Source: Nitrospirota bacterium (GTDB lineage: Bacteria > Nitrospirota > Nitrospiria > JACQBZ01). From it: a DNA stretch of 64,000 nucleotides. The stretch covers positions 13,678 through 77,677 of the forward strand of contig JACQFA010000039.1 in assembly GCA_016200255.1 (NCBI GenBank), in the 5' to 3' direction. The notes beneath the pieces are model-generated. The model saw nothing but the letters and a program-made list of their open reading frames with translations. It made no database searches and was not told where the DNA came from. Each line of letters opens with the position of its first letter. The stretch's first letter is position 1. The position numbers and the translations under genes were made by a program. Positions 1-64,000 of this stretch are shown here, piece by piece.

Positions 1-804
1 CGCATCCAGTTGATGTTCCCCTTGAGGGTATTGATCTCGCCGTTGTGGCAGACATACCGGTACGGGTGGGCCCGGCTCCAGGTCGGAAAGGTGTTGGTCG
101 AAAAACGGGAATGGACGACGGCCAGGGCGCTCACGACACTCTCGTCGGCCAGATCCGGATAGAAAAGCGGGATCTGGTTCGGAAGCAGAAGACCTTTATA
201 GACCATCGTGTAGGCCGAGAGACTGGGGATGTAGAACGATCCGCGGCCTTCGAGCGCGGACTGCCGCACGGCATTTTCGATCCGTTTCCGGATCACGTAC
301 AACTTCCGTTCGAACTCGGCCTCGTTCAACGCGTCTCTTGCGATGAAGACCTGACGGATATACGGCCGGCTCTCCCGCGCCAGATCGCCCAGATGCGCCT
401 CTTTCACCGGCAGATCCCGCCAGCCCAAAAGCCGCTGGCCCTCCTCGCGGATGATCTTTTCAATCAGCGCTTCACACGGACTGCGCTGGGACGCTTCAGA
501 CGGAAGGAAAACCATTCCGACGCCGTACGCCCCGGCTCCGGGAAGACGGATCCCCGATTCTGCGCAGGCCCGTTTCAGGAATTCATGCGGAACCTGGATC
601 AGGATCCCGGCGCCGTCACCCGTGCAGGGGTCGCAGCCAACCGCACCACGGTGCGCCAGATTCTCAAGAACCTGAAGACCTTTTCGAACAATATCATGGG
701 ATTTATTGCCTTTGACGTTGGCAACAAATCCGATGCCGCAGGCCTCTTTCTCGAAACGGGGATCGTAGAGTCCCTGGGCGTCTGGAAGTCCGTTGGGATG
801 CATA
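1..804 (-). CDS. gltB: Glutamate synthase large subunit, N-terminal glutamine amidotransferase domain (partial; 3' end lies beyond window position 1)
   Basis: Reverse-strand translation gives MHPNGLPDAQGLYDPRFEKEACGIGFVANVKG...RFSTNTFPTWSRAHPYRYVCHNGEINTLKGNINWM. This contains the Ntn-amidotransferase catalytic Cys1 motif and the canonical HNGEINT motif of GltB. The start ATG is the complement of 802-804. This ORF is absent from the track because it runs off the window edge. Confidence 0.85.
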
Positions 805-913
805 TGTTAAAATTACTAAACTTGCACCCCTGGTGTCAATCTTTTTCCCTGATTGTCAGGGGCTTGCGTCGCCCCCTCTCTCTCGCCGCGCTCGCTGGGG
901 ATTTACTGACCCA

Positions 914-941
914 TTGCAATTAATATCTCTTTTGATATAAT
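914..941 (+). promoter_or_regulatory. Putative sigma70 promoter (TTGCAA-16-TATAAT) for the zinc-ribbon gene
   Basis: TTGCAA at 914-919, a 16-nt spacer, and TATAAT at 936-941, about 40 nt upstream of the ATG at 980. Confidence 0.45.
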
Positions 942-979
942 ACGTGGTACGAATTTCGAGGTTAATCAAGGAGAGCCAC

Positions 980-1303
980 ATGGCCAAGGAACTCGGCGAA
1001 CATGGATATGATCGGGAGGAAGAATATTTCTATAAGAAGAACAAGGAACTTCTGGACAAGATGCGCAAGGAATTGGATGCCAAGCGGGCCAAGCAGGAAG
1101 CCGAATCAAAGAAAAATCCGCACTGGATGAAATGCCCCAAGTGCGGCAAGGACCTGGAGGAGGTTCACCTGGCCGGAATCAAAGTGGATCAATGCACGAA
1201 CTGTCTGGGGATCTACTTCGATCAAAGCGAACTGGAGCTGCTTCTGGGCACGCAGGAGCGGGAGGGCTTTTTGGAAGGTCTAATACGACTCTTTCGGAAA
1301 TGA
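980..1303 (+). CDS. Small zinc-ribbon protein (zf-TFIIB-like CxxC...CxxC with YFDxxEL)
   Basis: MAKELGEHGY...MKCPKCGKDLEEVHLAGIKVDQCTNCLGIYFDQSELELL. An AAGGAGAG RBS lies 6 nt upstream of the ATG at 980, so the upstream in-frame ATG at 944 is probably not used. Confidence 0.6.
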   Translation: MAKELGEHGYDREEEYFYKKNKELLDKMRKELDAKRAKQEAESKKNPHWMKCPKCGKDLEEVHLAGIKVDQCTNCLGIYFDQSELELLLGTQEREGFLEGLIRLFRK

Positions 1304-1356
1304 GTCCCCGCCCGACCGTTTGAAAGCGAAGATTTAGGCACAACCCCGAGGAAACG

Positions 1357-3741
1357 ATGAAAGAGGGTGAGCGTTTTAAACGCGCATTCGAAGATGCCGC
1401 CATCGGCATCGCCCTCCTGGCCGTCAAACCTCTCGGTAAATACCTTGAGGTCAACCCGACCTTTTGCCGGATGACGGGCTACTCACGGGACGAACTGCTG
1501 GCCCGCGACTTTCAGAGCATCACGGCCTCTCAAGACATCGATAAAAACCTCGAACAGTTGCAATTACTGCTGCAAGGAAGCATCCCCTCCCTCCACTTGG
1601 AAAAACGGTACGTCAGAAAAGACGCCGGCTCGTTCTGGGCCCGCTTGTATGTCTCGTTTGTACGGAACGACCAGGGAGCCCCTCAATACTTTATCGTCCA
1701 AATTGAAGACATTGATGAGCGCAAGCGAGCGGAGGAGGCGCTACGCGCGAGTGAAGAGCGATTCCGCGCGTCATTCAAAAATGCGGTCGTCGGGATGGGA
1801 TTGGTTGATCGATCGGGACGGTTTGTCGAGACGAATCGAGCTTTATCCGATATTACCGGCTACTCGGAGGAGGAGCTGAAGAGGCTGACGTTCAGGGATA
1901 TCACCCATCCCGATGATCGGGCGGACAATAACGCCATTTATCAAAAAATGATGGAAGAAAAGCGGGAAGGGATCGTGATCGAGAAACGGTATCGCAGAAA
2001 GGATGGAGCAATCGTCTGGGTCACCGTCAGTGTGGGAGCGATTTTCGACATGCAAGGCAACATCACGCATACAATCGGGCTGATCGAAGACATCACCGAG
2101 CGCAAGCGGGCGGAGGAGGCGCTGGTCGAGTCGAGTCAATTCAATCAACAGGTCATCACCAATGCGCGCGAAGGCATCATCGTTTACGATCGTGAAATAC
2201 GATACAAGGTTTGGAACGCGTTCATGGAGGAACAGACCGGCCTGCGGAAGGAGGAGGTCTTGGGAAAACACCCCACGGACATCTTTCCGCTTCTCAAAGA
2301 GCGGGGGAGAATATTCGTCGAGAAAGAGACGATGGAAGGGATCCAGGCCTCGGCGAAACGGGCGTTGACTGGCGAGACCTTCACGTACTTTGACGTCCCA
2401 TTCCTTATACCCCAAACCGGCGCGACGGGTTGGAATTCGGTGCGATTCGGTCCGTTCCGCAACGCGCAGGGCGAGATCATCGGCGCCATCGCGACCGTGT
2501 GGGAGATCACCGAGCACAAACGGCTGGAAGAACAACTCCGCCATGCGCAAAAACTTGAAGCAATCGGCCAACTGGCCGGAGGCGTGGCTCATGAGTTCAA
2601 CAACATGCTGACGGCCATCATCGGCAATCTCGATCTGGCCATCGGTCAGATCCCCCCGGAATCGGATCAGCATTCCACCCTGACCGGTGCGTTGCAGGCC
2701 GCGCGCCGCGCCGCAATGCTGACGCAACAGCTGCTCACCTTCAGCCATCGAAGCCCGATGGATCCTCAACCTCAGAACTTGGGTCTCATCGCCGATGAAG
2801 TTGTACACCTGCTTCGTCAAACGATCGATCGCCGCATCCAGGTCTCCGTCCGGAACGGGAACGGTCTCTGGCCGGTTCTGGCCGATGCCGGCCAGTTGCA
2901 CCAGGTCATCATGAATCTCTGCGTCAATGCACGAGACTCCCTCGTGGAACACATGGAAGAACTCTCTCTCCCTTCCGTCCCGCCCGCATGGGAGCCCCGG
3001 ATCCTCATCGCTTCGGAGAATGTGCATCTCGATGAAGCCGATTGCAAGGGGCGTTTCGAAGCCCGTCCGGGAGAGTATGTCTGCCTCTCGGTCAGAGATA
3101 ACGGATGCGGCATTGATGAAGAGGTCCGCCATCGTATTTTCGAACCTTTCTTCACCACCAAGGAAGTCGGTCACGGCACGGGGCTGGGCCTGGCCGCGGT
3201 ACATGGGATCATCAAACAACATGAAGGATGGATCGAACTATCCAGCATGAAAAACCTGGAGACGACCTTCAAGATCTACCTCCCCCGCACGCATCGCACG
3301 ACCGTCCCGGTGCCTGCAAGCAGCACAGAGGAAGGGATCACGCGTGGGACCGAAATCATTCTGTTCGTCGATGACGAAGCGTCGATCCGCCGGCTGGGTC
3401 AAACCATACTGGAACATCACGGCTACAGCGTTCTGCTGGCGAAAAACGGCGAGGAAGCACTGGAGGTTTTTCAACGGGAGCACGATCGCATCAAGCTGGT
3501 TGTTCTTGACCTGACGATGCCCCGTATGTCGGGACTGGAAGTTTTAAAGCGGCTGCTGAAGCTCGATCCTAAAATCAGAGTTCTGATCTCAAGCGGCCAT
3601 CACATGGCCGGCGATTCCGGCGAACTTCAGAATCTCGGGGCGGTTGAATTTGTTCCGAAACCCTACCGGCCCGACGATCTGGTGCGAAGCGTGAGAAAAC
3701 TTTTGGACGCCTCCGCTTCTCCACAAAGACAAGCCTCTTGA
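1357..3741 (+). CDS. Hybrid sensor histidine kinase (multiple PAS/PAC, HisKA, HATPase_c, C-terminal receiver domain)
   Basis: Repeated PAS segments; H-box LEAIGQLAGGVAHEFNNMLTAI; ATPase G-boxes DNGCGIDEE...GHGTGLGLAAVHGI; C-terminal REC domain ILFVDDEASIRR...VVLDLTMPRMSGLEVLKRL. Confidence 0.9.
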   Translation: MKEGERFKRAFEDAAIGIALLAVKPLGKYLEVNPTFCRMTGYSRDELLARDFQSITASQDIDKNLEQLQLLLQGSIPSLHLEKRYVRKDAGSFWARLYVSFVRNDQGAPQYFIVQIEDIDERKRAEEALRASEERFRASFKNAVVGMGLVDRSGRFVETNRALSDITGYSEEELKRLTFRDITHPDDRADNNAIYQKMMEEKREGIVIEKRYRRKDGAIVWVTVSVGAIFDMQGNITHTIGLIEDITERKRAEEALVESSQFNQQVITNAREGIIVYDREIRYKVWNAFMEEQTGLRKEEVLGKHPTDIFPLLKERGRIFVEKETMEGIQASAKRALTGETFTYFDVPFLIPQTGATGWNSVRFGPFRNAQGEIIGAIATVWEITEHKRLEEQLRHAQKLEAIGQLAGGVAHEFNNMLTAIIGNLDLAIGQIPPESDQHSTLTGALQAARRAAMLTQQLLTFSHRSPMDPQPQNLGLIADEVVHLLRQTIDRRIQVSVRNGNGLWPVLADAGQLHQVIMNLCVNARDSLVEHMEELSLPSVPPAWEPRILIASENVHLDEADCKGRFEARPGEYVCLSVRDNGCGIDEEVRHRIFEPFFTTKEVGHGTGLGLAAVHGIIKQHEGWIELSSMKNLETTFKIYLPRTHRTTVPVPASSTEEGITRGTEIILFVDDEASIRRLGQTILEHHGYSVLLAKNGEEALEVFQREHDRIKLVVLDLTMPRMSGLEVLKRLLKLDPKIRVLISSGHHMAGDSGELQNLGAVEFVPKPYRPDDLVRSVRKLLDASASPQRQAS

Positions 3742-3780
3742 ACTACCGCATCCGGCGCCTGTATAATGAGACCAAACCTT

Positions 3781-3880
3781 CCCAGCGAGTAAAACGAGCG
3801 AGAGGGGGAGGCTCCATCCGGCTTTATCGGCCTGCACTCGGCGGTTTGCAGCCGATGTGTGGAGGGGGCGACGCGAGCCC
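3781..3880. repeat. Dispersed intergenic repeat, copy A (carries an extra internal hairpin), immediately upstream of the yggX RBS
   Basis: ccagcgagtaaaacgagcgagagggggaggctccatccggct...ggagggggcgacgcgagcccct matches 60641-60718 over about 65 nt. Copy A carries a 37-nt insert that forms the hairpin atcggcctgca/tgcagccgat. Confidence 0.7.
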
Positions 3881-3899
3881 CTAAACATAGGAGGATCGC

Positions 3900-4151
3900 A
3901 TGGCCGAGGTAAAGTGTGTGCATTGTCTTCAAACCCGCGAGGGGATTACGGGATACGCTTATGGGGGAAAGCTCGAGGCCGAGATCAAGTCGAAAATCTG
4001 CAATCCCTGCTGGCAGGAATGGAAGGCCATGTCGATCAAGGTCATCAACGAATACCGCCTGGATCTCAACGATCCGAACGCGAACAAGACGCTCATGGAG
4101 AATATGCGGGGCTTCCTCAATATGCCCAGCACCGAGGGCCAGCCGAAGTAA
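3900..4151 (+). CDS. yggX: Fe(2+)-trafficking / oxidative-damage protectant protein YggX
   Basis: MAEVKCVHCLQTREGITGYAYGGKLEAEI..CNPCWQEWKAMSIKVINEYRLDLNDP matches the YggX family pattern. A strong RBS (taGGAGGatcgcATG) precedes the start. Confidence 0.8.
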   Translation: MAEVKCVHCLQTREGITGYAYGGKLEAEIKSKICNPCWQEWKAMSIKVINEYRLDLNDPNANKTLMENMRGFLNMPSTEGQPK

Positions 4152-4166
4152 ACCGGCATTAGACGC

Positions 4167-4850
4167 TCAGGCGTAACGGTCTTCCGTCCAGGGATCGGCC
4201 GTATTGGAATAGCCGCGGACTTCCCAATATCCCGGACGGTCCTGGGCCAGAAAGATCATCGCCTTGATCCACTTGGCTCCCTTCCAGGCGTACAGCGTTG
4301 GAACGATCATCCTTGCCGGTCCGCCGTGTTCGCGCGTCAGCGGAAGATCGTTCCAGCGGTGGGCGATCACCACATCGTCGTGATCCAGAACGGACAACGG
4401 AACATTGACGGAATAGCCGTCATGTGAGGTGAACGAAACGAATTTCGCTTCGGGTTTCGGCCGGACCACCTGGAGGAGATGCTTGAAGGAGACCCCCTGC
4501 CAGCGATTATCGAAGGTGCTCCAGGTCGTGACGCAATGGAAATCCGACACGGAGGTGACCTGCGGTTGGGCCATGAAATCCTGCCAGTCCCATGTCACCG
4601 GATTCTCGACGAGCCCTTGAACATCCAGCGACCATTTCTCAAACGTCACATCGGGCTGGATGCCCAGATCCAGTACCGGAAAACCCTTCACCCTGTGCTG
4701 ACCGGGGGGCAGCCTCGGCTTTTCGATTGAAAGCGCGTCCGGATTCTGACGGACTGAAACCCCTTCCTCGCGGGCCTGCGGCGTCAGTCCCCGCTTCTCC
4801 CGCGCCCAGTCCTCTTTTTTCTTTATCAGTTTGTCGTTGGACTCGCTCAT
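4167..4850 (-). CDS. Sulfite-oxidase-like molybdopterin oxidoreductase (YedY/MsrP-type Mo-binding domain)
   Basis: FPVLDLGIQPDVTFEKWSLDVQGLVENPVTWDWQDF...SDFHCVTTWSTFDNRWQGVSF...HGGPARMIVPTLYAWKGAKWIK carries the sulfite-oxidase-family Mo-domain signature. Confidence 0.75.
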   Translation of the reverse strand: MSESNDKLIKKKEDWAREKRGLTPQAREEGVSVRQNPDALSIEKPRLPPGQHRVKGFPVLDLGIQPDVTFEKWSLDVQGLVENPVTWDWQDFMAQPQVTSVSDFHCVTTWSTFDNRWQGVSFKHLLQVVRPKPEAKFVSFTSHDGYSVNVPLSVLDHDDVVIAHRWNDLPLTREHGGPARMIVPTLYAWKGAKWIKAMIFLAQDRPGYWEVRGYSNTADPWTEDRYA

Positions 4851-4976
4851 CGCGTTTCATTCTAACATCGGCCATCCGCCTGTGCAAGATCAGTTCATTC
4901 CGCAATTTGACATACCGTTGCTGAACCCTTTATATTAGTCAGATTCTTTATTGAGTTCAGTCGAAGGACACGGCTT

Positions 4977-6950
4977 ATGATATCGATTCAAGAGATCTCA
5001 AAACGTTTCGGCGGCCGCACGCTGTTCCGCGAGGCCTCGCTCCGCATCGGCATCGAGGATCGCATGGCATTGGTCGGGCCGAACGGCGCCGGAAAAACGA
5101 CGCTGATCGAGATGATTGCCGGCCGGGTGTCGCCCGACAGCGGGACAATCGCGATCAACAAAAAAGCCGTGATCGGCTATCTGACTCAGGAGCTGGAGGC
5201 CCATCAGGGCAAAACCGTTTTGGACGAGGTGTTGTCGGGCGGCGCGGACGTCTCGTCCATCGAGCATCATCTGCGTCTTCTCGAAGAGGAGATCGCGACG
5301 GCCCCGCCTGAAACGGCCGAGGAGCTGCTGGCCCATTACGGCGAGCTCCAGGCGAAGTACGAACACCTCGGCGGCTATTCGCGCGAGGCCCGCGCACGGG
5401 AGGTTCTTTTCGGCCTCGGCTTCAAGGAAAAACATCTCTCGCGGCCGATGGAGGATCTTTCGGGCGGATGGCGGATGCGGGCCGCGCTGGCCCGGCTGCT
5501 ACTGTCCGGGCCGGATGTTTTGCTTTTGGACGAACCGACCAACCATCTTGATCTGGAATCGGTCGTCTGGCTCGAGACCTTCCTGTCCGACTACGCCGGG
5601 GCGATTCTGTTGATCTCCCATGACCGGAATTTCATGAACCGGCTTGCCACTCGCGTCGTCGAGATCGACCGGCAGCAACTGATCTCCTACACGGGAAATT
5701 ACGACCGGTTCGTCATCGCCAAGGCCGAGGCGCAGGAAATTCTTGAGTCGACCGCCAAAAACCAGCAGAAAAAGATCGACCAGACACAGGCCTTCATCGA
5801 CCGGTTCCGGGCCCAGGCCACGAAGGCCCGCCAGGTCCAGAGCCGGATCAAGATGCTGGACAAGATGGAAAAAGTCGATACGGGCCTTCAGCAAAAACGG
5901 GTCCGGTTCTCGTTCCCGGAACCGCCCCGCTCCGGCGAATCCGTGATCCGTTTGATCGAGATGGACAAATCCTACGACGACAACCCGATCTACCGCGGAC
6001 TGAATGTCGAACTCCGCCGCGGCGAGCGGGTCGCGCTGGTCGGGCCCAACGGGGCAGGGAAATCGACGCTGCTCAAACTACTGGCCGGCGTACTGCCGTT
6101 TGAGAAAGGCGAGCGGAAGCTGGGTCATAACGTGACACAGGCCTATTACGCGCAGCATCAGCTCGATCTTTTAAGCCCGGACAACACCGTTCTGGATGAA
6201 ATCATGCTGGCCGCGCCGATGGAAGAACAGTCCTTCCTCCGAGCCATTCTCGGCCGGTTTCTGTTTTCGGGCGACGACGCGAAAAAGAAGGTGGCCGTTC
6301 TCTCCGGCGGCGAGAAGAGCCGTCTCGCGCTGGCCAAGATGCTGATCCGTCCGGCGAACCTTCTCCTGATGGACGAACCGACGAACCATCTCGACATCCC
6401 GTCCCGCGACGTCCTCGAAGAGGCGCTCAACGGTTATTCCGGAACGCTTTGCTTCATCACGCATGACCGTCATTTCATCCGGTCCGTGGCGAACAGGATC
6501 ATCGATGTCCGGAACGGCGAGGCGACGCCCTACGCAGGCGACTACGATTATTACCTTTATAAGAAGAAGGCGATGGCCAATGGGATGGCTGCGGCTCTGG
6601 GCGAGCGGCCGGCGCAGGACGGCCCCCCGCCAACGGTTGATCCAAAATCCCAACCGGCAAAGATCCGGAAGACCAGGGAGCAAAAGCGGGCCGAGGCCGA
6701 GGCGCGCAATCGTCTGTACCGTGAAAAAAATCCGTTAAAGGACAAACTGTCCGGGATCGAGTCGGAGATTGACGAGGCGGAGAAAGTGTTTCAGGACCTT
6801 ACGACCGCTCTGGCTGATCCGGAATTGTACCGGGACAAGAAACGGTTTTTTGAAATGATGACGGCCCACACACAGGCCAAGCGCAAGGTGGAGGAACTCA
6901 CGGCCGAGTGGGAACGGCTGTCGGCCGAGGCGGAAAAAGAGAAGTCATAA
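4977..6950 (+). CDS. ABC-F family ATPase (Uup/YheS-like; tandem ABC domains plus C-terminal coiled coil)
   Basis: Two Walker A motifs (GPNGAGKTT and GPNGAGKST) and two LSGG signatures (LSGGWRMR and LSGGEKSRL). No transmembrane domain. Lys/Glu-rich C-terminal tail. Confidence 0.9.
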
Positions 6951-7322
6951 TCTTCTAAAAAGCGCAACAAGATCGCTGAAGCCGGACGCCTTCAGACGGC
7001 CTTCCGTCATCAGCCGGACGGCCTCTTCCTTGATCGCCGCCCGTTTCGGGTCCTTCGATCCTGTCTTCTCATGCCCGGCCGCGATCCGGAGCGCGTCGTT
7101 CAAATCTTTTTCGAGCTTGTCCTTCACAATCGCATTTTTTTCAAGCCGCGGCAGAAGCGAAGACCAGATAAGCCGGAGTTGTTCGGAAAACTGGTCCGGC
7201 GTGAACTGGTCCACCGCACTCTCCCCGGCGGCCGGCTGAAGCGACTTCCATAACAGGGTATAGAACCGCGTGAGTTCCGCGGCCAGATCCAAAAAAATCT
7301 TTTCCTTGCCCGTCTCGCTCAT
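6945..7322 (-). CDS. Hypothetical protein (125 aa)
   Basis: ORF immediately downstream of the transketolase subunit gene, coupled on the minus strand. No recognisable domain. Confidence 0.4.
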
Positions 7323-8246
7323 TTAACAGACCGTCTCGATCGCCTCGACGATCGCCTTCGCGGTAAGGCCGTATCGTTCGAACAACTGGGCCGGCATTCC
7401 CGACTCGGCATAGGTATTTTTCAAGCCCACGAACTCCATCGGGACAGGATGGTTCTGGACAACGACTTGGGCCACGCGGCTTCCCAATCCGCCATCAATC
7501 AGATGTTCCTCGGCCGTCACGATCGCGCCGGTCTCCCGGGCCGCCGCAATGACGGCCGCCTCGTCCAGCGGCTTGACGGTATGCATGTCGATCACGCGGA
7601 CATCGATCCCCTTCTCGACGCAGAGCTCGGCCGCCTCCAGCGCCTCCCAGACCATCATCCCGATCGCGATCACGGTCACGTCCTTGCCGGGCCGCAGGAG
7701 TTTGGCCCGTCCGATCTCAAACGACTCTCCCGGCGAATAGATCACCGGCGTATTCGGCCGGCTGGTCCGGATAAAGACCGGGCCCTGATATTCCGCGGCC
7801 CGTTTCACGAGCGCGCGCGCGGCGACTTCATCCGCCGGAACGAGCACCGTGAATTTCGGGAGCGAGCAGGCCAGCGCGATATCCTCCACGGCCATCTGAG
7901 ACGCGCCGTCCTGGCCGAGGCTGATCCCGCTGTGCGAGCCGCACAACTTGACGTTCAGGTGTGGGTTCGCGACCGACATCCGCAGCTGGTCGTAGGTCTT
8001 GCACATGAGGAAGGCCGAGAAGCTTGAGGCGAACGGAATCTTTCCGCAGGAGGCAAAGCCGGCCGCGGCTGAAACGAGGTTGGCCTCGGCGATGCCGAAA
8101 TTGAAAAACCGGTCCGGAAACTCCTTGGCGAACATCCGGCTCTTGGTCGATCCAGAAACGTCGCCGTCCAAGACCACAACGTTGGGATTTTCCTTCCCGA
8201 GCTCGGCCAGCGCAAGCCCGTAGGCATCCCGGGTCGCCAGCCCCAT
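7323..8246 (-). CDS. Transketolase, C-terminal (pyrimidine-binding) subunit of a split transketolase
   Basis: MGLATRDAYGLALAELGKENPNVVVLDGDVSGSTK...FNFGIAEANLVSAAAGFA...VKPLD. The likely start is at MGLATRD, preceded by GGGAGGG. No N-terminal subunit gene is adjacent in this window. Confidence 0.85.
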   Translation of the reverse strand: MGLATRDAYGLALAELGKENPNVVVLDGDVSGSTKSRMFAKEFPDRFFNFGIAEANLVSAAAGFASCGKIPFASSFSAFLMCKTYDQLRMSVANPHLNVKLCGSHSGISLGQDGASQMAVEDIALACSLPKFTVLVPADEVAARALVKRAAEYQGPVFIRTSRPNTPVIYSPGESFEIGRAKLLRPGKDVTVIAIGMMVWEALEAAELCVEKGIDVRVIDMHTVKPLDEAAVIAAARETGAIVTAEEHLIDGGLGSRVAQVVVQNHPVPMEFVGLKNTYAESGMPAQLFERYGLTAKAIVEAIETVC

Positions 8247-8420
8247 CTTTTTTTCGCGCGTCGTCACAGAGAAACCCTCCCATGAATTTCTTATCGAACA
8301 TGAACTGTCCCGATCATAATCGTGCGCCATTACGATGTCAAGTCATCTCCGGCCCGGGCCTTGACAAATAAAACCGCAACTTGTAACCTCTAATAGAAGA
8401 ACGTAGTATGGGGGATTCCT

Positions 8421-9551
8421 GTGGAAAACTTCAGTCCATCCAGACCGACATCATCGAAACCCTTGTTGAGACATATTGTCCTTGGGTTTATCAGTCTAAG
8501 CCTGATCTTTTTGTTTAACACCATGCCCCACACCGGTCCAACCGGACTGACCGCCAGCGCCATGAGCAGCGCGCGGATAGATACCCCATGGCTGGGGACC
8601 CGCCAACTGGGATCATCTGGTAACGATAACCCTTCTGCGGTCGCCGTGGACGGAAGAGGGAATATCTATATTGCGGGCTTCACCGATGGCGATCTCGATG
8701 GGAACACCAATGCCGGAGGTAACGACCTCTTCCTGGTCAAGTACAATGCCGCCGGCAAAAAGATTTGGACCCGCCAGTTTGGAACAGCCGGTAGCGACAG
8801 GGCTTGCGGCGTCGCCATAGATGAAAGAGGGAATATCTATCTATCAGTCACCACCTCCGGCGACCTCGATGGAAATACGAATGCCGGACTTGCTGACCTC
8901 TCCATCGTCAAGTACAACGCCGATGGCAAAAAGATTTGGACCCGCCAGTTGGGAACACCCTTTATAGATCACGCTCAGGGCATCGCCACGAATGGAAGAC
9001 GAAACATTTATGTGGCGGGCCATACCGACGGGGACCTCGATGGAAACACGAATACCGGACTCACCGACCCCTACCTCGTCAAGTACGATGCCGACGGCAA
9101 TAAACTTTGGACCCGCCAGGTCGGAACAGCCGGTAACGAGCAGGCTTTAGCGGTCGCCGAGGATGGAAGCGGGAATATCTATGTGACGGCCGACGGCAAT
9201 AAACTTTGGACCCGCCAGTTCGGAACAGCCGGTGACGATGAGGCTTCAGCGGTCGCCGTGGACGGAAGCGGGAATGCCTATGTGACGGGTTACACCTACG
9301 GCGATCTCGATGGAAACACGAATGCCGGACTCGCCGACCCCTTCCTCGTCAAGTATGATGCCGATGGCAATAAACTTTGGACCCGCCAGTTCGGAACAGC
9401 CGGTACCGACACGGCTACCGGCGTCGCCATAGATGGAAGCGGGAATATCTATGTGACGGGCTACACCTACGGCGACCTCGACGGAAACGCGAATGCCGGA
9501 CTCGCCGACCTTTTCCTCGTCAAGTACGATGCTGATGGCAATAAGCAGTAA
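8421..9551 (+). CDS. SBBP (beta-propeller) repeat protein with N-terminal signal anchor
   Basis: Repeats of the form ...AVAVDGxGNIYVTGYTxGDLDGNTNAGLADxFLVKYDADGNKLWTRQFGTAG...; N-terminal hydrophobic segment IVLGFISLSLIFLF. The track starts the ORF at a GTG. The ORF ends in mid-repeat. Confidence 0.7.
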   Translation: MENFSPSRPTSSKPLLRHIVLGFISLSLIFLFNTMPHTGPTGLTASAMSSARIDTPWLGTRQLGSSGNDNPSAVAVDGRGNIYIAGFTDGDLDGNTNAGGNDLFLVKYNAAGKKIWTRQFGTAGSDRACGVAIDERGNIYLSVTTSGDLDGNTNAGLADLSIVKYNADGKKIWTRQLGTPFIDHAQGIATNGRRNIYVAGHTDGDLDGNTNTGLTDPYLVKYDADGNKLWTRQVGTAGNEQALAVAEDGSGNIYVTADGNKLWTRQFGTAGDDEASAVAVDGSGNAYVTGYTYGDLDGNTNAGLADPFLVKYDADGNKLWTRQFGTAGTDTATGVAIDGSGNIYVTGYTYGDLDGNANAGLADLFLVKYDADGNKQ

Positions 9552-9784
9552 ATGGAACGACAACCAACCGCACCACGCTGGTCACGTAAAGGGGTAAAGG
9601 CTCAAGTCTGCTCTTGACTCATCTTGGATGATCGTGTTATCTTCCCGCCATGTCACGTCCCCTTTGCATTGAATATCCGGCGCCTACTATCACGTCATGA
9701 ACCGGGGCTTGGCCTACCAGTGGGAAGGTTGACGGACTTTTGATTTTTCGGCTCGCCGCATCGTGCAGTGAAATCCCGCGACTG

Positions 9785-9814
9785 TTGACAAACGAATTCG
9801 AGCTACACTACAAT
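9785..9814 (+). promoter_or_regulatory. Putative sigma70 promoter for acs (TTGACA-18-TACAAT)
   Basis: TTGACA at 9785-9790 and TACAAT at 9809-9814, about 80 nt upstream of the acs ATG. Confidence 0.45.
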
Positions 9815-9896
9815 AACTCCGTTTATTGTCGGCATCGTTTCTCAATTCAAGATCACACCCATTATCTCACCGTCAAGAGCACCCGGAGGTCTTTAT

Positions 9897-11846
9897 ATGA
9901 CTCAACCAACCATTGAATCGGTGTTGAGAGAGCGACGCGTCTTCAAGCCCCGCGCCGCTTTCAGCCGATGGGCCCACATCAAGAGTATGAAGGAATACAA
10001 AAAACTCGCCCAGGTGGCCGAGTCCAAACCGGAAGTCTTCTGGGGAAAGATCGCGGGCGAGCTCCACTGGTTTAAAAAATGGAAAAAAGTCCTTCAATGG
10101 GAGCCGCCTTTCGCCAGGTGGTTCGTGGGCGGGAAGATCAACATCGCCTACAACTGCATCGACCGCCACCTCCAGACCTGGCGACGGAACAAAGCCGCGA
10201 TCATCTGGGAAGGCGAGCCCGGCGACACCCGGGTCCTGACCTTCCAGGAACTTCATCGGGAGGTCTGCAAGTTTGCCAACGTGCTGAAGCGGCTGGGCGC
10301 CCGGAGCGGCGATCGCGTCGCGATCTACATGCCGATGATCCCGGAGCTGCCGATCGCAATGCTGGCCTGCGCTCGGATCGGGGCGACCCACAGTATCATC
10401 TTCGGCGGATTTTCGGCCGAGGCCTTGAAGGACCGGATCAACGACGCCAAGGCCAAACTCCTCGTCACGGCGGACGGCAGCTACCGCAAGGGTGCGGTCG
10501 TCCCGCTCAAGGAGAACGTGGACAAGGCCCTGTCCCAGACTCCCACCATCGAAAAAGTCGTGGTGGTCCGCCGCACCGGCTTGGCCATTCCCATGGAGTC
10601 GAACCGCGACCATTGGTGGCACGACGCCATGAAGGAGGCTTCGGCCGTCTGCGAGGCCGAGCCGCTCGATTCGGAGCATCCCCTCTTTATTCTTTACACC
10701 AGTGGGACTACCGGAAAACCCAAGGGGGTTGTACATTCCACAGCCGGATACCTCGTCCAGACCTATATCAGCAGCAAGTGGGTCTTCGACCTGAAGGACG
10801 AGGACACCTACTGGTGCACCGCCGACATCGGCTGGGTCACCGGCCACAGTTACATCGTTTATGGAATCCTCGCCAACGGGGCAACCTCCGTGATGTTCGA
10901 AGGCGCCCTGACGCATCCGGGCCCCGACCGGGGTTGGGAGATGATCGAAAAATATCGCGTGAATGTTTTCTACACCGCCCCGACTGCGATCCGGGCCCTG
11001 ATGAAGCTGGGAAACCAATGGCCCGAAAAACATGACTTGAGCAGCCTGCGTCTTTTGGGCACGGTTGGCGAGCCGATCAATCCCGAGGCCTGGATGTGGT
11101 ACAACACCGTGATCGGGAAAAACCGATGCCCGATCGTGGACACCTGGTGGCAGACCGAGACCGGGGCGATACTGATCACGCCGCTGCCCGGCGCGATCCC
11201 GACCAAACCCGGCTCGGCGACGCTGCCCTTCCCGGGCATTTCGGCCGATGTCGTCAACAAGGACGGCTCGCCGGTCGGACCGGATCAAGGCGGCTATCTC
11301 GTCATCAAAAAACCGTGGCCGGCGATGCTCCGGACGATTTACGGCGATCCGGAACGTTATCAATCCCAGTACTGGAGCTTCATCCCCGGTTGTTATTTTA
11401 CCGGAGACGGCGCCCGCCGCGACAAAGATGGTTATTACTGGGTGATGGGCCGCGTGGACGACGTGATCAATGTATCCGGCCATCGCCTCGGCACCATGGA
11501 AATCGAGAGCGCGCTGGTAAGCCATCCGACCGTGGCCGAGGCGGCCGTCGTTGGCAAACCGGACGACTTGAAAGGAACCGCGATCTCGGCCTTCGTGACG
11601 CTGAAAACCGGCAACACCCCTTCGGACTCGTTGAAAGAGGAGCTCCGCTCCCATGTCACGAAAGAGATCGGGGCAATCGCGAGGCCGGATGAGATCCGTT
11701 TCGCCGACAGTCTGCCCAAAACGCGCAGCGGGAAAATCATGCGACGGCTGCTACGGGATATCGCGTCCGGAAAAACGACCGTCGGCGACACCACGACGCT
11801 GGAAGATTACTCCGTCCTGACCAAACTGATGCAGGAAGAGGAATAG
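9897..11846 (+). CDS. acs: Acetyl-CoA synthetase (acetate--CoA ligase)
   Basis: 649 aa with an Acs-typical N-terminus, the AMP-binding motif [12 protein letters not shown], and the C-terminal [12 protein letters not shown]. Confidence 0.95.
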
Positions 11847-11875
11847 GGCCGGGCGATGGAAGATAGGCGGTCGGC

Positions 11876-12907
11876 ATGAAAGCAGTGGTCTTTCACGAAC
11901 ACGGCGGACCCGAAAAATTGGTTTATCAGGATGTCCCGACGCCGCAGCCCGGCGAGGATGAAGTCCTGATCCGGGTCAAGGCCTGCTCGATCAATCATGT
12001 GGACGTCTGGGTCCGTCAGGGAATCCCGGCCTATAAAACGACCTTCCCGCATATCTCGGGCTGCGACGTCGCCGGCCTGGTGGAGTCGGTCGGAAAAAAC
12101 GTCACCGGAATCAACCGGGGCGAGAAAGTCTTCGTGGCGCCGGGCCTGAGTTGTTTTCGGTGCGCCTACTGTCTTTCGGGACAGGACAACATGTGCATCG
12201 CCTATAAAATCCTCGGCGCACATACCAACGGAGGGTATGCCGAATATGTGACGGTCCCGGCGATCAATGTCATTACGATGCCCAACACGCTCCGTTTCGA
12301 AGAGGCGGCCTCCTTCCCGCTGGCCTTTGTTACGGCGTGGCATATGCTGATCACGCGGGCCGAACTCAAGGCCGGCCAGGAGGTGTTGGTGCTCGCGGCA
12401 GGAAGCGGGATCGGAACCGCGGCGATCCAGATCGCGAAGCTGGCCGGAGCCTGGGTGGTCGCCGCGGCCGGACGGGACGATAAGCTGGCAAAGGCCAAGG
12501 CCCTCGGGGCGGACGAGGTCATCAATTACCGACGGGAGGACTTCTCGAACAAGATTCGCGAATTCACCGGTGGGAAAGGGGTCGATGTCGTTTTCGAACA
12601 TGTCGGGCCGGATACCTGGGAGAAAAGCCTTACCTCACTGGCCAAAAACGGAAAGCTGGTCACCTGCGGCGCCAGTTCCGGGCCGGAGGCCAGGACAGAT
12701 CTCCGATACATTTTCTCCCGTCAGCTCTCGATTCTCGGCTCGATGATGGGAACGCGGAGCGACCTGCTGGAAGTGACCAAACTGATGGAAATCGGAAAAC
12801 TCAAGCCGGTCATTGATTCGGTCTTTCCCTTGAAGGAGGCGCGGACCGCCCAGGGACGGATGATGGAACGCAGCAACTTCGGCAAATTGATTCTCGTTCC
12901 ATCCTAA
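11876..12907 (+). CDS. Zinc-type alcohol dehydrogenase / quinone oxidoreductase (MDR family)
   Basis: A GroES-like N-terminus plus the Rossmann motif LVLAAGSGIGTAAIQIAK; 343 aa. Confidence 0.85.
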   Translation: MKAVVFHEHGGPEKLVYQDVPTPQPGEDEVLIRVKACSINHVDVWVRQGIPAYKTTFPHISGCDVAGLVESVGKNVTGINRGEKVFVAPGLSCFRCAYCLSGQDNMCIAYKILGAHTNGGYAEYVTVPAINVITMPNTLRFEEAASFPLAFVTAWHMLITRAELKAGQEVLVLAAGSGIGTAAIQIAKLAGAWVVAAAGRDDKLAKAKALGADEVINYRREDFSNKIREFTGGKGVDVVFEHVGPDTWEKSLTSLAKNGKLVTCGASSGPEARTDLRYIFSRQLSILGSMMGTRSDLLEVTKLMEIGKLKPVIDSVFPLKEARTAQGRMMERSNFGKLILVPS

Positions 12908-12929
12908 ACCGTCGGGACCCGCAGACCGC

Positions 12930-13211
12930 ATGGAGCCTTCAATCGGAAAACAACTGGGACTGGCGACCTTTGTCTGGATCCTCTATTTTCTTGTCGTCTT
13001 CCTCGTCTGCAACTTCGTCTACATCAAACTGCGGGGACAACCGCCGAAAAATCCCGACGCGCCGGTCATCCTCCGGGGAAGGCCGGCGCCGGACCGGACG
13101 GTCTGGCAGGAAAAGGACAAACGACTGCGACGTCTGTTTATCGCGATCGGCGCGGTCTTAATGCTCCTGCCGCTGTTGCTGCCGCTGGCCCTGAAACGGT
13201 TCTTCTCATGA
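12930..13211 (+). CDS. Small membrane protein (two predicted TM helices)
   Basis: LATFVWILYFLVVFLVCNFVYI and LFIAIGAVLMLLPLLLPLAL; no other similarity. Confidence 0.4.
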   Translation: MEPSIGKQLGLATFVWILYFLVVFLVCNFVYIKLRGQPPKNPDAPVILRGRPAPDRTVWQEKDKRLRRLFIAIGAVLMLLPLLLPLALKRFFS

Positions 13212-13279
13212 CTTGCGATGTTCCATCGGATTGAGTATAATGCGATCTATTGTTGACCCAGACGGAGGGAGAGTCGATC

Positions 13280-13678
13280 ATGTCGTTGGCACGCTTGATG
13301 AACCGGGAACTGAAAAAGATTTCGAACGGCACCACCATCCAGGAAACGGCGCGCATCATGGGAATCCAGAACGTCGGATCGCTGTTGGTCGAAAAAGACG
13401 GGCAGTTGGTCGGAATCCTCACCGAGACCGACATCGTCCGCAAGGCCGCGGCCAAGGGCATGGATCTCAAAAAAGAGACGGTGGAATCCATCGTCAGCAA
13501 GCCGATCATCTCGATCGAGATCACCCGATCGCCCCAGGATGCGTTTGATCTGATGGGCGAGGTGGGGGTAAGACATCTGGGGATTACCGATCGCGGGAAG
13601 GTGGTGGGAATTGTATCGGTGCGCGACCTGCTGATCCATTTCAAGAAACAGTCCGAGCCGCGCATGGGGATCGATTAA
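13280..13678 (+). CDS. CBS-domain pair protein
   Basis: MSLARLMNREL...GSLLVEKDGQLVGILTETDIVRK...VRHLGITDRGKVVGIVSVRDLL. A GGAGGGAG RBS precedes the ATG at 13280, and a TATAAT sits at about 13236. Confidence 0.75.
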   Translation: MSLARLMNRELKKISNGTTIQETARIMGIQNVGSLLVEKDGQLVGILTETDIVRKAAAKGMDLKKETVESIVSKPIISIEITRSPQDAFDLMGEVGVRHLGITDRGKVVGIVSVRDLLIHFKKQSEPRMGID

Positions 13679-14085
13679 GATCGGACCGCGGCCCGATCAC
13701 GCTTCTTGTCTGCATGATGCCGCTTATTCTCCAGCATCTTCTCCTTCGCCCGGCGGGAGCGCTTCCGTTTCTGCCGCCGGATCTTCTCGAATCTCTGCCG
13801 CTCCGCGCTGAGGGCCCCTAGCTTTTTCTCTTCAATCCGATCCAGCAACAACCGCCGGGCCAGAAAACGGTTCAACCCCTGCGAACGCGCCTCCTGACAT
13901 TTGACCGTCGTGCCGGTCGGCTTGTGAACCAATACGACACAGGTCGAGGTCTTGTTCACATTCTGTCCGCCGGCACCGGAGGATCGGATAAAGGATTCGT
14001 CCAGGTCATCCTCCCGGACGCCGAGCCGGCGCATCCGTTCGATCAGTTTGTTTTCCGTGGAGGGTGAAACGGGAAAGATCGGCAT
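13675..14085 (-). CDS. arfB: Peptidyl-tRNA hydrolase ArfB (alternative ribosome-rescue factor, RF-1 GGQ domain)
   Basis: SSGAGGQNVNKTSTCVVLVHKPTG GGQ motif plus a basic C-terminal tail. Confidence 0.8.
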   Translation of the reverse strand: MPIFPVSPSTENKLIERMRRLGVREDDLDESFIRSSGAGGQNVNKTSTCVVLVHKPTGTTVKCQEARSQGLNRFLARRLLLDRIEEKKLGALSAERQRFEKIRRQKRKRSRRAKEKMLENKRHHADKKRDRAAVRS

Positions 14086-14092
14086 GGATGTC

Positions 14093-14620
14093 CTATTTCC
14101 TCCTGCCCGTTTTGGTCTTCTCGCCCTTTCCGCCCGAGTCGGACAGGTCCTTGGTCGAAGCCATGAGGCGTTTGACGTTGGCGACCGAGAAGCTCTTGCT
14201 GCCTTTGCGCTGGATGATCTCGTGAATGATCCCGGTCTCGGGCGCCGGTTTCGTGAAGATCTGTGTCAGCTCCTCGCTGTCCAGGACATCCTCCGTGGTG
14301 AACTGAATCTTCTTGGCCTTCATCTCGGCCACTTCTTTTTTGATGTCATCCACCACATAGGCGATATGATGCAGCGCATTGCCGTGAAGCTTCACCCACT
14401 TCTTCACGACGCCGCCCTCCCCGACGCCCTCGCTCAAGAAAATCGAGATACCCTGGCCGTCTTTCGCTTTGAGCGCGGCGCAGCGGGCCTGGGTGTTGTC
14501 GTCAAAATCAATGAAGAACCGATCCGTCACTTCGAAATTCATCACCCCGGTGTAAAATTTTACGGCCTTCTCCAAATCCGCCACGCGGAATGCGATATGA
14601 TCGATATGCTTGCCGGCCAT
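14093..14620 (-). CDS. VOC-family (glyoxalase/bleomycin-resistance/dioxygenase fold) protein, possibly a methylmalonyl-CoA epimerase
   Basis: HIDHIAFRVADLEKAVKFY...LHHIAYVVDDI, followed by a Lys-rich C-terminal extension. Confidence 0.7.
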   Translation of the reverse strand: MAGKHIDHIAFRVADLEKAVKFYTGVMNFEVTDRFFIDFDDNTQARCAALKAKDGQGISIFLSEGVGEGGVVKKWVKLHGNALHHIAYVVDDIKKEVAEMKAKKIQFTTEDVLDSEELTQIFTKPAPETGIIHEIIQRKGSKSFSVANVKRLMASTKDLSDSGGKGEKTKTGRRK

Positions 14621-14623
14621 GGA

Positions 14624-15823
14624 TCACCTCTTTCTTTTATTCTTTATATATAACATTTTCTCTTTCACCGCTATTCCCCGCCGACTCAGTTCCTTCACGA
14701 ACGGTCCGGCCGGAACGGCCGTCTCAAGCGGCACGACGCCTTTGTCTTTTATATCGCCGCGGGCCAACATCGCGGCCACGATCGCGGTCGAAAAACCGGT
14801 CGTTCGCTCCATCGCCGAGAAGCCGGTTGCCGGATCATACAACTCGAGCACATCCAGAACCAGTTCGACCGGCTTTCGATTTTTCCTGCCCCGGCAGATC
14901 ACGCGAAGCACCACCAGGTCACTATCCTCCGGAAAGGCGATCTTATCCCCGACCACCTTCACGAACAGATCCCTCGGAACGACCGTTGCTCCTTTTACCG
15001 TCACAGGCCGCCGATCCAGAAGACCCATTTCGCGCATAAGCCTGATCTTCTCGTAATGGCCGGGATAGCGGACCGTTTTATAGTCGTACGAATTTAGCCG
15101 TCCTTCAAACGTCCAAGGACAAGTGGAAGTGGCGCCGGCCGTCACAAAGGCCTCGCATTCTCCCAACGGTTTCGGAAAACGGATCTCTTCGAGCTCGGTG
15201 AAGCTCTCGATCTCAATCACCTTGCCGTTTCGAAGCACAAAGGCCTTCCCGAAATAGTTGTTCAGCATCCCTTCCAGATTAAACACGAGACGGTAACCCA
15301 GCGGAGGCCTGGGGGTCTGCGGAAGCCCGCCGCACCGGATCTGGACCGAGCTCGTTTCATCCAATCGCTGCATTCCATAAACCGCCAGGAGGTTGTTCAT
15401 TCCGGGGGCCAGGCCGCAGTCCGGAATGATCGAAATGCCGGCGGCCTTCGCGAGATTGGACAGTCGCATTTCTTCAAGGACGACCTCGATATCCCCGCCC
15501 AGATCGCACATCGGGACGGCCGCCTCGATCGCGGCCTTCGCCACAAGCGGATTGAAATAGTACGGCACGGCGCTCATCACGGCCCCCGCGCCGCGCAGAC
15601 GATCGACCAATTCCGAATGGTTTTGGACCGCGACCGCAGCGGCTTCAAGTTGCGTCTTAGTTGAAGGGGAAAGCAGACGACGGAGCCGGTCGACCGATTT
15701 TTGGGCGTAGTCCCTGTTGGCATCGGCAAGAGTGATCCGGTCCGCCTCGCCAAACCGGGCCAGGTCATAGGCGCAGGCCGTGCCTTGACGGCCCGCTCCG
15801 AGAATGAGATAATAGTAACCCAT
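14624..15823 (-). CDS. Saccharopine dehydrogenase-family NAD(P)-binding protein
   Basis: N-terminal ILGAGRQGTACAYDL Rossmann motif; 399 aa, the usual length for the saccharopine dehydrogenase fold. Confidence 0.75.
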   Translation of the reverse strand: MGYYYLILGAGRQGTACAYDLARFGEADRITLADANRDYAQKSVDRLRRLLSPSTKTQLEAAAVAVQNHSELVDRLRGAGAVMSAVPYYFNPLVAKAAIEAAVPMCDLGGDIEVVLEEMRLSNLAKAAGISIIPDCGLAPGMNNLLAVYGMQRLDETSSVQIRCGGLPQTPRPPLGYRLVFNLEGMLNNYFGKAFVLRNGKVIEIESFTELEEIRFPKPLGECEAFVTAGATSTCPWTFEGRLNSYDYKTVRYPGHYEKIRLMREMGLLDRRPVTVKGATVVPRDLFVKVVGDKIAFPEDSDLVVLRVICRGRKNRKPVELVLDVLELYDPATGFSAMERTTGFSTAIVAAMLARGDIKDKGVVPLETAVPAGPFVKELSRRGIAVKEKMLYIKNKRKR

Positions 15824-15920
15824 TGCGTCCGCTCCCGACCGTATTCATTTTAAGTGTAAGTTGGATTGACAAAGACGTCAAGGAGAATATGGCGAGCCGA
15901 CGGATTTTTTCAGCAGCAGG

Positions 15921-16408
15921 CTATCGATTAACTTCTCTTACAAGGTGGCCCAGTTCAGGCAGGATCAGTTTTTCCATCGCCAGCCTCACCGCCGCTTCGG
16001 AACCCGGGATCGAGATCACGACTTTCCCACGATAGGCGCCGGCCACGGCCCGGCTCATCATCGCGGCCGAACCGATTTCCTGATAGCTCAGTGAACGGAA
16101 CAACTCGCCGAAACCGTCCAGCCGCTTTTCCAACAGTTCCACCACGGCTTCATACGTCCCGTCCCGTTTTGAAACGCCGGTGCCGCCCGTGAGGATAACA
16201 GCCTGAACATCGGGATTCAGCGTAACGGTATTAAGAAGTTTTTGGACCTCGGCCGGTTCATCTTTGATCAAATGAAAGGATGCGACGCGATGGCCTTGCA
16301 TCTCAAGAAGCTTTCGGAGTCCGTCTCGGACGTTCGCGAATCGCTCACCGTCACGATCACGCAGCCGACGACGGCGGGCGCATGGGCTCTATGCTCTTTG
16401 TGCCCCAC
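15921..16408 (-). pseudogene. moaB: Molybdenum cofactor biosynthesis protein MoaB/MogA with an apparent 1-nt frameshift
   Basis: The N-terminal frame starts at a GTG immediately after the ferredoxin stop and reads MGHKEHRAHAPAVVGCVIVTVSDSRTSETDSESF. The C-terminal frame (track ORF 15921..16301) reads ...LRKLLEMQGHRV...AVILTGGTGVSKRD.... The two frames join near 16300-16320, and the total length (488 nt) is not a multiple of 3. Confidence 0.55.
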
Positions 16409-16738
16409 TCACGGGCCCCAGACCGCATCGGGGAGGAACAATCTCTTAACCGGCTGGCCCTTGATGATATGCTGTTCCAGAATTTCGGGAACGTCATTTG
16501 GCGTGACTTTCTGGTACCAGACGCCGTCGGGATAGACCACGACCGTCGGCCCGAAGGCGCAGGGGCCCATGCAGGACGACTCCGTGACAATCAATTTAAA
16601 GACCAGGTTCAAGCGGGCCATCTCCATCATGAACCGCATGAGAACCTCTTTGGACCCGTTTGCGCTGCAGGATCCCCGGGGATGATCCGGAGGGCGGCTC
16701 TGCGTGCAGACCAAAATATGATGCATTGGTTTGGGCAT
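16409..16738 (-). CDS. Thioredoxin-like [2Fe-2S] ferredoxin (NuoE-like fold)
   Basis: HILVCTQSRPPDHPRGSCSANGSKEVL...SCMGPCAFGPTVVVYPDGVWY, the Cys pattern of thioredoxin-like 2Fe-2S ferredoxins. Confidence 0.7.
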   Translation of the reverse strand: MPKPMHHILVCTQSRPPDHPRGSCSANGSKEVLMRFMMEMARLNLVFKLIVTESSCMGPCAFGPTVVVYPDGVWYQKVTPNDVPEILEQHIIKGQPVKRLFLPDAVWGP

Positions 16739-16749
16739 GACACTCCTTT

Positions 16750-17058
16750 TTAAGTAAAGGCGATCTTGACCTGACCGTTCTCGACCTTGACCGAATAGGT
16801 CTTGACCTGCACGGAAGGATTGGCCGCACAGATGCCGGTCTTCACGTTGTATCTCCAGCTGTGCCAGGGACAGATGACATTTTCCCCTTCAACCAATCCC
16901 TCCCCCAGCGGGCCTCCCTGGTGGGCGCACATATTGTCGATGGCATAGTACGTCCCGTTGATATTAAAAAGAGCCACCTCATTCCCGTTGACTTCCACCA
17001 CACAGCCGTCGCCGGGCGCAAGATCCCCCGGCTTGGCAACGGTCACGTACTCGCTCAT
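16750..17058 (-). CDS. Small Rieske [2Fe-2S] protein (NirD-like)
   Basis: CAHQGGPL...CPWHSWRY Rieske boxes; 102 aa. Confidence 0.8.
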   Translation of the reverse strand: MSEYVTVAKPGDLAPGDGCVVEVNGNEVALFNINGTYYAIDNMCAHQGGPLGEGLVEGENVICPWHSWRYNVKTGICAANPSVQVKTYSVKVENGQVKIAFT

Positions 17059-17259
17059 CGCAACGTCTCCTCCTTAATCATTCGATGATGCAACAGACGT
17101 CGTCATCAATAATAAACGATCTGTATTTTATAAGAATGCTTCCGGCTATTCAATCAAAAAAAACGGATTTTCATGTCGGTCCCCACCATTCCCCAGATGA
17201 ACGCCTCCGCCCCCTTGATTTTTTGTTGGAAAGTTCTATAATATTGCGGTGGAGAGCCC

Positions 17260-17817
17260 ATGGAGATGACACTCCTTCTAAATACGACTTTTGAGCCGCT
17301 GCGCGTGGTGCATTGGAAACGGGCCATCACGCTGATGTGGCAGAAAAAGGTGGAGGTCCTTGAGGTCTACGACAAGGAAATCCATGCCGTTTCGATCACG
17401 ATCAAACTCCCCTCCGTCATTCGCCTGCTGAAGATGGTCCGACTCAAAGACAGCCACCACGCCGTGAAATTTTCACGGGCCAACATCTTTGCACGGGACA
17501 AATACCGCTGCCAGTATTGCGGCCAGAAATTCCGGACCGAGGAGCTGACGTTCGATCACGTCACCCCGACCTCGCGCGGCGGGAAAAAAGCCTGGGAAAA
17601 TATCGTGACGGCCTGCCTGTCCTGCAACAACAAAAAAAGCGGCCGCACCCCCGAAGAGGCCCGGATGCGGCTGATCAAGCCGCCCGTCAAACCGAAATGG
17701 AGTCCCACGTTCACGATCACGATCGGGCTGAAGACGCTCCCCGAAAGCTGGCGGGACTATCTTTACTGGAATGTGGAACTGGACCTGGACCGGATCGAAA
17801 CCGACCCATCTTTTTAA
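17260..17817 (+). CDS. HNH endonuclease family protein
   Basis: YRCQYCGQKF...LTFDHVTPTSRGG...NIVTACLSCNNKK HNH motif. Confidence 0.8.
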   Translation: MEMTLLLNTTFEPLRVVHWKRAITLMWQKKVEVLEVYDKEIHAVSITIKLPSVIRLLKMVRLKDSHHAVKFSRANIFARDKYRCQYCGQKFRTEELTFDHVTPTSRGGKKAWENIVTACLSCNNKKSGRTPEEARMRLIKPPVKPKWSPTFTITIGLKTLPESWRDYLYWNVELDLDRIETDPSF

Positions 17818-17922
17818 ATCCAGGCACTATAAAATCTCACGTCCGCCTTTCGCCCATCAAGCCAGGTCGCACACGGTCAATTTGACTGTGTTATAATAAT
17901 GCTCTCACAAGGAGAAGCGATC

Positions 17923-18231
17923 ATGGTATTATTGGAGTTCAGCATGTCCCCTATGGGCAAGGGCGAAAGCGTCGGGAAATATGTCTCCCGTTCACTGGCG
18001 ATCATCGACCGCTCCGGCATCGATTACCGGCTCAACCCCATGGGAACAGTGATCGAAGGAGACTGGGACCAGGTCTTCGCCGTCGTCAAGAAATGTTATG
18101 AGGCGATGAAGAAAGACTGCGGCCGGATCTCGCTCGGCATCAAGGTTGATTACCGGAAGGGCCATCGCGGCCGGTTGAACAGCAAGGTAGCCAGTATTGA
18201 AAAACGGTTGAAGCGGAAGTTAAAAACGTAA
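17923..18231 (+). CDS. MTH1187/YkoF-family (DUF77, thiamine-binding-like) protein
   Basis: MVLLEFSMSPMGKGESVGKYVSRSLAIIDRSGIDYRLNPMGTVIEGDWDQVFAVVKKCYEAM matches the YkoF/MTH1187 pattern. The start was chosen at the internal Met. Confidence 0.65.
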   Translation: MVLLEFSMSPMGKGESVGKYVSRSLAIIDRSGIDYRLNPMGTVIEGDWDQVFAVVKKCYEAMKKDCGRISLGIKVDYRKGHRGRLNSKVASIEKRLKRKLKT

Positions 18232-18261
18232 CGAGACCCATCCCGCAGAATACGGCGCGGA

Positions 18262-18768
18262 GTGAGATCGGAATTCATGACTGAAGAACGTGAGGAAGAA
18301 AGAAAACGGGCGCTCGAGCTTTTCAAAAGAGCCTACGAGCTCCAGATGAGTGGAGCGCTGGATGAGGCCTGCGACCATTACAGGAAATCCCTCGCGCTCT
18401 ATCCCACGGCCGAGGCCCATACATTTCTGGGTTGGACCTACAGCTTCATGGGGCGTTACGACGACGCCATCCAGGAATGTCACAAGGCAATCGAGGTCGA
18501 CCCGGATTTCGGAAACCCCTATAACGATATCGGGGCCTACCTGATCGAGAAGGGGCGGCTGGACGAGGCCATCCCCTGGCTTGAAAAAGCGACGAAGGCG
18601 GTCCGGTACGAGAGCTACTGCTTCCCTCATCTTAATCTTGGTCGGATCTGGGAAAAAAAGGGGGAGTGGTATCAGGCCATGGAAGAATATCAGAAAGCGC
18701 TGAAGCACAATCCGGATTATTCCCTGGCCGCCAAGGCCCTTGGCCGGATCAGAGGAATGTTAAACTGA
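18262..18768 (+). CDS. TPR-repeat protein
   Basis: Several 34-aa TPR-like units (AL.LYP...A....G..Y...G.YD.A.....KA....P). Confidence 0.7.
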   Translation: MRSEFMTEEREEERKRALELFKRAYELQMSGALDEACDHYRKSLALYPTAEAHTFLGWTYSFMGRYDDAIQECHKAIEVDPDFGNPYNDIGAYLIEKGRLDEAIPWLEKATKAVRYESYCFPHLNLGRIWEKKGEWYQAMEEYQKALKHNPDYSLAAKALGRIRGMLN

Positions 18769-18780
18769 TCCAACGAGGTT

Positions 18781-19173
18781 TTGATGACGAATCCAACCAT
18801 CCTGGTCGCAATCGACGACCTTTTCTTTTTGTCCAAGATTACGACCGCTCTTAAAGCCCAGGGCTGCACGGCTCGAGTGGCCACGCAGCTTCAAGCGATC
18901 CTGAAGGACGCGGTTGACCAAAAACCGTCACTGGTGATTTTAGACCTGGGTATAGGCACGCTAGATCCTGCACAGCTGATCCAGGAAGTCCGCCGTCTGC
19001 CTCAACTCATCGATCTGCCCGTTCTGTGCTACACCAACCATACCCAAGTCCCAAGTTGGGAAGAAAAATTAAAAGATACAGCAGTTAAAGTGGTTCCTAA
19101 TTCATATATATCTTCAAATATTTGCAGCGTAGTGGGGTTGATTAGTCTATTTATTAGCAAAAATATCGATTAA
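18781..19173 (+). CDS. Receiver (REC)-like single-domain protein
   Basis: ILVAIDDLFFLSKIT...PSLVILDLG... has receiver-domain topology, but the acidic pocket is not clearly intact. Confidence 0.5.
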   Translation: MMTNPTILVAIDDLFFLSKITTALKAQGCTARVATQLQAILKDAVDQKPSLVILDLGIGTLDPAQLIQEVRRLPQLIDLPVLCYTNHTQVPSWEEKLKDTAVKVVPNSYISSNICSVVGLISLFISKNID

Positions 19174-19182
19174 AGTGGGATT

Positions 19183-20307
19183 ATGAATAAAACAAGGCTG
19201 TTTGAAATCCAAAAGGCTGCAGGCGCTGTTTTCGAACCATCGGATGAAAGAGAACTCGTCCGCTCTTACGGAAACACCGTGGCCGAACATCTAACCGTCA
19301 GGAAAAAAGCCGGCCTGATCGACCGGTCCCATCGCGGAAAACTCCGACTGAAAGGCAAAGACCGCACCGAGTTTCTGCACGGCATGGTCACGAACGATAT
19401 CCAGAAGCTCGCGCCCGGAAACGGCCTTTACGCCGTCTTCACGACCGACAAGGCTAAGATGCTGGCCGATGGCCGGGTTTATTGCCTCCCGGACGCGCTT
19501 TGGATCGACCTTGAACCCGAAGCAACCGGGAAGATATACAAACATCTTGATAAATACACGCTTGCCTCGGATGTCACGGTCGAAAACCTGACCGAAACCC
19601 AGGGCCTCCTTTCCATTTATGGACCGTCGTCATCCGGGATCATCTCTCAAATCGTTCCATCCGCATCTATGCCGCCAAATGAGTATTCAACGTCTTCATT
19701 GTCACTGGACGGCACTGCATTACTGATGGCGCGAAACGAGATCACGGGCGAGGTGGGTTACGATCTCTATCTTCCAGCCGACAAACTGGCGTCAACCTGG
19801 AATCGGCTCTTGCAAATCGGCGACCCGCATGGACTCCAACCCGTTGGGCTGGAAGCACTGAACTCTCTCAGGATCGAAGCCGGTATCCCGAATTATGGGA
19901 TCGATATGGACGAATCGAATTTTCCGATGGAGGCCGGGCTGGAAGCAAGAGCGATCAGTTATACAAAGGGCTGCTATATCGGCCAGGAAACGATCGCGCG
20001 GGCGGATGCACAGGGCCAGATGAACAAACGGTTGATGGGACTCGAGCTTGCCGGAGAATCCGTTCCGAAAAAGGGCCAATCCATTCAGGCCCGACCGGAA
20101 AGTTCGGGAGCCGAAGGGCGTTTGGTAGGAACCATCACAAGCGCCGTCAAGTCTCCGACATTCGAAAAAGTGATCGCGATGGGCTACCTCCATCGCGACT
20201 TCATCAAGCCCGGCACGGAAGTCTTCATCGCCGGACAATCCGCCAAGGTCATCTCGCTGCCGTTTTATACACGATCAGGCCAATCAAAGACCTCGTCTGG
20301 AGCTTAG
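19183..20307 (+). CDS. Glycine-cleavage T-protein family (aminomethyltransferase/YgfZ-like folate-binding) protein
   Basis: GcvT-fold motifs: ...AGLIDRSHRGKLRLKGKDRTEFLHGMVTNDIQKL.... Confidence 0.75.
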   Translation: MNKTRLFEIQKAAGAVFEPSDERELVRSYGNTVAEHLTVRKKAGLIDRSHRGKLRLKGKDRTEFLHGMVTNDIQKLAPGNGLYAVFTTDKAKMLADGRVYCLPDALWIDLEPEATGKIYKHLDKYTLASDVTVENLTETQGLLSIYGPSSSGIISQIVPSASMPPNEYSTSSLSLDGTALLMARNEITGEVGYDLYLPADKLASTWNRLLQIGDPHGLQPVGLEALNSLRIEAGIPNYGIDMDESNFPMEAGLEARAISYTKGCYIGQETIARADAQGQMNKRLMGLELAGESVPKKGQSIQARPESSGAEGRLVGTITSAVKSPTFEKVIAMGYLHRDFIKPGTEVFIAGQSAKVISLPFYTRSGQSKTSSGA

Positions 20308-20414
20308 CCCTTCGTTCCTTAACGGCTCTCCTTCTCTCTGATTTTTAAATCTACGCCTAATCCAGCCTTCGATCCCGGAAAAGCGGCTGAACCGGATCGA
20401 TCTGCAGCCATCGG

Positions 20415-21497
20415 TTATCGCTCGGCTCCCCGTTTCCGCAAAAGTTTAACCAGATCGGTCTTGCCCATCTTCTCGGCCTGCATCAGCACCGTCTGGCCGG
20501 AGTTGTCGGCGGCTCCAACATTGGCCCCTCGATCCAGAAGAAGCGCAACCTCGGCGGTTTTGCCCATCTCCACCGCACGCATCAATGCCGTACGACCCAG
20601 AAGGTCCTTGTCCTCGATACTGGCTCCTCGATCCAGTAAAACCTTAACCAGATCCGCATGGCCCATTATGACGGCCTGGCTCAACGGCGTCTGGCCGATG
20701 TTGTCTTTGGCCCTGACGTCGGCCCCCCGATTAAGCAGGAACCCGGCCACATCAACCCGGCCTGCTGTGGCCGCCTGATATAACGCGGTCTGGCCAAGGT
20801 CGTTCTTGTCGTCAATGCTGGCCCCATTATCCAGCAGTCTCCTAACCATCTCCTTTTGGCCCACTCCATACATCAGCGCAGTCTGGCCCATGTTCCCCTT
20901 GGCCTCAATATGCGCGCCTTTCACGAGCAAAAGCCTGACGACCTCAGGCTGGCCTTCAACCACCGCTTGATCCAGCGCTGTAAAACCATTTTTGTCTCTG
21001 GCGTCGAGATTGGCCCCTTTATCCAGTAGAACCTTGACTACATCCATCTTGCCAAAATTCACCGCCCGGATCAATACCGTCTGACCGATATTGTTCCTGG
21101 CCTCAATATTGGCTCCTTTGGCCAGCAGGAGCCCCACCACATCCGCACTTCCCAGCGCATGCAGTAATGCAGTCTGGCCGAAGTTGTCCCTGGCCTCGAG
21201 GTTGACCCCTTTATCGAGTAGAAGCCGGGCGACATCCGCCCGGCCCACCATCACGGTGTACATCAGGACGGTGTAGCCCAGATTATCCTTGGCCTCGCCA
21301 TTGGCCCCCCGATCCAACAGAAGACCGACCTTATCCGCCTTACCCTCCGCCGCGGCCCTCCACATCTCCGTGTCGAAGTCGCCTGGACTTGTGTAGGCCC
21401 ATGGAGTTCCGCCGAAAAGAGCCGTGAAAAAGAGAGCCATGCTCCACAACCTGAACCATTGGAAAACAGAAACAGCCAGAACAGGTTTAATTCTCAT
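20415..21497 (-). CDS. Secreted ankyrin-repeat protein (about 10 ANK repeats, N-terminal signal peptide)
   Basis: Tandem G-TPL/G.TAL...A...GH..VV..LL..GA..... units. The start MRIKPVLAVSVF... is preceded by a GAGAGGA RBS. The N-terminus is hydrophobic. Confidence 0.85.
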   Translation of the reverse strand: MRIKPVLAVSVFQWFRLWSMALFFTALFGGTPWAYTSPGDFDTEMWRAAAEGKADKVGLLLDRGANGEAKDNLGYTVLMYTVMVGRADVARLLLDKGVNLEARDNFGQTALLHALGSADVVGLLLAKGANIEARNNIGQTVLIRAVNFGKMDVVKVLLDKGANLDARDKNGFTALDQAVVEGQPEVVRLLLVKGAHIEAKGNMGQTALMYGVGQKEMVRRLLDNGASIDDKNDLGQTALYQAATAGRVDVAGFLLNRGADVRAKDNIGQTPLSQAVIMGHADLVKVLLDRGASIEDKDLLGRTALMRAVEMGKTAEVALLLDRGANVGAADNSGQTVLMQAEKMGKTDLVKLLRKRGAER

Positions 21498-21657
21498 AAT
21501 TCCTCTCTCAAATAAAGATTTATTTTCCGAAGATCCACAAGAAATTAAAAAACCCGGGCGGATCATGGAGGCACCCCTATAATTGCGGGATGTGGTTTAT
21601 TGTCAGTGTAATGAAATTTTCTATGGGTCAATGGATGAAGCATGTCCCTCTCATCCG

Positions 21658-22065
21658 TCAGCTCGCACTGCTCATCACGGGCGAGCCGTGGTGGTGGATC
21701 ATCTTCCAGTCGGTCGGCTGTTTCGAGTAGAGATTGGTCGCCAGGACGCGGCTGATATGCGGTTCTCCGTTAACAAGCATATTGACCTTCTCGGTGCAGA
21801 TCACCCAGGCCAGGTCCCCGTTCACGACGATTTCGACATCCGTCACCTCGAACCGCATCCCGGTCGTGTGATTGAAGATCAGGACCCAGCTGTCCCGCAC
21901 ATCGGGCCATCCGGACCGGAGTTCCCAACCGGGATGGATGCATTTGACCGGTTTGTCCGTGGCCCAGACGTCTTCCATCATATGAATATCAAGGCTCTCA
22001 AAAGCCCGGTAGAACCGCTCGTTCGCCTGTTCAACTTCGAACTCTTGACTTTCAAGCGATGCCAT
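21658..22065 (-). CDS. SnoaL-like/NTF2-fold protein (DUF4440-like)
   Basis: 135 aa; FYRAFESLDIHMMEDVWATD...GDLAWV pattern typical of the ketosteroid isomerase-like fold. Confidence 0.5.
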   Translation of the reverse strand: MASLESQEFEVEQANERFYRAFESLDIHMMEDVWATDKPVKCIHPGWELRSGWPDVRDSWVLIFNHTTGMRFEVTDVEIVVNGDLAWVICTEKVNMLVNGEPHISRVLATNLYSKQPTDWKMIHHHGSPVMSSAS

Positions 22066-22142
22066 CTGACCACCTCACTATCGGTTGCAATGGCCCTTCA
22101 GCTTCGTGATATAATACCACCGCCCGCAATGAAGGACAACCG

Positions 22143-23066
22143 ATGAATCCCTATTATCGTTCCTACAGCCGGTACCTTAAGGAAACTTTTCCGTACAAAG
22201 TCTACAAAGTCGCGATCGATGCCGGCTTCTCCTGCCCGAACATTGACGGAACGGTCGCCACCGGTGGCTGCAGCTACTGCGACAACAAAAGCTTCTCGCC
22301 CAATTCCCGCACGGTGCCGCGGCCGATTCGCGAACAGATTCTCTCCGGCATGGAGTTTTATCACAGACGCTTCGGCGCCGAAAAGTTCATCGTCTATTTT
22401 CAGGCCTTCACGAACACCCACGGACCGGTCGGGCAGCTCAAGCGGCTGTATGACGAGGCGCTGACCTTCCCGGATGTGGTCGGGCTTTCGATCGGAACCC
22501 GGCCGGACTGCGTCCCCGAACCCGTGCTGGATCTCCTGTCCGATTATCACTGTCGAACGCAGCTCTGGATCGAGTACGGCCTACAGAGCATTCATGATGT
22601 CACGATGGCTTCACTCAACCGCGCCCATACTTATGACCAGTTTCTGGATGCGGTCGGACGGACCCGACGCCGGGGGCTGCGCATCTTCACGCATGTCATA
22701 CTGGGCCTGCCGGGTGAAACTCCGGCGATGATGATGCAGACCGCGGATGAGGTGGCCCGCCTGAATCTGGATGGGATCAAGATCCATCATCTCTATATCT
22801 CCAAAAACACGGCGCTGGCCAAACTCCATCAACACCAGCCGATCAAGACACTGCCGCTGGAGGAATATATCCCTCTGGCCTGTGACTTCCTTGAGCGGAT
22901 ACCGTCCGCCGTCGTGATTGAACGCCTCATGGGCGAATTAAACGAGGATTACGTCGTGGCGCCGCGCTGGGGCAAGACCAAATCGGAGATACTGCGATTG
23001 ATCGATCTCGAGTTCGAGCGCCGCGGGAGCCGCCAGGGAATCCACCGCCTGTCGCCCGTTGCTTAA
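22143..23066 (+). CDS. TIGR01212-family radical SAM protein (YhcC-like)
   Basis: The N-terminal YKVYKVAIDAGFSCPNIDGTVATGGCSYCDN is the characteristic YhcC radical SAM signature. Confidence 0.85.
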   Translation: MNPYYRSYSRYLKETFPYKVYKVAIDAGFSCPNIDGTVATGGCSYCDNKSFSPNSRTVPRPIREQILSGMEFYHRRFGAEKFIVYFQAFTNTHGPVGQLKRLYDEALTFPDVVGLSIGTRPDCVPEPVLDLLSDYHCRTQLWIEYGLQSIHDVTMASLNRAHTYDQFLDAVGRTRRRGLRIFTHVILGLPGETPAMMMQTADEVARLNLDGIKIHHLYISKNTALAKLHQHQPIKTLPLEEYIPLACDFLERIPSAVVIERLMGELNEDYVVAPRWGKTKSEILRLIDLEFERRGSRQGIHRLSPVA

Positions 23067-24222
23067 GATGCCGTCCCGACGACCCTATCGCGCCGGTCTG
23101 AAGCGGCTGCAGAAACAGCTGCTGAGCTGGTATCGTCGCAATAAGCGAGACCTCCCCTGGAGAAAGACCGGCAACCCCTACCGGATCCTCGTCTCTGAAA
23201 TCATGCTTCAGCAGACCCAGGTCGTCACGGTGATTCCGTACTATCGCCGTTTCATCAAAACTTTTCCGACCGTATTGTCGCTGGCCCGCGCCCCGCTGCA
23301 AAAAGTCTTTAAACTTTGGGAAGGACTGGGCTACTACTCACGCGCCCGAAACCTGCACCGGGCCGCGCAGGCGGTCCGGGACCAATGGAATGGAATCATT
23401 CCGAATACCGTCGAGGGACTGACTTCCCTGCCCGGAATCGGACGATACACGGCCGGCGCCGTCGCCAGCATCGCTTTCGGGATCAGAGCGCCTATTCTGG
23501 ACGGCAATGTCCGCCGCATGCTCTGCCGGATTTTCGCGATACGGAAGGATCCGCGGCAGGCCGATGTTCAGGACCGGCTCTGGACTCTCGCCGATGACAT
23601 TCTCCCAGAGAAGAACGTCGGCGATTTTAACCAGGCCATGATGGAACTCGGCGCACTGATCTGTCTTCCTCGAACGCCGGCCTGCCCGGTCTGTCCGGTA
23701 CGCGAATCCTGTCGGGCCTATCAGGCCGGCATTCAAGACCGCATTCCGGTCCGGACCGCAAAAAAAATCATTCCGCACAATACAATGATTGTGATGCTGA
23801 TCCGGAACGGTCAAGGCCTTCTGATCGGGCCAAGACCAGAACGGGGGTTACTGGCCGGACTGTGGAGTTTTCCGGAAATGGACGGAAAAGATGCGATGAC
23901 GCCACGGCAGATCGAGAAGGCAATCGAAAAACGGTTCGGGCTCAAAACCGACCTGCTCCCGCCGCTCGATCCGGTCGTGCATACGTTCTCGCACAAACAA
24001 ATCACCTATTATCCTTTTCTGTTTAACTGCGTCTCGACAAAAAATAGACTCCCCGGCCCATGGCAATGGATTCCATTGGACAAGATTGCCGATTATCCGC
24101 TTCCCAATGCGACACGGAAAATTTTTGATCAAATTACAATAGACCGTCTCCCGCTGGCCGCAGAAACACCGACCCTATACCGAACATCGAAAACGATCCG
24201 CCGAGAGAAACGGCATGCCTGA
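23059..24222 (+). CDS. mutY: A/G-specific adenine DNA glycosylase MutY
   Basis: LLSWYRRNKRDLPWRKTGNPYRILVSEIMLQQTQV, a HhH-GPD domain, the 4Fe-4S Cys cluster C-x6-C-x2-C-x5-C, and a C-terminal NUDIX-like domain. It overlaps the upstream gene by 8 nt. Confidence 0.9.
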   Translation: MLKMPSRRPYRAGLKRLQKQLLSWYRRNKRDLPWRKTGNPYRILVSEIMLQQTQVVTVIPYYRRFIKTFPTVLSLARAPLQKVFKLWEGLGYYSRARNLHRAAQAVRDQWNGIIPNTVEGLTSLPGIGRYTAGAVASIAFGIRAPILDGNVRRMLCRIFAIRKDPRQADVQDRLWTLADDILPEKNVGDFNQAMMELGALICLPRTPACPVCPVRESCRAYQAGIQDRIPVRTAKKIIPHNTMIVMLIRNGQGLLIGPRPERGLLAGLWSFPEMDGKDAMTPRQIEKAIEKRFGLKTDLLPPLDPVVHTFSHKQITYYPFLFNCVSTKNRLPGPWQWIPLDKIADYPLPNATRKIFDQITIDRLPLAAETPTLYRTSKTIRREKRHA

Positions 24223-24620
24223 GATCCCCGATTTAGAAGCGGTCAAGTTCGTATTGTAAAACCGCATCGACCCTTGACCGTTCTTACGATCTCTAATTTA
24301 TCTTGACATAGCAGGTACAGGGGACTACCCTAACTTTAGTATCATTTAGAAGGCAACGACACCTCCCTCGATTAAAGAACCATCCGAAGTTAACTGACCC
24401 GGTGCCGTTCCTGCGGTCGTAATTTTCCATCCGGGCCTGACAATCAGGCCGTGATTTAAATCCCAGAGCCCAACAAAGGAGGCTCTGATGGAAAGAAACC
24501 TCTCTTCTCTTTTTTCCTCCCCGCTCACCGGAGACCCTTATACCTCTCGTGCTCCTCCCATGCTGCCTCGCCAACGTCGCCGTATAGAGAGAGGTACTCT
24601 TGAAGTAAAGGAGGTCTGCG

Positions 24621-25571
24621 ATGAAGCTGACCCAGATAAAATCGATCAAGACCAATTCAGAAGATCTAAACACGGGAGGTTTCTTCCTTCTCCTGTCAGT
24701 GGTCGTGATTCTTTCATTCACTGTTTTCTTGTGGCGCGCCGATCACTTCTCCCAAAAACGGATCGATAACGGCAAGGTACAGGAAACCGTCGGAGATCGG
24801 ATCCAGGCCCTGGGACGTTTCGATCAGGAGCGGCAGACCCGACTCCAACAACAATGGGACAACACGGTTCGGCAGTTCACCGTATTTACAAACAGCCGAG
24901 AAGGAAGATTGCAGGAGATTCTCGGACAGTCCATTGTAGGAATGACCCAAACGATTCTCATGGAGCAAAATCGGCTCAGAGGCGCCGTGGTCCGGGCGCA
25001 GAAAGACCTCCGGCTGTTCAACGAGGGAAGGGACGCCCGCTGGCAGGAAAAACTGTGCGGGGCCGTGATGAAGGCATATCGGCGCGCCCCTGAAGGAGGC
25101 GTCGCATTTCAGTTGACCTTCGAACGAGAAACGATCCGACTTGGTAAACTCGAGGCGCGAACCACCCGCAATCTGCAGTCCACCCTGGGCGCCCTGATGG
25201 CTCAAGAGGCCCGGTTCCATATGGCCATCCCCGGAATGTATCGGGATGCGATCGAATCCGCCCAACGATCCGCCCAGCTACTCGAGGCCTCTTACATGGC
25301 CTCGACCGGTCGAATCCTCGATGGACTCAAAACCGATTTATCCTGGCAGAGGCGACCTGAAGATTACACGCGGCTCATTGGAGTCGTTCAGGAAGTGCTC
25401 AGAAATCATCGGGGCGCAGGCGGATTTGTGGAGTACGGCTGGCCGGCGCTTACCGGATTACTGGTGGCCATGGTTTGGATGGGTTTGACCATCCCAAAGG
25501 GTCCTTCGGCGGATGTGGATGCAGCCAAGGAGGAGATGGCCATCGATTTAAGTATGCCCAAGGCGGCCTAA
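24621..25571 (+). CDS. Hypothetical membrane protein (N- and C-terminal TM segments)
   Basis: AAGGAGG RBS; TM segments FFLLLSVVVILSFTVFLW and WPALTGLLVAMVWMGL; no identified domain. Confidence 0.5.
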   Translation: MKLTQIKSIKTNSEDLNTGGFFLLLSVVVILSFTVFLWRADHFSQKRIDNGKVQETVGDRIQALGRFDQERQTRLQQQWDNTVRQFTVFTNSREGRLQEILGQSIVGMTQTILMEQNRLRGAVVRAQKDLRLFNEGRDARWQEKLCGAVMKAYRRAPEGGVAFQLTFERETIRLGKLEARTTRNLQSTLGALMAQEARFHMAIPGMYRDAIESAQRSAQLLEASYMASTGRILDGLKTDLSWQRRPEDYTRLIGVVQEVLRNHRGAGGFVEYGWPALTGLLVAMVWMGLTIPKGPSADVDAAKEEMAIDLSMPKAA

Positions 25572-25620
25572 AAAACGACCTCTGATCAGCCGAACAGAAG
25601 GGCGGGTTGATAACCCGTCC

Positions 25621-26289
25621 CTACAGCGATGCATACAACTTTCCTATCTCGGTCATGACGGCCTCGACAATCTGTTGCGATGTCTCAACGCTCTCGGGTT
25701 GATTATAAAACCGGCTGAGATCCATCGGCGGACCGTAGATGATCTTCGCCCGTCGGCCGATCCGGGGGATCCAGGCCCCGCGCGGAAGAATGCCATCCGT
25801 TCCTTTCACGGCTACCGGAATGACCTTGTTCGGCCGGGCGTCATGAATCACCTTGCCGACACCGGGATGGCCCGGAAGCAGTTCACCCGTCGTGGACCAG
25901 GTCCCTTCCGGATAAACGATGAGCATGTCCGTCTTGAGAACCTCGGCCATGCGCCCCATCGATTGGATGTCGCGCTGTCGCCGCCTGACCGGAAAAGCCC
26001 CGATCAAATACATCACGGCCCTTGAAAAAGCGTTGGTGAAAAGCTCTTCCTTGGCCGCGGCCCGCCACCAGACGGGCGAAAAGCGCGGCATCGCCGTGAT
26101 CCCGAAAAGAAGCGGATCGAGGGCCGAGATATGATTCGACAGGAACAACACCCCCCGCTCGCCCCGCAACGGAATGTTTTCACGGCCGAGGACCTCGACG
26201 CGATTGAGAACCCGGAAGAGAATATCCAGAAGTGACAGGCCGACAAAATGCAGCAGGTTGACCCAGAATCCCGGACCGGTTCGCCTCAT
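25621..26289 (-). CDS. plsC: 1-acyl-sn-glycerol-3-phosphate acyltransferase (PlsC family)
   Basis: HxxxxD motif (LSNHISALDP) and a PEGT block. Confidence 0.8.
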   Translation of the reverse strand: MRRTGPGFWVNLLHFVGLSLLDILFRVLNRVEVLGRENIPLRGERGVLFLSNHISALDPLLFGITAMPRFSPVWWRAAAKEELFTNAFSRAVMYLIGAFPVRRRQRDIQSMGRMAEVLKTDMLIVYPEGTWSTTGELLPGHPGVGKVIHDARPNKVIPVAVKGTDGILPRGAWIPRIGRRAKIIYGPPMDLSRFYNQPESVETSQQIVEAVMTEIGKLYASL

Positions 26290-26352
26290 ATTTGCTTTAT
26301 CTATTCCTTGCGGAATAAAATGTCAATAAAGATTTTTAATAAAGGAGATCCC

Positions 26353-26640
26353 ATGGCCCGAAAATTATCAACCACCGAGATTCAACAAAAACTAAAGGAA
26401 CTGGACGGCTGGCGGCAGGAGGACGACTCGATCAAAAAGCAGTATGTCTTCGAATCCTTTATGCCGGCCGTTCAATTCGTCAACCGCGTGGCCGGCAAGG
26501 CCGAGGCGGCGGATCATCATCCCGACATCACGATTCTTTACCGAAAGGTGACGATGGTTCTCTCGACTCATTCCGAAGGAGGTCTGACGGAGAAGGATTT
26601 CGCACTGGCCAAACAGATCGACGCGGCCGTTACACCCTAA
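26353..26640 (+). CDS. Pterin-4a-carbinolamine dehydratase (PCD/DCoH)
   Basis: [20 protein letters not shown]...AADHHPDI... PCD signature; AAAGGAG RBS. Confidence 0.8.
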
Positions 26641-26642
26641 TC

Positions 26643-27314
26643 ATGCATATTTTAATCGTGGAAGACGACCGTAAGACCGCGGCCTATCTTCGGAAGGGAC
26701 TCACCGAAAACGGATTCGTCGTGGATGTCGCCGACAAGGGGGAGGATGGATTGTTTCTCGCCCGTACCGGCGATTACGACCTGATCATCCTGGACGTGAT
26801 GCTTCCGGAACAGGACGGCTGGTCGGTCATGGCCGGCATTCACCAAAGCGGCAAGCCGGTCCCTGTTCTCTTTCTGACGGCGCGTGATTCGGTGCAGGAT
26901 CGCGTCAAAGGGCTGGAACTGGGCGCGGATGATTATCTGGTCAAGCCCTTCGCCTTCTCGGAACTGCTGGCCCGCATCCATTCCATTCTCCGCCGGGGCC
27001 CCGGACGGAATGCCGACATCCTCCGGATCACGGATCTGGAAATCGACCTCCCGAGACACCGGGCGATGCGGGGCGGTAAGCGCCTCGATCTGACGCCCAA
27101 AGAGTTCGCGCTCCTTTCCTTCCTGGCCCGCCGGACCGGCGAGGTGCTATCACGGACCTTGATCTCGGAACAGGTCTGGGATATGAATTTCGACAGCGAC
27201 ACCAATGTCGTGGATGTGGCTATTCGAAGACTTCGAAGAAAGGTGGACGATCCGTTTGATAAAAAACTGATTCACACGGTTCGCGGCGTGGGGTATGTTC
27301 TTGAAGACCGCTGA
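26643..27314 (+). CDS. OmpR-family response regulator (CusR/CopR-like)
   Basis: [25 protein letters not shown]...[10 protein letters not shown] receiver domain plus a winged-helix C-terminus. Confidence 0.85.
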
Positions 27315-28737
27315 AGAAACAAAAGACCGCCGGCCGGCATGGACCCGGCCCGGCGGATGGTCCATCACGGGGCGATTGACCGTTTTATATACGCTGTCAA
27401 CGGTGGGAATGTTCCTTGTGGCGACCGGGCTTCTCTACTGGGTGCTGGTCAGCGATCTGGAAAAGGCCGACAAACAGTTTCTGAACGACAAGATCCGGGT
27501 TCTCCGCGCCATTTTACGGGAGCATCCGGACAAGGCGGAAGGGTTGGAGGAGGAGGTGTCCTCCGCGGGAGCCTACGATGTCAGGGTTCTGGATCAAGAG
27601 AAGCGTGTCCTGATCGAAACCCCCGGCATGGTCTACATTCTGCCCGTCCCTCTGTTTCCGGCCCCGATCGGGCCAAACGAGATGCCGGTCGCCGGAGTCA
27701 AATGGAAATCGTCGCGGGGTCGTTCGTATCGCGTGGTCTCGGCATGGGCCGAAGTCGGACGCTCCATCCAAAATCAGCGACTTCTGCAGGTCGCCCTGGA
27801 CATCACAAGCGAGCAGACCCTCATTATCGGCTATCGACGACGGTTGATGGTCGCACTCCTGGGCGGAATCCTGTTCTCGGCCGGAAGCGGCATCGCGGTG
27901 GCCCGTCGGGGCATGCGGCCCGTGAAAGAGATTACGCAGACCGCGGAGCGGATCACGGCCGCTCAGCTTCACGAACGGATTGATCCGGCGCGATGGCCCA
28001 AGGAGCTGACCGCGCTGGCGACCGCGTTCGACCAGATGCTCGACCGGCTTCAGGAATCCTTCACCCGTCTTTCCCGGTTTTCGGCCGACCTAGCCCACGA
28101 ACTTCGCACCCCGATCCATAACTTGATGGGCGAGGCCGAAGTAGCGCTCTCCCGGAACAGAGCGCCGGAAGAATACCGGGAGGTACTGGAATCCAGTCTG
28201 GAGGAATTCGCAAAGCTGTCCCGCATGATTGACGGTCTGCTTTTCCTGGCCCGCGCCGAAAATCCGGAATGCACGATCGAACGGCAAACGGTCGAGGCGC
28301 GGAAGGAGATCGAAACCGTGGCGGACTTTCACGACGCCGTCGCCAAGGAGCAGGGCATCGAGATCGCCTGTGAAGGGGCCGCGTCGTTATCCGCCGATCC
28401 GATACTCCTGCGCCGGGCCCTGAGCAATCTATTGTCCAACGCCCTCCAGTACACCCCTCGCGGCGGACGGATCGTCGTCTCCGCAAGACCCGTGGCCGAT
28501 CTCGGGGTCGAAATCCGGGTGAAAGACACCGGATCCGGCATCGCGCCGGAGCATCTTCCAAAAATCTTCGACCGGTTCTATCGGGCCGACAGCGCGCGAT
28601 CCCCCTTCCCCCAGGGCTTCGGGCTCGGGCTGGCGATCGTCAAATCCATCATGGACCTGCACGGCGGTGCCGTCGCCATCCAGAGCGAGCCGTCCAAGGG
28701 AACCACCGTCACGTTAACGTTTTCTTCACCGTCATAA
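27295..28737 (+). CDS. Heavy-metal-type sensor histidine kinase (CusS-like; two TM helices, HAMP, HisKA, HATPase_c)
   Basis: [12 protein letters not shown]-box and the G-boxes [20 protein letters not shown]...GFGLGLAIV. It overlaps the regulator gene by 20 nt. Confidence 0.85.
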
Positions 28738-28755
28738 CATCTTGTACCGAAGCCG

Positions 28756-28790
28756 GATGACAGAATTGTAATCTTTCTGTCATCTTTTTG
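28756..28790 (+). terminator. Intrinsic terminator after the sensor kinase gene
   Basis: Perfect 9-bp stem GATGACAGA / TCTGTCATC with a 12-nt loop, followed by TTTTTG. A second imperfect hairpin (GGAGAGGgtgtgc...gcacatCCTCTCC plus a T6 run) lies at about 28826-28870. Confidence 0.7.
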
Positions 28791-28907
28791 TGCGGCTATA
28801 CCTGCTAGGATGGTTTCGTCAAGAGGGTTGGGAGAGGGTGTGCGGTGCGGGCTGCACATCCTCTCCTTTTTTACAAAACCCAGATCGCGGCGGAAAAGGA
28901 GCGTCCA

Positions 28908-29092
28908 TGAAGCGGAACCTGGACAACGTCCGGTTGAAAACAAAGAATGACCGATTGATCTGTCCGCACTGCAGGTCCGGCAACGACGGAATAACGCTCG
29001 GACTCTTCTGGGAACTCGGAGAGTGCTGCTGGCGATGCGTCATCTGTGGTTACCGGTCTTTCGTGGATTTCGTGCCGGCCAGAACGGCTTGA
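28908..29092 (+). CDS. Small Cys-rich (zinc-ribbon-like) protein, 61 aa
   Basis: AAAAGGAG RBS 6 nt upstream of the ATG; CPHC...CCWRCVICG Cys pattern. No family assigned. Confidence 0.4.
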
Positions 29093-29109
29093 TCGATGGA
29101 AAGGCTTTC

Positions 29110-29565
29110 TTACGAAGCCGGTTTTTCAAAGGTGAGGAGATACTGCGCCACCTGGTGCACGGCCTTTTCGGGACTGGAAAGATCCAGCCGGGTCTGGAAG
29201 GTGATCGCATAATGATCCGGCGTCGCCTCGATCCCCTCCTCGAATCCCTGACTGAGAAGCGCCGCGCGGTATCGGTCCACGATCGCTTTGAGATGGTACC
29301 GGGCCACGCGGACCAGTTCATCGTCCGCCATGTCCTCCGTCTGGTCGCCGGTCAGCAGGTTGCGCATCTCCTCCATATCGACGCCGAACTGGCAGGCAAA
29401 CCGCCCGTCCGAAAAGAGCTCCACCAGACAGTCCGTATCGGGAAGAACCAACAGCAACGAACCGCCGTTGTCGATATAACCTTCAAGCCGTTCATACGAC
29501 CAGCCCAATTTTTTAATCGTCGCTTCGATCGGATCCAGTGCGGAAGTCTGTTTAGGTTCGGACAT
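29110..29565 (-). CDS. Hypothetical protein (151 aa)
   Basis: A clean ORF coupled to the upstream TPR gene with a 14-nt overlap. Confidence 0.45.
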   Translation of the reverse strand: MSEPKQTSALDPIEATIKKLGWSYERLEGYIDNGGSLLLVLPDTDCLVELFSDGRFACQFGVDMEEMRNLLTGDQTEDMADDELVRVARYHLKAIVDRYRAALLSQGFEEGIEATPDHYAITFQTRLDLSSPEKAVHQVAQYLLTFEKPAS

Positions 29566-30439
29566 GTTTTCCGCCCTCCCTGATTTGCATCAACTGTTTC
29601 AACCGCCTCCTGTTTTCTTCCAATTTGGGGAGGGTATATCGCTCATCCACCGCCACAACCCGCGCGAGCAAATCAATCGCTTCATCCAGGCGGCCCATAC
29701 CTTCATGAACCGCGACCAGGTTATACCAGGCCGCCGCCATGCCGAGGTCATCGTTCAGCCCCCGGCTCATCGCCAGGGCTTCTTGGCAGCATTTCAATGC
29801 CTCTTCCGCTCGGGCCTGCATCAGGTGTGTCTTTCCAAGACTGTTGATCGTCCGGGCCAGTTCCGAACTGTCCCCCAGTCGTCGAAGCTGAAGAATCGCC
29901 TTTTCAAAATAGTCGACCGCCGACGGCAGATCCCCTTCGTCCCGGACCACGAGGGCCAGATTGCCGTACAACATCGCGAGTCCCCGAACATCGCCGGACG
30001 GCTCCAGGAAATCCGCCGCCTCCAGATAGAAGGCCTTGGCGCGCTCCGTTTCATGACGATCGGCATGGAGGTTGCCCATATTGACCAGCGTAATTCCGAT
30101 CACCTGCCGGTTCCCCAGTTTTCGATGAATGCCGAGCACTTCACGATAACAGGTCAGCGCCTCCTCGTTTTTCCCAGTGGCGGCATAGACATTGGCCAGA
30201 TTTCCAAGCGTGGCGGCCATGTCCCAGGGATTTTCGGTCCGACGGTCCAGTTCGAGCGCCCGCCGATAGTAGGCCATCGCCTCGCCGTACTGTCCCTGCT
30301 GGAAGAAGCGATTACCTTCCTGGTTTAAGGGAGAAGAGGACATGGTGTCTCCGAACCACCCGACGGATAATAAAAGGCGAAAAAATTTAGGGCTTGAGTT
30401 CCGAAATCGTCTCCCGGATACGATCTTCGACCTCGTCAT
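29552..30439 (-). CDS. TPR-repeat protein
   Basis: Multiple A..Y..AL....G repeats. Confidence 0.75.
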   Translation of the reverse strand: MTRSKIVSGRRFRNSSPKFFRLLLSVGWFGDTMSSSPLNQEGNRFFQQGQYGEAMAYYRRALELDRRTENPWDMAATLGNLANVYAATGKNEEALTCYREVLGIHRKLGNRQVIGITLVNMGNLHADRHETERAKAFYLEAADFLEPSGDVRGLAMLYGNLALVVRDEGDLPSAVDYFEKAILQLRRLGDSSELARTINSLGKTHLMQARAEEALKCCQEALAMSRGLNDDLGMAAAWYNLVAVHEGMGRLDEAIDLLARVVAVDERYTLPKLEENRRRLKQLMQIREGGKHVRT

Positions 30440-30632
30440 GGATCAGATCGTCCAACGCAATATCCACAATATCGTCTTCCGAAACCGTCATGAACTTGCG
30501 CGCCCTGCCTTTGGAGAGCGAAATCAGAAAAAGACTGTTGCTGGCCACGGTGGGGATCACAACGGTTACCGCGGGGTCCACGGCCTTGACCATTTCGATG
30601 AATCTTTGCTTGCCGTCCTCAATTTCCGACAT
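30387..30632 (-). CDS. Small hypothetical protein
   Basis: ORF upstream of the TPR gene. The start is uncertain. Confidence 0.3.
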   Translation of the reverse strand: MSEIEDGKQRFIEMVKAVDPAVTVVIPTVASNSLFLISLSKGRARKFMTVSEDDIVDIALDDLIHDEVEDRIRETISELKP

Positions 30633-30726
30633 GATCCCCCCTCGGTTCGTCATTCATTTTTTCTCACAGACAGCAGTCTATAGGCAGGCGCCCGTATCTG
30701 TCAAGCCGGCAGCCGCCGACCGTGCG

Positions 30727-31122
30727 TCATGGACCGGACCGGCCGAACAGCCGATACCGGTTGCGTGCGAGCCATTCATAAAACCGGGAGGCCAGCCAGG
30801 GAACGCCGGGAAGATAAAACAGGATCGCCAGCAGCCGCCAGCCCGCCAATTGCGGCAGCATCGCTCGAAAGGCATCCATGCCGACCCGGACCCGTCCGAC
30901 GCCGTCGATAAACAACATCGCGCGCGGCGGTTCTCCATGCGGCCACAAACCGGCCGGATCGTCGCGGTCCAGATCGGGAAACCAGTCCCTGAATTCCGGG
31001 TCCTGAAATGCCAGATACCGGATTCGGCCGCGACGGTCCCACCGGACTATCATTCCCTGCGTCCAGCGGCACAGCTCGCAATCACGGTCATAGACCAGCG
31101 TGTAAGGACTAAGACGGCTCAT
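30727..31122 (-). CDS. DCC1-like thiol-disulfide oxidoreductase family (DUF393) protein
   Basis: YTLVYDRDCELCRWTQGMIVRWDRRGRIRYLAFQ matches the DUF393 DGxCxLC signature. The start was chosen at the internal Met MSRLSPYT. Confidence 0.65.
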   Translation of the reverse strand: MSRLSPYTLVYDRDCELCRWTQGMIVRWDRRGRIRYLAFQDPEFRDWFPDLDRDDPAGLWPHGEPPRAMLFIDGVGRVRVGMDAFRAMLPQLAGWRLLAILFYLPGVPWLASRFYEWLARNRYRLFGRSGP

Positions 31123-31265
31123 GGTCGATATAGGTCCAATGGCCCATAACCGATACAATGTAGGTCTTCTGCAATCCCGATTCGGGCCTTCCGACCGATT
31201 GTCTAACGGACGGAAGGCATCTACAGTAAAAGGTACGATCACCCCGATTCCCGGGGCTCTTCAAC

Positions 31266-31664
31266 TCAACAAGGAGGCGGCCCATGACCTGCCCGCGCTG
31301 TGATGGATTTATGGTGCAAGAACGGCTTTCGGATCTGTACGATGATACCGGCCAGGACGCAGACCGGACACGGGCAGATACTCCGCAAAAGATCAAAGGC
31401 GTAAATACCCGTGGAATGCCCATCGCTCCATTCGATATGAATGGCGTACTGCCCCACCGCGCTGATCTGAAGCGGCCGGATATCCTTCGGAATCGCTTCC
31501 GGGCGGATCACCTTTCGGCCGGTCCATTCCTCGATGCAGGACGCGCAATGACAACTCTCCCGTAAATACGGCGCGGGATAAATTCCTTCATGTCCGTCGC
31601 TCCAGGCGACTCGGATCGACCCATCCCCCCGCTTCTCGATCTCAACCGGCTGCACTTTGTACAT
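31266..31664 (-). CDS. DUF971-family protein
   Basis: IRVAWSDGHEGIYPAPYLRESCHCASC and IHIEWSDGHSTGIYAFDLLRSICPCPVC are duplicated DUF971 motifs. Confidence 0.6.
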   Translation of the reverse strand: MYKVQPVEIEKRGDGSIRVAWSDGHEGIYPAPYLRESCHCASCIEEWTGRKVIRPEAIPKDIRPLQISAVGQYAIHIEWSDGHSTGIYAFDLLRSICPCPVCVLAGIIVQIRKPFLHHKSITARAGHGPPPC

Positions 31665-31678
31665 CCATCACCCCTAAT

Positions 31679-32995
31679 TTATGACTGTTTTATCGGAAAC
31701 TCAAGCCGCACCCATGCCATCGCCTCGTCACGGCTCGTGAGACGCCCTTCCAACTGGGCGTCTTCAAGCTGCGTCAGAATCTTGGAAAACAAGGGCCCCG
31801 GTTCGTAACCGATCCGGATCAGGTCATCCCCGGTCAGCAACCGAACCGGTCTCATCTCCTCCGGCCCGATCTCGGCCAGTTTCCTTTTACAAAATTCCCA
31901 CAACGTCAGATCCCCGTGGCTTGCAAGACAATCCAGCCGATGCAACTCCAGATGTTCCGGAAAATCGGGCCGTCGGAGGAACCGTTTGAGCGTGCTTTCC
32001 CGCATCTGCCGAACGTCCTTGAACCTCAGATGATCCCGGACCAGTTCAACAACCAGCCCGGTCTGCTCGTTTGAAAGACGCAGACGCTCACATATCGCCC
32101 CGGCCATCCGGGCGCCGACTTCACAGTGGTTATCGAAACGGATCCGGTCGCGAATCGTAAAGGTCGACGGCTTTCCAATGTCGTGCAGCAGAGCCGCCAG
32201 CGCCAGTTCGAACGACGGGCGGTTGAGATTCTTGAGCAGAAGCAGCGTATGCGTCAGTACATCCCCTTCCGGGTGGAATTCCTTCGGCTGCTCGACCCCG
32301 GCCATCGCCGTGACTTCAGGCAGTATCGGCTTCACTAGCCCGGTCTCCAGCAGAAGCGAGAGGCTGCCGGAAGGGTTCGGCCCGGTCAGCATTTTCTTTA
32401 ACTCGTCACGAATCCGCTCGGCGCTGACCTGAGTGATTTCCCCGGCCCGCTCGATGACCGCCTCATAGGTCTGCGGTTCGATCCCGTAATTGAACCGGGA
32501 CGCAAACCGTACGGCGCGCAACAACCGGAGCTTGTCCTCCTCAAACCGTTCCCGTGGATTCCCGATCGCCCGGATCAGGCCGGCCTTGATATCCCGCTGT
32601 CCGTCCAAATAATCGATGATCTCTTTTTTGACCGGGTCGTAAAACATCCCGTTGATCGTGAAGTCCCGGCGGGCGGCATCCTCCCGATCGTCCGAGTAAT
32701 GGACCTCGATTGGGTGGCGGCCGTCGAGATAACGTCCATCCGAACGGAAGGTCGCCACCTCAAACTCGCACTCCTCCGCAAGCACCTTCACCACACCGAA
32801 GCTCACGCCGACCGGAACGGTTTTGGGGAACAGACTCATCACCTGCTCCGGGCGCGCGTCCGTCGCGATGTCATAGTCCTGGGGCTCATGGCCCATCACA
32901 AGATCACGCACGCATCCCCCCGCCCAGTAGGCTCGAAAACCGGCCTTCCGAAGAATACGGACGATCTCGACGGCCTTGTCATGCAGAGGAGTCAT
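31679..32995 (-). CDS. cca: CCA tRNA nucleotidyltransferase with HD domain
   Basis: N-terminal GGCVRDLVMGHEPQDYDIATDARPEQV polymerase-beta head plus an HD domain (HDIGK). Confidence 0.85.
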   Translation of the reverse strand: MTPLHDKAVEIVRILRKAGFRAYWAGGCVRDLVMGHEPQDYDIATDARPEQVMSLFPKTVPVGVSFGVVKVLAEECEFEVATFRSDGRYLDGRHPIEVHYSDDREDAARRDFTINGMFYDPVKKEIIDYLDGQRDIKAGLIRAIGNPRERFEEDKLRLLRAVRFASRFNYGIEPQTYEAVIERAGEITQVSAERIRDELKKMLTGPNPSGSLSLLLETGLVKPILPEVTAMAGVEQPKEFHPEGDVLTHTLLLLKNLNRPSFELALAALLHDIGKPSTFTIRDRIRFDNHCEVGARMAGAICERLRLSNEQTGLVVELVRDHLRFKDVRQMRESTLKRFLRRPDFPEHLELHRLDCLASHGDLTLWEFCKRKLAEIGPEEMRPVRLLTGDDLIRIGYEPGPLFSKILTQLEDAQLEGRLTSRDEAMAWVRLEFPIKQS

Positions 32996-33053
32996 GCCGT
33001 GTATTCTACAGGAAGGACCGTCGACTTGTCATCAAGGGGTTGATGGATTCGGG

Positions 33054-33278
33054 TCAACGCGAAGCGGCTCTCACGATGGTAGCGACCAAGGCCTTGGGCG
33101 TGGTCTGTCCTCGAAACTCGTCGAACTCAAACTCCACCTCATCCCCCGGACGCAATTTTTGGAAGTCCAGTCCTTCCAGGTGAGAACGATGGAAAAAGAA
33201 TTTGCGGCCGTCGTCGGACTGAATAAAACCGTTGCCCCGATCGGCCTCGATCTTTTTGATTTTGCCTTTTAACGTCAT
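33054..33278 (-). CDS. Cold-shock domain protein
   Basis: MTLKGKIKKIEADRGNGFIQSDDGRKFFFHRSHL matches the CSD RNP motifs. Confidence 0.8.
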   Translation of the reverse strand: MTLKGKIKKIEADRGNGFIQSDDGRKFFFHRSHLEGLDFQKLRPGDEVEFEFDEFRGQTTPKALVATIVRAASR

Positions 33279-33449
33279 TCAGATTTCTTCCGGGCGCAAC
33301 TCTTCTGACCCATCACTTGCACCATCTACCGTATACTCCCACCCAGCAATATCCGTCAAGTGAAAAAGAACGATACGAATGATCTGAAATGCCTGTTGCT
33401 TTTTAGATCGGAGATGGAGTATTCTAAGCCCGAAATTTTGGGACATTCG

Positions 33450-34082
33450 ATGATACCGCTGCAACAATTTTATGAAGAGATCAAGGATTGCCAGAAGTGC
33501 GGGTTATGCAAATCACGGACGCATGTGGTATTCGGGGAAGGGAACCCCCATGCCGAGATCATGTTCGTGGGCGAGGCTCCAGGTGAGAATGAAGACCTTC
33601 AAAACCGGCCGTTCATCGGCATGGCCGGAAAACTGCTCACGGATCTACTCGCAAGCATCGGAATGAAACGCGAGGACGTCTATATCGCCAATGTCGTCAA
33701 ATGCCGTCCGCCGGAGAACCGCAACCCCGCGCCGGATGAGATCGAGTCCTGCAAACCGTATTTATGGAAGCAGATCGAGATGATCAAGCCCCGTGTCGTC
33801 TGCACGCTCGGAAATTTCGCGGCCCAGGCGGTTCTGGATAAAAAAGTGGCGATCACCAAGGTTCGCGGCCAGCATCTCCAGGTCAAAAATTTTCTGGTTT
33901 TTCCCATGCTCCATCCCGCCGCCGCGCTTCACCAGGGGAACCTTCGCCCCGCCCTTTTGGAAGACTTCCAGAACCTGAAGAAATTTCTCGGCCAAGGAAT
34001 ACAGCCGGCACCGCAGCCCGAACAGACCAGTTTTTTCTACATCATCCCCGTACTTCATGAAAATCACACCCTCCATCCCTGA
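33450..34082 (+). CDS. Uracil-DNA glycosylase, family 4 (paralog 1)
   Basis: [36 protein letters not shown]...GMAGKLL...NVVKCRPP. The track ORF starts at an upstream GTG (33360). Family alignment favours the start at MIPLQQ. Confidence 0.85.
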   Translation: MIPLQQFYEEIKDCQKCGLCKSRTHVVFGEGNPHAEIMFVGEAPGENEDLQNRPFIGMAGKLLTDLLASIGMKREDVYIANVVKCRPPENRNPAPDEIESCKPYLWKQIEMIKPRVVCTLGNFAAQAVLDKKVAITKVRGQHLQVKNFLVFPMLHPAAALHQGNLRPALLEDFQNLKKFLGQGIQPAPQPEQTSFFYIIPVLHENHTLHP

Positions 34083-34131
34083 TAATTTTATATATTGACA
34101 TTATTTTTTCAATCTCTTACAATTTAACTCT

Positions 34132-34632
34132 ATGACTCTCAAGACCTTGGTCATCTGTCTCTGCGCCGTTTCAATCGTCCAGTTTTCGGCGGCCTCGTCT
34201 GCCGAAGATGGACCCAAACCGGCCGACGTCCCCGATCCAACCGAGGCCGCAAAACCGGTCGAAGCTCCAAAACAGCCTCCCAGACCGAACATCAACGTCG
34301 ATATCCTTGCTTATTCCTGGAAGAGCGGTTACGTATGGGAAAACTTCAATAAGACCGAATGCACCTGGACGGCCAAGGTCAAAAACAACAACCCGGAACC
34401 CCGCCATATCTGCCTCAATTATGAATTCCTGGATGAAGATAGCCTTCCGGTGTTCCAGAACGGAAAATGCGAGGTGGTGCTCGGAAACTCGGAAGGAAGC
34501 ATTTCAGGCAGCATCATGGTAAAAAGCCCCCTGGTGCAGGACGTGAAGAAAAGCAATGTCGTCGCCTTGGAAGCCCACAAACTCCATTCATTTGTTCCCG
34601 CCGCCACCCTTCCCGCCCCGGCACCACCGTAA
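34132..34632 (+). CDS. Secreted hypothetical protein (signal peptide)
   Basis: MTLKTLVICLCAVSIVQFSAASSAEDG. It is preceded by a near-consensus promoter TTGACA-17-TACAAT at about 34095-34125. Confidence 0.5.
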   Translation: MTLKTLVICLCAVSIVQFSAASSAEDGPKPADVPDPTEAAKPVEAPKQPPRPNINVDILAYSWKSGYVWENFNKTECTWTAKVKNNNPEPRHICLNYEFLDEDSLPVFQNGKCEVVLGNSEGSISGSIMVKSPLVQDVKKSNVVALEAHKLHSFVPAATLPAPAPP

Positions 34633-34712
34633 CGGACGGAAAAAGTCCATCCGCACTGCGGGACCTTCGGGAATCCCCGGCGTCTTCAACAGGACGCTGC
34701 CGGTATTAAATT

Positions 34713-35738
34713 TTATCGCAGGGGATCGTGTGCCGGTTGGAGGGACTCATGCGTCTTTTCGGATGCGGCGGGGCCCGAAGCTTCTTTGGGCAACTCAATT
34801 TGGTCGTTTTGTAACGGAACGTCCGATGAGATGCGAATGCGGAATTTTCCATTCTTCAGATCCCGGATGTTTTCCAGCTTAAGATGCTTGGCCTTCTGAA
34901 CAACGGCCTCGTTTTTACGCTCCTCCGGCCGGAGCAAAGACAGCAGATCAATTCCCATTTTGTGAATGACGGGATGATTGAGACCGTCCGAAAGATCAAC
35001 CACGACCACGTAGGTTTCGTCTCCGATGTGATCGCCGAATGCGATCTTGCGATCGTGGTCGAACCAGAAAAACCCGTTTGGGATGACCGTGTGACGATTG
35101 TTTTCTTCGCGGACCCAGACCCGATAATGCTTTTTGCCGGCGTTGACTTCAGGATAGATCGGATGCCCAACTTCGATTAATCGTCCACTTGGGTCATTCT
35201 TATAGGACTCTTCTCCGCGTATCCGGTTGCCGTCTGCCGAATCGCCCAGATCGTAAATCAGGATCAGATCGCTCATGACCTCGGGTTCCGCCGTCTGGAG
35301 CGGATAGAATTTTCGGTAACTGAAAAACCGGCCGGTTTCGGACAAGGTTTGCCCAAAACCGATAAAGGAGTCCCTCTCTTCCCGGCTGTCCAGATCAATC
35401 GAGCTCGTAACGGATGAATGAAGCGTCGCATCCTCCCCCATCACGACTAGTTTCCCCTGATAAATGGCGATCTGATCAACCTTCGCTGTAAGATTGTCCA
35501 GATAAACAGGATAGGGGTGATCATTCGTTTTATCGATGACTGAGAAAGTAAATTTGACCCTTCCGCCGGTCTTGGGATCAAACGAGGGCTCGCCCGGACC
35601 GGTTAATGAAACATGGTATCGGCCGTCTTCAGCCATGATGGATTTCGAAGGGGCGTCACTCGCATAAAGATCGGCCGCCGGATGAATCAGCAGAATCGCC
35701 GACAGCCACATGAGGGTCCGCAAGATCAAGTACATCAT
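34713..35738 (-). CDS. Secreted hypothetical protein (341 aa, signal peptide)
   Basis: MMYLILRTLMWLSAILLIHPAADLYAS signal peptide; no identified domain. Confidence 0.5.
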   Translation of the reverse strand: MMYLILRTLMWLSAILLIHPAADLYASDAPSKSIMAEDGRYHVSLTGPGEPSFDPKTGGRVKFTFSVIDKTNDHPYPVYLDNLTAKVDQIAIYQGKLVVMGEDATLHSSVTSSIDLDSREERDSFIGFGQTLSETGRFFSYRKFYPLQTAEPEVMSDLILIYDLGDSADGNRIRGEESYKNDPSGRLIEVGHPIYPEVNAGKKHYRVWVREENNRHTVIPNGFFWFDHDRKIAFGDHIGDETYVVVVDLSDGLNHPVIHKMGIDLLSLLRPEERKNEAVVQKAKHLKLENIRDLKNGKFRIRISSDVPLQNDQIELPKEASGPAASEKTHESLQPAHDPLR

Positions 35739-35825
35739 GCCTCCAGAACCTTGTCGTTCTCAACTCCTTATCATTATAGCAGGTTTTGAACCATAGCAGG
35801 TTTCAAACCGACGGTCCGGCATTAT

Positions 35826-36668
35826 TCATCGGAGGGCGGACGATTTTGCGATCACACCGGCGATCCGTTTCAAGCGCCACCGGATGATCCAGTCGGCCCA
35901 TCGGGGCGCCACACTATTGAGCCGGATCACCATCTTGGTGGAAAACGGAAGGATCACCTCAACTCGCTCCTCCTCAACCGCCTTCAGCACCCAGGATGCA
36001 ATGAGTTCGGCCGAGAGCGGATGAACCTCCTCACGGATGCCCGGGAGGCTTAAAAAATCCCTCGCCATCGGGGTATCCACGATACCGGGACTTAGAAGGG
36101 AGATATGAACGCCCGTGCCATGCAACTCCATGCGCAACGCTTCCGAGAAACCCGCTACGGCGAATTTCGATGCGCAGTAGCCGGTCTCCATCGGAAAACC
36201 CCGTCGTCCCGCGGTCGAACCGATATTCACAATATGGCCGGTTTTCTGTCGGAGCATCACCGGCAAAACAGCCCGGACACAGGCGACAGTCCCGAAATAA
36301 TTGACCGACATCATCGCATCGATCTCGTCGAGGGTCAATTCCAAAAAGGGTTTATAGGAAATAATCCCCGCGACGTTGACCAGATAATCGATCCGTCCAT
36401 GGCGATCCATCACCTGCTCGATCGCCTTCCGAATCTCCGCGGGCGACCGGACATCGGCCGACAGGATCAGACTCTCCCGATGGGTTTTCGCCCGGATTTC
36501 TCCGGCCAGGTTTTCCAACCGATCCCGGTTTCGCGACAGAAGCGCCACGGATGCGCACTGATCCGCAAAGGCCAGCGCGATTGCCCGGCCGATGCCGCCG
36601 GAGGCACCGGTGACGATCGCGATCTTGTTTTCGGGTTTTTGCGCGGGTCCCACAGCCGGGTTATTCAA
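35826..36668 (-). CDS. SDR-family short-chain dehydrogenase/reductase
   Basis: TGASGGIGRAIA Rossmann motif and the YCASK catalytic motif. Confidence 0.85.
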   Translation of the reverse strand: MNNPAVGPAQKPENKIAIVTGASGGIGRAIALAFADQCASVALLSRNRDRLENLAGEIRAKTHRESLILSADVRSPAEIRKAIEQVMDRHGRIDYLVNVAGIISYKPFLELTLDEIDAMMSVNYFGTVACVRAVLPVMLRQKTGHIVNIGSTAGRRGFPMETGYCASKFAVAGFSEALRMELHGTGVHISLLSPGIVDTPMARDFLSLPGIREEVHPLSAELIASWVLKAVEEERVEVILPFSTKMVIRLNSVAPRWADWIIRWRLKRIAGVIAKSSALR

Positions 36669-36939
36669 CTACCATGCCGATCTTGATCCGTTCGCCTTCG
36701 ATCTGCACGGGATAGGTTTGGACCTGAACGACGGGATTCAAGGGAGAGCGGCCCGTTTTCAGATCAAATTGCCAACGGTGCCAGGGACAGGTCAACACCC
36801 TTCCCCCGATCGTTCCGGCCACCAACGGGCCGCCCTCGTGCGGACACAGATTGTCCACGGCATAGAAATCGCCGTTCACATTGAACAGCGCGATTTCTAT
36901 TCCCCGCAGATAAATGACGCGGGCCCGGCCGGACGCCAT
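36661..36939 (-). CDS. Small Rieske [2Fe-2S] protein (NirD-like), paralog of 16750..17058
   Basis: CPHEGGPL...CPWHRWQF Rieske boxes. The N-terminal 87 aa of the track ORF look non-coding (Arg/Ala-rich), so the start was chosen at MASGRARV. Confidence 0.7.
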   Translation of the reverse strand: MASGRARVIYLRGIEIALFNVNGDFYAVDNLCPHEGGPLVAGTIGGRVLTCPWHRWQFDLKTGRSPLNPVVQVQTYPVQIEGERIKIGMVVE

Positions 36940-36991
36940 TTCGGTCGTTCGGGCCACTTCAAAAAACTGGGGCTTGCGTTCACCCTCCTCG

Positions 36992-37210
36992 TCAGGCACA
37001 GCCGCAGCCGCCCGAACCGCAGCCGTGGGAACCCGTGTTCGGCGGTGGGCCGGCACTCCCCTCAACTTTGGAGGCAAACGTTGAGAACAGACGTTGAATC
37101 TTGCCGGCCCCGCAGTGAGGGCAGATCGTCTCCCCCGCTTTGACATGAACGCTTTGAAGTAATGTGAATGACTGTGCGCAACGATCGCACCGGTATTCAT
37201 ACATGGGCAT
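36992..37210 (-). CDS. FmdB-family zinc-ribbon protein
   Basis: MPMYEYRCDRCAQSFTLLQSV...CPHCGAG matches the FmdB MPxYEYxCxxC signature. Confidence 0.7.
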   Translation of the reverse strand: MPMYEYRCDRCAQSFTLLQSVHVKAGETICPHCGAGKIQRLFSTFASKVEGSAGPPPNTGSHGCGSGGCGCA

Positions 37211-37310
37211 GGAATCGTACCTCCTGAATTTAATGTTCCGCTGGGTCTATTTTAGTATGGGCGGGTCTGAATTACAAGACCCAATCAACCGGGTCGGTCT
37301 GATTTAGGAT

Positions 37311-37883
37311 CTACGCGGGCAGGCTTTTGGGGAAAGCACCTTCAAAGAAATTCCGTTCGGCATCGGTTAACACAATGCGCGACGAGGGGTCCGGCGGGAT
37401 GACCAAGACGGGAACGGCAGGCGGGCCGGCTCTGCGGCGGGGAACCCCGACTGGATCCAACAGCAGCGTCTGTTGATGTTCGAACCCAAGAACGCGATAT
37501 TGATAAAGTTCGATATCCAGACCCGTCAGGGCAACGGCTTCCTGAAAAACAGATGAAAAGCCGGGGGCGATCAAAACGACGCGGGGAGATTGAGACGACT
37601 CCGCCCCGCACTTGGAAAACAACCGGACCAGCAACGACCGGTGCCGGTTCAGCCAGCCGATCTGTCCGAGGGCCCTGACCAAGATCGCATCGTCTTCATG
37701 AAGGGTGGAAATCAACAGCACAAAACACCGATCCTGATCAATGGCCAGACAAAGCGGACCTGACTCGGAGCTCAAACCCGATTCCAGCAATTCTAGCCCC
37801 CCGGTCAGATCATCCAACTGGGTCAGGATCATGTTCTGAAGGACGGCGGGATCATGAAGAGAAACTCGATGCAGTTTCATCAT
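37311..37883 (-). CDS. Hypothetical protein, last gene of the ParA-like operon
   Basis: Translationally coupled to the upstream gene by an ATGA overlap. 190 aa with no confident domain. The segment GPLCLAIDQDRCFVLLISTLHEDDAILV is weakly roadblock/LC7-like. Confidence 0.5.
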   Translation of the reverse strand: MMKLHRVSLHDPAVLQNMILTQLDDLTGGLELLESGLSSESGPLCLAIDQDRCFVLLISTLHEDDAILVRALGQIGWLNRHRSLLVRLFSKCGAESSQSPRVVLIAPGFSSVFQEAVALTGLDIELYQYRVLGFEHQQTLLLDPVGVPRRRAGPPAVPVLVIPPDPSSRIVLTDAERNFFEGAFPKSLPA

Positions 37884-38824
37884 CCACCGATCATATCCAC
37901 GGTGCGTTGCAGACGGCCAAAAAACGAATAGGCGGTTCCCGACCGATTCGAGTCCCCCCCGACTCCCGCGAGCAGATTCCTCGCCACGCCTGAAAAACCG
38001 GCGGCGGCTTTCGAAGCCTGAGACAGAATGGTCAGAGGAACCTTCGCGGTCAAAGAACGCTCAATGAAGGGATCATCCGGAATCATCCCGTACCATTCCA
38101 GCGATTTTCCGAGAAATTGAAGGACCGCATCGCTCAATCGTTTCATGCCGGCCGCCGCCGCGGCCGCGTCACGATCTCCAAACACCACGAGCCCGATCCG
38201 GAGATCCTGTTGAAGCTGATACAAATACTTACAGACCTGATAGGTCTGCAAGAGCGTCTCGGAGTCCAGATCCACCGTCAGAACCACTCCCTGAACAAGG
38301 CGCACCCATCTCTGAAATGCGCCGCTCTCCTCATAAACGGCATGGATCAATATCAATTCGGCATCCTCTTCCTCCTTGCGAAGGACCTGCGAGAGAATAT
38401 CCCGCTCCTCCGCGGCGAATCCCTGAAGATCGTCCGATCGCAGTTGAAAGCTCAAGAGTTTCATTCCCAGGGGTCCTTCGACCGCGATCTGTTTCTGAGG
38501 CTGCTCCAGCAAGTCGTTGAGTGACGGATGGATCTGCACGGTTCCCAGCACCTCGTCCATCGACGGCACGGGCGCCGTTTCGATCGCCAATACGCGTTTG
38601 CCGGCCCGCGCCAATTCAACACCCAGGTTGGCCGTAAAAAAAGCCGACGGCCATCGAGGCACAAGGCTCATGGCCAGCCAAACCCGGGTATCGGATGTCG
38701 GTCGCTTCGCCTGTTTCCGAGCATCGGGCCGGGCCCGGTCCAGGGACGGAGCGGAAGAAACACCGGACAGAAACAGATGGGAAATGTCTTCGAGACCTTT
38801 CCCCAGTCTTTTTTTAGCACTCAT
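37880..38824 (-). CDS. Degenerate ParA/MinD-like protein lacking a Walker A motif, with a ParB-like N-terminal peptide
   Basis: The N-terminus MSAKKRLGKGLEDI resembles the ParB/Spo0J N-terminal ParA-activating peptide. Residues ~40-100 (WLAMSLVPRWPSAFFTANLGVELARAGKRVLAIE) align with ParA [34 protein letters not shown], but the P-loop is replaced. There is an ATGA overlap with the upstream parA-like gene. Confidence 0.55.
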   Translation of the reverse strand: MSAKKRLGKGLEDISHLFLSGVSSAPSLDRARPDARKQAKRPTSDTRVWLAMSLVPRWPSAFFTANLGVELARAGKRVLAIETAPVPSMDEVLGTVQIHPSLNDLLEQPQKQIAVEGPLGMKLLSFQLRSDDLQGFAAEERDILSQVLRKEEEDAELILIHAVYEESGAFQRWVRLVQGVVLTVDLDSETLLQTYQVCKYLYQLQQDLRIGLVVFGDRDAAAAAAGMKRLSDAVLQFLGKSLEWYGMIPDDPFIERSLTAKVPLTILSQASKAAAGFSGVARNLLAGVGGDSNRSGTAYSFFGRLQRTVDMIGG

Positions 38825-39723
38825 CCATTCGTCTCCGATTTAAAGACGGATCGTTTCGACGGATCCGTCAGGATTTCCTCGATCAGAATCGGTCCCAGGT
38901 ACTTTTCGGCCTCGTTTTCGTACAGTACCGACATCGTTTGAGCCGCGGTCGCGCCCACCGGCAGACTTTTTTCCAGCGCAACAACCTCCTGAGCCAGCGC
39001 GGCATAGTCCGCGGCGCCGTGGGCCCCGGGATCATACTCGGTGATCGGCAGCCCGTGGCTTGCGGCCTCGCGCAACCGGGTATTATTACGGATCACGGTT
39101 TTGAACGTACGCTCCGAAAAATGCCGCTGCACCTCGCCCAAAACCTCCCGGGTGAAACGCACGCGCAGGTTGACCATGGTCGCCAAGGCCCGAACCGTCA
39201 CTTCATGACCGGTATGCCGTGCCACGACATCCACGATCTCGATCAACTTGGCCAAACCATGCAGAGAAAAGAAACCCATCTCGACCGGAACGATGGCTTC
39301 ATCGCTGGCGCGCAACGCGTTGAAGGTCAGCAGGCCCAGACTCGGCGGCGAGTCGATGATGACATAATCATACGAGTGACGGGAAGATTGAATCGCGGAG
39401 AGCAACCGTTGCTCCTTCTGTGGAACGGAGCTTAAAAGCTGTTCGACCGAACTGAGGGTCACATTGGCGGGAGCGACGTCCAGGTTGGGACTGATCGCCC
39501 CGCAAATCACATCGTCGATGCAGGTTTCCTGCGTCAAGACCTCGGTCATCCCTTTCAAAAGATGCTCCGGTTTCAGATTCAATCCCAGGGACGCATGGCC
39601 CTGGGGGTCCAGATCCACCAGAAGCACCCGCCGGTTGAGCCGCGCGAGACAGGCCGACAGATTAATGGCCGTTGTGGTCTTGCCGCAGCCCCCCTTTTGA
39701 TTAATGACGGCGATCGTGCGCAT
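38821..39723 (-). CDS. ParA/MinD-family P-loop ATPase (deviant Walker A KGGCGKTT)
   Basis: MRTIAVINQKGGCGKTTTAINLSACLARLNRRVLLVDLDPQGHAS...; Walker B YVIIDSPPS. The start ATG is preceded by AAAGGAGGAG. The track ORF starts at an upstream TTG. Confidence 0.85.
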   Translation of the reverse strand: MRTIAVINQKGGCGKTTTAINLSACLARLNRRVLLVDLDPQGHASLGLNLKPEHLLKGMTEVLTQETCIDDVICGAISPNLDVAPANVTLSSVEQLLSSVPQKEQRLLSAIQSSRHSYDYVIIDSPPSLGLLTFNALRASDEAIVPVEMGFFSLHGLAKLIEIVDVVARHTGHEVTVRALATMVNLRVRFTREVLGEVQRHFSERTFKTVIRNNTRLREAASHGLPITEYDPGAHGAADYAALAQEVVALEKSLPVGATAAQTMSVLYENEAEKYLGPILIEEILTDPSKRSVFKSETNG

Positions 39724-39746
39724 CGGCTCCTCCTTTTTCAAAAGGA

Positions 39747-40226
39747 TTATGACGCCTGATCAATCTTTCGGGTCGGAGCATCTCTCCGCCGGACCTTCCG
39801 ATGCTTTTTAAGCTCCTCGACTCGCTTCTGCCATTTGTCGACGGACTGCCGAACCTCGGCCACTTCAACAATCCATTCCTGGCCGGAGATCGCTTCAAAA
39901 ACGGTTCCTTCATAAAAAACCAGGACCATATCGCCCGTTGCAACCAGCGTCAACTCGGCCAGCGGCCGCTTAATGGTGGGAAGGAGTCTTTGCAGGTGGG
40001 CGATGCTTTGGCGTATGCGTTGAACCGAGACGCCCGCATCCAATAATTTCTTCGCCGTCTTGAACGAAACGAGGTCCTGAAAGGTGTAGCGCGAATGCCC
40101 TCCGGGTGTTCGAAGACCCGGCTTGATCAGATCGGTCCGATCCCAGTGCTGCACCTGCCTCCGACTCAGACCAATGATCTCGCCGACCTCATGGGAGGTA
40201 AAAAAACCTTTTTCATGATTGCTCAT
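39747..40226 (-). CDS. MerR-family HTH transcriptional regulator with an uncharacterised C-terminal domain
   Basis: FFTSHEVGEIIGLSRRQVQHWDRTDLIKPGLRTPGGHSRYTFQDLVSFKTAKKLLDAGVSVQRI matches the MerR HTH. It is the first gene of the operon. Confidence 0.75.
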   Translation of the reverse strand: MSNHEKGFFTSHEVGEIIGLSRRQVQHWDRTDLIKPGLRTPGGHSRYTFQDLVSFKTAKKLLDAGVSVQRIRQSIAHLQRLLPTIKRPLAELTLVATGDMVLVFYEGTVFEAISGQEWIVEVAEVRQSVDKWQKRVEELKKHRKVRRRDAPTRKIDQAS

Positions 40227-40254
40227 TGATCGCCCATAAACCCGTCTTTTTGGT

Positions 40255-40290
40255 TAGGTATAATACGTCACAATTTAAATGTCAAGAAAA
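40255..40290 (-). promoter_or_regulatory. Putative promoter and operator in an AT-rich region upstream of the MerR-like gene
   Basis: Minus-strand cTTGACAtttaaattgtgacgtatTATACc has a consensus -35 and a palindromic ATTTAAAT core in the spacer. The region 40227-40412 is strongly AT-rich compared with the flanks. Confidence 0.4.
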
Positions 40291-40412
40291 AAGCACATTT
40301 TGTTGAAAAGATGTGTAAATTATAATCAGGCATTATATAACCAACTGTTTTATAACAAATAAAAACACTTAAAGATATGCACAGATTATTGTGGATATGA
40401 TTATGGCAACCG

Positions 40413-41132
40413 CTATAGAAAATGGACCAAAGAGAGTATCTCGATCAGATTACTGATTGAGACCACCCCCTCGGGTTTGTTCGGACCCCGAGATCGATCA
40501 AGATAAATCGGGGTGAGTCCGGCCCCGCCTGCGCCCCGGACATCGTCCTCGACACTATCGCCGACATGAACCGCTTCACGGGGCAGAAGACCATTTTGCT
40601 GAAGCGCCTTCCGAAAGATGACTGGATCCGGTTTTGCGGCGCCTTCCCGACTGGAGATTTGAATGGAGTCAAGATACTCAAAAATCTCGAGATCCGTGCA
40701 GACCGTCAGAAGTCGGGAATCGAAATTTGAGATGATTCCCAGGATAAAACCCGCCTTCCTGAGACTCTGCAGCGCCTCGCGTGTTTCGGGATAAAGCTCC
40801 CATCCCCGAATGCCGGCAAACGCCCGGAAAACCCCTTCAAAGTAGTCGTCAAATTTTCGGATCATCCCGACCCGCTGGAAAACCTCCCGGACAACCCCGT
40901 GCCACCATTCTTTTTCAGAATGCCTGAGAAGACCGGACTGGAGTCGTGAAAACGCCAGCGGCGGCGCTTTGGGAAAGATATCGCGAAAGGCCGCTTCAAT
41001 GGCCTCCGGGGAGGCCTTCACCCCGTAGGGTTTTGCAAGCTCCCAGTAAATCTGTCCGACGCCGCCCCGCACACGGAACAGCGTTCCCACCGCATCGAAA
41101 AAAATGGCCTTGGCATAAATCGGGCTGGACAT
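40413..41132 (-). CDS. HAD-superfamily hydrolase
   Basis: AIFFDAVGTLF motif I and ...HVGDSVEDDVRGAGGAG motif IV. The start was chosen at MSSPIY. Confidence 0.75.
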   Translation of the reverse strand: MSSPIYAKAIFFDAVGTLFRVRGGVGQIYWELAKPYGVKASPEAIEAAFRDIFPKAPPLAFSRLQSGLLRHSEKEWWHGVVREVFQRVGMIRKFDDYFEGVFRAFAGIRGWELYPETREALQSLRKAGFILGIISNFDSRLLTVCTDLEIFEYLDSIQISSREGAAKPDPVIFRKALQQNGLLPREAVHVGDSVEDDVRGAGGAGLTPIYLDRSRGPNKPEGVVSISNLIEILSLVHFL

Positions 41133-41133
41133 A

Positions 41134-41682
41134 CTATAGTCGGGCCAGGACGCCCCGATTGACCTCCTCCATCTTGGAGCGTCCTTCCAGAATCTCAACC
41201 AGTTTCATCGCAAACTCCATGGCCGTGCCGGGAGAGCGGCTCGTGACGATGGAACCGTCCACCACAACCCGTTCCTCGCTGTACTTTGTCTCCGATAGAT
41301 CCCCCTGAACCGACGGATGACTGGTGACCTTTTTGCCCTGAAGAAGTCCGACGGCCGAAAGAACGGTCGGCGCCGCACAGATGGCCGTGATGTAGCCGCC
41401 CCGGGCCGCCAGCTCCTGAAGAATTTTATGGACGCGCGGATCGTTCTTTAAATGTTCCGCTCCGGCCGATCCTCCCGGGAGAACGATCATGTCAAACCGG
41501 CGAACGGCCACGTCATCCAACAAGACATCCGGCGCCACCTTGATTTTGCTTCTGCCTTCGATTTCACCCCGAACCGTTCCGGCCACCGTCACCTCGATTC
41601 CGGCCCGGCGAAGAATGTCGATCACGGTGATCGCCTCGATCTCTTCGAATCCAGGCGCCAACGGAATCAGAACCTTTTTCAT
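41134..41682 (-). CDS. DJ-1/PfpI-family protein
   Basis: MKKVLIPLAPGFEEIEAITVIDILRRAG...ICAAP conserved nucleophile-elbow Cys. Confidence 0.85.
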   Translation of the reverse strand: MKKVLIPLAPGFEEIEAITVIDILRRAGIEVTVAGTVRGEIEGRSKIKVAPDVLLDDVAVRRFDMIVLPGGSAGAEHLKNDPRVHKILQELAARGGYITAICAAPTVLSAVGLLQGKKVTSHPSVQGDLSETKYSEERVVVDGSIVTSRSPGTAMEFAMKLVEILEGRSKMEEVNRGVLARL

Positions 41683-41820
41683 GACTCACCTCCACACGAT
41701 CGCCATTGTATGAAGCCGAGGGTAGGGATGTCAATGCCGTCCGGGCCAAGGCAGGTCACAAAATAAAAGGCCCGGATTCTGCGATGAGAGTCCGGGCCTT
41801 CAGATTGGACAGAAAGGGAT

Positions 41821-42177
41821 TTATTTGTAGCGGGGCACCTTTGGATCGATCTGAACCGACCAGGCCTCGATTCCACCGGCCAGGTTCATCACATTTTTGA
41901 ATTTCTGGTCCTTGAGAAATCGGGTCGCTTTCAGGCTTCGGACGCCCATGTGGCAATACACGATGATCTCGTCATCCGGTGTGAGTTCCGAAAACCGCTG
42001 TCCCAACACCCCCAGGGGAATATGCACCGCGCCTTCCAGACGGTTGATCGCCACTTCCCAGTCTTCGCGAACATCCAGGAAGATGATCTTTTCCTTCCGG
42101 TCCAACTTGGCCTTCACATCGTTCGGCGAAAGGTTCAGTGCCGGGTCGGATTGAGATTGAAAAAGGTTGAACAACAT
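41821..42177 (-). CDS. Single-domain rhodanese (sulfurtransferase)
   Basis: IIVYCHMGVRS active-site Cys loop. The track ORF begins at a TTG (42228) that abuts a terminator hairpin, so the first ATG (MLFNLF) was chosen. Confidence 0.7.
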   Translation of the reverse strand: MLFNLFQSQSDPALNLSPNDVKAKLDRKEKIIFLDVREDWEVAINRLEGAVHIPLGVLGQRFSELTPDDEIIVYCHMGVRSLKATRFLKDQKFKNVMNLAGGIEAWSVQIDPKVPRYK

Positions 42178-42228
42178 GAGCTCATCATAAGACAGACGAT
42201 CCGGTTGGTCAACTGTTTTTTGGAGCAA

Positions 42229-42263
42229 AACAAAAGGCTCATCCGAACAGGCATGAGCCTTTT
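42229..42263 (-). terminator. Bidirectional intrinsic terminator (GGCTCAT-N10-ATGAGCC flanked by A- and T-runs)
   Basis: A 7-bp perfect stem at 42236-42242 / 42253-42259, with aaaacaaaa upstream and ttttgtt downstream. On the minus strand it follows the 120-aa secreted-protein gene. Confidence 0.65.
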
Positions 42264-42295
42264 GTTAAAATTACACGGGACGATTTAAAATACGG

Positions 42296-42658
42296 TTATT
42301 CCTTCACCTTGATGATATTGGCCAGCCGCTTCCCATCGCGCTCCAGATAGCTCACGGTCACTTCCGATTCCAGTCTCAATCCGTCCAGTCTCAGATGCTG
42401 GCGCCCCCGTTTAAGCTGAGTATCGGGAGTGATCACGAAACTCTGGTCCCCGTGCCGGCTCTTAAGACTCATCGTATGGCCCACCAGATCGACCTCCTTC
42501 ACCGTCCCGGTCATATGATGCAGCGAAGCCGTCTTCAACCGACCGTCGATAACGGGCCTGACCTCCAATGAACCGCTTGCCAGTTGCTGAGCCACCACCG
42601 TCCCGACCAGAAGAAAACTGACAAGACCGGATGCAAAAAACACAAACGCTCGATACAT
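42296..42658 (-). CDS. Small secreted protein (signal peptide)
   Basis: MYRAFVFFASGLVSFLLVGTVVAQQ; no identified domain. Confidence 0.5.
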   Translation of the reverse strand: MYRAFVFFASGLVSFLLVGTVVAQQLASGSLEVRPVIDGRLKTASLHHMTGTVKEVDLVGHTMSLKSRHGDQSFVITPDTQLKRGRQHLRLDGLRLESEVTVSYLERDGKRLANIIKVKE

Positions 42659-42889
42659 AATCCACCTCCTATGGTTGTTGGATCTTGTTGTTCATCCATC
42701 CCGTGCAGCAAGTCCATAGTGCAGAGTCCGTGCCAATGCATATTGAAGGGATAGAAGGGTGTCCACTTCATGAATTGTGCGATATATTCGAGGAGAAAAC
42801 AGGAAAGCAGAGACGGCAAGCGGAACGGATATGTCTCGTGATTCAGGTCGGCAGTCGGAATCATGCGTCAGCGTTCATAAGAAAATCCC

Positions 42890-42918
42890 TTGACACCATC
42901 CGACCCGTTTGGTAGCAT
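42890..42918 (+). promoter_or_regulatory. Sigma70-like promoter P1 (TTGACA-17-TAGCAT) upstream of the FecR-domain gene; duplicated at 44779-44807
   Basis: TTGACAccatccgacccgtttggTAGCAT. The same ~45-nt sequence occurs at 44770-44815 with 3 substitutions. Confidence 0.55.
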
Positions 42919-43031
42919 CGCGCGGACCGTCCGCACCTGTCGGTGACCGCCGACACCCGGCTGCGCAGATGCATACTTGATTCTTCCTCCCCATCGGGAT
43001 CATAATCTCCTTGGGTAAGGAGAACCTGACC

Positions 43032-44771
43032 GTGTCTGTGATCATCCGGGTGCTGGCCGTGCTGTTGTTGTTGAACCTGGCGAGCGTGTTTCCGCCACTG
43101 GCCTACGCAGAAGAAGAAACGTCCGACCCCTACGGAACGGTGCGGCTTTCCCGCATCAGCCTCATCGAGGGGGAGGTACTCCTTCAGCGGGGCGATGATG
43201 AAGAGTGGGTGGCGGCCTCCGTCAACATGCCGCTTCGCCCTCACGATAAACTCTGGGCGACCGACGACGCTCGTGCCGAAATCCAGTTTGACGACGGGAC
43301 CGCGGTTCGCCTTGCCGAAAATTCCAATCTGGACCTCGTAAGCCTGGAGCCGGACTGGATCCATCTCCAGCTCACATTGGGCGTGGCCAGTTTCGCGGCC
43401 CGGGCCTCTTTCCGCGCGGGCGCGCGCCAGCCCTTTCTCGAGATCGACACCCCGCAGGCCACGGCCCAGGTCACTCGTTCGACGGCGTTTCGGGTGGATG
43501 TGGCGGAGGACGGTTCAACCGTCATCACGGTCCGTGACGGTGAGGTGGAACTGAGCCGCGATGAGGAGCCGATCATGATCGCCGCCGATCAACGCGTCGC
43601 GATCGAGGGAGGCGACTCCCCGGACTATCTATTGGAAGCGGCCGAGCCGCCGGATGACTGGGACCGATGGAATAAAGATCGCGATACCCAACGGGCCCGG
43701 GCCGCGGACCATGAGCATCTCCCCTCCGGTACCGAGATGGGGGTGACGGAGTTGAATACCTACGGCAACTGGAATCAGGTCCAGACCTACGGCTGGGTTT
43801 GGATCCCCCAAGTGACCGCGGGTTGGACTCCCTATCATATCGGCCGATGGGTCTGGATGGAGCCGTGGGGCTGGACCTGGGTCTCCTACGAACCATGGGG
43901 TTGGCTCCCCTATCACTATGGCCGGTGGGTCATGGTCGGAGGCAGGGGATGGGTCTGGGTGCCGGGTCCGACTCTTGGAATTTGGACGCCAGGCTGTGTT
44001 CGATTTTTTTATGGGCCGAACTGGGTGGGCTGGGTGCCGCTCGGACCGGGCGAGGTCTACTATTACTATCCCGGCGCTTCCGTGAATATCGATATCAACC
44101 TCGTCAACTATCCTGTCCCGGGGGCGGCGATCGTGATGTCCCGGCGTCGCTTCGTCACGGGCCTGCCGGAGGAAGAAAGGTTTATTCCGCCCAAAGATCC
44201 GATTCGGGCCGGGCGGGTGGCGGTCGGTCCGCCGCCGGTCGTGCCGACACGCGCCAGCCTGCATCCCGCGCCCGAGACAGCGGTCCCGGCGGATCGGCTT
44301 CCGCCCCAAACGATCCATCGCCCGGTGGTCTATACCCGCACCCCGCCGGCTCCGCCGCCCCTCTTCGAGAACCGGGTAAAGGAAATTCAGGGCGTCGTCA
44401 CGCAAGGCCGTCCCCCCGCCGCGCCCTCGCTTCCGGAGAAAGGTGTACCGGGTGCCGAAGAGCGTCGCGCCGCAAGCGGGAAAATCCGCAAAGACATCAC
44501 GGTCAGGAAAATGATCGCACCCTCTACGCTCTCGACCTTTCCAAACCGGACGCCGCGCCCGCCGGAGGAGCGCGCCGCGCCGAGTCATGAAGCCAAGAAA
44601 AGGCAACCCTCTCCTCCCAAGAACGTTAAGTTGGCGAGGACACCTTCGGAACCCTCCGCTCCGCAAACATTGGAGGGACGAACACAACAAGGCCGGCCCC
44701 TCTATCGGAAGCCGCCATCCAACCCCGCCCCCGCGGTTGTTCCTCCCCCCCAAGGCGACGGATCGCACTAA
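43032..44771 (+). CDS. FecR-domain secreted protein with a Trp-rich repeat region and a Pro-rich C-terminal tail
   Basis: An N-terminal signal peptide, then FecR-like VRLSRISLIEGEVLLQRGDDEEW...AEIQFDDGTAVRLAENS. The middle reads WVWIPQVTAGWTPYHIGRWVWMEPWGWTWVSYEPWGWLPYHYGRWV and the C-terminal 200 aa are Pro/Ala-rich. The start was chosen at the GTG after an AAGGAG RBS; the track ORF begins at a TTG at 43011. Confidence 0.65.
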   Translation: MSVIIRVLAVLLLLNLASVFPPLAYAEEETSDPYGTVRLSRISLIEGEVLLQRGDDEEWVAASVNMPLRPHDKLWATDDARAEIQFDDGTAVRLAENSNLDLVSLEPDWIHLQLTLGVASFAARASFRAGARQPFLEIDTPQATAQVTRSTAFRVDVAEDGSTVITVRDGEVELSRDEEPIMIAADQRVAIEGGDSPDYLLEAAEPPDDWDRWNKDRDTQRARAADHEHLPSGTEMGVTELNTYGNWNQVQTYGWVWIPQVTAGWTPYHIGRWVWMEPWGWTWVSYEPWGWLPYHYGRWVMVGGRGWVWVPGPTLGIWTPGCVRFFYGPNWVGWVPLGPGEVYYYYPGASVNIDINLVNYPVPGAAIVMSRRRFVTGLPEEERFIPPKDPIRAGRVAVGPPPVVPTRASLHPAPETAVPADRLPPQTIHRPVVYTRTPPAPPPLFENRVKEIQGVVTQGRPPAAPSLPEKGVPGAEERRAASGKIRKDITVRKMIAPSTLSTFPNRTPRPPEERAAPSHEAKKRQPSPPKNVKLARTPSEPSAPQTLEGRTQQGRPLYRKPPSNPAPAVVPPPQGDGSH

Positions 44772-44778
44772 AAATTTC

Positions 44779-44807
44779 TTGACACCTTCCGACCCGTTTG
44801 ATAGCAT
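44779..44807 (+). promoter_or_regulatory. Promoter P2, a duplicate of P1 (TTGACA-17-TAGCAT), at the left edge of a lower-GC island
   Basis: TTGACAccttccgacccgtttgaTAGCAT, followed by about 300 nt with no convincing ORF before the gene at 45125. Confidence 0.5.
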
Positions 44808-45124
44808 CGCGCCGTCTGAAGCATCCAGTCCGTTTTTTATAGTTTAACGTTGCTGCGCACCACATCGGCCGAGACGGGCATGCCACTGCCCGATCCGAGC
44901 GGTCGAGGGAGATTACGTCCCCCGGCTTCAAAACCGATCACGCTTTTTCGCACCTTGCCCCCAATTGAATTCTATCCGGACATGGGCCTCAAGTTCACCT
45001 CAATCGTCTTTGGGCTTGTTTTAAATTTTTCGAAGGTCAAAAACCCTTTTCCAATTCCAAGATCTGTAGTTTGATTTTCTGAAGGAATTGGCTTATCCTT
45101 TTATGGGTTCAAAAACAAATCATT

Positions 45125-46141
45125 TTGGACAACGTAACAAGACCTGCCTTGCTAACGATAGAACATAAAAAAATGACACCTGTCCGCCTTCGCCCAAATG
45201 TGCCAATAAAATTAGCCCAGGTCGCTGCGGATCTTGAACCGTACACGGGTCGATGGCATGTGTTCCTCTTAAGGCCCCCACGTTTTCATGGATGCCTTAC
45301 TGACTTCTTGCAAGGGCATCCCGATTTTCAGAAGCGCTTTCTGCCGAGATCTCAAAGAGCCGTTACGCTCCTAAATCGGCTTCTTGGCGATAGAGGCAAG
45401 TTTATTCCTCCAAGCACGACGACAAGATCTAAACGGATATATGGTTCCGTTGGGCTCGTCGTCGATCGTGCGGCGATCCATTTGATCGGCGAGGACGTCA
45501 TGGTTAGGCCTAGGAGTTATCTGCAACAAGGAAAAACAAAGAAAAGGATTCTCAAGGCTCTTGAATACCAATCCCGGCGAGAGTCACCTGGATGTCTCAG
45601 CCCAGAGCGTCCAGAGACTCTGGGTTGGTTATGGGTTCTCGGCAATCTTGAGCCCGTATTTCGCGGCTTTCGCCCGCTCTCAGACATTGACGGCGCCGCG
45701 CTGGGGTCGGCACCCGTCACCCCACGAAGCGCCATGCGTTGGCTGGCCAATCTGGTGACCGAGGACCTCGCCAGCGAACTGACCGCACTCATTCGTTCCC
45801 TCGCTTGCATTATTCCGAAGGGCCCCTATCGCTCGAATCCGATCTTTGGCGGCTATGGTTTTGTCATCGGCTCCGATGGGGATTTCATGGCCGGTCACAC
45901 GCTCGTCGAGATCAAGTGCTCTGTCTCGGGTGTCAGGAGAAATTCCGTGTCACAGATGCTATCGTATTTCGCAATCGATCGACTCAACCATGGGACCCAT
46001 GGCTATGGAGTACGTCAACTGGCACTCTGTCTACCGAGGCAGCAAGCGACTATCATCGGAACGGTCGATGAATGGTTGAGCTTCTTCGGCGGCCCATCTC
46101 CAAAACGCTTTATAGCCATGTTCGCAGAATATGTGAAATAA
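45125..46141 (+). CDS. Hypothetical protein with a possible C-terminal PD-(D/E)xK nuclease-like motif
   Basis: GC (~50%) and codon usage are lower than in the surrounding genes. The C-terminal GYGFVIGSDGDFMAGHTLVEIKCS fits a D...E-x-K motif. The start is ambiguous (45125, or the internal ATG at about 45173). Confidence 0.4.
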   Translation: MDNVTRPALLTIEHKKMTPVRLRPNVPIKLAQVAADLEPYTGRWHVFLLRPPRFHGCLTDFLQGHPDFQKRFLPRSQRAVTLLNRLLGDRGKFIPPSTTTRSKRIYGSVGLVVDRAAIHLIGEDVMVRPRSYLQQGKTKKRILKALEYQSRRESPGCLSPERPETLGWLWVLGNLEPVFRGFRPLSDIDGAALGSAPVTPRSAMRWLANLVTEDLASELTALIRSLACIIPKGPYRSNPIFGGYGFVIGSDGDFMAGHTLVEIKCSVSGVRRNSVSQMLSYFAIDRLNHGTHGYGVRQLALCLPRQQATIIGTVDEWLSFFGGPSPKRFIAMFAEYVK

Positions 46142-46268
46142 TCTCATGACACAAATTTCTTGGTCAGATTTCTATAGAGGTTCTAAAACAGTTCATTTTG
46201 AACCATGTGCTGGATTGTAAAGATGGCTAATGTTCTCGCCACAATTTGAATCTGAAATCAAAAAGGTT

Positions 46269-46287
46269 TTTGACACAGCTGTGTCAA
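46269..46287. promoter_or_regulatory. Perfect 18-bp palindrome TTGACACAG|CTGTGTCAA upstream of the NHL-repeat gene
   Basis: Exact inverted repeat centred on CAGCTG in an AT-rich intergenic region, about 80 nt upstream of the ATG at 46366. Confidence 0.5.
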
Positions 46288-46365
46288 AGAGTCAAAAATG
46301 AACCGTATCGGGTTTAAGTAGAGAAATAGCTAACAGGGTTTCCGATGTACACGGGAGGCCTTTGC

Positions 46366-47340
46366 ATGAACTACAAAGCTAAATTGACTAAAGGACTTCG
46401 TAGTGCAGGGTTGCTGGGCTGGTTGCTTGCCTTGGGATTATTGTATGGCTCTGGTGGGGAAAGTGCTGGTGGTAGTAGCGGTGCCACACCGCAGATCTAC
46501 GTGGCAGACGTTTTCAACCACCGGATCGTGCGGATCAATGACATGACCGGTGCGGGCTGGACCACTCTCGGCACCGAAGGCAACGGGGCCAACCAGTTTC
46601 GCAATCCTGACGGCATTTTTGTAGATGCGGCCGGGAAGATCTACGTGGCAGACTCTTTTAACAACCGGATCGTGCGGGTCGATGACATGACCGGTGCGGG
46701 CTGGACTACATTCGGCACCGTTGGCGCTGGGACCAATCAGTTTTCCAAGCCAACTGGCATCTTTGTCGACACAGCCGGGAAGATCTATGTGACAGACTTT
46801 GTCAGAATCGTGCGGGTCGATGACATGACCGGCACGGGCTGGACTACATTCGGCACCGTTGGCGCTGGGACCAACCAGTTTCATAATCCTGGCGGCATTT
46901 TTGTAGATGCGGCCGGGAAGATCTACGTGGCAGACTCTTTTAACAACCGGATCGTGCGGGTCGATGACATGACCGGCGCGGGTTGGACTACATTTGGTGC
47001 CTCCGGCAATAGGTCCAACCAGCTTAGCGGTCCGGAGGGCATCTTTGTGGATGCAGCCGGGAAGATCTACGTGGCAGACCCCGACAACCACCGCATTGTA
47101 CGGATGAATGACATGACCGGCGCGGGTTGGACCACTCTCGGCACCCCTGGCAGCGGGACAAACCAATTTAGATACCCGTTTGGCATTTCTATAGACACGG
47201 CCGGGAAGATCTACGTGGCAGATGAAAGCAACCGTATTGTGCGGATGAATGACATGACCGGTGCGGGTTGGATCACACTCGGCACCCCTGGCAGCGTGAC
47301 AAATCAATTTCACGTTGCAAGGAACATCTTTATCCGATAG
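46366..47340 (+). CDS. NHL-repeat (six-bladed beta-propeller) protein with signal peptide
   Basis: Repeats of ...GKIYVADSFNNRIVRVDDMTGAGWTTFGT.G.G.NQF..P.GIFVD.A...; N-terminal hydrophobic segment LLGWLLALGLL. One repeat is shortened (KIYVTDFVRIVRVDD). Confidence 0.75.
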   Translation: MNYKAKLTKGLRSAGLLGWLLALGLLYGSGGESAGGSSGATPQIYVADVFNHRIVRINDMTGAGWTTLGTEGNGANQFRNPDGIFVDAAGKIYVADSFNNRIVRVDDMTGAGWTTFGTVGAGTNQFSKPTGIFVDTAGKIYVTDFVRIVRVDDMTGTGWTTFGTVGAGTNQFHNPGGIFVDAAGKIYVADSFNNRIVRVDDMTGAGWTTFGASGNRSNQLSGPEGIFVDAAGKIYVADPDNHRIVRMNDMTGAGWTTLGTPGSGTNQFRYPFGISIDTAGKIYVADESNRIVRMNDMTGAGWITLGTPGSVTNQFHVARNIFIR

Positions 47341-47522
47341 CTTCAGGATTGAAGAAATTCTTTGTGCTCATTTTGTGCTCAAGCCCGCCACTCTCAGGCC
47401 TATTCCAGCCCACTCCAGCCAATTTAGTCTTCCAGTATAATTCTTTGACAGAGTTGGTTTTAGTTGGATAGAATGGGCCAGAGTAGGCAACACTGTGCTA
47501 AAATTGCGATTAAATTATTCGA

Positions 47523-47804
47523 GTGGATTCGAAAATGATGCACAAACCAATCCGAATTCTCTCAGTCACTTTCTTCGTGCTCCTGATTTTGACGTATAGC
47601 CAGGGAGCCGGAGCCGAGCAACAACCTAAATTTACAATCGAGACTCTTCCGGGCGATAAGGGGCCCATCGTTTCTAAAGGCCGAGGGTCAGGTCTTGCAA
47701 TCACGCATCGAGAAACCAACCGATTGCTGAATTCAGAACTTGCCTCGCATGCGCGCGCGGGTAAAAGGAACACTATATTCGATCCTGCATCATTATATAT
47801 ATAG
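47523..47804 (+). CDS. Small secreted protein (93 aa, signal peptide)
   Basis: MDSKMMHKPIRILSVTFFVLLILTYSQGAGA. It is preceded by TTGACA-17-ATAGAAT at about 47447-47480. Confidence 0.4.
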   Translation: MDSKMMHKPIRILSVTFFVLLILTYSQGAGAEQQPKFTIETLPGDKGPIVSKGRGSGLAITHRETNRLLNSELASHARAGKRNTIFDPASLYI

Positions 47805-47935
47805 GCCGCAGAGTGGTCTTGCCACTGTGCTATCGGTCGAGTCCTCAGGCGTCAAAGACCCGGCCCAGAACGAAATAATTAAGTATGGTGTCCCCGGAAT
47901 TTAAGACGGTTCCACGGGAGATAGGCCAATCTTTG

Positions 47936-48364
47936 TCAAGGCGTCCCTTCCGAGCCATTTTGAGAAGGTTGTTGAACCTCTGCACATTCTAGTGAGGCGT
48001 AAACTGGATCGGGATCTAAGTAGTAAGCCCCACCACTCACCAAATCAATAACCGTTCCAACAAAAAACCCCACAAAAAGGAATGGGATGAGATTGGCGAA
48101 CACGATAGGTGAATTATAGCTAAATACCAATACCTGCTTTCGTTCACATCCTGTTTTGTTAAATTCAACTAATGCGCTTTTTCCCCGAGGCAGATCCCTT
48201 TTAACAGGCGTTTTTCCAATCGCTGCGCCATCAACGCTTACTTCTGCTCCTTCGGGATGGGAATTAAAAAGGACTTCTTGTTTGCTGCCATGGATAAGCG
48301 TTCCGTAAGCACATCCATTTAAAATCATTGCCACAAGTACTATATAGGCAATTAATCTTTTCAT
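47936..48364 (-). CDS. PEGA-domain lipoprotein
   Basis: Lipobox MKRLIAYIVLVAMILNGC, and a PEGA-like VSVDGAAIGKTPVKRDLPRGKSALVEFNKTGCERKQVLVF. The locus is lower in GC (~45%). Confidence 0.55.
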   Translation of the reverse strand: MKRLIAYIVLVAMILNGCAYGTLIHGSKQEVLFNSHPEGAEVSVDGAAIGKTPVKRDLPRGKSALVEFNKTGCERKQVLVFSYNSPIVFANLIPFLFVGFFVGTVIDLVSGGAYYLDPDPVYASLECAEVQQPSQNGSEGTP

Positions 48365-48407
48365 GTCTTCACCCACTAAATGCAAATACTTGCTCGCTGA
48401 ACGTAAC

Positions 48408-50630
48408 CTAAAGAAGAAGTAGTCCGGCCTCACGGACGGCCTTCCACTCCCTGCTTTTTAAAAATGTTCCAAACGATTTTTTCGACTTGGCAGGGCAGCG
48501 CCGGGCCGCCTCCGCGAGTTTCAAGTAAGCGGCGCCTTTTCGGCCGCGCGGCTGAGACTCTTTTAAGATCGACTGAAGCCACTCGGCGATTAACGGCTCG
48601 ACTCGGATTTTGCGATCCTCTCCCCGGCCGGGGAGGAATAGAGAGGACCCCTTTGAAATCGACGGAACGCCGCCGAGCCAGACCAGCCTCCGTTCCAGAT
48701 CGTCTCGATAAGAAGGCGCGGCCGCCAGCGCGGTCGTGATGAGGTTCCGCGAGACCTTCGGTTTGGAAAGGGGGGAATCAAAAAAAGTCCGGACGTCGAC
48801 GTCTAATTTGACCCCGTGCATGTAGTTGTAGATCGCCTTGGCGAGTCCTGGCCCGAATCGTTCCGGATCGCTTCCGGTTGGATCGACATGGGTCAGATCG
48901 TTGTTCGCGAAGCGGCCGGGGGCGGGGCCGGTGATCTCGATTCCGTACGCGCCGGGGTTGAGACCGACGGGGCTGTGCCGTGTGGCCGTGAACCGATGCC
49001 AGAAGGCGGAATGGAGTATCCCGGCTTCAAAGAGTTGCCGCACCCGCTCCAGACTTGCTATCGTCTCCACGGCCGTCTCGGTCGGAAATCCGTACATCAG
49101 GTAGGCATGGACCATGATCCCGGCTTCGGTAAAAGCATGCGCGACGCGTGCAACCTGCGCGACGGTGATCCCTTTTTCCATCAGGGCGAGAAGACGGTCG
49201 GAGGCGACCTCCATCCCGCCGGTGACGGCGATGCAGCCGGAGGCGGCCAGCAGACGGCAGAGGTCGGGCGTGAAGGCCTCTTCGAACCGGATATTCCCCC
49301 ACCAGGAAATCGCGCGGCCCCGGTCCAGCAGCTCCAGCGCCAGATCGGCCAGGCGCGATGGCGGCGCGGCCTCGTCCACAAAATGAAACCCCGTCTCTCC
49401 GGTCTCTTCGATCAGGATGTCGATCCGGTCGGCCAATAGCGTCGCCGGCGTCGGCTCGTAGCGCTGGATATAATCGAGCCCGATGTCGCAGAAGGCGCAT
49501 TTTTTCCAGTAACAGCCGTGCGCCACGGTCAGCTTGTTCCAGCGGCCATCCGACCAGAGCCGATGCATCGGGTTGAGCATCTCGACCAGCGACAGGTACG
49601 ATCGAAGCGGAAGGCCGCGATAGGTGGGCGTCCCGGTCTCGGCAAAGGGAACTTCCTGCTCCGGCGCGGTATTGATGTACTGAACCTTGCCATCGCGTCG
49701 CAGGAAGGTCCGGCACAGCCGCCCCATCTCCGGTTCATCGAAGGATTCCAAGAGGGCGAGGAGGGGCCGCTCTCCGGCGTCGAGTGTGACATAGTCCACA
49801 TAATCGAAGAGACGCGGCTCGGCGAGTTCACGCAGCTCGGTATTGACGTAGCCTCCTCCGAGCGCGATTTTGACGCCGGGATACCGCCGGCGGATGAAAG
49901 CGGCCGAGCGGAGCGCACCGTAAAGATTTCCGGGGAAGGGAATCGTGATCCCGACGAGATGAGGCTTGACCGTTTTCATCTGTCGATCCAGGACTTCTTC
50001 CAACATCCGGTCGATCAGGCCGGGCGGATCTTTAAGCGCCTGGTCGAGCGGATCGAAGGAGGTCGCGGAGGCCGCAAGACGCTCGGCATAACGGCTGAGC
50101 CCGAAGCGGGGATCGACCGTCGCCTGGATGAGGTCGGCCAGATCGTCCAGATATAGGGAGGCGAGATGTTTGGCCCGGTCGGTCAGGCCGAGGCTTCCGA
50201 AGGCCCAAAGATCGTCGTCCAGTTTTGAAAAACGGGGCCCTTCCGGCAAAAACCGGCGACGGCTTATCTGGGTCGCCCAGGAAGGATCATTTCCCTGGAG
50301 AAACCGGATCACCGGATCGATCGTGTCGAGGTAACGATCCCTCAATGAGACGGCCCGCTCAATCACCGGGTCGGACGTCCGAGTCCGCGCCCGGCTCGAA
50401 TCAATCGCCTCAAAAAGGCGGGCCAGCCCCGGACCGGAAAAAAGCGCCAGAAACGTTTCGATTCCCAGATCGGCCTGGAAGACTGTCTCGGTTTTGGATT
50501 GAAGATAACCGGTCAGATAGGCCGTCGCGGGATACGGGGTGTTCAACTGGGTGAAGGGAGGGGTCAGGAGAAGGAGGCGCGGCATGACGGAACGCGACGG
50601 AAAAGCGTCAGTAACCGCCGGGGCTGCCAT
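48408..50630 (-). CDS. B12-binding-domain radical SAM protein (740 aa)
   Basis: N-terminal B12-binding-like (...VKIALGGGYVNTELREL...) and the radical SAM CxxxCxxC motif VAHGCYWKKCAFC; large C-terminal region of unknown function. Confidence 0.7.
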   Translation of the reverse strand: MAAPAVTDAFPSRSVMPRLLLLTPPFTQLNTPYPATAYLTGYLQSKTETVFQADLGIETFLALFSGPGLARLFEAIDSSRARTRTSDPVIERAVSLRDRYLDTIDPVIRFLQGNDPSWATQISRRRFLPEGPRFSKLDDDLWAFGSLGLTDRAKHLASLYLDDLADLIQATVDPRFGLSRYAERLAASATSFDPLDQALKDPPGLIDRMLEEVLDRQMKTVKPHLVGITIPFPGNLYGALRSAAFIRRRYPGVKIALGGGYVNTELRELAEPRLFDYVDYVTLDAGERPLLALLESFDEPEMGRLCRTFLRRDGKVQYINTAPEQEVPFAETGTPTYRGLPLRSYLSLVEMLNPMHRLWSDGRWNKLTVAHGCYWKKCAFCDIGLDYIQRYEPTPATLLADRIDILIEETGETGFHFVDEAAPPSRLADLALELLDRGRAISWWGNIRFEEAFTPDLCRLLAASGCIAVTGGMEVASDRLLALMEKGITVAQVARVAHAFTEAGIMVHAYLMYGFPTETAVETIASLERVRQLFEAGILHSAFWHRFTATRHSPVGLNPGAYGIEITGPAPGRFANNDLTHVDPTGSDPERFGPGLAKAIYNYMHGVKLDVDVRTFFDSPLSKPKVSRNLITTALAAAPSYRDDLERRLVWLGGVPSISKGSSLFLPGRGEDRKIRVEPLIAEWLQSILKESQPRGRKGAAYLKLAEAARRCPAKSKKSFGTFLKSREWKAVREAGLLLL

Positions 50631-50802
50631 GCCGGTCTTCCTCGCGCTTCAGGTCCTGCATCCCCTTGTCGGAGTCCTGTTTGATCTTGTCCTGATCCGG
50701 CCGCTCGGGCGGCGACGAGGCGCAGCCGACAAGTCCCAACGTCAGCGCCGTGGCAAGAACAGCCGGGAACAGGATCCCCTTTTTGAATAAATCGTTCTTC
50801 AT
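50608..50802 (-). CDS. Small lipoprotein (64 aa)
   Basis: Lipobox LTLGLVGCASS; overlaps the upstream gene's 3' end. Confidence 0.45.
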   Translation of the reverse strand: MKNDLFKKGILFPAVLATALTLGLVGCASSPPERPDQDKIKQDSDKGMQDLKREEDRHGSPGGY

Positions 50803-51863
50803 TTTTCTTCCTTTCCATAGATGAATTCGGCGATCTGGCGGCCGACTTCCTCCGTCACTTCCTGCCCGGCCGCGCGAAGCGCGCGGGCCTCGGCCTCGGA
50901 AGCGGTCAGATGCCCTTCGCGCCCCTGCCGCGTCATGCTCCCGATCACCTGCTGCGTCGCCCGGTCGGTGAGATCAATGGCCGCCGTCCATCGGACGAAC
51001 CGCGTCGGGGGCGATCCGCCCGCGGGCATCTGGACCGGCTCAAAGGTCACGGCGCCTTTGACCGTCAAATCGGGCTGCAGATCGGGCGCGGCGGAACCGG
51101 CCGGCACGACGGGCAGCCCCTGCCGGTTCAATCCCTCGACGATCGCGGCCCGCATCTCATTGTTGTGCGGACCGCCGACCTCGACCACGATCTTGAAATT
51201 TTGGGCCAGGAACTGGCGCAGGTCCTGACTGATCACGGCCAGGCTGACCATGCTCTCGGAGCCTTTTCCGGTGGGACTGACGACCCGGAGCTCCGTGTTA
51301 TAGGCGTCCCGCAGCAATAAATTCTCGACCGTCGAATGAAACGCCCTCACGGTTTTCAGTTTGTCTCCGGACTGCCGGGCCTGCTTCAGCCGCTCTTCGA
51401 TTTGAAGATCCAGCGAGGTGATCCGGTCTCTCAAGGACGAGGCGGCATGCTGCCGGTCCATCACGGCCAGCGCATAGTAGACCGCCTTGGACTCGTCCAT
51501 CCATCTCTCCGCGATGCTCACGTTCTCCAACACTTTTTTGGTCGAGACCTGCGTCACCTGCTCGATGTTGATCTGCCGGCTGTCCTCCGATCGTACCTTG
51601 GAATCCGACTGGAGATATTTTTCCCATTCCTGCGTCTTGGAATTGATCTCGGCCGTGAAGATTTTTGAAACCGCGGCGTAGGCCCGGTCCTCGGCCGCCT
51701 GACGGGTGTCCGCATAGCCGACGCCGGTCAGGTACAGCGCTTCCGGATATTTTTTGCTCGATCCGTTGACCCAATCCGGAGAACCTGCCGCGATAACCGG
51801 GGAAGAAACGCCGATCCATACGATCAGTCCGGCAGCCACGATGCTTAAAACACTTTTTTTCAT
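50799..51863 (-). CDS. LPP20-domain periplasmic protein (signal peptide)
   Basis: MKKSVLSIVAAGLIVWIGVSSPVIAAG...YLTGVGYADTRQAAEDRAYAAVSKIFTAEI LPP20-like N-terminal domain. Confidence 0.55.
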   Translation of the reverse strand: MKKSVLSIVAAGLIVWIGVSSPVIAAGSPDWVNGSSKKYPEALYLTGVGYADTRQAAEDRAYAAVSKIFTAEINSKTQEWEKYLQSDSKVRSEDSRQINIEQVTQVSTKKVLENVSIAERWMDESKAVYYALAVMDRQHAASSLRDRITSLDLQIEERLKQARQSGDKLKTVRAFHSTVENLLLRDAYNTELRVVSPTGKGSESMVSLAVISQDLRQFLAQNFKIVVEVGGPHNNEMRAAIVEGLNRQGLPVVPAGSAAPDLQPDLTVKGAVTFEPVQMPAGGSPPTRFVRWTAAIDLTDRATQQVIGSMTRQGREGHLTASEAEARALRAAGQEVTEEVGRQIAEFIYGKEEK

Positions 51864-51887
51864 CCTGTCTCCACCATCCAATTTGTT

Positions 51888-53246
51888 TTATTGCGGCCCA
51901 AGGACCCGGTACCCCAAAAACCGTTTCTCTCCGGCCTTCAGCGTCATGGCCGGAAATGTTTTCCGTTCGATCAAGCCGTCCGTGGTATCGTAATACTCGA
52001 CGGCAACCGTGTACGTTCCCGGAGGAACGGCCAGCCGGGCCAATTGAATCTGCCCCGGCAGCGTGCGCCAGCTCCGCTTGTCCGTTTGCTCCGTAGCCAC
52101 GGCGGCCACGTTGGCCAGGAGACCGGCCACCGGCCCGCCCTTCTTTTCAGCCTCCCGCGTCGCCTGATACTTGACCACGGCCCTCGCAATCGACTTGGCC
52201 GTGATCCGGGCGATGCGGTCCTCCAGGTTTTTCTTGGCAATCGCCGTGACGTCCTCGGCCAAAAAGGTCCGTTGGGAAACGGCCCCGCCCGAACCGGCCG
52301 CCGGGATCAGATGCACCTCGGCCGTCTTGACCTTGTTGGACCGCGGCACGAACTTCGGAAGGGCCACGCGAAGAACATACACGCCGCCCTTCTTTTCCGG
52401 GATCGGCGCCTCGATGAAAAAATCTTCCTTGATCGGCGATCGGCCGGTATAACTGACGAAGACCAGTTCGCTCTGGCCTTTCAATTCCTTCTCGGTCGTC
52501 CAGCGCGCGCTCGGAAATTGCTTGAGGTAGTCCTGATGCTCTTCCTCCAGGTGGAGTGCCGCCGTTACCCGCAAGAGATCGGCCGGAAGCGTCGGCGGCA
52601 TCGGCGTGCCGTAGTTCTTTCGATAATCGCCGTAGGCTTCATAGGCCTTGCGATACGAGATAAAGGCGTCGTTCAGTTCGCCCTTCGCCTCGAACAGGAT
52701 CCCGCTCAGATACTGGGCCAACGCATCCTGTTTATAGACATTCTTTTTTTCATACTTGTCGTTAAACAGATTGAGTTTATGATCCACCTTTCGGGCCTCG
52801 ACCAGCGCCTCGTCCCATTGTCCGAGATAACCGTAGTTGAGCGCCGCGATCACGTTGATCATGACCTTTTCGAAATCCTCCCCTTCGTACGGCAGGGCAT
52901 TGTCGTTGGTCAGCATGGCGCCGGCCCCGGCCGCGACGCTCTGGGTGTAGAGTTCGTCGATCCGGTTCTCGGCCTGGGTCAGGGATTGATTGCTCTCGTT
53001 GTACTGCCCGGCCAGATGAAGCATCATGCCCCGATCGAAATCGTATAAGACGGCATTGCGGTCGCCGTAGTCGGACTGGTGCTTCACGATCACGGCGTCG
53101 GCCTCGGCGAACTGCTGCCGGGACTGGAGGTTGTCCACGAGGATGTAATGGTGCACACCCGGCCCGCAGCCCGACAGGACCAGCAAACCGACGAGGACAG
53201 GAATCGACAACCATGTTTGCATCACGCCCCGATGGATGGATGTCAT
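51888..53246 (-). CDS. Lipoprotein with TPR-like helical region (452 aa)
   Basis: Lipobox LVLSGCGP. The central region is helical-repeat-like with no family assignment. Confidence 0.5.
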   Translation of the reverse strand: MTSIHRGVMQTWLSIPVLVGLLVLSGCGPGVHHYILVDNLQSRQQFAEADAVIVKHQSDYGDRNAVLYDFDRGMMLHLAGQYNESNQSLTQAENRIDELYTQSVAAGAGAMLTNDNALPYEGEDFEKVMINVIAALNYGYLGQWDEALVEARKVDHKLNLFNDKYEKKNVYKQDALAQYLSGILFEAKGELNDAFISYRKAYEAYGDYRKNYGTPMPPTLPADLLRVTAALHLEEEHQDYLKQFPSARWTTEKELKGQSELVFVSYTGRSPIKEDFFIEAPIPEKKGGVYVLRVALPKFVPRSNKVKTAEVHLIPAAGSGGAVSQRTFLAEDVTAIAKKNLEDRIARITAKSIARAVVKYQATREAEKKGGPVAGLLANVAAVATEQTDKRSWRTLPGQIQLARLAVPPGTYTVAVEYYDTTDGLIERKTFPAMTLKAGEKRFLGYRVLGPQ

Positions 53247-53248
53247 GG

Positions 53249-53890
53249 TTAGAATCCGAAACGGCTCTTCTCGACCACCTTCTTGATTTTTTTCTGCCCG
53301 GCCCAGACCTTCAGGTTCTTCTCCATATCAAAGAACTCCAGGTCCACCTGGTAGTAAACAACCTTGGTCCCCTTGGACTCGTCCAGAATCGAATTGATCG
53401 TGCCCTTGAGCATGTAGTCGGCCCCGATCTCCTTGCCCAGGCCCTTGGCCGTTTCCTGGGATGACTGGGACTGTTGATCCTGCCGCTCCTCACGGACCTC
53501 GTCACGCTCGGACTTCGACGCCACGAACTGGACCCGGCCGTCGTTCGTCAGTTCGCGCTCCAGGTCCTTGGTAAAGGTCTGTACGTTGATATGTTCCGTA
53601 CTCCGGTTCATCACGGTCCCGACGATCACGGTCGGGGTCTTGCCGGAATGCTGCTTGCCGAATTTATCAAGCCAGGGACGGGACAGCACGTCCTTGATCA
53701 TCTCCTCGGCCACCATCCGGGAATCGGCGTCGTTCCACCGGCCCGACAGATCGATCGTCGTATCGGCTCCGACCCGCTCCACTTTCGTTGTCGCGCAACC
53801 CGCCGCCCCGACCAGCAACAGGATCAACAGGGTTCCGGTCAGCGACATCGGAATCATTTCAAAAACGTTTTTCAAAGACATTCGTCTCAT
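53249..53890 (-). CDS. LpoB-like lipoprotein (PBP-activator LpoB/COG3417 family)
   Basis: Lipobox LLVGAAGC. VIVGTVMNRSTEHINVQTFTKDLERELTNDGRVQFV...GADYMLKGTINSI...YQVDLEFFDMEKNLKVWAG matches the LpoB pattern LLVDSVNNRTNGSLNA...LRNALANNGKFTLV...GAHYVLYSSASGN. It is the same length as E. coli LpoB (213 aa). Confidence 0.6.
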   Translation of the reverse strand: MRRMSLKNVFEMIPMSLTGTLLILLLVGAAGCATTKVERVGADTTIDLSGRWNDADSRMVAEEMIKDVLSRPWLDKFGKQHSGKTPTVIVGTVMNRSTEHINVQTFTKDLERELTNDGRVQFVASKSERDEVREERQDQQSQSSQETAKGLGKEIGADYMLKGTINSILDESKGTKVVYYQVDLEFFDMEKNLKVWAGQKKIKKVVEKSRFGF

Positions 53891-53921
53891 CGGTTCTCTC
53901 CTTCATACATTAAAAAAATCC

Positions 53922-54923
53922 CTATCGAAATTTTCCCCGCATCTCTTTCATCAGGTCTTCCATTTCCTTCATCCGGTCCGCGATCAGCCGGTCCAGATCG
54001 TACGGACGTTTCTCGGTCAGAATCTGAACCGCCGGTTTTTCCTCTTGGGCCGGCTTCTTCGAACCAGACGGAGGACTCTTGGGCGCGGCTTCCGATTTTT
54101 GAACCGGCGTGACCGGTTTATCCACGGCCGGAGGAGGTGACGGAGCCGGCGCCGATGACACCGGCGGCTTTGTCGGTGATTCGTACGGAACGGCCACGCC
54201 CTGCGTCGCCAGCCACTGCCGGGCGACGCTGGATTTGACCGCAAAATTGATTGAAGTAATCGTCAGCCCGTCGGCCGCCTTCCGGGAGATCATCGTATTC
54301 ACGCCCACCATGGCCCCCCGCCCGTCCAGCAGAGGTCCGCCGGAATTGCCGCGGTTCAGGCTGGTCTCGGTCTGAAAAATATCCTTTCCCTTCACGCCGT
54401 TGAAATTCTCGATCTCGGCGCTGATCGTCCCCGTGGTCAGGGTCCAGAGCCCGCCGGTTTCCGGATGTCCGATCGCCACGACCGGATCCCCGATCGCGAC
54501 CTGATCGGGATCTCCCAGAGACACGACCGTCAGACCTGCCGGCGGATTTTCCATCCGAAGCAACGCCATGTCCAGGGCCGCATCGTAGCCCAGAAGCTTC
54601 GCCTCGACACGTCGGGTCAGGTCCTTGTCCATGTTGCCGGTCACACGGTCCGGTTTTAAAAACAGGCTGACATGGCGATACGGCCGGTTCGTTTCCTTGT
54701 TGATCACGACATGGGCGTTCGTAATCACCAGCCCGTCGGTCCGGATGATCGAGCCGGTCCCCCCGCTGCCCATGCGGCCGTCATCGCTGGCCAGTATCAG
54801 GACCACCCCCGGCCCGATGCTCTGATAGATCTCCTTCGGACTATTGGCCCATGCGGCAGTCGCACAAAACACGACGACCGCCAAAAACAGAAGGCCGGTT
54901 TCTATGCAAACGCTCCGCTTCAT
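53922..54923 (-). CDS. Trypsin-like (S1) serine protease, secreted, with a Pro-rich C-terminal tail
   Basis: Catalytic triad context TNAHVV...D...GNSGGPLLD; signal peptide; no PDZ domain. Confidence 0.8.
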   Translation of the reverse strand: MKRSVCIETGLLFLAVVVFCATAAWANSPKEIYQSIGPGVVLILASDDGRMGSGGTGSIIRTDGLVITNAHVVINKETNRPYRHVSLFLKPDRVTGNMDKDLTRRVEAKLLGYDAALDMALLRMENPPAGLTVVSLGDPDQVAIGDPVVAIGHPETGGLWTLTTGTISAEIENFNGVKGKDIFQTETSLNRGNSGGPLLDGRGAMVGVNTMISRKAADGLTITSINFAVKSSVARQWLATQGVAVPYESPTKPPVSSAPAPSPPPAVDKPVTPVQKSEAAPKSPPSGSKKPAQEEKPAVQILTEKRPYDLDRLIADRMKEMEDLMKEMRGKFR

Positions 54924-54944
54924 GACCCAGACTCCAACCGTGGA

Positions 54945-55538
54945 CTACTTCGCCCGCTTCTCTTCCTCGGCGGCAAGACCCTCGAATGATTTTTCGGCGT
55001 TCTTCTTCACATAATCCCGAACGGCCGAGTTCAGCTCCTTGATCTTGTCCAGGCTGTTTTTGAAACTCTCCAGATCGAGACGCGCCAGCGCAAAGAGCTC
55101 GCTGGTCGAAGGATCGGTCCAGTGATCAATGATCATCACGCCGTTCAAGGTCGCGGAGGAGAAGGTCTTGATCGCCTGTTCGATATACTGTTCCTCGCTC
55201 GTGGCCGACGCGCCCGTCACGGCCCCTCCGCCCGTCGTCGAGGCGGCGTAATCCTTCATGAGCGAAGCGGTGTAGGTTTCAAAGATCTTGGTGATCTCAG
55301 CCCGCGCGCGGTTTTCCGCAGCGGTCCGCGCCAGCGGCGGATTGCGGACGCCGATCACGGATCCGACGCCATAGAACACCTTGCTGCCCGAGTCCTTGAA
55401 CGCCCCGCTGCCCTTGGTCACCCATTCCGGCGGTTGAGCGCCGGCAGGCTGTTTGCCGGCACAGCCCGTCATTGAAACCGGCAGCAGCGCCGCCAGGATG
55501 ATTCCCAAAACCACAACCCTTGCATTCATTCGCTTCAT
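54945..55538 (-). CDS. LPP20/FlgP-family lipoprotein
   Basis: Lipobox VSMTGCAG; LPP20-like GVGSVIGVRNPPLARTAAENRARAEITKIFETY. Confidence 0.6.
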   Translation of the reverse strand: MKRMNARVVVLGIILAALLPVSMTGCAGKQPAGAQPPEWVTKGSGAFKDSGSKVFYGVGSVIGVRNPPLARTAAENRARAEITKIFETYTASLMKDYAASTTGGGAVTGASATSEEQYIEQAIKTFSSATLNGVMIIDHWTDPSTSELFALARLDLESFKNSLDKIKELNSAVRDYVKKNAEKSFEGLAAEEEKRAK

Positions 55539-55600
55539 GGCATCCTCCTCTTGATTTGAATAGCGTTGACCGAAATGAACGTCCTCCGTTCCGATGTCTT

Positions 55601-56347
55601 TCAGAAAATATAATTCACCGCCAGGATCGGGCCGCTGAACACATCCTTCTCCCTGAAACAGAGAAAACCGGTCTGGCCGCAGGAGACTTGATTCGCAGGA
55701 TAATCAATCCGTCGATAAGCGAATCCCGCCACCCCCACGAGCGGCCAGCGGATGCCGGCATAACTCAGTCCTCCCTCGATTGAAAAGCCCTGGATCAAGG
55801 CCAGATTCAAGTAACCGGCCCAGCGCGTGTCCGCCATGGGATGGTCAAGAAGGATCCCCGGACCGACACGGCCCAGTTCAACCGTCGTCGTACAACCCGT
55901 GCAACGGAGATCGGTCGTTTGCCCGTGTCGTAAATAACCCACGTAAGGACTCACCCCCCGCATGACCGTATAACCGACGGCGAGATTCACTTCCGTCAGA
56001 TCGACCTTCGACTTTTGAAGAAACAACGGATCCGAGAAGGAAGACGGCTGCTCTGAAATAGTGAGACTCACGGCCGCCGCCTCGGCGCCGACGAACCAAT
56101 GGTCATAGGAGGCATTCAGCGCCACCGCCGTCATCCAGTTTCCATCGGAAACGGGTGTTTCGATGCGGCGCGTTTCCGAGCCGTCCGTTTTTTCAATTTT
56201 TAACGTCCGTCTCAATGAGAAAAATTGTTCCTTGAGCCCCAGCGCAAACGTCAGTTCGCCCGCGGTCGCCGGCGGGATCGTCGCAGCGAGACCGACCGGC
56301 CCGATCAGAGCGATCAGAAAAACAGCGGCCCCGCCGAATCTCACCAT
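55601..56347 (-). CDS. Putative outer-membrane beta-barrel protein
   Basis: Signal peptide, alternating amphipathic beta-strand pattern, and a C-terminal aromatic terminus ...ILAVNYIF. Confidence 0.5.
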   Translation of the reverse strand: MVRFGGAAVFLIALIGPVGLAATIPPATAGELTFALGLKEQFFSLRRTLKIEKTDGSETRRIETPVSDGNWMTAVALNASYDHWFVGAEAAAVSLTISEQPSSFSDPLFLQKSKVDLTEVNLAVGYTVMRGVSPYVGYLRHGQTTDLRCTGCTTTVELGRVGPGILLDHPMADTRWAGYLNLALIQGFSIEGGLSYAGIRWPLVGVAGFAYRRIDYPANQVSCGQTGFLCFREKDVFSGPILAVNYIF

Positions 56348-56448
56348 GGATGGACGCTTCCCCGGTTTTCAGACAGAAAATCGGGTGTCATGATATCACA
56401 CCATCGTTGCCGTGTCGAACCTGCATGCTGCGAACCGCAGCAGACATG

Positions 56449-57171
56449 TCACCGTGCCGGACGTTGACCGGGTTTCATGCGGCCCGATCCATCCCCTCGA
56501 TGGGCCCGACGGAGCATCTCCTCGCCTTTTTCGATAATCAACATCCGGCCGCTGTTCCGAACCACGCCGCGGCGGGTCAGATCGGCCAGGACCCGTGAGA
56601 CGGTTTCCCGCGAGGCGCCGACCATGTCGGCCAGTTCATGGTGCGTCGGCAGTCGGGTGATGATAAACCCGTCCTCCAGCGGCTTGCCGTGCAGCCGCGC
56701 CAGACGAAGCAGCATGCGCGCCACGCGCCCATAGACGTCCAGGAGCACCAGATCCTGAATCTTCTCATCCGCCCGGCGCAACCGCCGGCTCAACTCGATC
56801 AACATCTTGATCGCGATCTTCGGCTCGCGTTCGACCTGGTTCAAAAACGCGGATCGTTCCAGCACCAAAAGCTCCGTGGGCTCGACCGCGGTCACATGGG
56901 CCGAACGGGGTTCCTGATCCAGAAGCGCCATTTCGCCGAAGAAATCGCCCTGGCCCAGCATGTCCAGAATGATCTCGCGGCCGTCCTCGGATAGATGGAC
57001 CACCTTGGCCCGTCCCGAGACGATCATGAACATGGCCTCCCCCGGATCATCCTCCTGCAGGATGATTGCCCCCTTTGAATAGGCGCGGGTCTTGACCAGC
57101 CGGTAGAGAAGATCAATCTCGGCCGCTTCCAGATCGGCAAAGAGGGGGATCTTTTGAAGCAGATTTTTCAT
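56449..57171 (-). CDS. Crp/Fnr-family transcriptional regulator (cNMP-binding domain plus HTH)
   Basis: cNMP-binding domain (...ILQEDDPGEAMFMIVSGRAKV...) and C-terminal HTH RLPTHHELADMVGASRETVSRVL. The start was chosen at MKNLLQ; the upstream 67 codons of the track ORF are unlikely to be coding. Confidence 0.8.
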   Translation of the reverse strand: MKNLLQKIPLFADLEAAEIDLLYRLVKTRAYSKGAIILQEDDPGEAMFMIVSGRAKVVHLSEDGREIILDMLGQGDFFGEMALLDQEPRSAHVTAVEPTELLVLERSAFLNQVEREPKIAIKMLIELSRRLRRADEKIQDLVLLDVYGRVARMLLRLARLHGKPLEDGFIITRLPTHHELADMVGASRETVSRVLADLTRRGVVRNSGRMLIIEKGEEMLRRAHRGDGSGRMKPGQRPAR

Positions 57172-57352
57172 TTTTAAATTTCCGGCGCAAAGAGGGGGCC
57201 ATTCACTCTCGCTGACGGAAGCAGAACCGGTTTTTGATCTTTCAGAACTATAAGGGGTTTCCTTCCGATTGTCAAAGCAAATTTGTCCCGAAAAAGACCT
57301 TGCTAAGTTCCCGGGATTTTTGAGATAATGAGCCCGCTGATCGGAGAAAATA

Positions 57353-58072
57353 ATGGCCCGACTGGGAGTCAATATTGATCATATCGCCACGCTGCGGCAG
57401 GCCCGCGGCGGAGCCGAACCGGACCCGATCGCGGCCGCCGTGTTGGTGGAACTCGCTGGCGCGGACGGTATCGTGGTCCATCTCCGCGAAGACCGCCGCC
57501 ATATCAAGGACCGCGATCTGCATCTTCTGCGGGAGATGCTCCAGACCAAACTGGATTTAGAGATGGCCCCGGTGGAGGAAATCGTCAAGATCGCGCTGGA
57601 CGTCAAGCCCCACATGGTCACACTGGTACCGGAACGGCGCGAAGAGCTCACGACCGAGGGAGGACTGGACGTCGCCGGAAACCGGGAAGCGCTCCGCGGT
57701 ACGATCAACCTTCTCCATGACGCCGGTATCGCGGTCAGTCTTTTCATCGACTCGGATCTGGATCAGGTGAAGGCCTCGCACCGGATCGGCGCCGACTATA
57801 TCGAGATCCATACCGGCCGATACGTCAATGCCAAGCTGCTCAAGGAACAGGACGCCGAACTGGAGGCGATCCAGCAAACCGCCAAGATGGCCTACAAAGT
57901 CGGGATGGGCGTCAATGCCGGTCACGGGCTCAACTACCGAAACATCAAGCGCCTTCTCCCGATCCATGAAATTGTCGAGTACAATATCGGCCACAGCATC
58001 ATCTCGAGGGCCGTCATGGTCGGACTTCAACAGGCCGTACGGGAAATGAAAGACCTGTTGAACAAAGGTTGA
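57353..58072 (+). CDS. pdxJ: Pyridoxine 5'-phosphate synthase
   Basis: MARLGVNIDHIATLRQARGG.EPDP...HLREDRRHI is the PdxJ signature. Confidence 0.9.
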   Translation: MARLGVNIDHIATLRQARGGAEPDPIAAAVLVELAGADGIVVHLREDRRHIKDRDLHLLREMLQTKLDLEMAPVEEIVKIALDVKPHMVTLVPERREELTTEGGLDVAGNREALRGTINLLHDAGIAVSLFIDSDLDQVKASHRIGADYIEIHTGRYVNAKLLKEQDAELEAIQQTAKMAYKVGMGVNAGHGLNYRNIKRLLPIHEIVEYNIGHSIISRAVMVGLQQAVREMKDLLNKG

Positions 58073-58455
58073 TTCCCATCATCCTCGGCATCGGCATAGA
58101 CCTTGTGAAGAGCGATCGCATCAAGAACGCTGTCCGGAAATGGGACAAGCGGTTCTTGAACCGCATCTTCACCCCGCTGGAACAAGAATACGCCTTCGCA
58201 CATAAACTCCCCCACCTCCATCTGGCCGGGCGGTTCGCCGTCAAGGAGGCCGTCTTAAAGGCACTCGGCACCGGCTGGAGCGGCGGCATTCGGTGGACCG
58301 AAATCAGCGTGATCAACGAACCCGTCGGCAAACCGCGCGTGGAAGTCGCCGGCACCGTCAAAAAACTAATGGACGAACGCGGCGTCAAAGAAATTCAGGT
58401 CAGCATCAGCCACGACACCGACTACTCGATCGCACAAGTGGTCTTGATCGCATGA
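58069..58455 (+). CDS. acpS: Holo-[acyl-carrier-protein] synthase
   Basis: IGIDLV...FTPLEQEY...RFAVKEAVLKALGTG; 4-nt overlap with pdxJ. Confidence 0.85.
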   Translation: MIPIILGIGIDLVKSDRIKNAVRKWDKRFLNRIFTPLEQEYAFAHKLPHLHLAGRFAVKEAVLKALGTGWSGGIRWTEISVINEPVGKPRVEVAGTVKKLMDERGVKEIQVSISHDTDYSIAQVVLIA

Positions 58456-58471
58456 AGAGGAAAAAACCCGG

Positions 58472-60025
58472 GTGATTGTGGTCACCGCCCAAGAGATGCA
58501 GCAACTGGATCGCCGGACGATCGAGGAGTTTCATATTCCAGCCGGCACTCTGATGGAAAATGCCGGTCTCCGCGTCGTGGAGGAGATCGAGAGCGCCTGG
58601 GGTTTCCTGAAGGGAAAGGTCGTTACGATCGCAGCCGGTAAAGGGAACAACGGCGGCGACGGACTGGTCGTCGCGCGGCTGTTGCTTGAGCGATCCGCCC
58701 GCGTCTCGGTCTTTCTTCTGACCCCGTCCGACCAATTGACCGGCGAAGCCTGGGTCAACCTCGAACGCTTTCAAAAAATCTCGGGCCGGATCCATATTCT
58801 AAAAGAGGGAACGCTCGGCGAACTGGAACGGGACCTGTCGCAGAGCGATCTGATCGTGGACGCCCTTTTCGGAACCGGCCTTTCATCCCCGGTCACAGGC
58901 CTTGCGGCCAACGTCATCGCTTCGATCAATGCCTCCGGAAAACCGGTCGTCGCGGTGGATCTCCCGTCCGGAATCCATACCGATACCGGCCGGGTAATGG
59001 GAATCGCGGTCAAGGCCGCGATGACCGTGAGCTTTGCGCTTCCCAAACGGGGTCTCCTGCTTTATCCCGGATCCGACTACACCGGCCGACTGAAGATCGT
59101 GGATATCGGAATCCCCCAGGCCTTGATCCGTCAACTTCCGGCCGATCTCGAATGGATCACCCCGGCTGATGTCGCCGACTCGCTCAAGCGCCGGCCGATC
59201 AGCGCCCACAAGGGAAGCTTCGGCCATGTCCTCGTGATCGCGGGCTCCGGCGGAAAAAGCGGCGCGGCCGTTATGGCCAGCCTGTCCGCGCTTCGGGCCG
59301 GGGCCGGCCTGGTCACGCTCGCGCTTCCATCCGGCCTGGAAGGGACGCTGCCCGACCGGCCGAATGAGATCATGACACTGCCCCTGCCCCAAACAGGTGA
59401 TCGGTCTGTTGGAAAGGCCGCACTGGAACCTCTGATAAAGTTTTCGCAGGGCAAAACAGTCGCGGCAATCGGGCCGGGGCTATCGACCCATCCCGAAACA
59501 GCCGAGCTGGTCCGCGGCCTGATCGCGCAGCTTTCAATCCCGATGGTGATCGATGCCGACGGGCTGAACAACCTCGTCGGCCGCCTGGATTTATTAAAAC
59601 AGGCCCGGGCGCCGATCGTGCTGACGCCGCATCCCGGCGAGATGGCCCGGCTGATCGGAGCGGCCGTTCCGGAGGTGCAGTCCGACCGTTTCGGGGTCGC
59701 GGCCGAGTTTGTGCGGCGCCACTCTGTCACACTTGTGCTGAAAGGCGCGCGAACGATAGTCGCCTCGAAATCCGGCACGATGACGATCAATTCGACCGGC
59801 AATCCCGGCATGGCTACGGCCGGCACGGGAGATGTCTTGACCGGCATGATCGCCGGTCTGATCGCACAGGGCCACGCGCCGGAGCAAGCGGCCCGCCTCG
59901 GAGTTTATCTGCACGGACTGGCCGGGGATCTGGCCGCGGCCGAGATCGGTGAAATCGGGCTTCTTGCCGGAGATTTGATTCATCGCATTCCGGCCGCGAT
60001 CACGAAGGCGCTGGGTCCCGCATGA
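58472..60025 (+). CDS. nnr: Bifunctional NAD(P)H-hydrate epimerase / ADP-dependent dehydratase (YjeF N- and C-terminal domains)
   Basis: N-terminal GKGNNGGDGLVVARLL, C-terminal GSGGKSGAAVM...GTGDVLTG. Confidence 0.9.
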   Translation: MIVVTAQEMQQLDRRTIEEFHIPAGTLMENAGLRVVEEIESAWGFLKGKVVTIAAGKGNNGGDGLVVARLLLERSARVSVFLLTPSDQLTGEAWVNLERFQKISGRIHILKEGTLGELERDLSQSDLIVDALFGTGLSSPVTGLAANVIASINASGKPVVAVDLPSGIHTDTGRVMGIAVKAAMTVSFALPKRGLLLYPGSDYTGRLKIVDIGIPQALIRQLPADLEWITPADVADSLKRRPISAHKGSFGHVLVIAGSGGKSGAAVMASLSALRAGAGLVTLALPSGLEGTLPDRPNEIMTLPLPQTGDRSVGKAALEPLIKFSQGKTVAAIGPGLSTHPETAELVRGLIAQLSIPMVIDADGLNNLVGRLDLLKQARAPIVLTPHPGEMARLIGAAVPEVQSDRFGVAAEFVRRHSVTLVLKGARTIVASKSGTMTINSTGNPGMATAGTGDVLTGMIAGLIAQGHAPEQAARLGVYLHGLAGDLAAAEIGEIGLLAGDLIHRIPAAITKALGPA

Positions 60026-60540
60026 ACAAAACCAGGGCCCGCCGCAATCGTTCTACCGGAACTTCAAAACCGATCAAACTGGGCTGGGTCAGCCGCTCCC
60101 CGGAGGAAACACGCGCATACGGCGAACGGATCGGAAGGCTCCTGACCGGGGGCGAGTGGCTTGCGCTGGAAGGAAAACTCGGAGCCGGAAAGACGCAGTT
60201 CATCCAGGGACTGGCGCGGGGATTGGAGATTACGGATCGTCCGGTCACCAGCCCCACCTTCGTGTTCGTCCATGAATTCCGAGGACGCCGCCCGTTCGCC
60301 CATGTGGATCTGTTTCGGATCGAGCGCGAGGAGGATCTGCTGGATCTCGGCATACTGGAATATCTTGACAGCCCATGGGTGGTTGCGATTGAATGGGCCG
60401 ACAAGGCGGGACGTTTCCTGCCGGCCGAACGACTCACCATCCGACTGACCCACCTGAGCGAGACAAGCCGGACGATCGAGATCGAAGCGGCCGGCGCACG
60501 GGCAAAAAAAATACTGGATGATCTAAAAAGAAAGAATTGA
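60022..60540 (+). CDS. tsaE: tRNA threonylcarbamoyladenosine biosynthesis ATPase TsaE
   Basis: LEGKLGAGKTQFIQGLARGL Walker A and SPTFVFVHEF; ATGA overlap with nnr. Confidence 0.8.
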   Translation: MNKTRARRNRSTGTSKPIKLGWVSRSPEETRAYGERIGRLLTGGEWLALEGKLGAGKTQFIQGLARGLEITDRPVTSPTFVFVHEFRGRRPFAHVDLFRIEREEDLLDLGILEYLDSPWVVAIEWADKAGRFLPAERLTIRLTHLSETSRTIEIEAAGARAKKILDDLKRKN

Positions 60541-61343
60541 TGGATAAAGAATCCGCACGCATCGTCCTCGACAACCTCAGGACCTACATTCAGATGTACC
60601 GGGAATGGGGATTGGAGGGGATAAGCGTAAACCTGAACATCGAAAAACCAGCGAGCAAAGCGAGCGAAAGGGGGAGGCTCCATCCGGCTGTGCCGGTGGA
60701 GGGGGCGACGCGAGCCCCTATGATAATATCAAAATCCGCCGCGCTCGCCGCCCTTCGAACCGAGATCGGCGACTGCACGCGGTGCAAACTGCACACCGGC
60801 CGGACCCATCTCGTGTTCGGGACGGGCGACCCGGAAGCTGGACTGATGTTCGTGGGCGAAGCGCCGGGCGAGGATGAAGACCGGCAGGGCCTGCCCTTTG
60901 TGGGCAAGGCCGGACAGCTCCTCACCCGCATCATCGAGGCGATGGGACTCAAACGGGAGAGCGTTTATATCGCGAACATCATCAAATGCCGTCCGCCCCG
61001 CAACCGGAATCCGGAGCCGGATGAAATCGCCTCCTGCTCCCCGTTCATCCAACGGCAGATCGAGATCCTGCGGCCCAAGGTGGTCTGCGCGCTGGGAAGC
61101 TTCGCGGCCCGGACCCTTCTGGGCACGGGACAAAAGATCTCGCAGCTCCGCGGACGATTTCATGATCTGCCGATCCTGTCGTCCGACGGCTCCACGGCCG
61201 GGATCAAGGTCATGCCGACCTTTCATCCGGCTTACCTGCTGAGAAACCCGGACGATAAAAAACGGGTCTGGGAGGACATGAAAATGATCATGCGTGAACT
61301 GAATCTGCCTGCGCGGACGGCCGGAAGCGGGGCGCCCCCATGA
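60537..61343 (+). CDS. Uracil-DNA glycosylase, family 4 (paralog 2)
   Basis: [38 protein letters not shown]...GKAGQLL...NIIKCRPP. The longest ORF starts at 60537, but the first 61 codons contain the dispersed repeat, so an alternative start at 60720 ([12 protein letters not shown]) is plausible. Confidence 0.8.
60641..60718. repeat. Dispersed repeat, copy B (short form), in the 5' leader / N-terminal extension of the second UDG gene
   Basis: ccagcgagcaaagcgagcgaaagggggaggctccatccggctgtgccggtggagggggcgacgcgagcccct matches 3782-3876. It ends in the hairpin GGGGC-gacgcga-GCCCC, which lies 2 nt before an in-frame ATG (60720). Confidence 0.7.
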
Positions 61344-61846
61344 AACGTCTCTGGGCGCCGTGGCGCATGCCGTATCTGAAAAAAAGCCAACCCAAAAGCT
61401 GCATCTTTTGCGTAAAGACAAAACAGAACGATGATCGGGCCAACCTGATCCTGTACCGGGGGCGGCATGCGTTTGCGATGATGAACCTCTACCCCTACAG
61501 CAACGGGCATCTCCTCGTCTCGCCGTACCGCCACGTCGGCTCCATCGAGGATCTCGACCCGGCAACGCTGACGGACCTGATGCGGACCGCACAACGGGCG
61601 CTCCGGGCGGTCCGGCTCGTCTTCAAGCCGGACGCCTTCAACCTCGGCATCAATCAGGGCCGCGAGGCCGGCGCCGGAATCGAGTCTCACGTCCATCTTC
61701 ATGTCGTTCCCCGCTGGAACGGCGACACCAACTTCATGCCGGTGTTGACCGACACCCGCGTCATCCCGGAGCACCTCGAATCCAGTTACGACAAACTGCT
61801 TCCCCTGTTTCAGATCGCCCGGCGAAAAATAAAGGTGAAACGATGA
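61340..61846 (+). CDS. HIT-family protein (Ap4A-phosphorylase-like N-terminus)
   Basis: [13 protein letters not shown]...HVHLHVVPR HIT histidine triad. Confidence 0.75.
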   Translation: MKRLWAPWRMPYLKKSQPKSCIFCVKTKQNDDRANLILYRGRHAFAMMNLYPYSNGHLLVSPYRHVGSIEDLDPATLTDLMRTAQRALRAVRLVFKPDAFNLGINQGREAGAGIESHVHLHVVPRWNGDTNFMPVLTDTRVIPEHLESSYDKLLPLFQIARRKIKVKR

Positions 61847-62166
61847 TTCGCGTTCTGATCTTCATCCTGGTCCTGCTTCTGGGTTTCACGGTCGTCGTCA
61901 AGAACACCGATCAGACGGTGGTGCTCCAGTACTTCTTCAGTCTGGCCACCCCGCCGATTCCGGTCTATCAACTCGTCGCCAGCGTATTCATCCTGGGAAT
62001 GCTTCTGACCGGCCTGATGATTTTTCCGGAATGGGTCCGGATGCGTCTGGAAATACGTCGCCAGCGGAAATCCCTCCAGCGCATCGAGGATGAAATGGCC
62101 CGCCTGCGCCCCCCGAGTCCCGAGATGAGTTCCAAGCCACGGGAATCCAGAGGAGAAGAGACGTAA
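61843..62166 (+). CDS. LapA-like (DUF1049) inner-membrane protein
   Basis: Two TM helices followed by a charged helix (EIRRQRKSLQRIEDEMARLR); ATGA overlap with the upstream gene. Confidence 0.5.
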   Translation: MIRVLIFILVLLLGFTVVVKNTDQTVVLQYFFSLATPPIPVYQLVASVFILGMLLTGLMIFPEWVRMRLEIRRQRKSLQRIEDEMARLRPPSPEMSSKPRESRGEET

Positions 62167-62183
62167 ACGGACGTTCTAAAACC

Positions 62184-64000
62184 ATGACCGACCTCACCCC
62201 CCTGATGAAACAATACAAAGACATCAAGCAGCGTCACACGGACGCCGTCCTGTTTTTTCGCGTGGGCGATTTCTACGAGATGTTTTTCGAGGACGCCGTG
62301 ATCGCCTCCAAGATACTCGAGATCGCGCTGACCTCCCGCGACAAATCCAAGGAAGACGCGGTGCCGCTCTGCGGCATTCCCTATCACGCCGCCTCGACCT
62401 ACATCGCCAAACTGATCCGGGCCGGAAAGAGCGTCGCGATCTGCGACCAGGTTGAGGACTCCGCGACGGCCAAGGGGCTGGTCCGCCGCGAAGTGGTCCG
62501 GGTCGTCACCCCGGGCACATTGATCGAACCGGAGCTTCTGACCGCCGATGAAAACAACTACCTTGCGTCCGTCGCTTTTTCCAAGACCGGCTGCGGTTTG
62601 GCCTTCGTGGATCTCTCGACGGGCGAGTTCAACCTGACCCAGTTCGACGGCCCCGCCGCGGAAGACGAACTGCGTTCCGAACTGAGCCGCCTGGAACCCA
62701 AAGAGATCCTTCTACCCGAATCGGAGCAGGCACGGGTTGAGGCCTGGATGAAGCAGCCGGCCGACGCTTCGACGTCGGCGGCGCAGCTACGCCGGTTTAC
62801 CGACACGGCCTTTCATCCCGGAACGGCCCGGCAGGCGCTTCTGGATCATTTCCACCTTCAGTCCCTGGCCGTTTTCGGCTGCGAGGAAATTCCGACGGCC
62901 GTCGCGGCCGCAGGCGCGCTCCTGCGTCATCTTCAAGAGACCCAGCTCACGGCCCTGGGACATTTAAACCGTTTAAGACAGTACCGGCGCGCGGATCATC
63001 TCATTCTGGACTCGATCGCGCAACGGAATCTGGAGCTGACCCGGCGTCTGATTGACGGCCGGCCGGATGGCTCGCTGCTCTGGGCGCTGGACCGGACTCT
63101 TACGCCGATGGGTGCGCGCCTTCTCCGAAACTGGCTGCTTCAGCCGCTGCTGGATATCGCCGCGATCCGGATGCGACAGTCCGCGATCGAAACCTTCCTG
63201 ATCGAGACGACACGGCGCGCCCGTCTCCGCGCTATCCTGAAGAAGATCGCCGACCTGGAACGAATCATCGGACGGATTTCGCTCGGATCGGGCGGTGCCC
63301 GCGATCTGGTTCAACTCAAGACCTCGATCACACAGCTTCCGGCCGTCTACAAAGGTCTGTCGGAACAAGACCCCTCGGACCCGGGATCGGCCGGGCCTTC
63401 CATTCTGGAATCGATCCGCACCGGGTGGGACGATCTCACCGATCTCCAGTCTCGTATTGAACAAACGCTGGTGGACGACCCGCCGCCGGGGCTGCGCGAC
63501 GGCGGATTCATCCGGGACGGCGTGGATCCGGCCCTGGACGAGTTGAAAATGATCTCCCGTGATGGAAAACGCTGGCTCTCGGCGCTGGAAGCGAAAGAGC
63601 TGGAGCGGACCGGGATCGACTCGCTCAAGGTTCGCTATAACCAGGTGTTCGGTTACTACATCGAGGTGACGAAAACGCACCTCTCGCGCGTGCCGCCGGA
63701 TTACCACCGCAAACAGACGCTGGTCAATGCCGAGCGGTTCATCACGCCCGAACTAAAAGAACTGGAAACCAAGGTCATCGGGGCGGAGGAACGCAGCCGG
63801 GGGCTTGAAACCGAAATCTTCGAGCGGCTGCGGGTCGAAATCGCGGCCGCGGCGTCGCGTGTCCAGACGATGGCCCGGTCGGTCGCCCTTCTGGATGTTT
63901 TAGCCGCGCTGGCCGAGGTCGCGGCCGCGGAGCATTATGTCAAACCGGAGGTTCACGACGGCGACGATATCCGGATCACCGACGGCCGCCATCCGATGCT
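62184..64000 (+). CDS. mutS: DNA mismatch repair protein MutS (partial; extends past the window end)
   Basis: Translation from the ATG at 62184 gives MTDLTPLMKQYKDIKQRHTDAVLFFRVGDFYEMFFEDA, the MutS domain I. The frame stays open to 64000. It is absent from the track because no stop lies within the window. Confidence 0.9.
   Translation, partial: MTDLTPLMKQYKDIKQRHTDAVLFFRVGDFYEMFFEDAVIASKILEIALTSRDKSKEDAVPLCGIPYHAASTYIAKLIRAGKSVAICDQVEDSATAKGLVRREVVRVVTPGTLIEPELLTADENNYLASVAFSKTGCGLAFVDLSTGEFNLTQFDGPAAEDELRSELSRLEPKEILLPESEQARVEAWMKQPADASTSAAQLRRFTDTAFHPGTARQALLDHFHLQSLAVFGCEEIPTAVAAAGALLRHLQETQLTALGHLNRLRQYRRADHLILDSIAQRNLELTRRLIDGRPDGSLLWALDRTLTPMGARLLRNWLLQPLLDIAAIRMRQSAIETFLIETTRRARLRAILKKIADLERIIGRISLGSGGARDLVQLKTSITQLPAVYKGLSEQDPSDPGSAGPSILESIRTGWDDLTDLQSRIEQTLVDDPPPGLRDGGFIRDGVDPALDELKMISRDGKRWLSALEAKELERTGIDSLKVRYNQVFGYYIEVTKTHLSRVPPDYHRKQTLVNAERFITPELKELETKVIGAEERSRGLETEIFERLRVEIAAAASRVQTMARSVALLDVLAALAEVAAAEHYVKPEVHDGDDIRITDGRHPM

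Follow-up and report, generated by a model that had tools for sequence, protein, structure and literature searches.

A GC-poor region of a Nitrospirota genome carrying a stand-alone PD-(D/E)xK nuclease gene: most likely a mosaic patch of acquired DNA

Genes and sequence features of the locus

The window analysed here is the whole of a 64-kb stretch of a Nitrospirota MAG, in which positions 44780 to 48407 (hereafter the region) hold four genes between a FecR/DUF6600 gene (43011-44771) and a radical SAM gene: a stand-alone, Cas4/RecB-like PD-(D/E)xK nuclease (322 aa; 45173-46141, plus strand), a secreted six-bladed NHL-repeat beta-propeller (324 aa from the ATG at 46366; 46366-47340, plus strand), a putative small ORF (89 aa; 47535-47804, plus strand) and a PEGA-domain lipoprotein (142 aa; 47936-48364, minus strand). 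These four identities had been proposed in an earlier sequence-only reading, and all were confirmed by Pfam, motif, HMM, fold or sequence evidence.

The source record gives the nuclease as 219 aa; homologs support 322 aa, and the gene model is corrected to that length here. The protein comprises a helical N-terminal region of approximately 200 residues, in which an RGFRPLSD motif is invariant, as is D171 of the RGFRPLSDxD stretch, followed by a C-terminal nuclease core. In five homologs, 40-58% identical to the window protein, the catalytic motif (D235/D237 and E246-x-K248) is invariant, as are Q261 and Y265 of a Q261xxxY265 motif lying in a stretch predicted to be helical (residues 256-276). 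The AlphaFold model (pLDDT 79.7, pTM 0.83) has a restriction-endonuclease-like alpha/beta core, and motif, HMM and fold together confirm a PD-(D/E)xK nuclease of the RecB/Cas4-like kind. By analogy with the superfamily, the protein would cleave DNA in a metal-dependent manner via D235/D237, E246 and K248, and Q261 and Y265 would position the substrate. It bears no export or lipoprotein signal and is reported as cytoplasmic. Cas4 proper was considered and rejected: the four-cysteine iron-sulfur pattern is missing, the only invariant cysteines in the alignment being C249 and C286, and none of the loci compared contains cas genes.

Searches of Pfam and NCBIfam with the nuclease returned no families at E<=0.01, a PDB sequence search gave no match and Foldseek nothing significant, and tblastn matched it weakly to the nuclease ends that UvrD-like helicases carry (on Streptomyces plasmids). 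Only two PADLOC models match, RTasPDDEXK and PDC-S61. The first of these, which carries the description 'DRT', is the best (E 6e-15 for the window protein, 2e-9 to 1e-12 for four homologs), aligning only in the C-terminal core, where residues 212-337 match positions 103-219 of the 226 in the profile; the N-terminal two thirds of the protein are hence unrelated to it.

The NHL gene has a GGGAGG ribosome-binding site before its ATG and contains an array of 144-nt repeats (5.6 copies, 78% DNA identity among repeats) that encodes six blades of the IYVAD/IYVTD type. Its product matches Pfam NHL (PF01436; 1.1e-27, 95.1 bits against a cut-off of 20), falls below threshold for the ScyF equivalog (152 bits against 350) and, at E<1e-10, has over 1289 homologs, of which the closest are 49-64% identical. 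The small ORF encodes a signal-peptide-like N-terminus (MMHKPIRILSVTFFVLLILTYSQGAGA) and its product matches no family; the ORF itself, the signal peptide and a promoter-like site make up the whole case for its being a gene. The PEGA gene follows the radical SAM gene on the same strand, at a distance of 43 nt, and lies opposite to the other three. Its product, which NCBI names PEGA domain-containing protein, has a lipobox (LNGC, read directly in MKRLIAYIVLVAMILNGC) and a C-terminal hydrophobic helix, and matches both Pfam PEGA (PF08308; 2.1e-06, 28 bits against a cut-off of 20.8) and the phage family phrog_6823 (E 4.5e-09); word search yielded only two non-self relatives. As envelope or secreted proteins, the NHL, small-ORF and PEGA products fit their surroundings, where lipoproteins and secreted proteins abound (FecR/DUF6600, LPP20, LpoB); nothing demonstrated ties them to the nuclease.

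Predicted promoters close to consensus (10-11 of 12 positions) precede every plus-strand gene, at 44779-44807, 46270-46299 and 47445-47474, as the sequence-only reading had held; the four genes would each be transcribed independently. The best in the region is that of the small ORF (47445-47474, plus strand; TTGACA-18-TAGAAT, 11/12). The leftmost belongs to a promoter-like 42-nt repeat of which the window holds just two copies, 90% identical where none would be expected by chance: the first (42882-42923, plus strand; TTGACA-17-TAGCAT with TG) lies outside the region, 5' of the FecR/DUF6600 gene, and the second (44771-44812, plus strand) overlaps the final base of that gene's stop codon. The duplicated promoter said to mark the left edge is thus real. 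Between the second copy and the nuclease start lie 360 non-coding nucleotides (44813-45172, plus strand), with a GC content of 0.574 up to approximately 44960 and 0.371 thereafter. This stretch has a non-significant RNA structure score (z -0.42) and no Rfam match, and comparison with the other nuclease loci showed nothing conserved except one 15-mer. The 15-mer falls in an imperfect palindrome containing GGTTCAAAAACAAAT (45106-45130, plus strand) and recurs 5' of a 57%-identical nuclease homolog in locus L001. A palindromic element with GGTTC...GAACC half-sites (46179-46204, no strand assigned) mirrors it 38 nt past the nuclease stop, and a perfect 20-bp palindrome, TTTGACACAGCTGTGTCAAA (46269-46299, plus strand), overlaps the -35 hexamer of the NHL promoter-like site (TTGACA-18-AAAAAT).

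Composition, boundaries and origin

Sliding-window and codon analyses found the region extreme in GC content, codon use and dinucleotides alike. At 0.499, its GC content is the minimum for 3628-nt windows across the 64 kb, whose mean is 0.569 (sd 0.023); a mere 0.4% of them fall this low, each overlapping the region. Its Karlin dinucleotide-signature distance (112.6 against a mean of 44.8, sd 16.6), a GC-normalised measure, is the maximum of the window and lies approximately 4 sd out. When each of 58 genes was ranked for atypical codon use against the rest of the window, the PEGA gene came first, the small ORF second, the nuclease third and the NHL gene fifth. The claim of atypical codons therefore stands, with ATA enriched (ATA, AGA, AGG and TTA are up approximately 2- to 2.5-fold in the four genes, on counts of only 7-10 codons), but not its example of frequent AAA, at 22.7 per 1000 codons in these genes against 25.1.

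The fall in GC is nevertheless uneven, which qualifies the reading of the region as a low-GC island. The troughs are the AT-rich intergenic spacers already remarked upon (0.37-0.42, with spacer values reaching 0.46), the PEGA gene (0.434) and, at 0.479, the small ORF, whereas the bodies of the nuclease (45400-45999, 0.56-0.585) and NHL (0.555-0.57) genes are near normal and the nuclease gene as a whole deviates mildly (0.537 against 0.571). Non-coding DNA makes up 27% of the region. With AT-rich spacers filling roughly one quarter of the region and the nuclease and NHL genes deviating only mildly, gene density rather than foreign origin accounts for part of the signal. The contrast with the flanks is, moreover, exaggerated, because both flanking genes (FecR/DUF6600 0.637, radical SAM 0.615) exceed the window mean of 0.57.

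In agreement with the sequence-only reading, profile, tRNA and repeat searches disclosed none of the usual signs of mobility: there are no tRNA or Rfam matches in the 64-kb window, no direct repeats bracket the region (the sole long one, of 42 nt, brackets the FecR/DUF6600 gene), and no integrase or transposase was found by Pfam or NCBIfam among the ORFs of 35.8-56.3 kb, all but two short ORFs being searched and two genes being judged by their NCBI names rather than by profile. In the closest relative, L167, homology to the window extends over the radical SAM gene only (48405-50592; 89.5% nucleotide identity) and is lost on both sides. It stops at that gene's stop codon (48405-48410, minus strand), so that the right edge proposed at the radical SAM gene coincides with the end of homology. 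The genes of the region are absent from L167, but with both flanks of the radical SAM gene different in that genome, the presence/absence test is confounded by rearrangement. More distant relatives show no synteny with the window, and no clean empty site was found among the relatives compared.

One must consider whether the region is simply native, its low GC content arising from many AT-rich promoter spacers and weakly expressed envelope genes in a heterogeneous genome. The large non-coding share, the near-average nuclease and NHL bodies, the lipoprotein-rich surroundings and the missing mobility signatures all speak for this, as do comparable 3.6-kb troughs elsewhere in the window (16.7-20.4, 32.9-36.6 and 39.3-42.9 kb; GC 0.527-0.532). 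The region nevertheless remains the extreme of the window in GC, codons and GC-normalised dinucleotides; the third-position GC content (GC3) of the PEGA gene, at 0.37 the lowest in the window, lies far under that of all other genes; the scarcity and scattered occurrence of the nuclease family do not fit vertical inheritance; and the genes are missing from L167. A native origin is for these reasons doubtful, although of the alternatives it fares best.

We favour, with a probability of roughly 0.6, the view that the region is accessory genome: a small mosaic patch, not mobile by itself, for which more than one episode of horizontal transfer and recombination, bringing in or reshuffling the genes, is the most likely origin. 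On this view it is not a functional cassette, and the nuclease stands alone. Horizontal acquisition, which three independent measures of composition, the patchy nuclease and the absence from L167 favour, is plausible but unproven. The single acquired cassette of the sequence-only reading did not hold, given the spread of GC3 across the four genes (0.37, 0.48, 0.54 and 0.64, the last that of the NHL gene), the separate promoter-like site of each plus-strand gene, the strand of the PEGA gene and the want of shared neighbours in seven other nuclease loci.

The nuclease family and its genomic company

The family of the nuclease is rare: word search recovered five homologs among 5.8 billion clusters, and 21 representative clusters were found at E<1e-30 among 1.84 billion. 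Its distribution is very patchy, across hosts of GC content 0.31-0.65. In four of seven other loci, which are the only independent homolog loci from which the association is drawn, the gene has PADLOC-recognised defence genes or a toxin-antitoxin pair next to it or close by. In L004 BilC and BilD are directly upstream and MukF/MukE-like genes downstream; in L001 a type II methyltransferase is encoded two genes upstream, with a faint IS1-type transposase match approximately 4.5 kb off; in L171 UzuA (Uzume) is adjacent; and in L003 the neighbours are MazE/PIN and a HEAT-ARM_XIII-like protein. Neither a common partner gene nor conserved flanking non-coding sequence was found in the seven loci, and in the window the immediate neighbours of the nuclease include no defence genes, being envelope and metabolic genes instead.

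By analogy with this company, the nuclease would help to defend the cell against mobile DNA, or act in conflicts with it, a weaker suggestion than that of its chemistry. One may tentatively picture the 322-aa protein as an undescribed single-gene family of defence nucleases, with a Cas4/RecB-like core and a novel helical N-terminus (RGFRPLSD, D171), that might counter phage or plasmid DNA by itself and be passed between widely differing bacteria, carried in defence islands as lone cargo.

An alternative is that the four genes work together, for instance as a defence module in which the nuclease is the effector and the NHL propeller or the PEGA protein serves as sensor or anchor. The genes adjoin and share an atypical composition, the PEGA protein has its phage-family match, and the NHL protein matches PADLOC PD-T4-6 (E 5e-14); this last, however, is a repeat-level match, made repeatedly and to profile positions 355-431 of 452 only, for which reason an identity with PD-T4-6 was rejected. 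The 0/7 other nuclease loci with an NHL, PEGA or small-protein neighbour, the export or lipoprotein signals borne by the other three products and not by the nuclease, the separate promoter-like sites and the opposite strand of the PEGA gene render a joint system very improbable.

Equally slim are the prospects of the nuclease gene being a short selfish cassette with imperfect inverted repeats at its borders, an idea that would explain its solitary, scattered occurrence. Two inverted pairs, 45036-45050/46260-46274 (14/15) and 45106-45130/46180-46204 (18/25), share an identical symmetry axis; over a 95-nt span 45/95 positions match against 26 +/- 4 in shuffled sequence, in a test made post hoc; and the inner-arm 15-mer is kept 5' of the L001 homolog, with an 11/12 inverted copy at its 3' end. 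Local alignment of the flanks does no better than shuffles, however (25 against 17.4 +/- 2.2, maximum 28), the flanks are AT-rich and of low complexity, similar repeats or shared flanks are lacking in L003, L004, L165, L168, L169 and L171, and the motifs could equally be operator sites.

Least credible of all is that the nuclease is an accessory, or a remnant, of a reverse-transcriptase defence system of the UG7/DRT8 type, for although its best PADLOC model, RTasPDDEXK, presumably corresponds to the PD-(D/E)XK nuclease cluster with which UG7 reverse transcriptases are associated (PMC9226505), the match covers the C-terminal core only, no reverse transcriptase occurs among the ORFs searched (35.8-56.3 kb) or in the seven homolog loci, and no conserved non-coding RNA candidate was found.

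Significance and relation to known systems

On the favoured reading the region is probably an ordinary, acquired patch of variable genome rather than a new kind of system, and it marks variable DNA, probably an acquisition, within a Nitrospirota lineage that has been little sampled. The nuclease family is its sole element of broader interest. Rare, covered by no Pfam or NCBIfam model and recurrently neighboured by Bil, restriction-modification, Uzume or toxin-antitoxin genes, it makes a sensible candidate for a defence gene working by itself; with many solo PD-(D/E)xK defence candidates already described, this would add only incrementally to what is known.

Cas4/RecB-family nucleases include Cas4, ACE1, MGME1, the nuclease domains of AdnAB, AddAB and RecB, Dna2 and RecE. 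The window family shares with them the order of D...E-x-K and then QxxxY, invariant throughout, and differs in its helical N-terminus with RGFRPLSD, which has no recognised counterpart, and in being unfused to a helicase and not placed beside CRISPR or Argonaute genes. The reverse-transcriptase-associated PD-(D/E)XK nuclease of UG7/DRT8 gives all five family members their best profile match, in the nuclease core (E 6e-15 to 2e-9), but the window protein is approximately 100 residues longer and no reverse transcriptase lies near any of the loci. The NHL protein is like other secreted bacterial NHL propellers, annotated at source as YncE-like, streptogramin-lyase-like or ScyF-like, and the PEGA protein shares with small PEGA lipoproteins a domain scoring above the Pfam cut-off.

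As a whole, the region differs from integrative islands in having no tRNA target or att repeats and no integrase among the ORFs searched. Its closest likeness is to compositional islets and to defence-island cargo without mobility genes; although its own neighbours are envelope and metabolic genes rather than a defence setting, it has in common with them low GC content, deviant codons and dinucleotides and a patchy cargo gene, whose homologs elsewhere sit beside or near Bil, type II methyltransferase, Uzume and toxin-antitoxin genes.

Composition of the region

The compositional observation at 44780-48407 is confirmed. GC content is 0.499 over the region, against 0.570 for the whole window and a mean of 0.569 (sd 0.023) for all windows of 3628 nt, and the global minimum of those windows (0.498, starting at 44767-44903) lies on it; equally low values occur at 0.4% of positions, every one of them overlapping the region, and the lowest non-overlapping troughs have a GC of 0.527-0.532. 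The plain GC result is matched by a GC-normalised one: measured against the remainder of the window, the dinucleotide relative-abundance distance reaches its window maximum here (112.6; mean 44.8, sd 16.6). The low-GC island proposed by the sequence-only reading is thus real, with a contrast sharpened by unusually GC-rich flanking genes: FecR/DUF6600 on the left (43011-44771, the GC-richest gene of the window at 0.637) and radical SAM on the right (0.615). That it is low in GC throughout is not borne out: in 400-nt windows the nuclease and NHL gene bodies stay close to normal (0.555-0.585; NHL GC3 0.64), and the dips fall in the four spacers (0.37-0.46), in a small ORF (0.479) and in the PEGA gene (0.434), whose GC3 of 0.37 is the lowest of the window. 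Non-coding sequence makes up about 27% of the region. Elsewhere, a sharp trough at 40000-40600 (0.415-0.43, 400-nt windows) occupies the spacer that separates a MerR-family gene from a HAD hydrolase gene.

Codon use is atypical as claimed, the PEGA gene, small ORF, nuclease and NHL gene ranking first, second, third and fifth among 58 on an index derived from the other 54 ORFs, with the four region genes left out. The details divide: ATA is enriched, as are AGA, AGG and TTA (all on small counts), but AAA, also cited, is not (22.7 per 1000 codons in region genes vs 25.1).

The NHL and PEGA genes and their surroundings

Two of the companions of the nuclease are what they had been taken for, an NHL-repeat propeller and a PEGA lipoprotein. 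The NHL gene (46366-47340, + strand), read as starting at ATG 46366 after a GGGAGG ribosome-binding site, encodes a signal-peptide-like N-terminus and six blades (Pfam NHL, 1.1e-27) in a repeat array of 144-nt period, 5.6 copies and 78% DNA identity. The blades (46493-47292) are unusually alike at the DNA level, with identical 27-mers at 46637-46663 and 46919-46945 and with one blade 6 nt and another 3 nt below the period; their similarity hints at a recent duplication within the gene or at gene conversion. More than 1289 homologs were found at E<1e-10, the best 49-64% identical; most come from metagenomes, and one best match is named Armatimonadota. Assignment to PADLOC PD-T4-6 was rejected, the match spanning only a repeat-sized part of the model.

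The small ORF (47535-47804, + strand) has a signal-peptide-like N-terminus and no family match in Pfam, NCBIfam, PADLOC or PHROG profile searches, and is a candidate gene. The PEGA lipoprotein gene (47936-48364, - strand) encodes a protein with a lipobox, a C-terminal hydrophobic helix and a PEGA domain (28 bits, cut-off 20.8); the radical SAM gene, on the same strand, lies 43 nt upstream of it. The PEGA protein has only two non-self relatives, on contigs of 887 and 1036 bp; phrog_6823, a phage family of unknown function, matches it over its full length (E 4.5e-09), and tblastn against deposited phage genomes returned no match. Beyond the radical SAM gene, on its right, comes a series of lipoprotein genes (50608-55538): ORFs of 64 and 452 aa with lipoprotein-type signals, two LPP20 genes, an LpoB-like protein and a trypsin-like peptidase. 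With FecR/DUF6600 and the PEGA protein added, the surroundings amount to an envelope-protein neighbourhood.

Edges, synteny and origin

Each of the three + strand genes is preceded by a promoter-like site scoring 10-11 of 12 in a consensus scan: TTGACA-17-TAGCAT with TG at 44779-44807 (nuclease), TTGACA-18-AAAAAT at 46270-46299 (NHL) and TTGACA-18-TAGAAT at 47445-47474 (small ORF), the last being the best in the region. Promoter-like sites of the sigma70 type claimed for the spacers are present and the best of them sensibly placed, although a total of 7 hardly stands out from shuffled sequence (3.6 +/- 2.1). The -35 hexamer of the NHL site is overlapped by a perfect 20-bp palindrome, TTTGACACAGCTGTGTCAAA (46269-46288); unique in the window (0.01 expected), it looks like an operator. 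The duplicated promoter reported at the left edge is likewise a genuine 42-nt direct repeat, 90% identical, with its only two copies in the window at 42882-42923 and 44771-44812 (0 expected by chance) and no others in 171 fetched loci, but the pair brackets the FecR/DUF6600 gene rather than the island. The likeness is limited to the stretch from just upstream of the -35 through just past the -10 hexamer, near the expected start of transcription; it could stem from promoter capture, from duplication or from a shared regulator site.

The best radical SAM homologs in the genome (L005 and L006, 73% identical) and metagenome collections (L085, 86%; L086 and L087, 74%) have no other gene in common with the window on either side. 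On long contigs, close relatives are lacking for FecR/DUF6600, LPP20 and other proteins of the flanks, and most window proteins looked up by exact sequence had no entry. The closest relative available, a 23-kb Logan contig (L167), was reached via the 90% cluster of the radical SAM protein. Its positions 6141-8322 match window 48405-50592 at 89.5% DNA identity; towards the island, homology breaks off at the radical SAM stop codon, and at the opposite end of the gene it does so close to the start codon. The upstream neighbour on L167 (4668-5870) matches window 24298-25496 at 78.7% nucleotide identity (gene 24621-25571), placing the window homolog 23 kb from the radical SAM gene. Such an isolated block indicates that the lineage has been extensively rearranged or that the radical SAM gene is itself mobile. 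All four island genes are absent from L167, as acquisition would have it, but because the locus is rearranged on both sides, this absence is not an empty site.

As the sequence-only reading had noted, mobility genes and landmarks are lacking: no integrase or transposase was found by Pfam and NCBIfam searches of most ORFs between 35.8 and 56.3 kb and from the NCBI names of two more, coverage that takes in all but two short ORFs, no tRNA, tmRNA or Rfam family occurs in the window, and no direct repeats bracket the island. The region is best fitted by a small mosaic of accessory genes within a recombination-prone stretch, which would be at least partly foreign in origin, without mobility machinery of its own and without functional unity. 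Horizontal acquisition is plausible and only partly supported; the single four-gene cassette originally proposed is not supported. Among the rivals, a native region would sit well with the near-normal bodies of the nuclease and NHL genes and poorly with a dinucleotide distance at the window maximum.

The nuclease and known systems

The nuclease ORF opens at TTG 45125, but homologs of 310-325 aa back ATG 45173 and a protein of 322 aa (45173..46141, + strand). The conserved N-terminal pattern MTP(V/I)xLxP (MTPVRLRP here, MTPIQLQP in the L001 homolog), together with these lengths, shows that the 219-aa model of the source record (HY283_05110) is too short. The PD-(D/E)xK character read from the sequence held up: across five aligned members, whose identity to the window protein is 40-58%, D235, D237, E246-x-K248 and Q261xxxY265 are invariant, as are an RGFRPLSD motif and D171, and PADLOC RTasPDDEXK matches the C-terminal core (E 6e-15) and all four homologs tested (E 2e-9 to 1e-12). 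Searches of Pfam, NCBIfam and PHROGs gave no match, the sole PDB match to the family profile was a chance one, and the best Foldseek match in the PDB, Dna2, is not significant (E 0.24). The evidence argues with high confidence for a RecB/Cas4-type PD-(D/E)xK domain in a new sequence family, in which a Cas4-type iron-sulfur cluster is unlikely since only two cysteines are invariant. A phage or plasmid origin was rejected: there is no phage tblastn match, plasmid matches are weak (23-32%, to the nuclease ends of Streptomyces UvrD-like helicases and a "3'-5' exonuclease"), and Foldseek matches to viral models (BFVD), led by helicase-nuclease and Cas4-like proteins, are marginal.

The family is rare: five members turned up in a word-indexed search of 5.8 billion clusters, and exhaustive HMMER profile searching of 1.84 billion representatives gave 21 at E<1e-30, rising to 483 at E<1e-3. 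The weaker matches share the core only, some fused to LRV/HEAT repeats (P0086, P0116, P0124, P0128). Gene GC tracks that of the host, from 0.32 to 0.64. Seven other loci with homologs have no common neighbour, and none places an NHL, PEGA or small-protein gene beside the nuclease, which counts against the idea that the four genes form one system. One homolog (L004) has BilC and BilD directly upstream (E 1e-65, 5e-164) and MukF/MukE-like genes downstream; that of L001/L002 has a 272-aa gene and a type II methyltransferase (E 9e-65) two genes upstream, and a faint IS1-type transposase match about 4.5 kb away. UzuA is adjacent in L171 (E 2e-51), MazE/PIN lies downstream in L003 with a HEAT-ARM_XIII-like protein two genes beyond, HEAT and HD-domain genes accompany L168, respiratory and ribbon-helix-helix genes L169/L170, and unknowns L165/L166. 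The HEAT-repeat proteins near two members match HEAT-ARM_XIII (L003 12154-13254, L168 4055-5764), and a recurrent nuclease-HEAT association is possible. The window nuclease itself has no defence genes as neighbours.

Flanking non-coding sequence is not conserved across the eight loci except for a 15-mer, GGTTCAAAAACAAAT, which lies within an imperfect palindrome at 45106-45130 and is identical upstream of the 57%-identical L001 homolog (2718-2732). Imperfect inverted copies lie just 3' of the window gene (46179-46204) and, in L001, inside the gene at its 3' end (3713-3724); with weak statistical support, the set may represent an operator or the vestiges of terminal repeats. An RNA element in leader or spacers was rejected: the 360-nt stretch from the second promoter copy to the nuclease start has no significant structure (z -0.42), nothing in Rfam matches leader or spacers at E<=1, and this 15-mer is the only conservation.

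A PD-(D/E)XK cluster is reported to accompany UG7 (DRT8) reverse transcriptases (PMC9226505), and the RTasPDDEXK match might suggest a DRT8 remnant; no reverse transcriptase occurs at any of the seven homolog loci or among the searched window ORFs, so this reading fails its defining test and was rejected. A selfish cassette bounded by inverted repeats is unlikely, local alignment giving no significant long terminal inverted repeat around the gene. The nuclease, of an unclassified family, best fits a defence-island type gene, solitary in this window.

Follow-up and report, generated by a model that had tools for sequence, protein, structure and literature searches.

A cluster of seven genes for exported proteins in a Nitrospirota bacterium contains a four-gene lipoprotein module of many bacterial phyla

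The window analysed here, a stretch of 64,000 nucleotides from a Nitrospirota bacterium, carries seven open reading frames on the minus strand at 50608-56347, and every product is exported. Starting from the 56347 end, the first gene (55601..56347) codes for a protein of 248 aa, for which structure prediction supports an outer membrane (OM) beta-barrel of 10 strands. It is followed by the genes of a short LPP20-family lipoprotein (197 aa; 54945..55538), a secreted HtrA-like (S1) serine protease (333 aa; 53922..54923), an LpoB-domain lipoprotein (213 aa; 53249..53890), a TPR lipoprotein of the large COG3014 family (452 aa; 51888..53246), a long LPP20-family protein (360 aa; 50799..51881) and a lipoprotein of 64 aa (50608..50802), all on the minus strand. 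In this order the gaps amount to 62, 21, 31, 2, 6 (or 24) and -4 nt, the start of the 64-aa lipoprotein overlapping the preceding stop by 4 nt. For the long LPP20 protein the ATG at 51863, with the Shine-Dalgarno sequence GGTGGAG, is the likelier start and gives 354 aa. The short LPP20 gene has a strong Shine-Dalgarno sequence as well (AGAGGAGG). Lipoboxes were read from the translations of the 197-aa (SMTGC), 213-aa (GAAGC), 452-aa (LSGC) and 64-aa proteins (LVGC). The barrel (ATA/GE), the protease (AWA/NS) and the 360-aa protein (VIA/AG) have a cleavable signal peptide without lipobox. Upstream of the first gene a candidate for a sigma-70-like promoter, by consensus match only, lies at 56390..56418 on the minus strand (TCGACA-17-TATCAT, 10 of 12 matches and a TG extension). 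Terminator-like matches in the region showed no excess (13 versus 12.8 in shuffled sequence).

Thus, the original prediction of seven tightly packed genes for exported proteins was confirmed for the reading frames, the gaps and the lipoboxes or signal peptides, and its domain assignments hold as well. Pfam LPP20 (cutoff 25.9) was matched by the short protein with 34.9 bits and by residues 35-142 of the long protein with 44.4 bits, LpoB (PF13036) by the 213-aa protein with 156 bits (8.2e-46) and Trypsin_2 by the protease with 100.8 bits (1.5e-28). Structure prediction supports the assignment of the TPR domain and of the barrel. For the 64-aa lipoprotein no family was matched in Pfam and NCBIfam. 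The family profile of the short LPP20 protein had no match among PDB sequences. The long LPP20 protein matched PDB entry 4kzs, an 'LPP20 lipofamily protein' (E 0.0036; 6e-4 with the profile), the likeness being confined to the N-terminal LPP20 domain. We take 4kzs to be HP1454 of Helicobacter pylori. From family name, size, TPR lipoprotein nature and synteny, COG3014 is presumably the family of Campylobacter jejuni Cj0089 and H. pylori HP0018, and HP0018 is treated here as a COG3014 member.

The protease belongs to a subfamily without PDZ domain; none was matched in the Pfam scan. In an alignment with DegQ, residues D118 and S194 of the protease fall on the motifs DIALL and GNSGG, which we assume to hold the catalytic Asp and Ser of that enzyme, and H71 lies within TNAHVV. 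Judged from these motifs, the Asp/Ser/His active site is apparently intact. The protease further has a Pro/Lys-rich linker and a C-terminal helix that is conserved, and the orthologs share the C-terminal motif LTEKxPYxLDxL...EMEDxMxEMRGK. The same subfamily is found inside the cluster, at one or the other of two positions, in seven loci of two phyla: four from Nitrospirota (L003, L004, L006, L084) and three from MAGs labelled Deltaproteobacteria (L036, L038, L068). It also occurs away from the cluster (L082, L083).

The synteny was compared in 82 loci, which included Nitrospirota, Desulfobacterota, Bacteroidota, Ignavibacteriota, Gemmatimonadota, Planctomycetota, Elusimicrobiota, Omnitrophota, Spirochaetia and others. 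More than 12 phyla are represented among the 82 loci, and in 78 loci an LpoB-like gene is located directly upstream of the COG3014 gene. A long LPP20 gene adjoins the COG3014 gene in 42 loci, mostly directly downstream, and an LPP20 gene is found near it in 44. In about half of the 82 loci no LPP20 gene lies within 7 kb, and the protease is missing from most. The four core genes keep their order across phyla. Lipoboxes are present in 71 of 76 LpoB-like, 69 of 84 COG3014 and 36 of 40 short LPP20 family members. The core of the seven-gene cluster is a four-gene lipoprotein module found in many bacterial phyla, with the COG3014 gene as anchor and the LpoB-like, short LPP20 and long LPP20 genes as further members. 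Free-living lineages of groundwater, sediment and the sea, which have no host, commonly carry the module.

That all seven genes belong together, as originally proposed, was supported for the LpoB-like/COG3014 pair and, in about half of the loci, for LPP20; the protease is an optional member, and the barrel and the small lipoprotein are lineage-specific additions. A mere chance neighbourhood of unrelated envelope genes is extremely unlikely. It would agree with the barrel, small lipoprotein, radical SAM and PEGA genes, which are not conserved with the core, and with the protease, which can be unlinked. For the four core genes it is largely refuted by the synteny of the pair and the conserved gene order; gaps of merely 2 to 62 nt and overlapping stop and start codons also argue against it. 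It is the synteny in the 82 loci, not the signal peptides themselves, that places the cluster beyond chance.

The original prediction compared the 213-aa protein with E. coli LpoB, found the TPR lipoprotein reminiscent of LpoA and considered a regulation of peptidoglycan synthases. Such a pair, the TPR lipoprotein being an analogue of LpoA or LpoP, would be anchored in the OM and from there bind a class A PBP and stimulate it. Besides its LpoB domain and OM lipoprotein nature, the LpoB-like protein shares an ancestral locus with the E. coli system, and it narrowly misses the NCBI LpoB model TIGR02722 (105.4 bits; equivalog cutoff 110.55). The identity to Aeromonas LpoB is 28% over the full mature length. 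With 218.6 bits this Aeromonas ortholog passes the model; its locus (hinT-COG3014-ycfL-lpoB-thiK) likewise includes a COG3014 gene, which is missing in E. coli (hinT-ycfL-lpoB-thiK). PBPs can be activated by TPR lipoproteins such as LpoP, which contains a TPR domain. LpoP is described as the OM activator of PBP1B in Pseudomonas aeruginosa (PMC7267771). The cell shape of an HP0018 mutant was altered (PMC11394524).

Nevertheless, several features argue against the activation of a synthase. The equal length of 213 aa is a coincidence: the identity to E. coli LpoB is 18%, its Pro-rich insertion of about 34 residues is missing, and a C-terminal extension absent from E. coli LpoB is present. Between the lipid-bearing Cys32 and the domain lie 23 residues without Pro, compared to about 57 Pro-rich ones in E. 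coli LpoB, which depends on a disordered stretch of about 145 Å for its contact with PBP1B (PMC6220978). In most of the 76 homologs the family profile aligns starting at the Cys. The PBP1B-contact positions Y178 and E201 of E. coli LpoB are occupied by K and L in the window protein; with the exchange E201R, LpoB no longer binds (PMC12279963). True LpoB and the UB2H docking domain were reported from enterobacteria only (PMC3060616). Co-immunoprecipitation with HP0018 yielded hydrolases, but no PBPs (PMC11394524). The likeness of the TPR lipoprotein to LpoA was not borne out, as the Pfam scan gave no match to PF04348; in a confident model its TPR domain begins 5 residues past the lipid Cys without linker, and would therefore sit at the membrane. 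Regulation of a synthase via LpoB is weakened by these results. The module is probably not a cell-wall-synthase activator of the E. coli style, and we consider the proposed pair unlikely.

Since Bacteroidota, to our knowledge a phylum without flagella, carry the module as well, a flagellar role of the FlgP type, towards which the LPP20 family had pointed, is unlikely. A broader possibility is an LPP20-fold ring, disk or lattice under the OM, comparable to the flagellar disks formed by FlgP and FlgT, that supports a flagellum or another surface organelle, with the HtrA-like protein as lattice element in the manner of PflC. In addition to the two LPP20-family proteins, a weak FlgT_M match below cutoff (8e-4) was found in the LpoB-like protein. 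FlgP, Lpp20 and FlgT have the SHS2 fold in common, and the HtrA-family protein PflC forms a lattice that binds the FlgP disk of C. jejuni; ring formation in this fold family was tied to a beta-hairpin insert (PMC12222027). Furthermore, two-hybrid and co-immunoprecipitation assays showed binding of HP1454 and HP1456 to FlgP and FapH, but neither the structure of the motor nor motility changed when HP1456 was deleted (PMC11756786). Flagellar genes were not detected close to the cluster: the Pfam scan of 20 window proteins gave no match to a flagellar family other than FlgT_M, below cutoff, in the LpoB-like protein, and no flagellar neighbour is conserved across the 82 loci. In contrast to PflC, the protease has retained the motifs of its active site. 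Taken together, such a supporting structure is improbable.

The cluster is a lineage-expanded form of a known but uncharacterised module, which was partly studied in Campylobacter and Helicobacter. In the C. jejuni operon cj0089-cj0090-cj0091 the gene order is reversed, the lipoprotein Cj0090, presumably YcfL-like, is encoded between Cj0089 and Cj0091, and LPP20 genes, protease and barrel are missing. Similar are the TPR lipoprotein Cj0089 with about 453 aa (here 452), for which homology is inferred, and the LpoB-type Cj0091 with about 207 aa (here 213), described with a 'collagen-binding SpaP' domain; these lipoprotein genes are co-transcribed, with lipoboxes in all products (PMC3100323). For H. 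pylori, HP0018 was reported as homolog of Cj0089 and HP1457 as homolog of LpoB (PMC11394524). HP1456 is Lpp20, and the first domain of HP1454 from the same operon resembles it (PMC11756786). HP0018, HP1454, HP1456 and HP1457 thereby correspond to the four protein types of the Nitrospirota core. In contrast, the COG3014 gene of H. pylori is unlinked from the other three, and protease and barrel are absent. In other Helicobacter species hp0018 is syntenic with hp1457 (PMC11394524).

The C. jejuni data could indicate surface-exposed or secreted lipoproteins for adhesion and host or environment interaction, since adhesion and colonisation are reduced in a mutant of Cj0091 and the protein is immunogenic (PMC3100323). 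Lpp20, HP1454 and HP1457 were apparently reported in OM vesicles of H. pylori, and the barrel, encoded at the head of the cluster, might export or display such lipoproteins. However, the barrel is limited to a narrow clade and too small with 10 strands for a known lipoprotein exporter. The host-free habitats mentioned above and the conservation of the LpoB-like/COG3014 pair across phyla, which points to a housekeeping envelope role, also make a function in adhesion very unlikely.

By analogy to NlpI, we favour an OM-anchored scaffold or adaptor that serves the remodelling of envelope and peptidoglycan, with a confidence somewhat short of even. The LpoB-domain lipoprotein and the COG3014 protein, usually joined by the short LPP20 lipoprotein and the long LPP20 protein, would assemble at the periplasmic face of the OM. 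COG3014 would be the TPR interaction hub and the others its partners. The complex may coordinate the OM with the cell wall by scaffolding or restraining peptidoglycan-remodelling enzymes. NlpI, a TPR lipoprotein of the OM, binds peptidoglycan hydrolases as their scaffold and acts together with the protease Prc; mutants without NlpI hypervesiculate (PMC7049810). Comparably, H. pylori cells that have lost HP0018 form chains of OM vesicles and differ in shape, and AmiA and MltD were co-purified with HP0018 as partners which the authors call only 'potential' (PMC11394524). The likeness to NlpI-Prc-MepS of E. coli, an OM TPR lipoprotein together with a periplasmic serine protease, is a functional analogy only. 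A sequence relationship between NlpI and COG3014 is undetectable, and COG3014 has an additional C-terminal beta-rich domain. The window protease is of the S1 type, not a tail-specific S41 enzyme like Prc. Against a scaffold speak the fractionation of Cj0089 with the inner membrane and the sole reported phenotype of Cj0091, adhesion and colonisation (PMC3100323). Deletion of HP1456 remained without detectable effect in the assays that were applied (PMC11756786). The loci without LPP20 or protease and the unlinked members of the protease subfamily do not favour it either.

In this reading, the module has gained three genes in this Nitrospirota lineage, for the protease, the small OpcA-like barrel and the 64-aa lipoprotein. 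The dedicated and apparently active protease could plausibly turn over clients or components of the complex, similar to Prc in its cooperation with NlpI. Barrel and 64-aa lipoprotein may plausibly anchor or modulate it. Both occur only in close Nitrospirota relatives; homologs of the 64-aa lipoprotein, with 60 aa and at the same position, are found only in two loci (L002, L003).

All seven minus-strand reading frames of the original prediction were present at 50608-56347. In cluster order they encode a barrel (248 aa, 55601-56347), a short LPP20 protein (197 aa, 54945-55538), a protease (333 aa, 53922-54923), an LpoB-like protein (213 aa, 53249-53890), a TPR lipoprotein of the COG3014 family (452 aa, 51888-53246), a long LPP20 protein (360 aa, 50799-51881) and a small lipoprotein (64 aa, 50608-50802). 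For the long LPP20 protein the ATG at 51863, with the Shine-Dalgarno sequence GGTGGAG, is the likelier start. The intergenic gaps are 62, 21, 31, 2, 6 (or 24 from this ATG) and -4 nt. The Pfam scan found families for both LPP20 proteins, the protease and the LpoB-like protein, but none for the 452-, 248- and 64-aa proteins, the first of which was assigned by its homologs. Export signals on all seven products could be confirmed: lipoboxes occur in the 197-aa (SMTGC), 213-aa (GAAGC), 452-aa (LSGC) and 64-aa (LVGC) proteins, and the other three products, namely barrel, protease and long LPP20 protein, start with a cleavable signal peptide that lacks the lipid Cys. A promoter-like site matching the consensus lies at 56418-56390, immediately 5' of the first cluster gene; terminator-like matches across the cluster region showed no excess over shuffled sequence. 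Database entries of 100% identity carry the locus tags HY283_05140 to HY283_05160 and lie on a contig of 140 kb of a Nitrospirae MAG.

The conservation of this arrangement was examined by a genome scan with a 12-sequence COG3014 alignment as query. The 80 loci obtained belong to Nitrospirota, Desulfobacterota ("Deltaproteobacteria"), Bacteroidota, Ignavibacteriota, Gemmatimonadota, Planctomycetota, Elusimicrobiota, Omnitrophota, Spirochaetia, Poribacteria, SAR324 and others. Iterated HMMs of the window proteins then served to map every ORF in this set, in one further locus (L001) and in the window (n=82). In 78 of the 82 loci the COG3014 gene is immediately preceded by an LpoB-like gene in the same orientation; two of the four exceptions are truncated by contig ends. 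The long LPP20 gene adjoins the COG3014 gene in 42 loci, mostly directly downstream, and an LPP20 gene of any kind is carried by 44. With a pair conserved to this extent and LPP20 genes in about half of the loci, the genes belong together as supposed, and an adjacency by chance is very unlikely. Lipoboxes were counted in 71/76 LpoB-like, 69/84 COG3014, 36/40 short LPP20 and 19/42 long LPP20 homologs and in 0/7 proteases. No further conserved neighbours emerged across the 82 loci; the only large neighbour cluster arose by chaining of response regulators and TPR proteins and was rejected as an artefact. The protease gene lies within the cluster in seven loci, namely between the short LPP20 and LpoB-like genes in the window, in three other Nitrospirota loci (L003, L004, L006) and in L068, and between two LPP20 genes in L036 and L038. 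Homologs of the barrel and the 64-aa lipoprotein are confined to L002 and L003 among the compared loci. With a barrel, a protease and a small lipoprotein added, the version in the window represents a lineage-specific form of the module. Single loci show variants of the module: an 895-aa ORF (L054, 5675-8362) fuses a lipoprotein domain, propeller-like by eye, to a COG3014 domain, two COG3014 genes stand in tandem in L025 (258-2800), and L024 has two LpoB-like genes in tandem.

The 452-aa protein shares 53-55% identity at 94-96% coverage with NCBI entries named "COG3014 family protein" (P0077, P0082). Homologs numbered 756 among the 8000 candidates scored in a word-indexed search, and an exhaustive search gave 4548 clusters at 50% identity. 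The AlphaFold model (pLDDT 92.9) has the lipid Cys27, TPR-type helix pairs at 32-256 and a beta-rich domain split by a long helix (333-385). Since the TPR domain starts five residues after the lipid anchor, the protein should sit against the outer membrane. It had been described as reminiscent of LpoA; its nature as a TPR lipoprotein holds, but the LpoA model PF04348 (LppC) gave no match at E values up to 0.1. A match to the NlpI family was not obtained with NCBIfam or Pfam. The homolog P0042 carries the precomputed Pfam accession PF27315, for which the Pfam copy used returned no match with the window protein or 43 COG3014 family members; the family may already be covered by a more recent release of Pfam. 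Almost nothing was found in the literature under the name "COG3014".

The LpoB-like protein matches PF13036 (LpoB) over profile positions 1-147 of 147 with 156 bits, and its assignment to the LpoB domain family was upheld. For the NCBIfam LpoB equivalog TIGR02722 the score of 105.4 bits falls below the cutoff of 110.55, compared to 218 bits for E. coli LpoB and 218.6 for LpoB of Aeromonas. The original prediction also relied on a length equal to that of E. coli LpoB; both proteins have 213 aa. In the alignment E. coli LpoB has a Pro-rich insertion of ~34 residues directly after the lipid Cys. The two Nitrospirota proteins aligned, among them that of the window, and the one of Aeromonas do not have it, and all three carry a common C-terminal extension that E. 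coli lacks. The equal length is thus a coincidence; the identity of the window protein to E. coli LpoB is 18%. In the window protein 23 Pro-free residues lead from Cys32 to D56. The insertion of E. coli LpoB is the disordered linker, ~145 Å long, by which the domain crosses the periplasm to PBP1B (PMC6220978). Contacts to PBP1B were assigned experimentally to S157, A164, Y178, S180 and E201, and the exchange E201R abolished binding (PMC12279963). In the window protein A164 is kept, S180 is replaced by T, Y178 by K162 and E201 by L; the position of S157 falls in a low-complexity, poorly aligned stretch. Furthermore, LpoB and the UB2H docking domain were reported to be restricted to enterobacteria (PMC3060616). 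Thus, the activation of a peptidoglycan synthase (PBP), with which the LpoB domain (8.2e-46) would agree, is quite improbable in view of the missing Pro-rich linker, the score below the TIGR02722 cutoff, the changes at Y178 and E201 and this restriction. Taken together, these sequence comparisons argue against the function of E. coli LpoB for a protein that nevertheless belongs to its domain family.

A locus identified by tblastn in Aeromonas caviae (NZ_AP026896.1) has the order hinT-COG3014-YcfL-like-LpoB-thiK. Its LpoB is 28% identical to the window protein across the full mature length, and its COG3014 protein is 28% identical to that of the window (E 9e-38). E. coli K-12 has hinT-ycfL-lpoB-thiK, which is the Aeromonas locus minus the COG3014 gene. 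The synteny in many phyla and the Aeromonas locus point to COG3014 as the usual partner of the LpoB domain, with the E. coli arrangement as an apparently derived special case. The Aeromonas record (L085, 3086840-3096009), the one match of the plasmid search, has 4.9 Mb and hardly any annotation (18 features); it stands in a plasmid collection as "pKAM479_3", but is evidently a chromosome.

The 333-aa protein matches Trypsin_2 at 1.5e-28. Its D118 and S194 align with the DegQ motifs DIALL and GNSGG, presumably the sites of the catalytic Asp and Ser, and H71 lies within TNAHVV. It is a predicted S1 trypsin-fold protease with a His-Asp-Ser triad. A C-terminal PDZ domain, as in HtrA/DegP, was not detected with Pfam, and the NCBIfam models for HtrA, DegP, DegQ and DegS all scored far under their cutoffs. 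Instead, the C-terminus consists of a Pro/Lys-rich linker and a conserved helix (LTEKxPYxLDxL...EMEDxMxEMRGK), common to the cluster-embedded orthologs of Nitrospirota and Deltaproteobacteria-labelled MAGs. The tail (53922-54100 of the window, minus strand) is an acidic helix of amphipathic character, …LTEKRPYDLDRLIADRMKEMEDLMKEMRGKFR, preceded by a Pro/Lys-rich spacer of variable length; it was also observed in the orthologs of L003, L004, L006, L036, L038, L068 and L084. It could serve for docking to a TPR groove. A family search showed the tailed subfamily to be large. The protease is not strictly tied to the cluster: of three distant orthologs looked up, two adjoin glycosyltransferase genes and keep the tail motif. 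The third lies in an LPP20-protease-LpoB-COG3014-LPP20 cluster (L084), so the link of protease and module is recurrent, but optional.

Both LPP20 assignments were confirmed, with 34.9 bits for the short and 44.4 bits for the long protein against the Pfam gathering threshold of 25.9 bits (PF02169). In PDB the family profile of the short protein found no sequence match. The profile of the long protein matched 4kzs ("LPP20 lipofamily protein"), which we take to be HP1454 of H. pylori; as the match covers the LPP20 domain alone, full-length orthology cannot be claimed. In H. pylori, HP1456 is Lpp20 and HP1454, encoded in the same operon, has an Lpp20-like first domain; both bind FlgP and FapH according to two-hybrid and co-immunoprecipitation experiments (PMC11756786). 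A lattice of the HtrA-like PflC sits on the FlgP disk (PMC12222027). This precedent and the LPP20 fold would be in line with a FlgP/FlgT-like ring or lattice. However, apart from a sub-threshold FlgT_M match, no flagellar family was found among the scanned window proteins, nor did any of the 82 loci contribute a conserved flagellar neighbour. Further points against it are members of the module in Bacteroidota, the retained active-site motifs of the protease, and the unchanged motility and motor structure after deletion of hp1456 (PMC11756786). We assign a ring or lattice a low probability.

Cj0089 of C. jejuni and HP0018 of H. pylori are presumably COG3014 proteins. By family name, size, architecture and synteny the four core proteins, i.e. 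COG3014, LpoB-like and two LPP20 proteins, appear to be of the types HP0018, HP1457, HP1456 and HP1454, which would link the epsilonproteobacterial systems to the module. The genes cj0089-cj0090-cj0091 form a co-transcribed lipoprotein operon, in which Cj0089 is a TPR lipoprotein of 453 aa with 27% identity to HP0018, and Cj0091 (207 aa) is a homolog of HP1457 (PMC3100323). A cj0091 mutant showed reduced adherence and colonisation (PMC3100323); that the module serves as a set of surface adhesins is nevertheless very unlikely. After deletion of hp0018 the cells were less helical and their outer-membrane vesicles formed chains, and HP0018 co-purified with AmiA and MltD (PMC11394524). Enterohepatic Helicobacter shows synteny of hp0018 with hp1457, whose product was described as a homolog of LpoB (PMC11394524).

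Comparable results are known for NlpI. This TPR lipoprotein of the outer membrane interacts with several peptidoglycan hydrolases and passes MepS to the protease Prc, and its loss causes hypervesiculation (PMC7049810). The hp0018 phenotype and the co-immunoprecipitated partners match this picture, so NlpI may serve as the closest working analogue of the module, with a likeness in function only. We tentatively favour, at slightly less than an even chance, an outer-membrane-anchored periplasmic complex in which the COG3014 protein, as a TPR hub, would scaffold or restrain wall-remodelling enzymes and so keep outer membrane and peptidoglycan coordinated. In lineages carrying it, the protease would take a Prc-like part; anchoring or modulating would fall to barrel and 64-aa lipoprotein as local extras. 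A wider proposal, which we regard as rather unlikely, is an ancient, nearly pan-Gram-negative LpoB-like/COG3014/LPP20 adaptor complex of the outer membrane that would control both peptidoglycan hydrolases and vesiculation, in function a counterpart of NlpI-Prc. In that case, LpoB of enterobacteria would be a recent offshoot that lost COG3014, gained the long linker and was recruited to activate PBP1B, and the most self-contained form of the complex would be that of Nitrospirota, which has a protease and a barrel of its own.

The gene types and the linkage of the pair are already known from the Campylobacter and Helicobacter literature, and the family name COG3014 from NCBI. As far as our literature searches show, three points are not described: the wide distribution of the four-gene module over phyla, how it relates to the lpoB locus of E. 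coli, and the recurrent tailed protease. The module is real, conserved and uncharacterised, but not a new kind of system; for the window itself, an envelope operon with lineage-specific extras is a modest practical result. The name "penicillin-binding protein activator LpoB" is routinely given to LpoB-domain proteins beyond enterobacteria. Caution is advised in this transfer, as in many phyla they are usually partnered by a TPR lipoprotein of the COG3014 family, often together with two LPP20 proteins. The scattered observations on Cj0089-91, HP0018 and the Lpp20 operon are joined in one module, giving a testable idea of how outer membrane and wall remodelling are kept in step in diverse Gram-negative bacteria.

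The barrel is an OpcA-like outer-membrane beta-barrel with a signal peptide, 10 strands in a closed antiparallel arrangement and a C-terminal aromatic residue. The Cys pairs C149/C152 and C223/C230 are invariant in all 23 aligned homologs, which suggests disulfides in loops, unusual among small outer-membrane barrels. Immediately upstream of the cluster, a Crp/Fnr-family regulator with cNMP_binding and HTH_Crp_2 domains is encoded (56449-57372, minus strand); its N-terminal extension of ~65 aa is probably spurious, with a start near MKNLLQKIP. Crp-like neighbours were found in 6 of the 82 loci.

On the other side, the genes of a radical SAM protein and a PEGA-domain lipoprotein abut the cluster on the same strand. 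They are not conserved with the module, and because the compared loci have no conserved neighbours beyond the core, both were placed outside it. The B12-binding radical SAM protein (740 aa, 48408-50630, minus strand; Radical_SAM 9.6e-9) has its best NCBIfam match, far under the cutoff, in the PhpK-type P-methyltransferase subfamily. As annotated, its gene shares 23 nt at the start with that of the 64-aa lipoprotein, and it stands beside the module in only two of the 82 loci. The PEGA lipoprotein gene (47936-48433, minus strand) directly follows and is unique to the window among the compared loci; it probably starts with the ATG at 48364 (MKRLIAY...LNGC), and its product has a hydrophobic segment C-terminal to the PEGA domain. 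Further away, an NHL-repeat beta-propeller protein (46345-47340, plus strand) has a signal peptide and near-identical RIVRxxDMTGAGWTTxGTxG repeats, with a long shadow ORF opposite. An exported protein of 586 aa (43011-44771, plus strand) combines FecR and DUF6600 domains with a long Pro-rich C-terminal tail.
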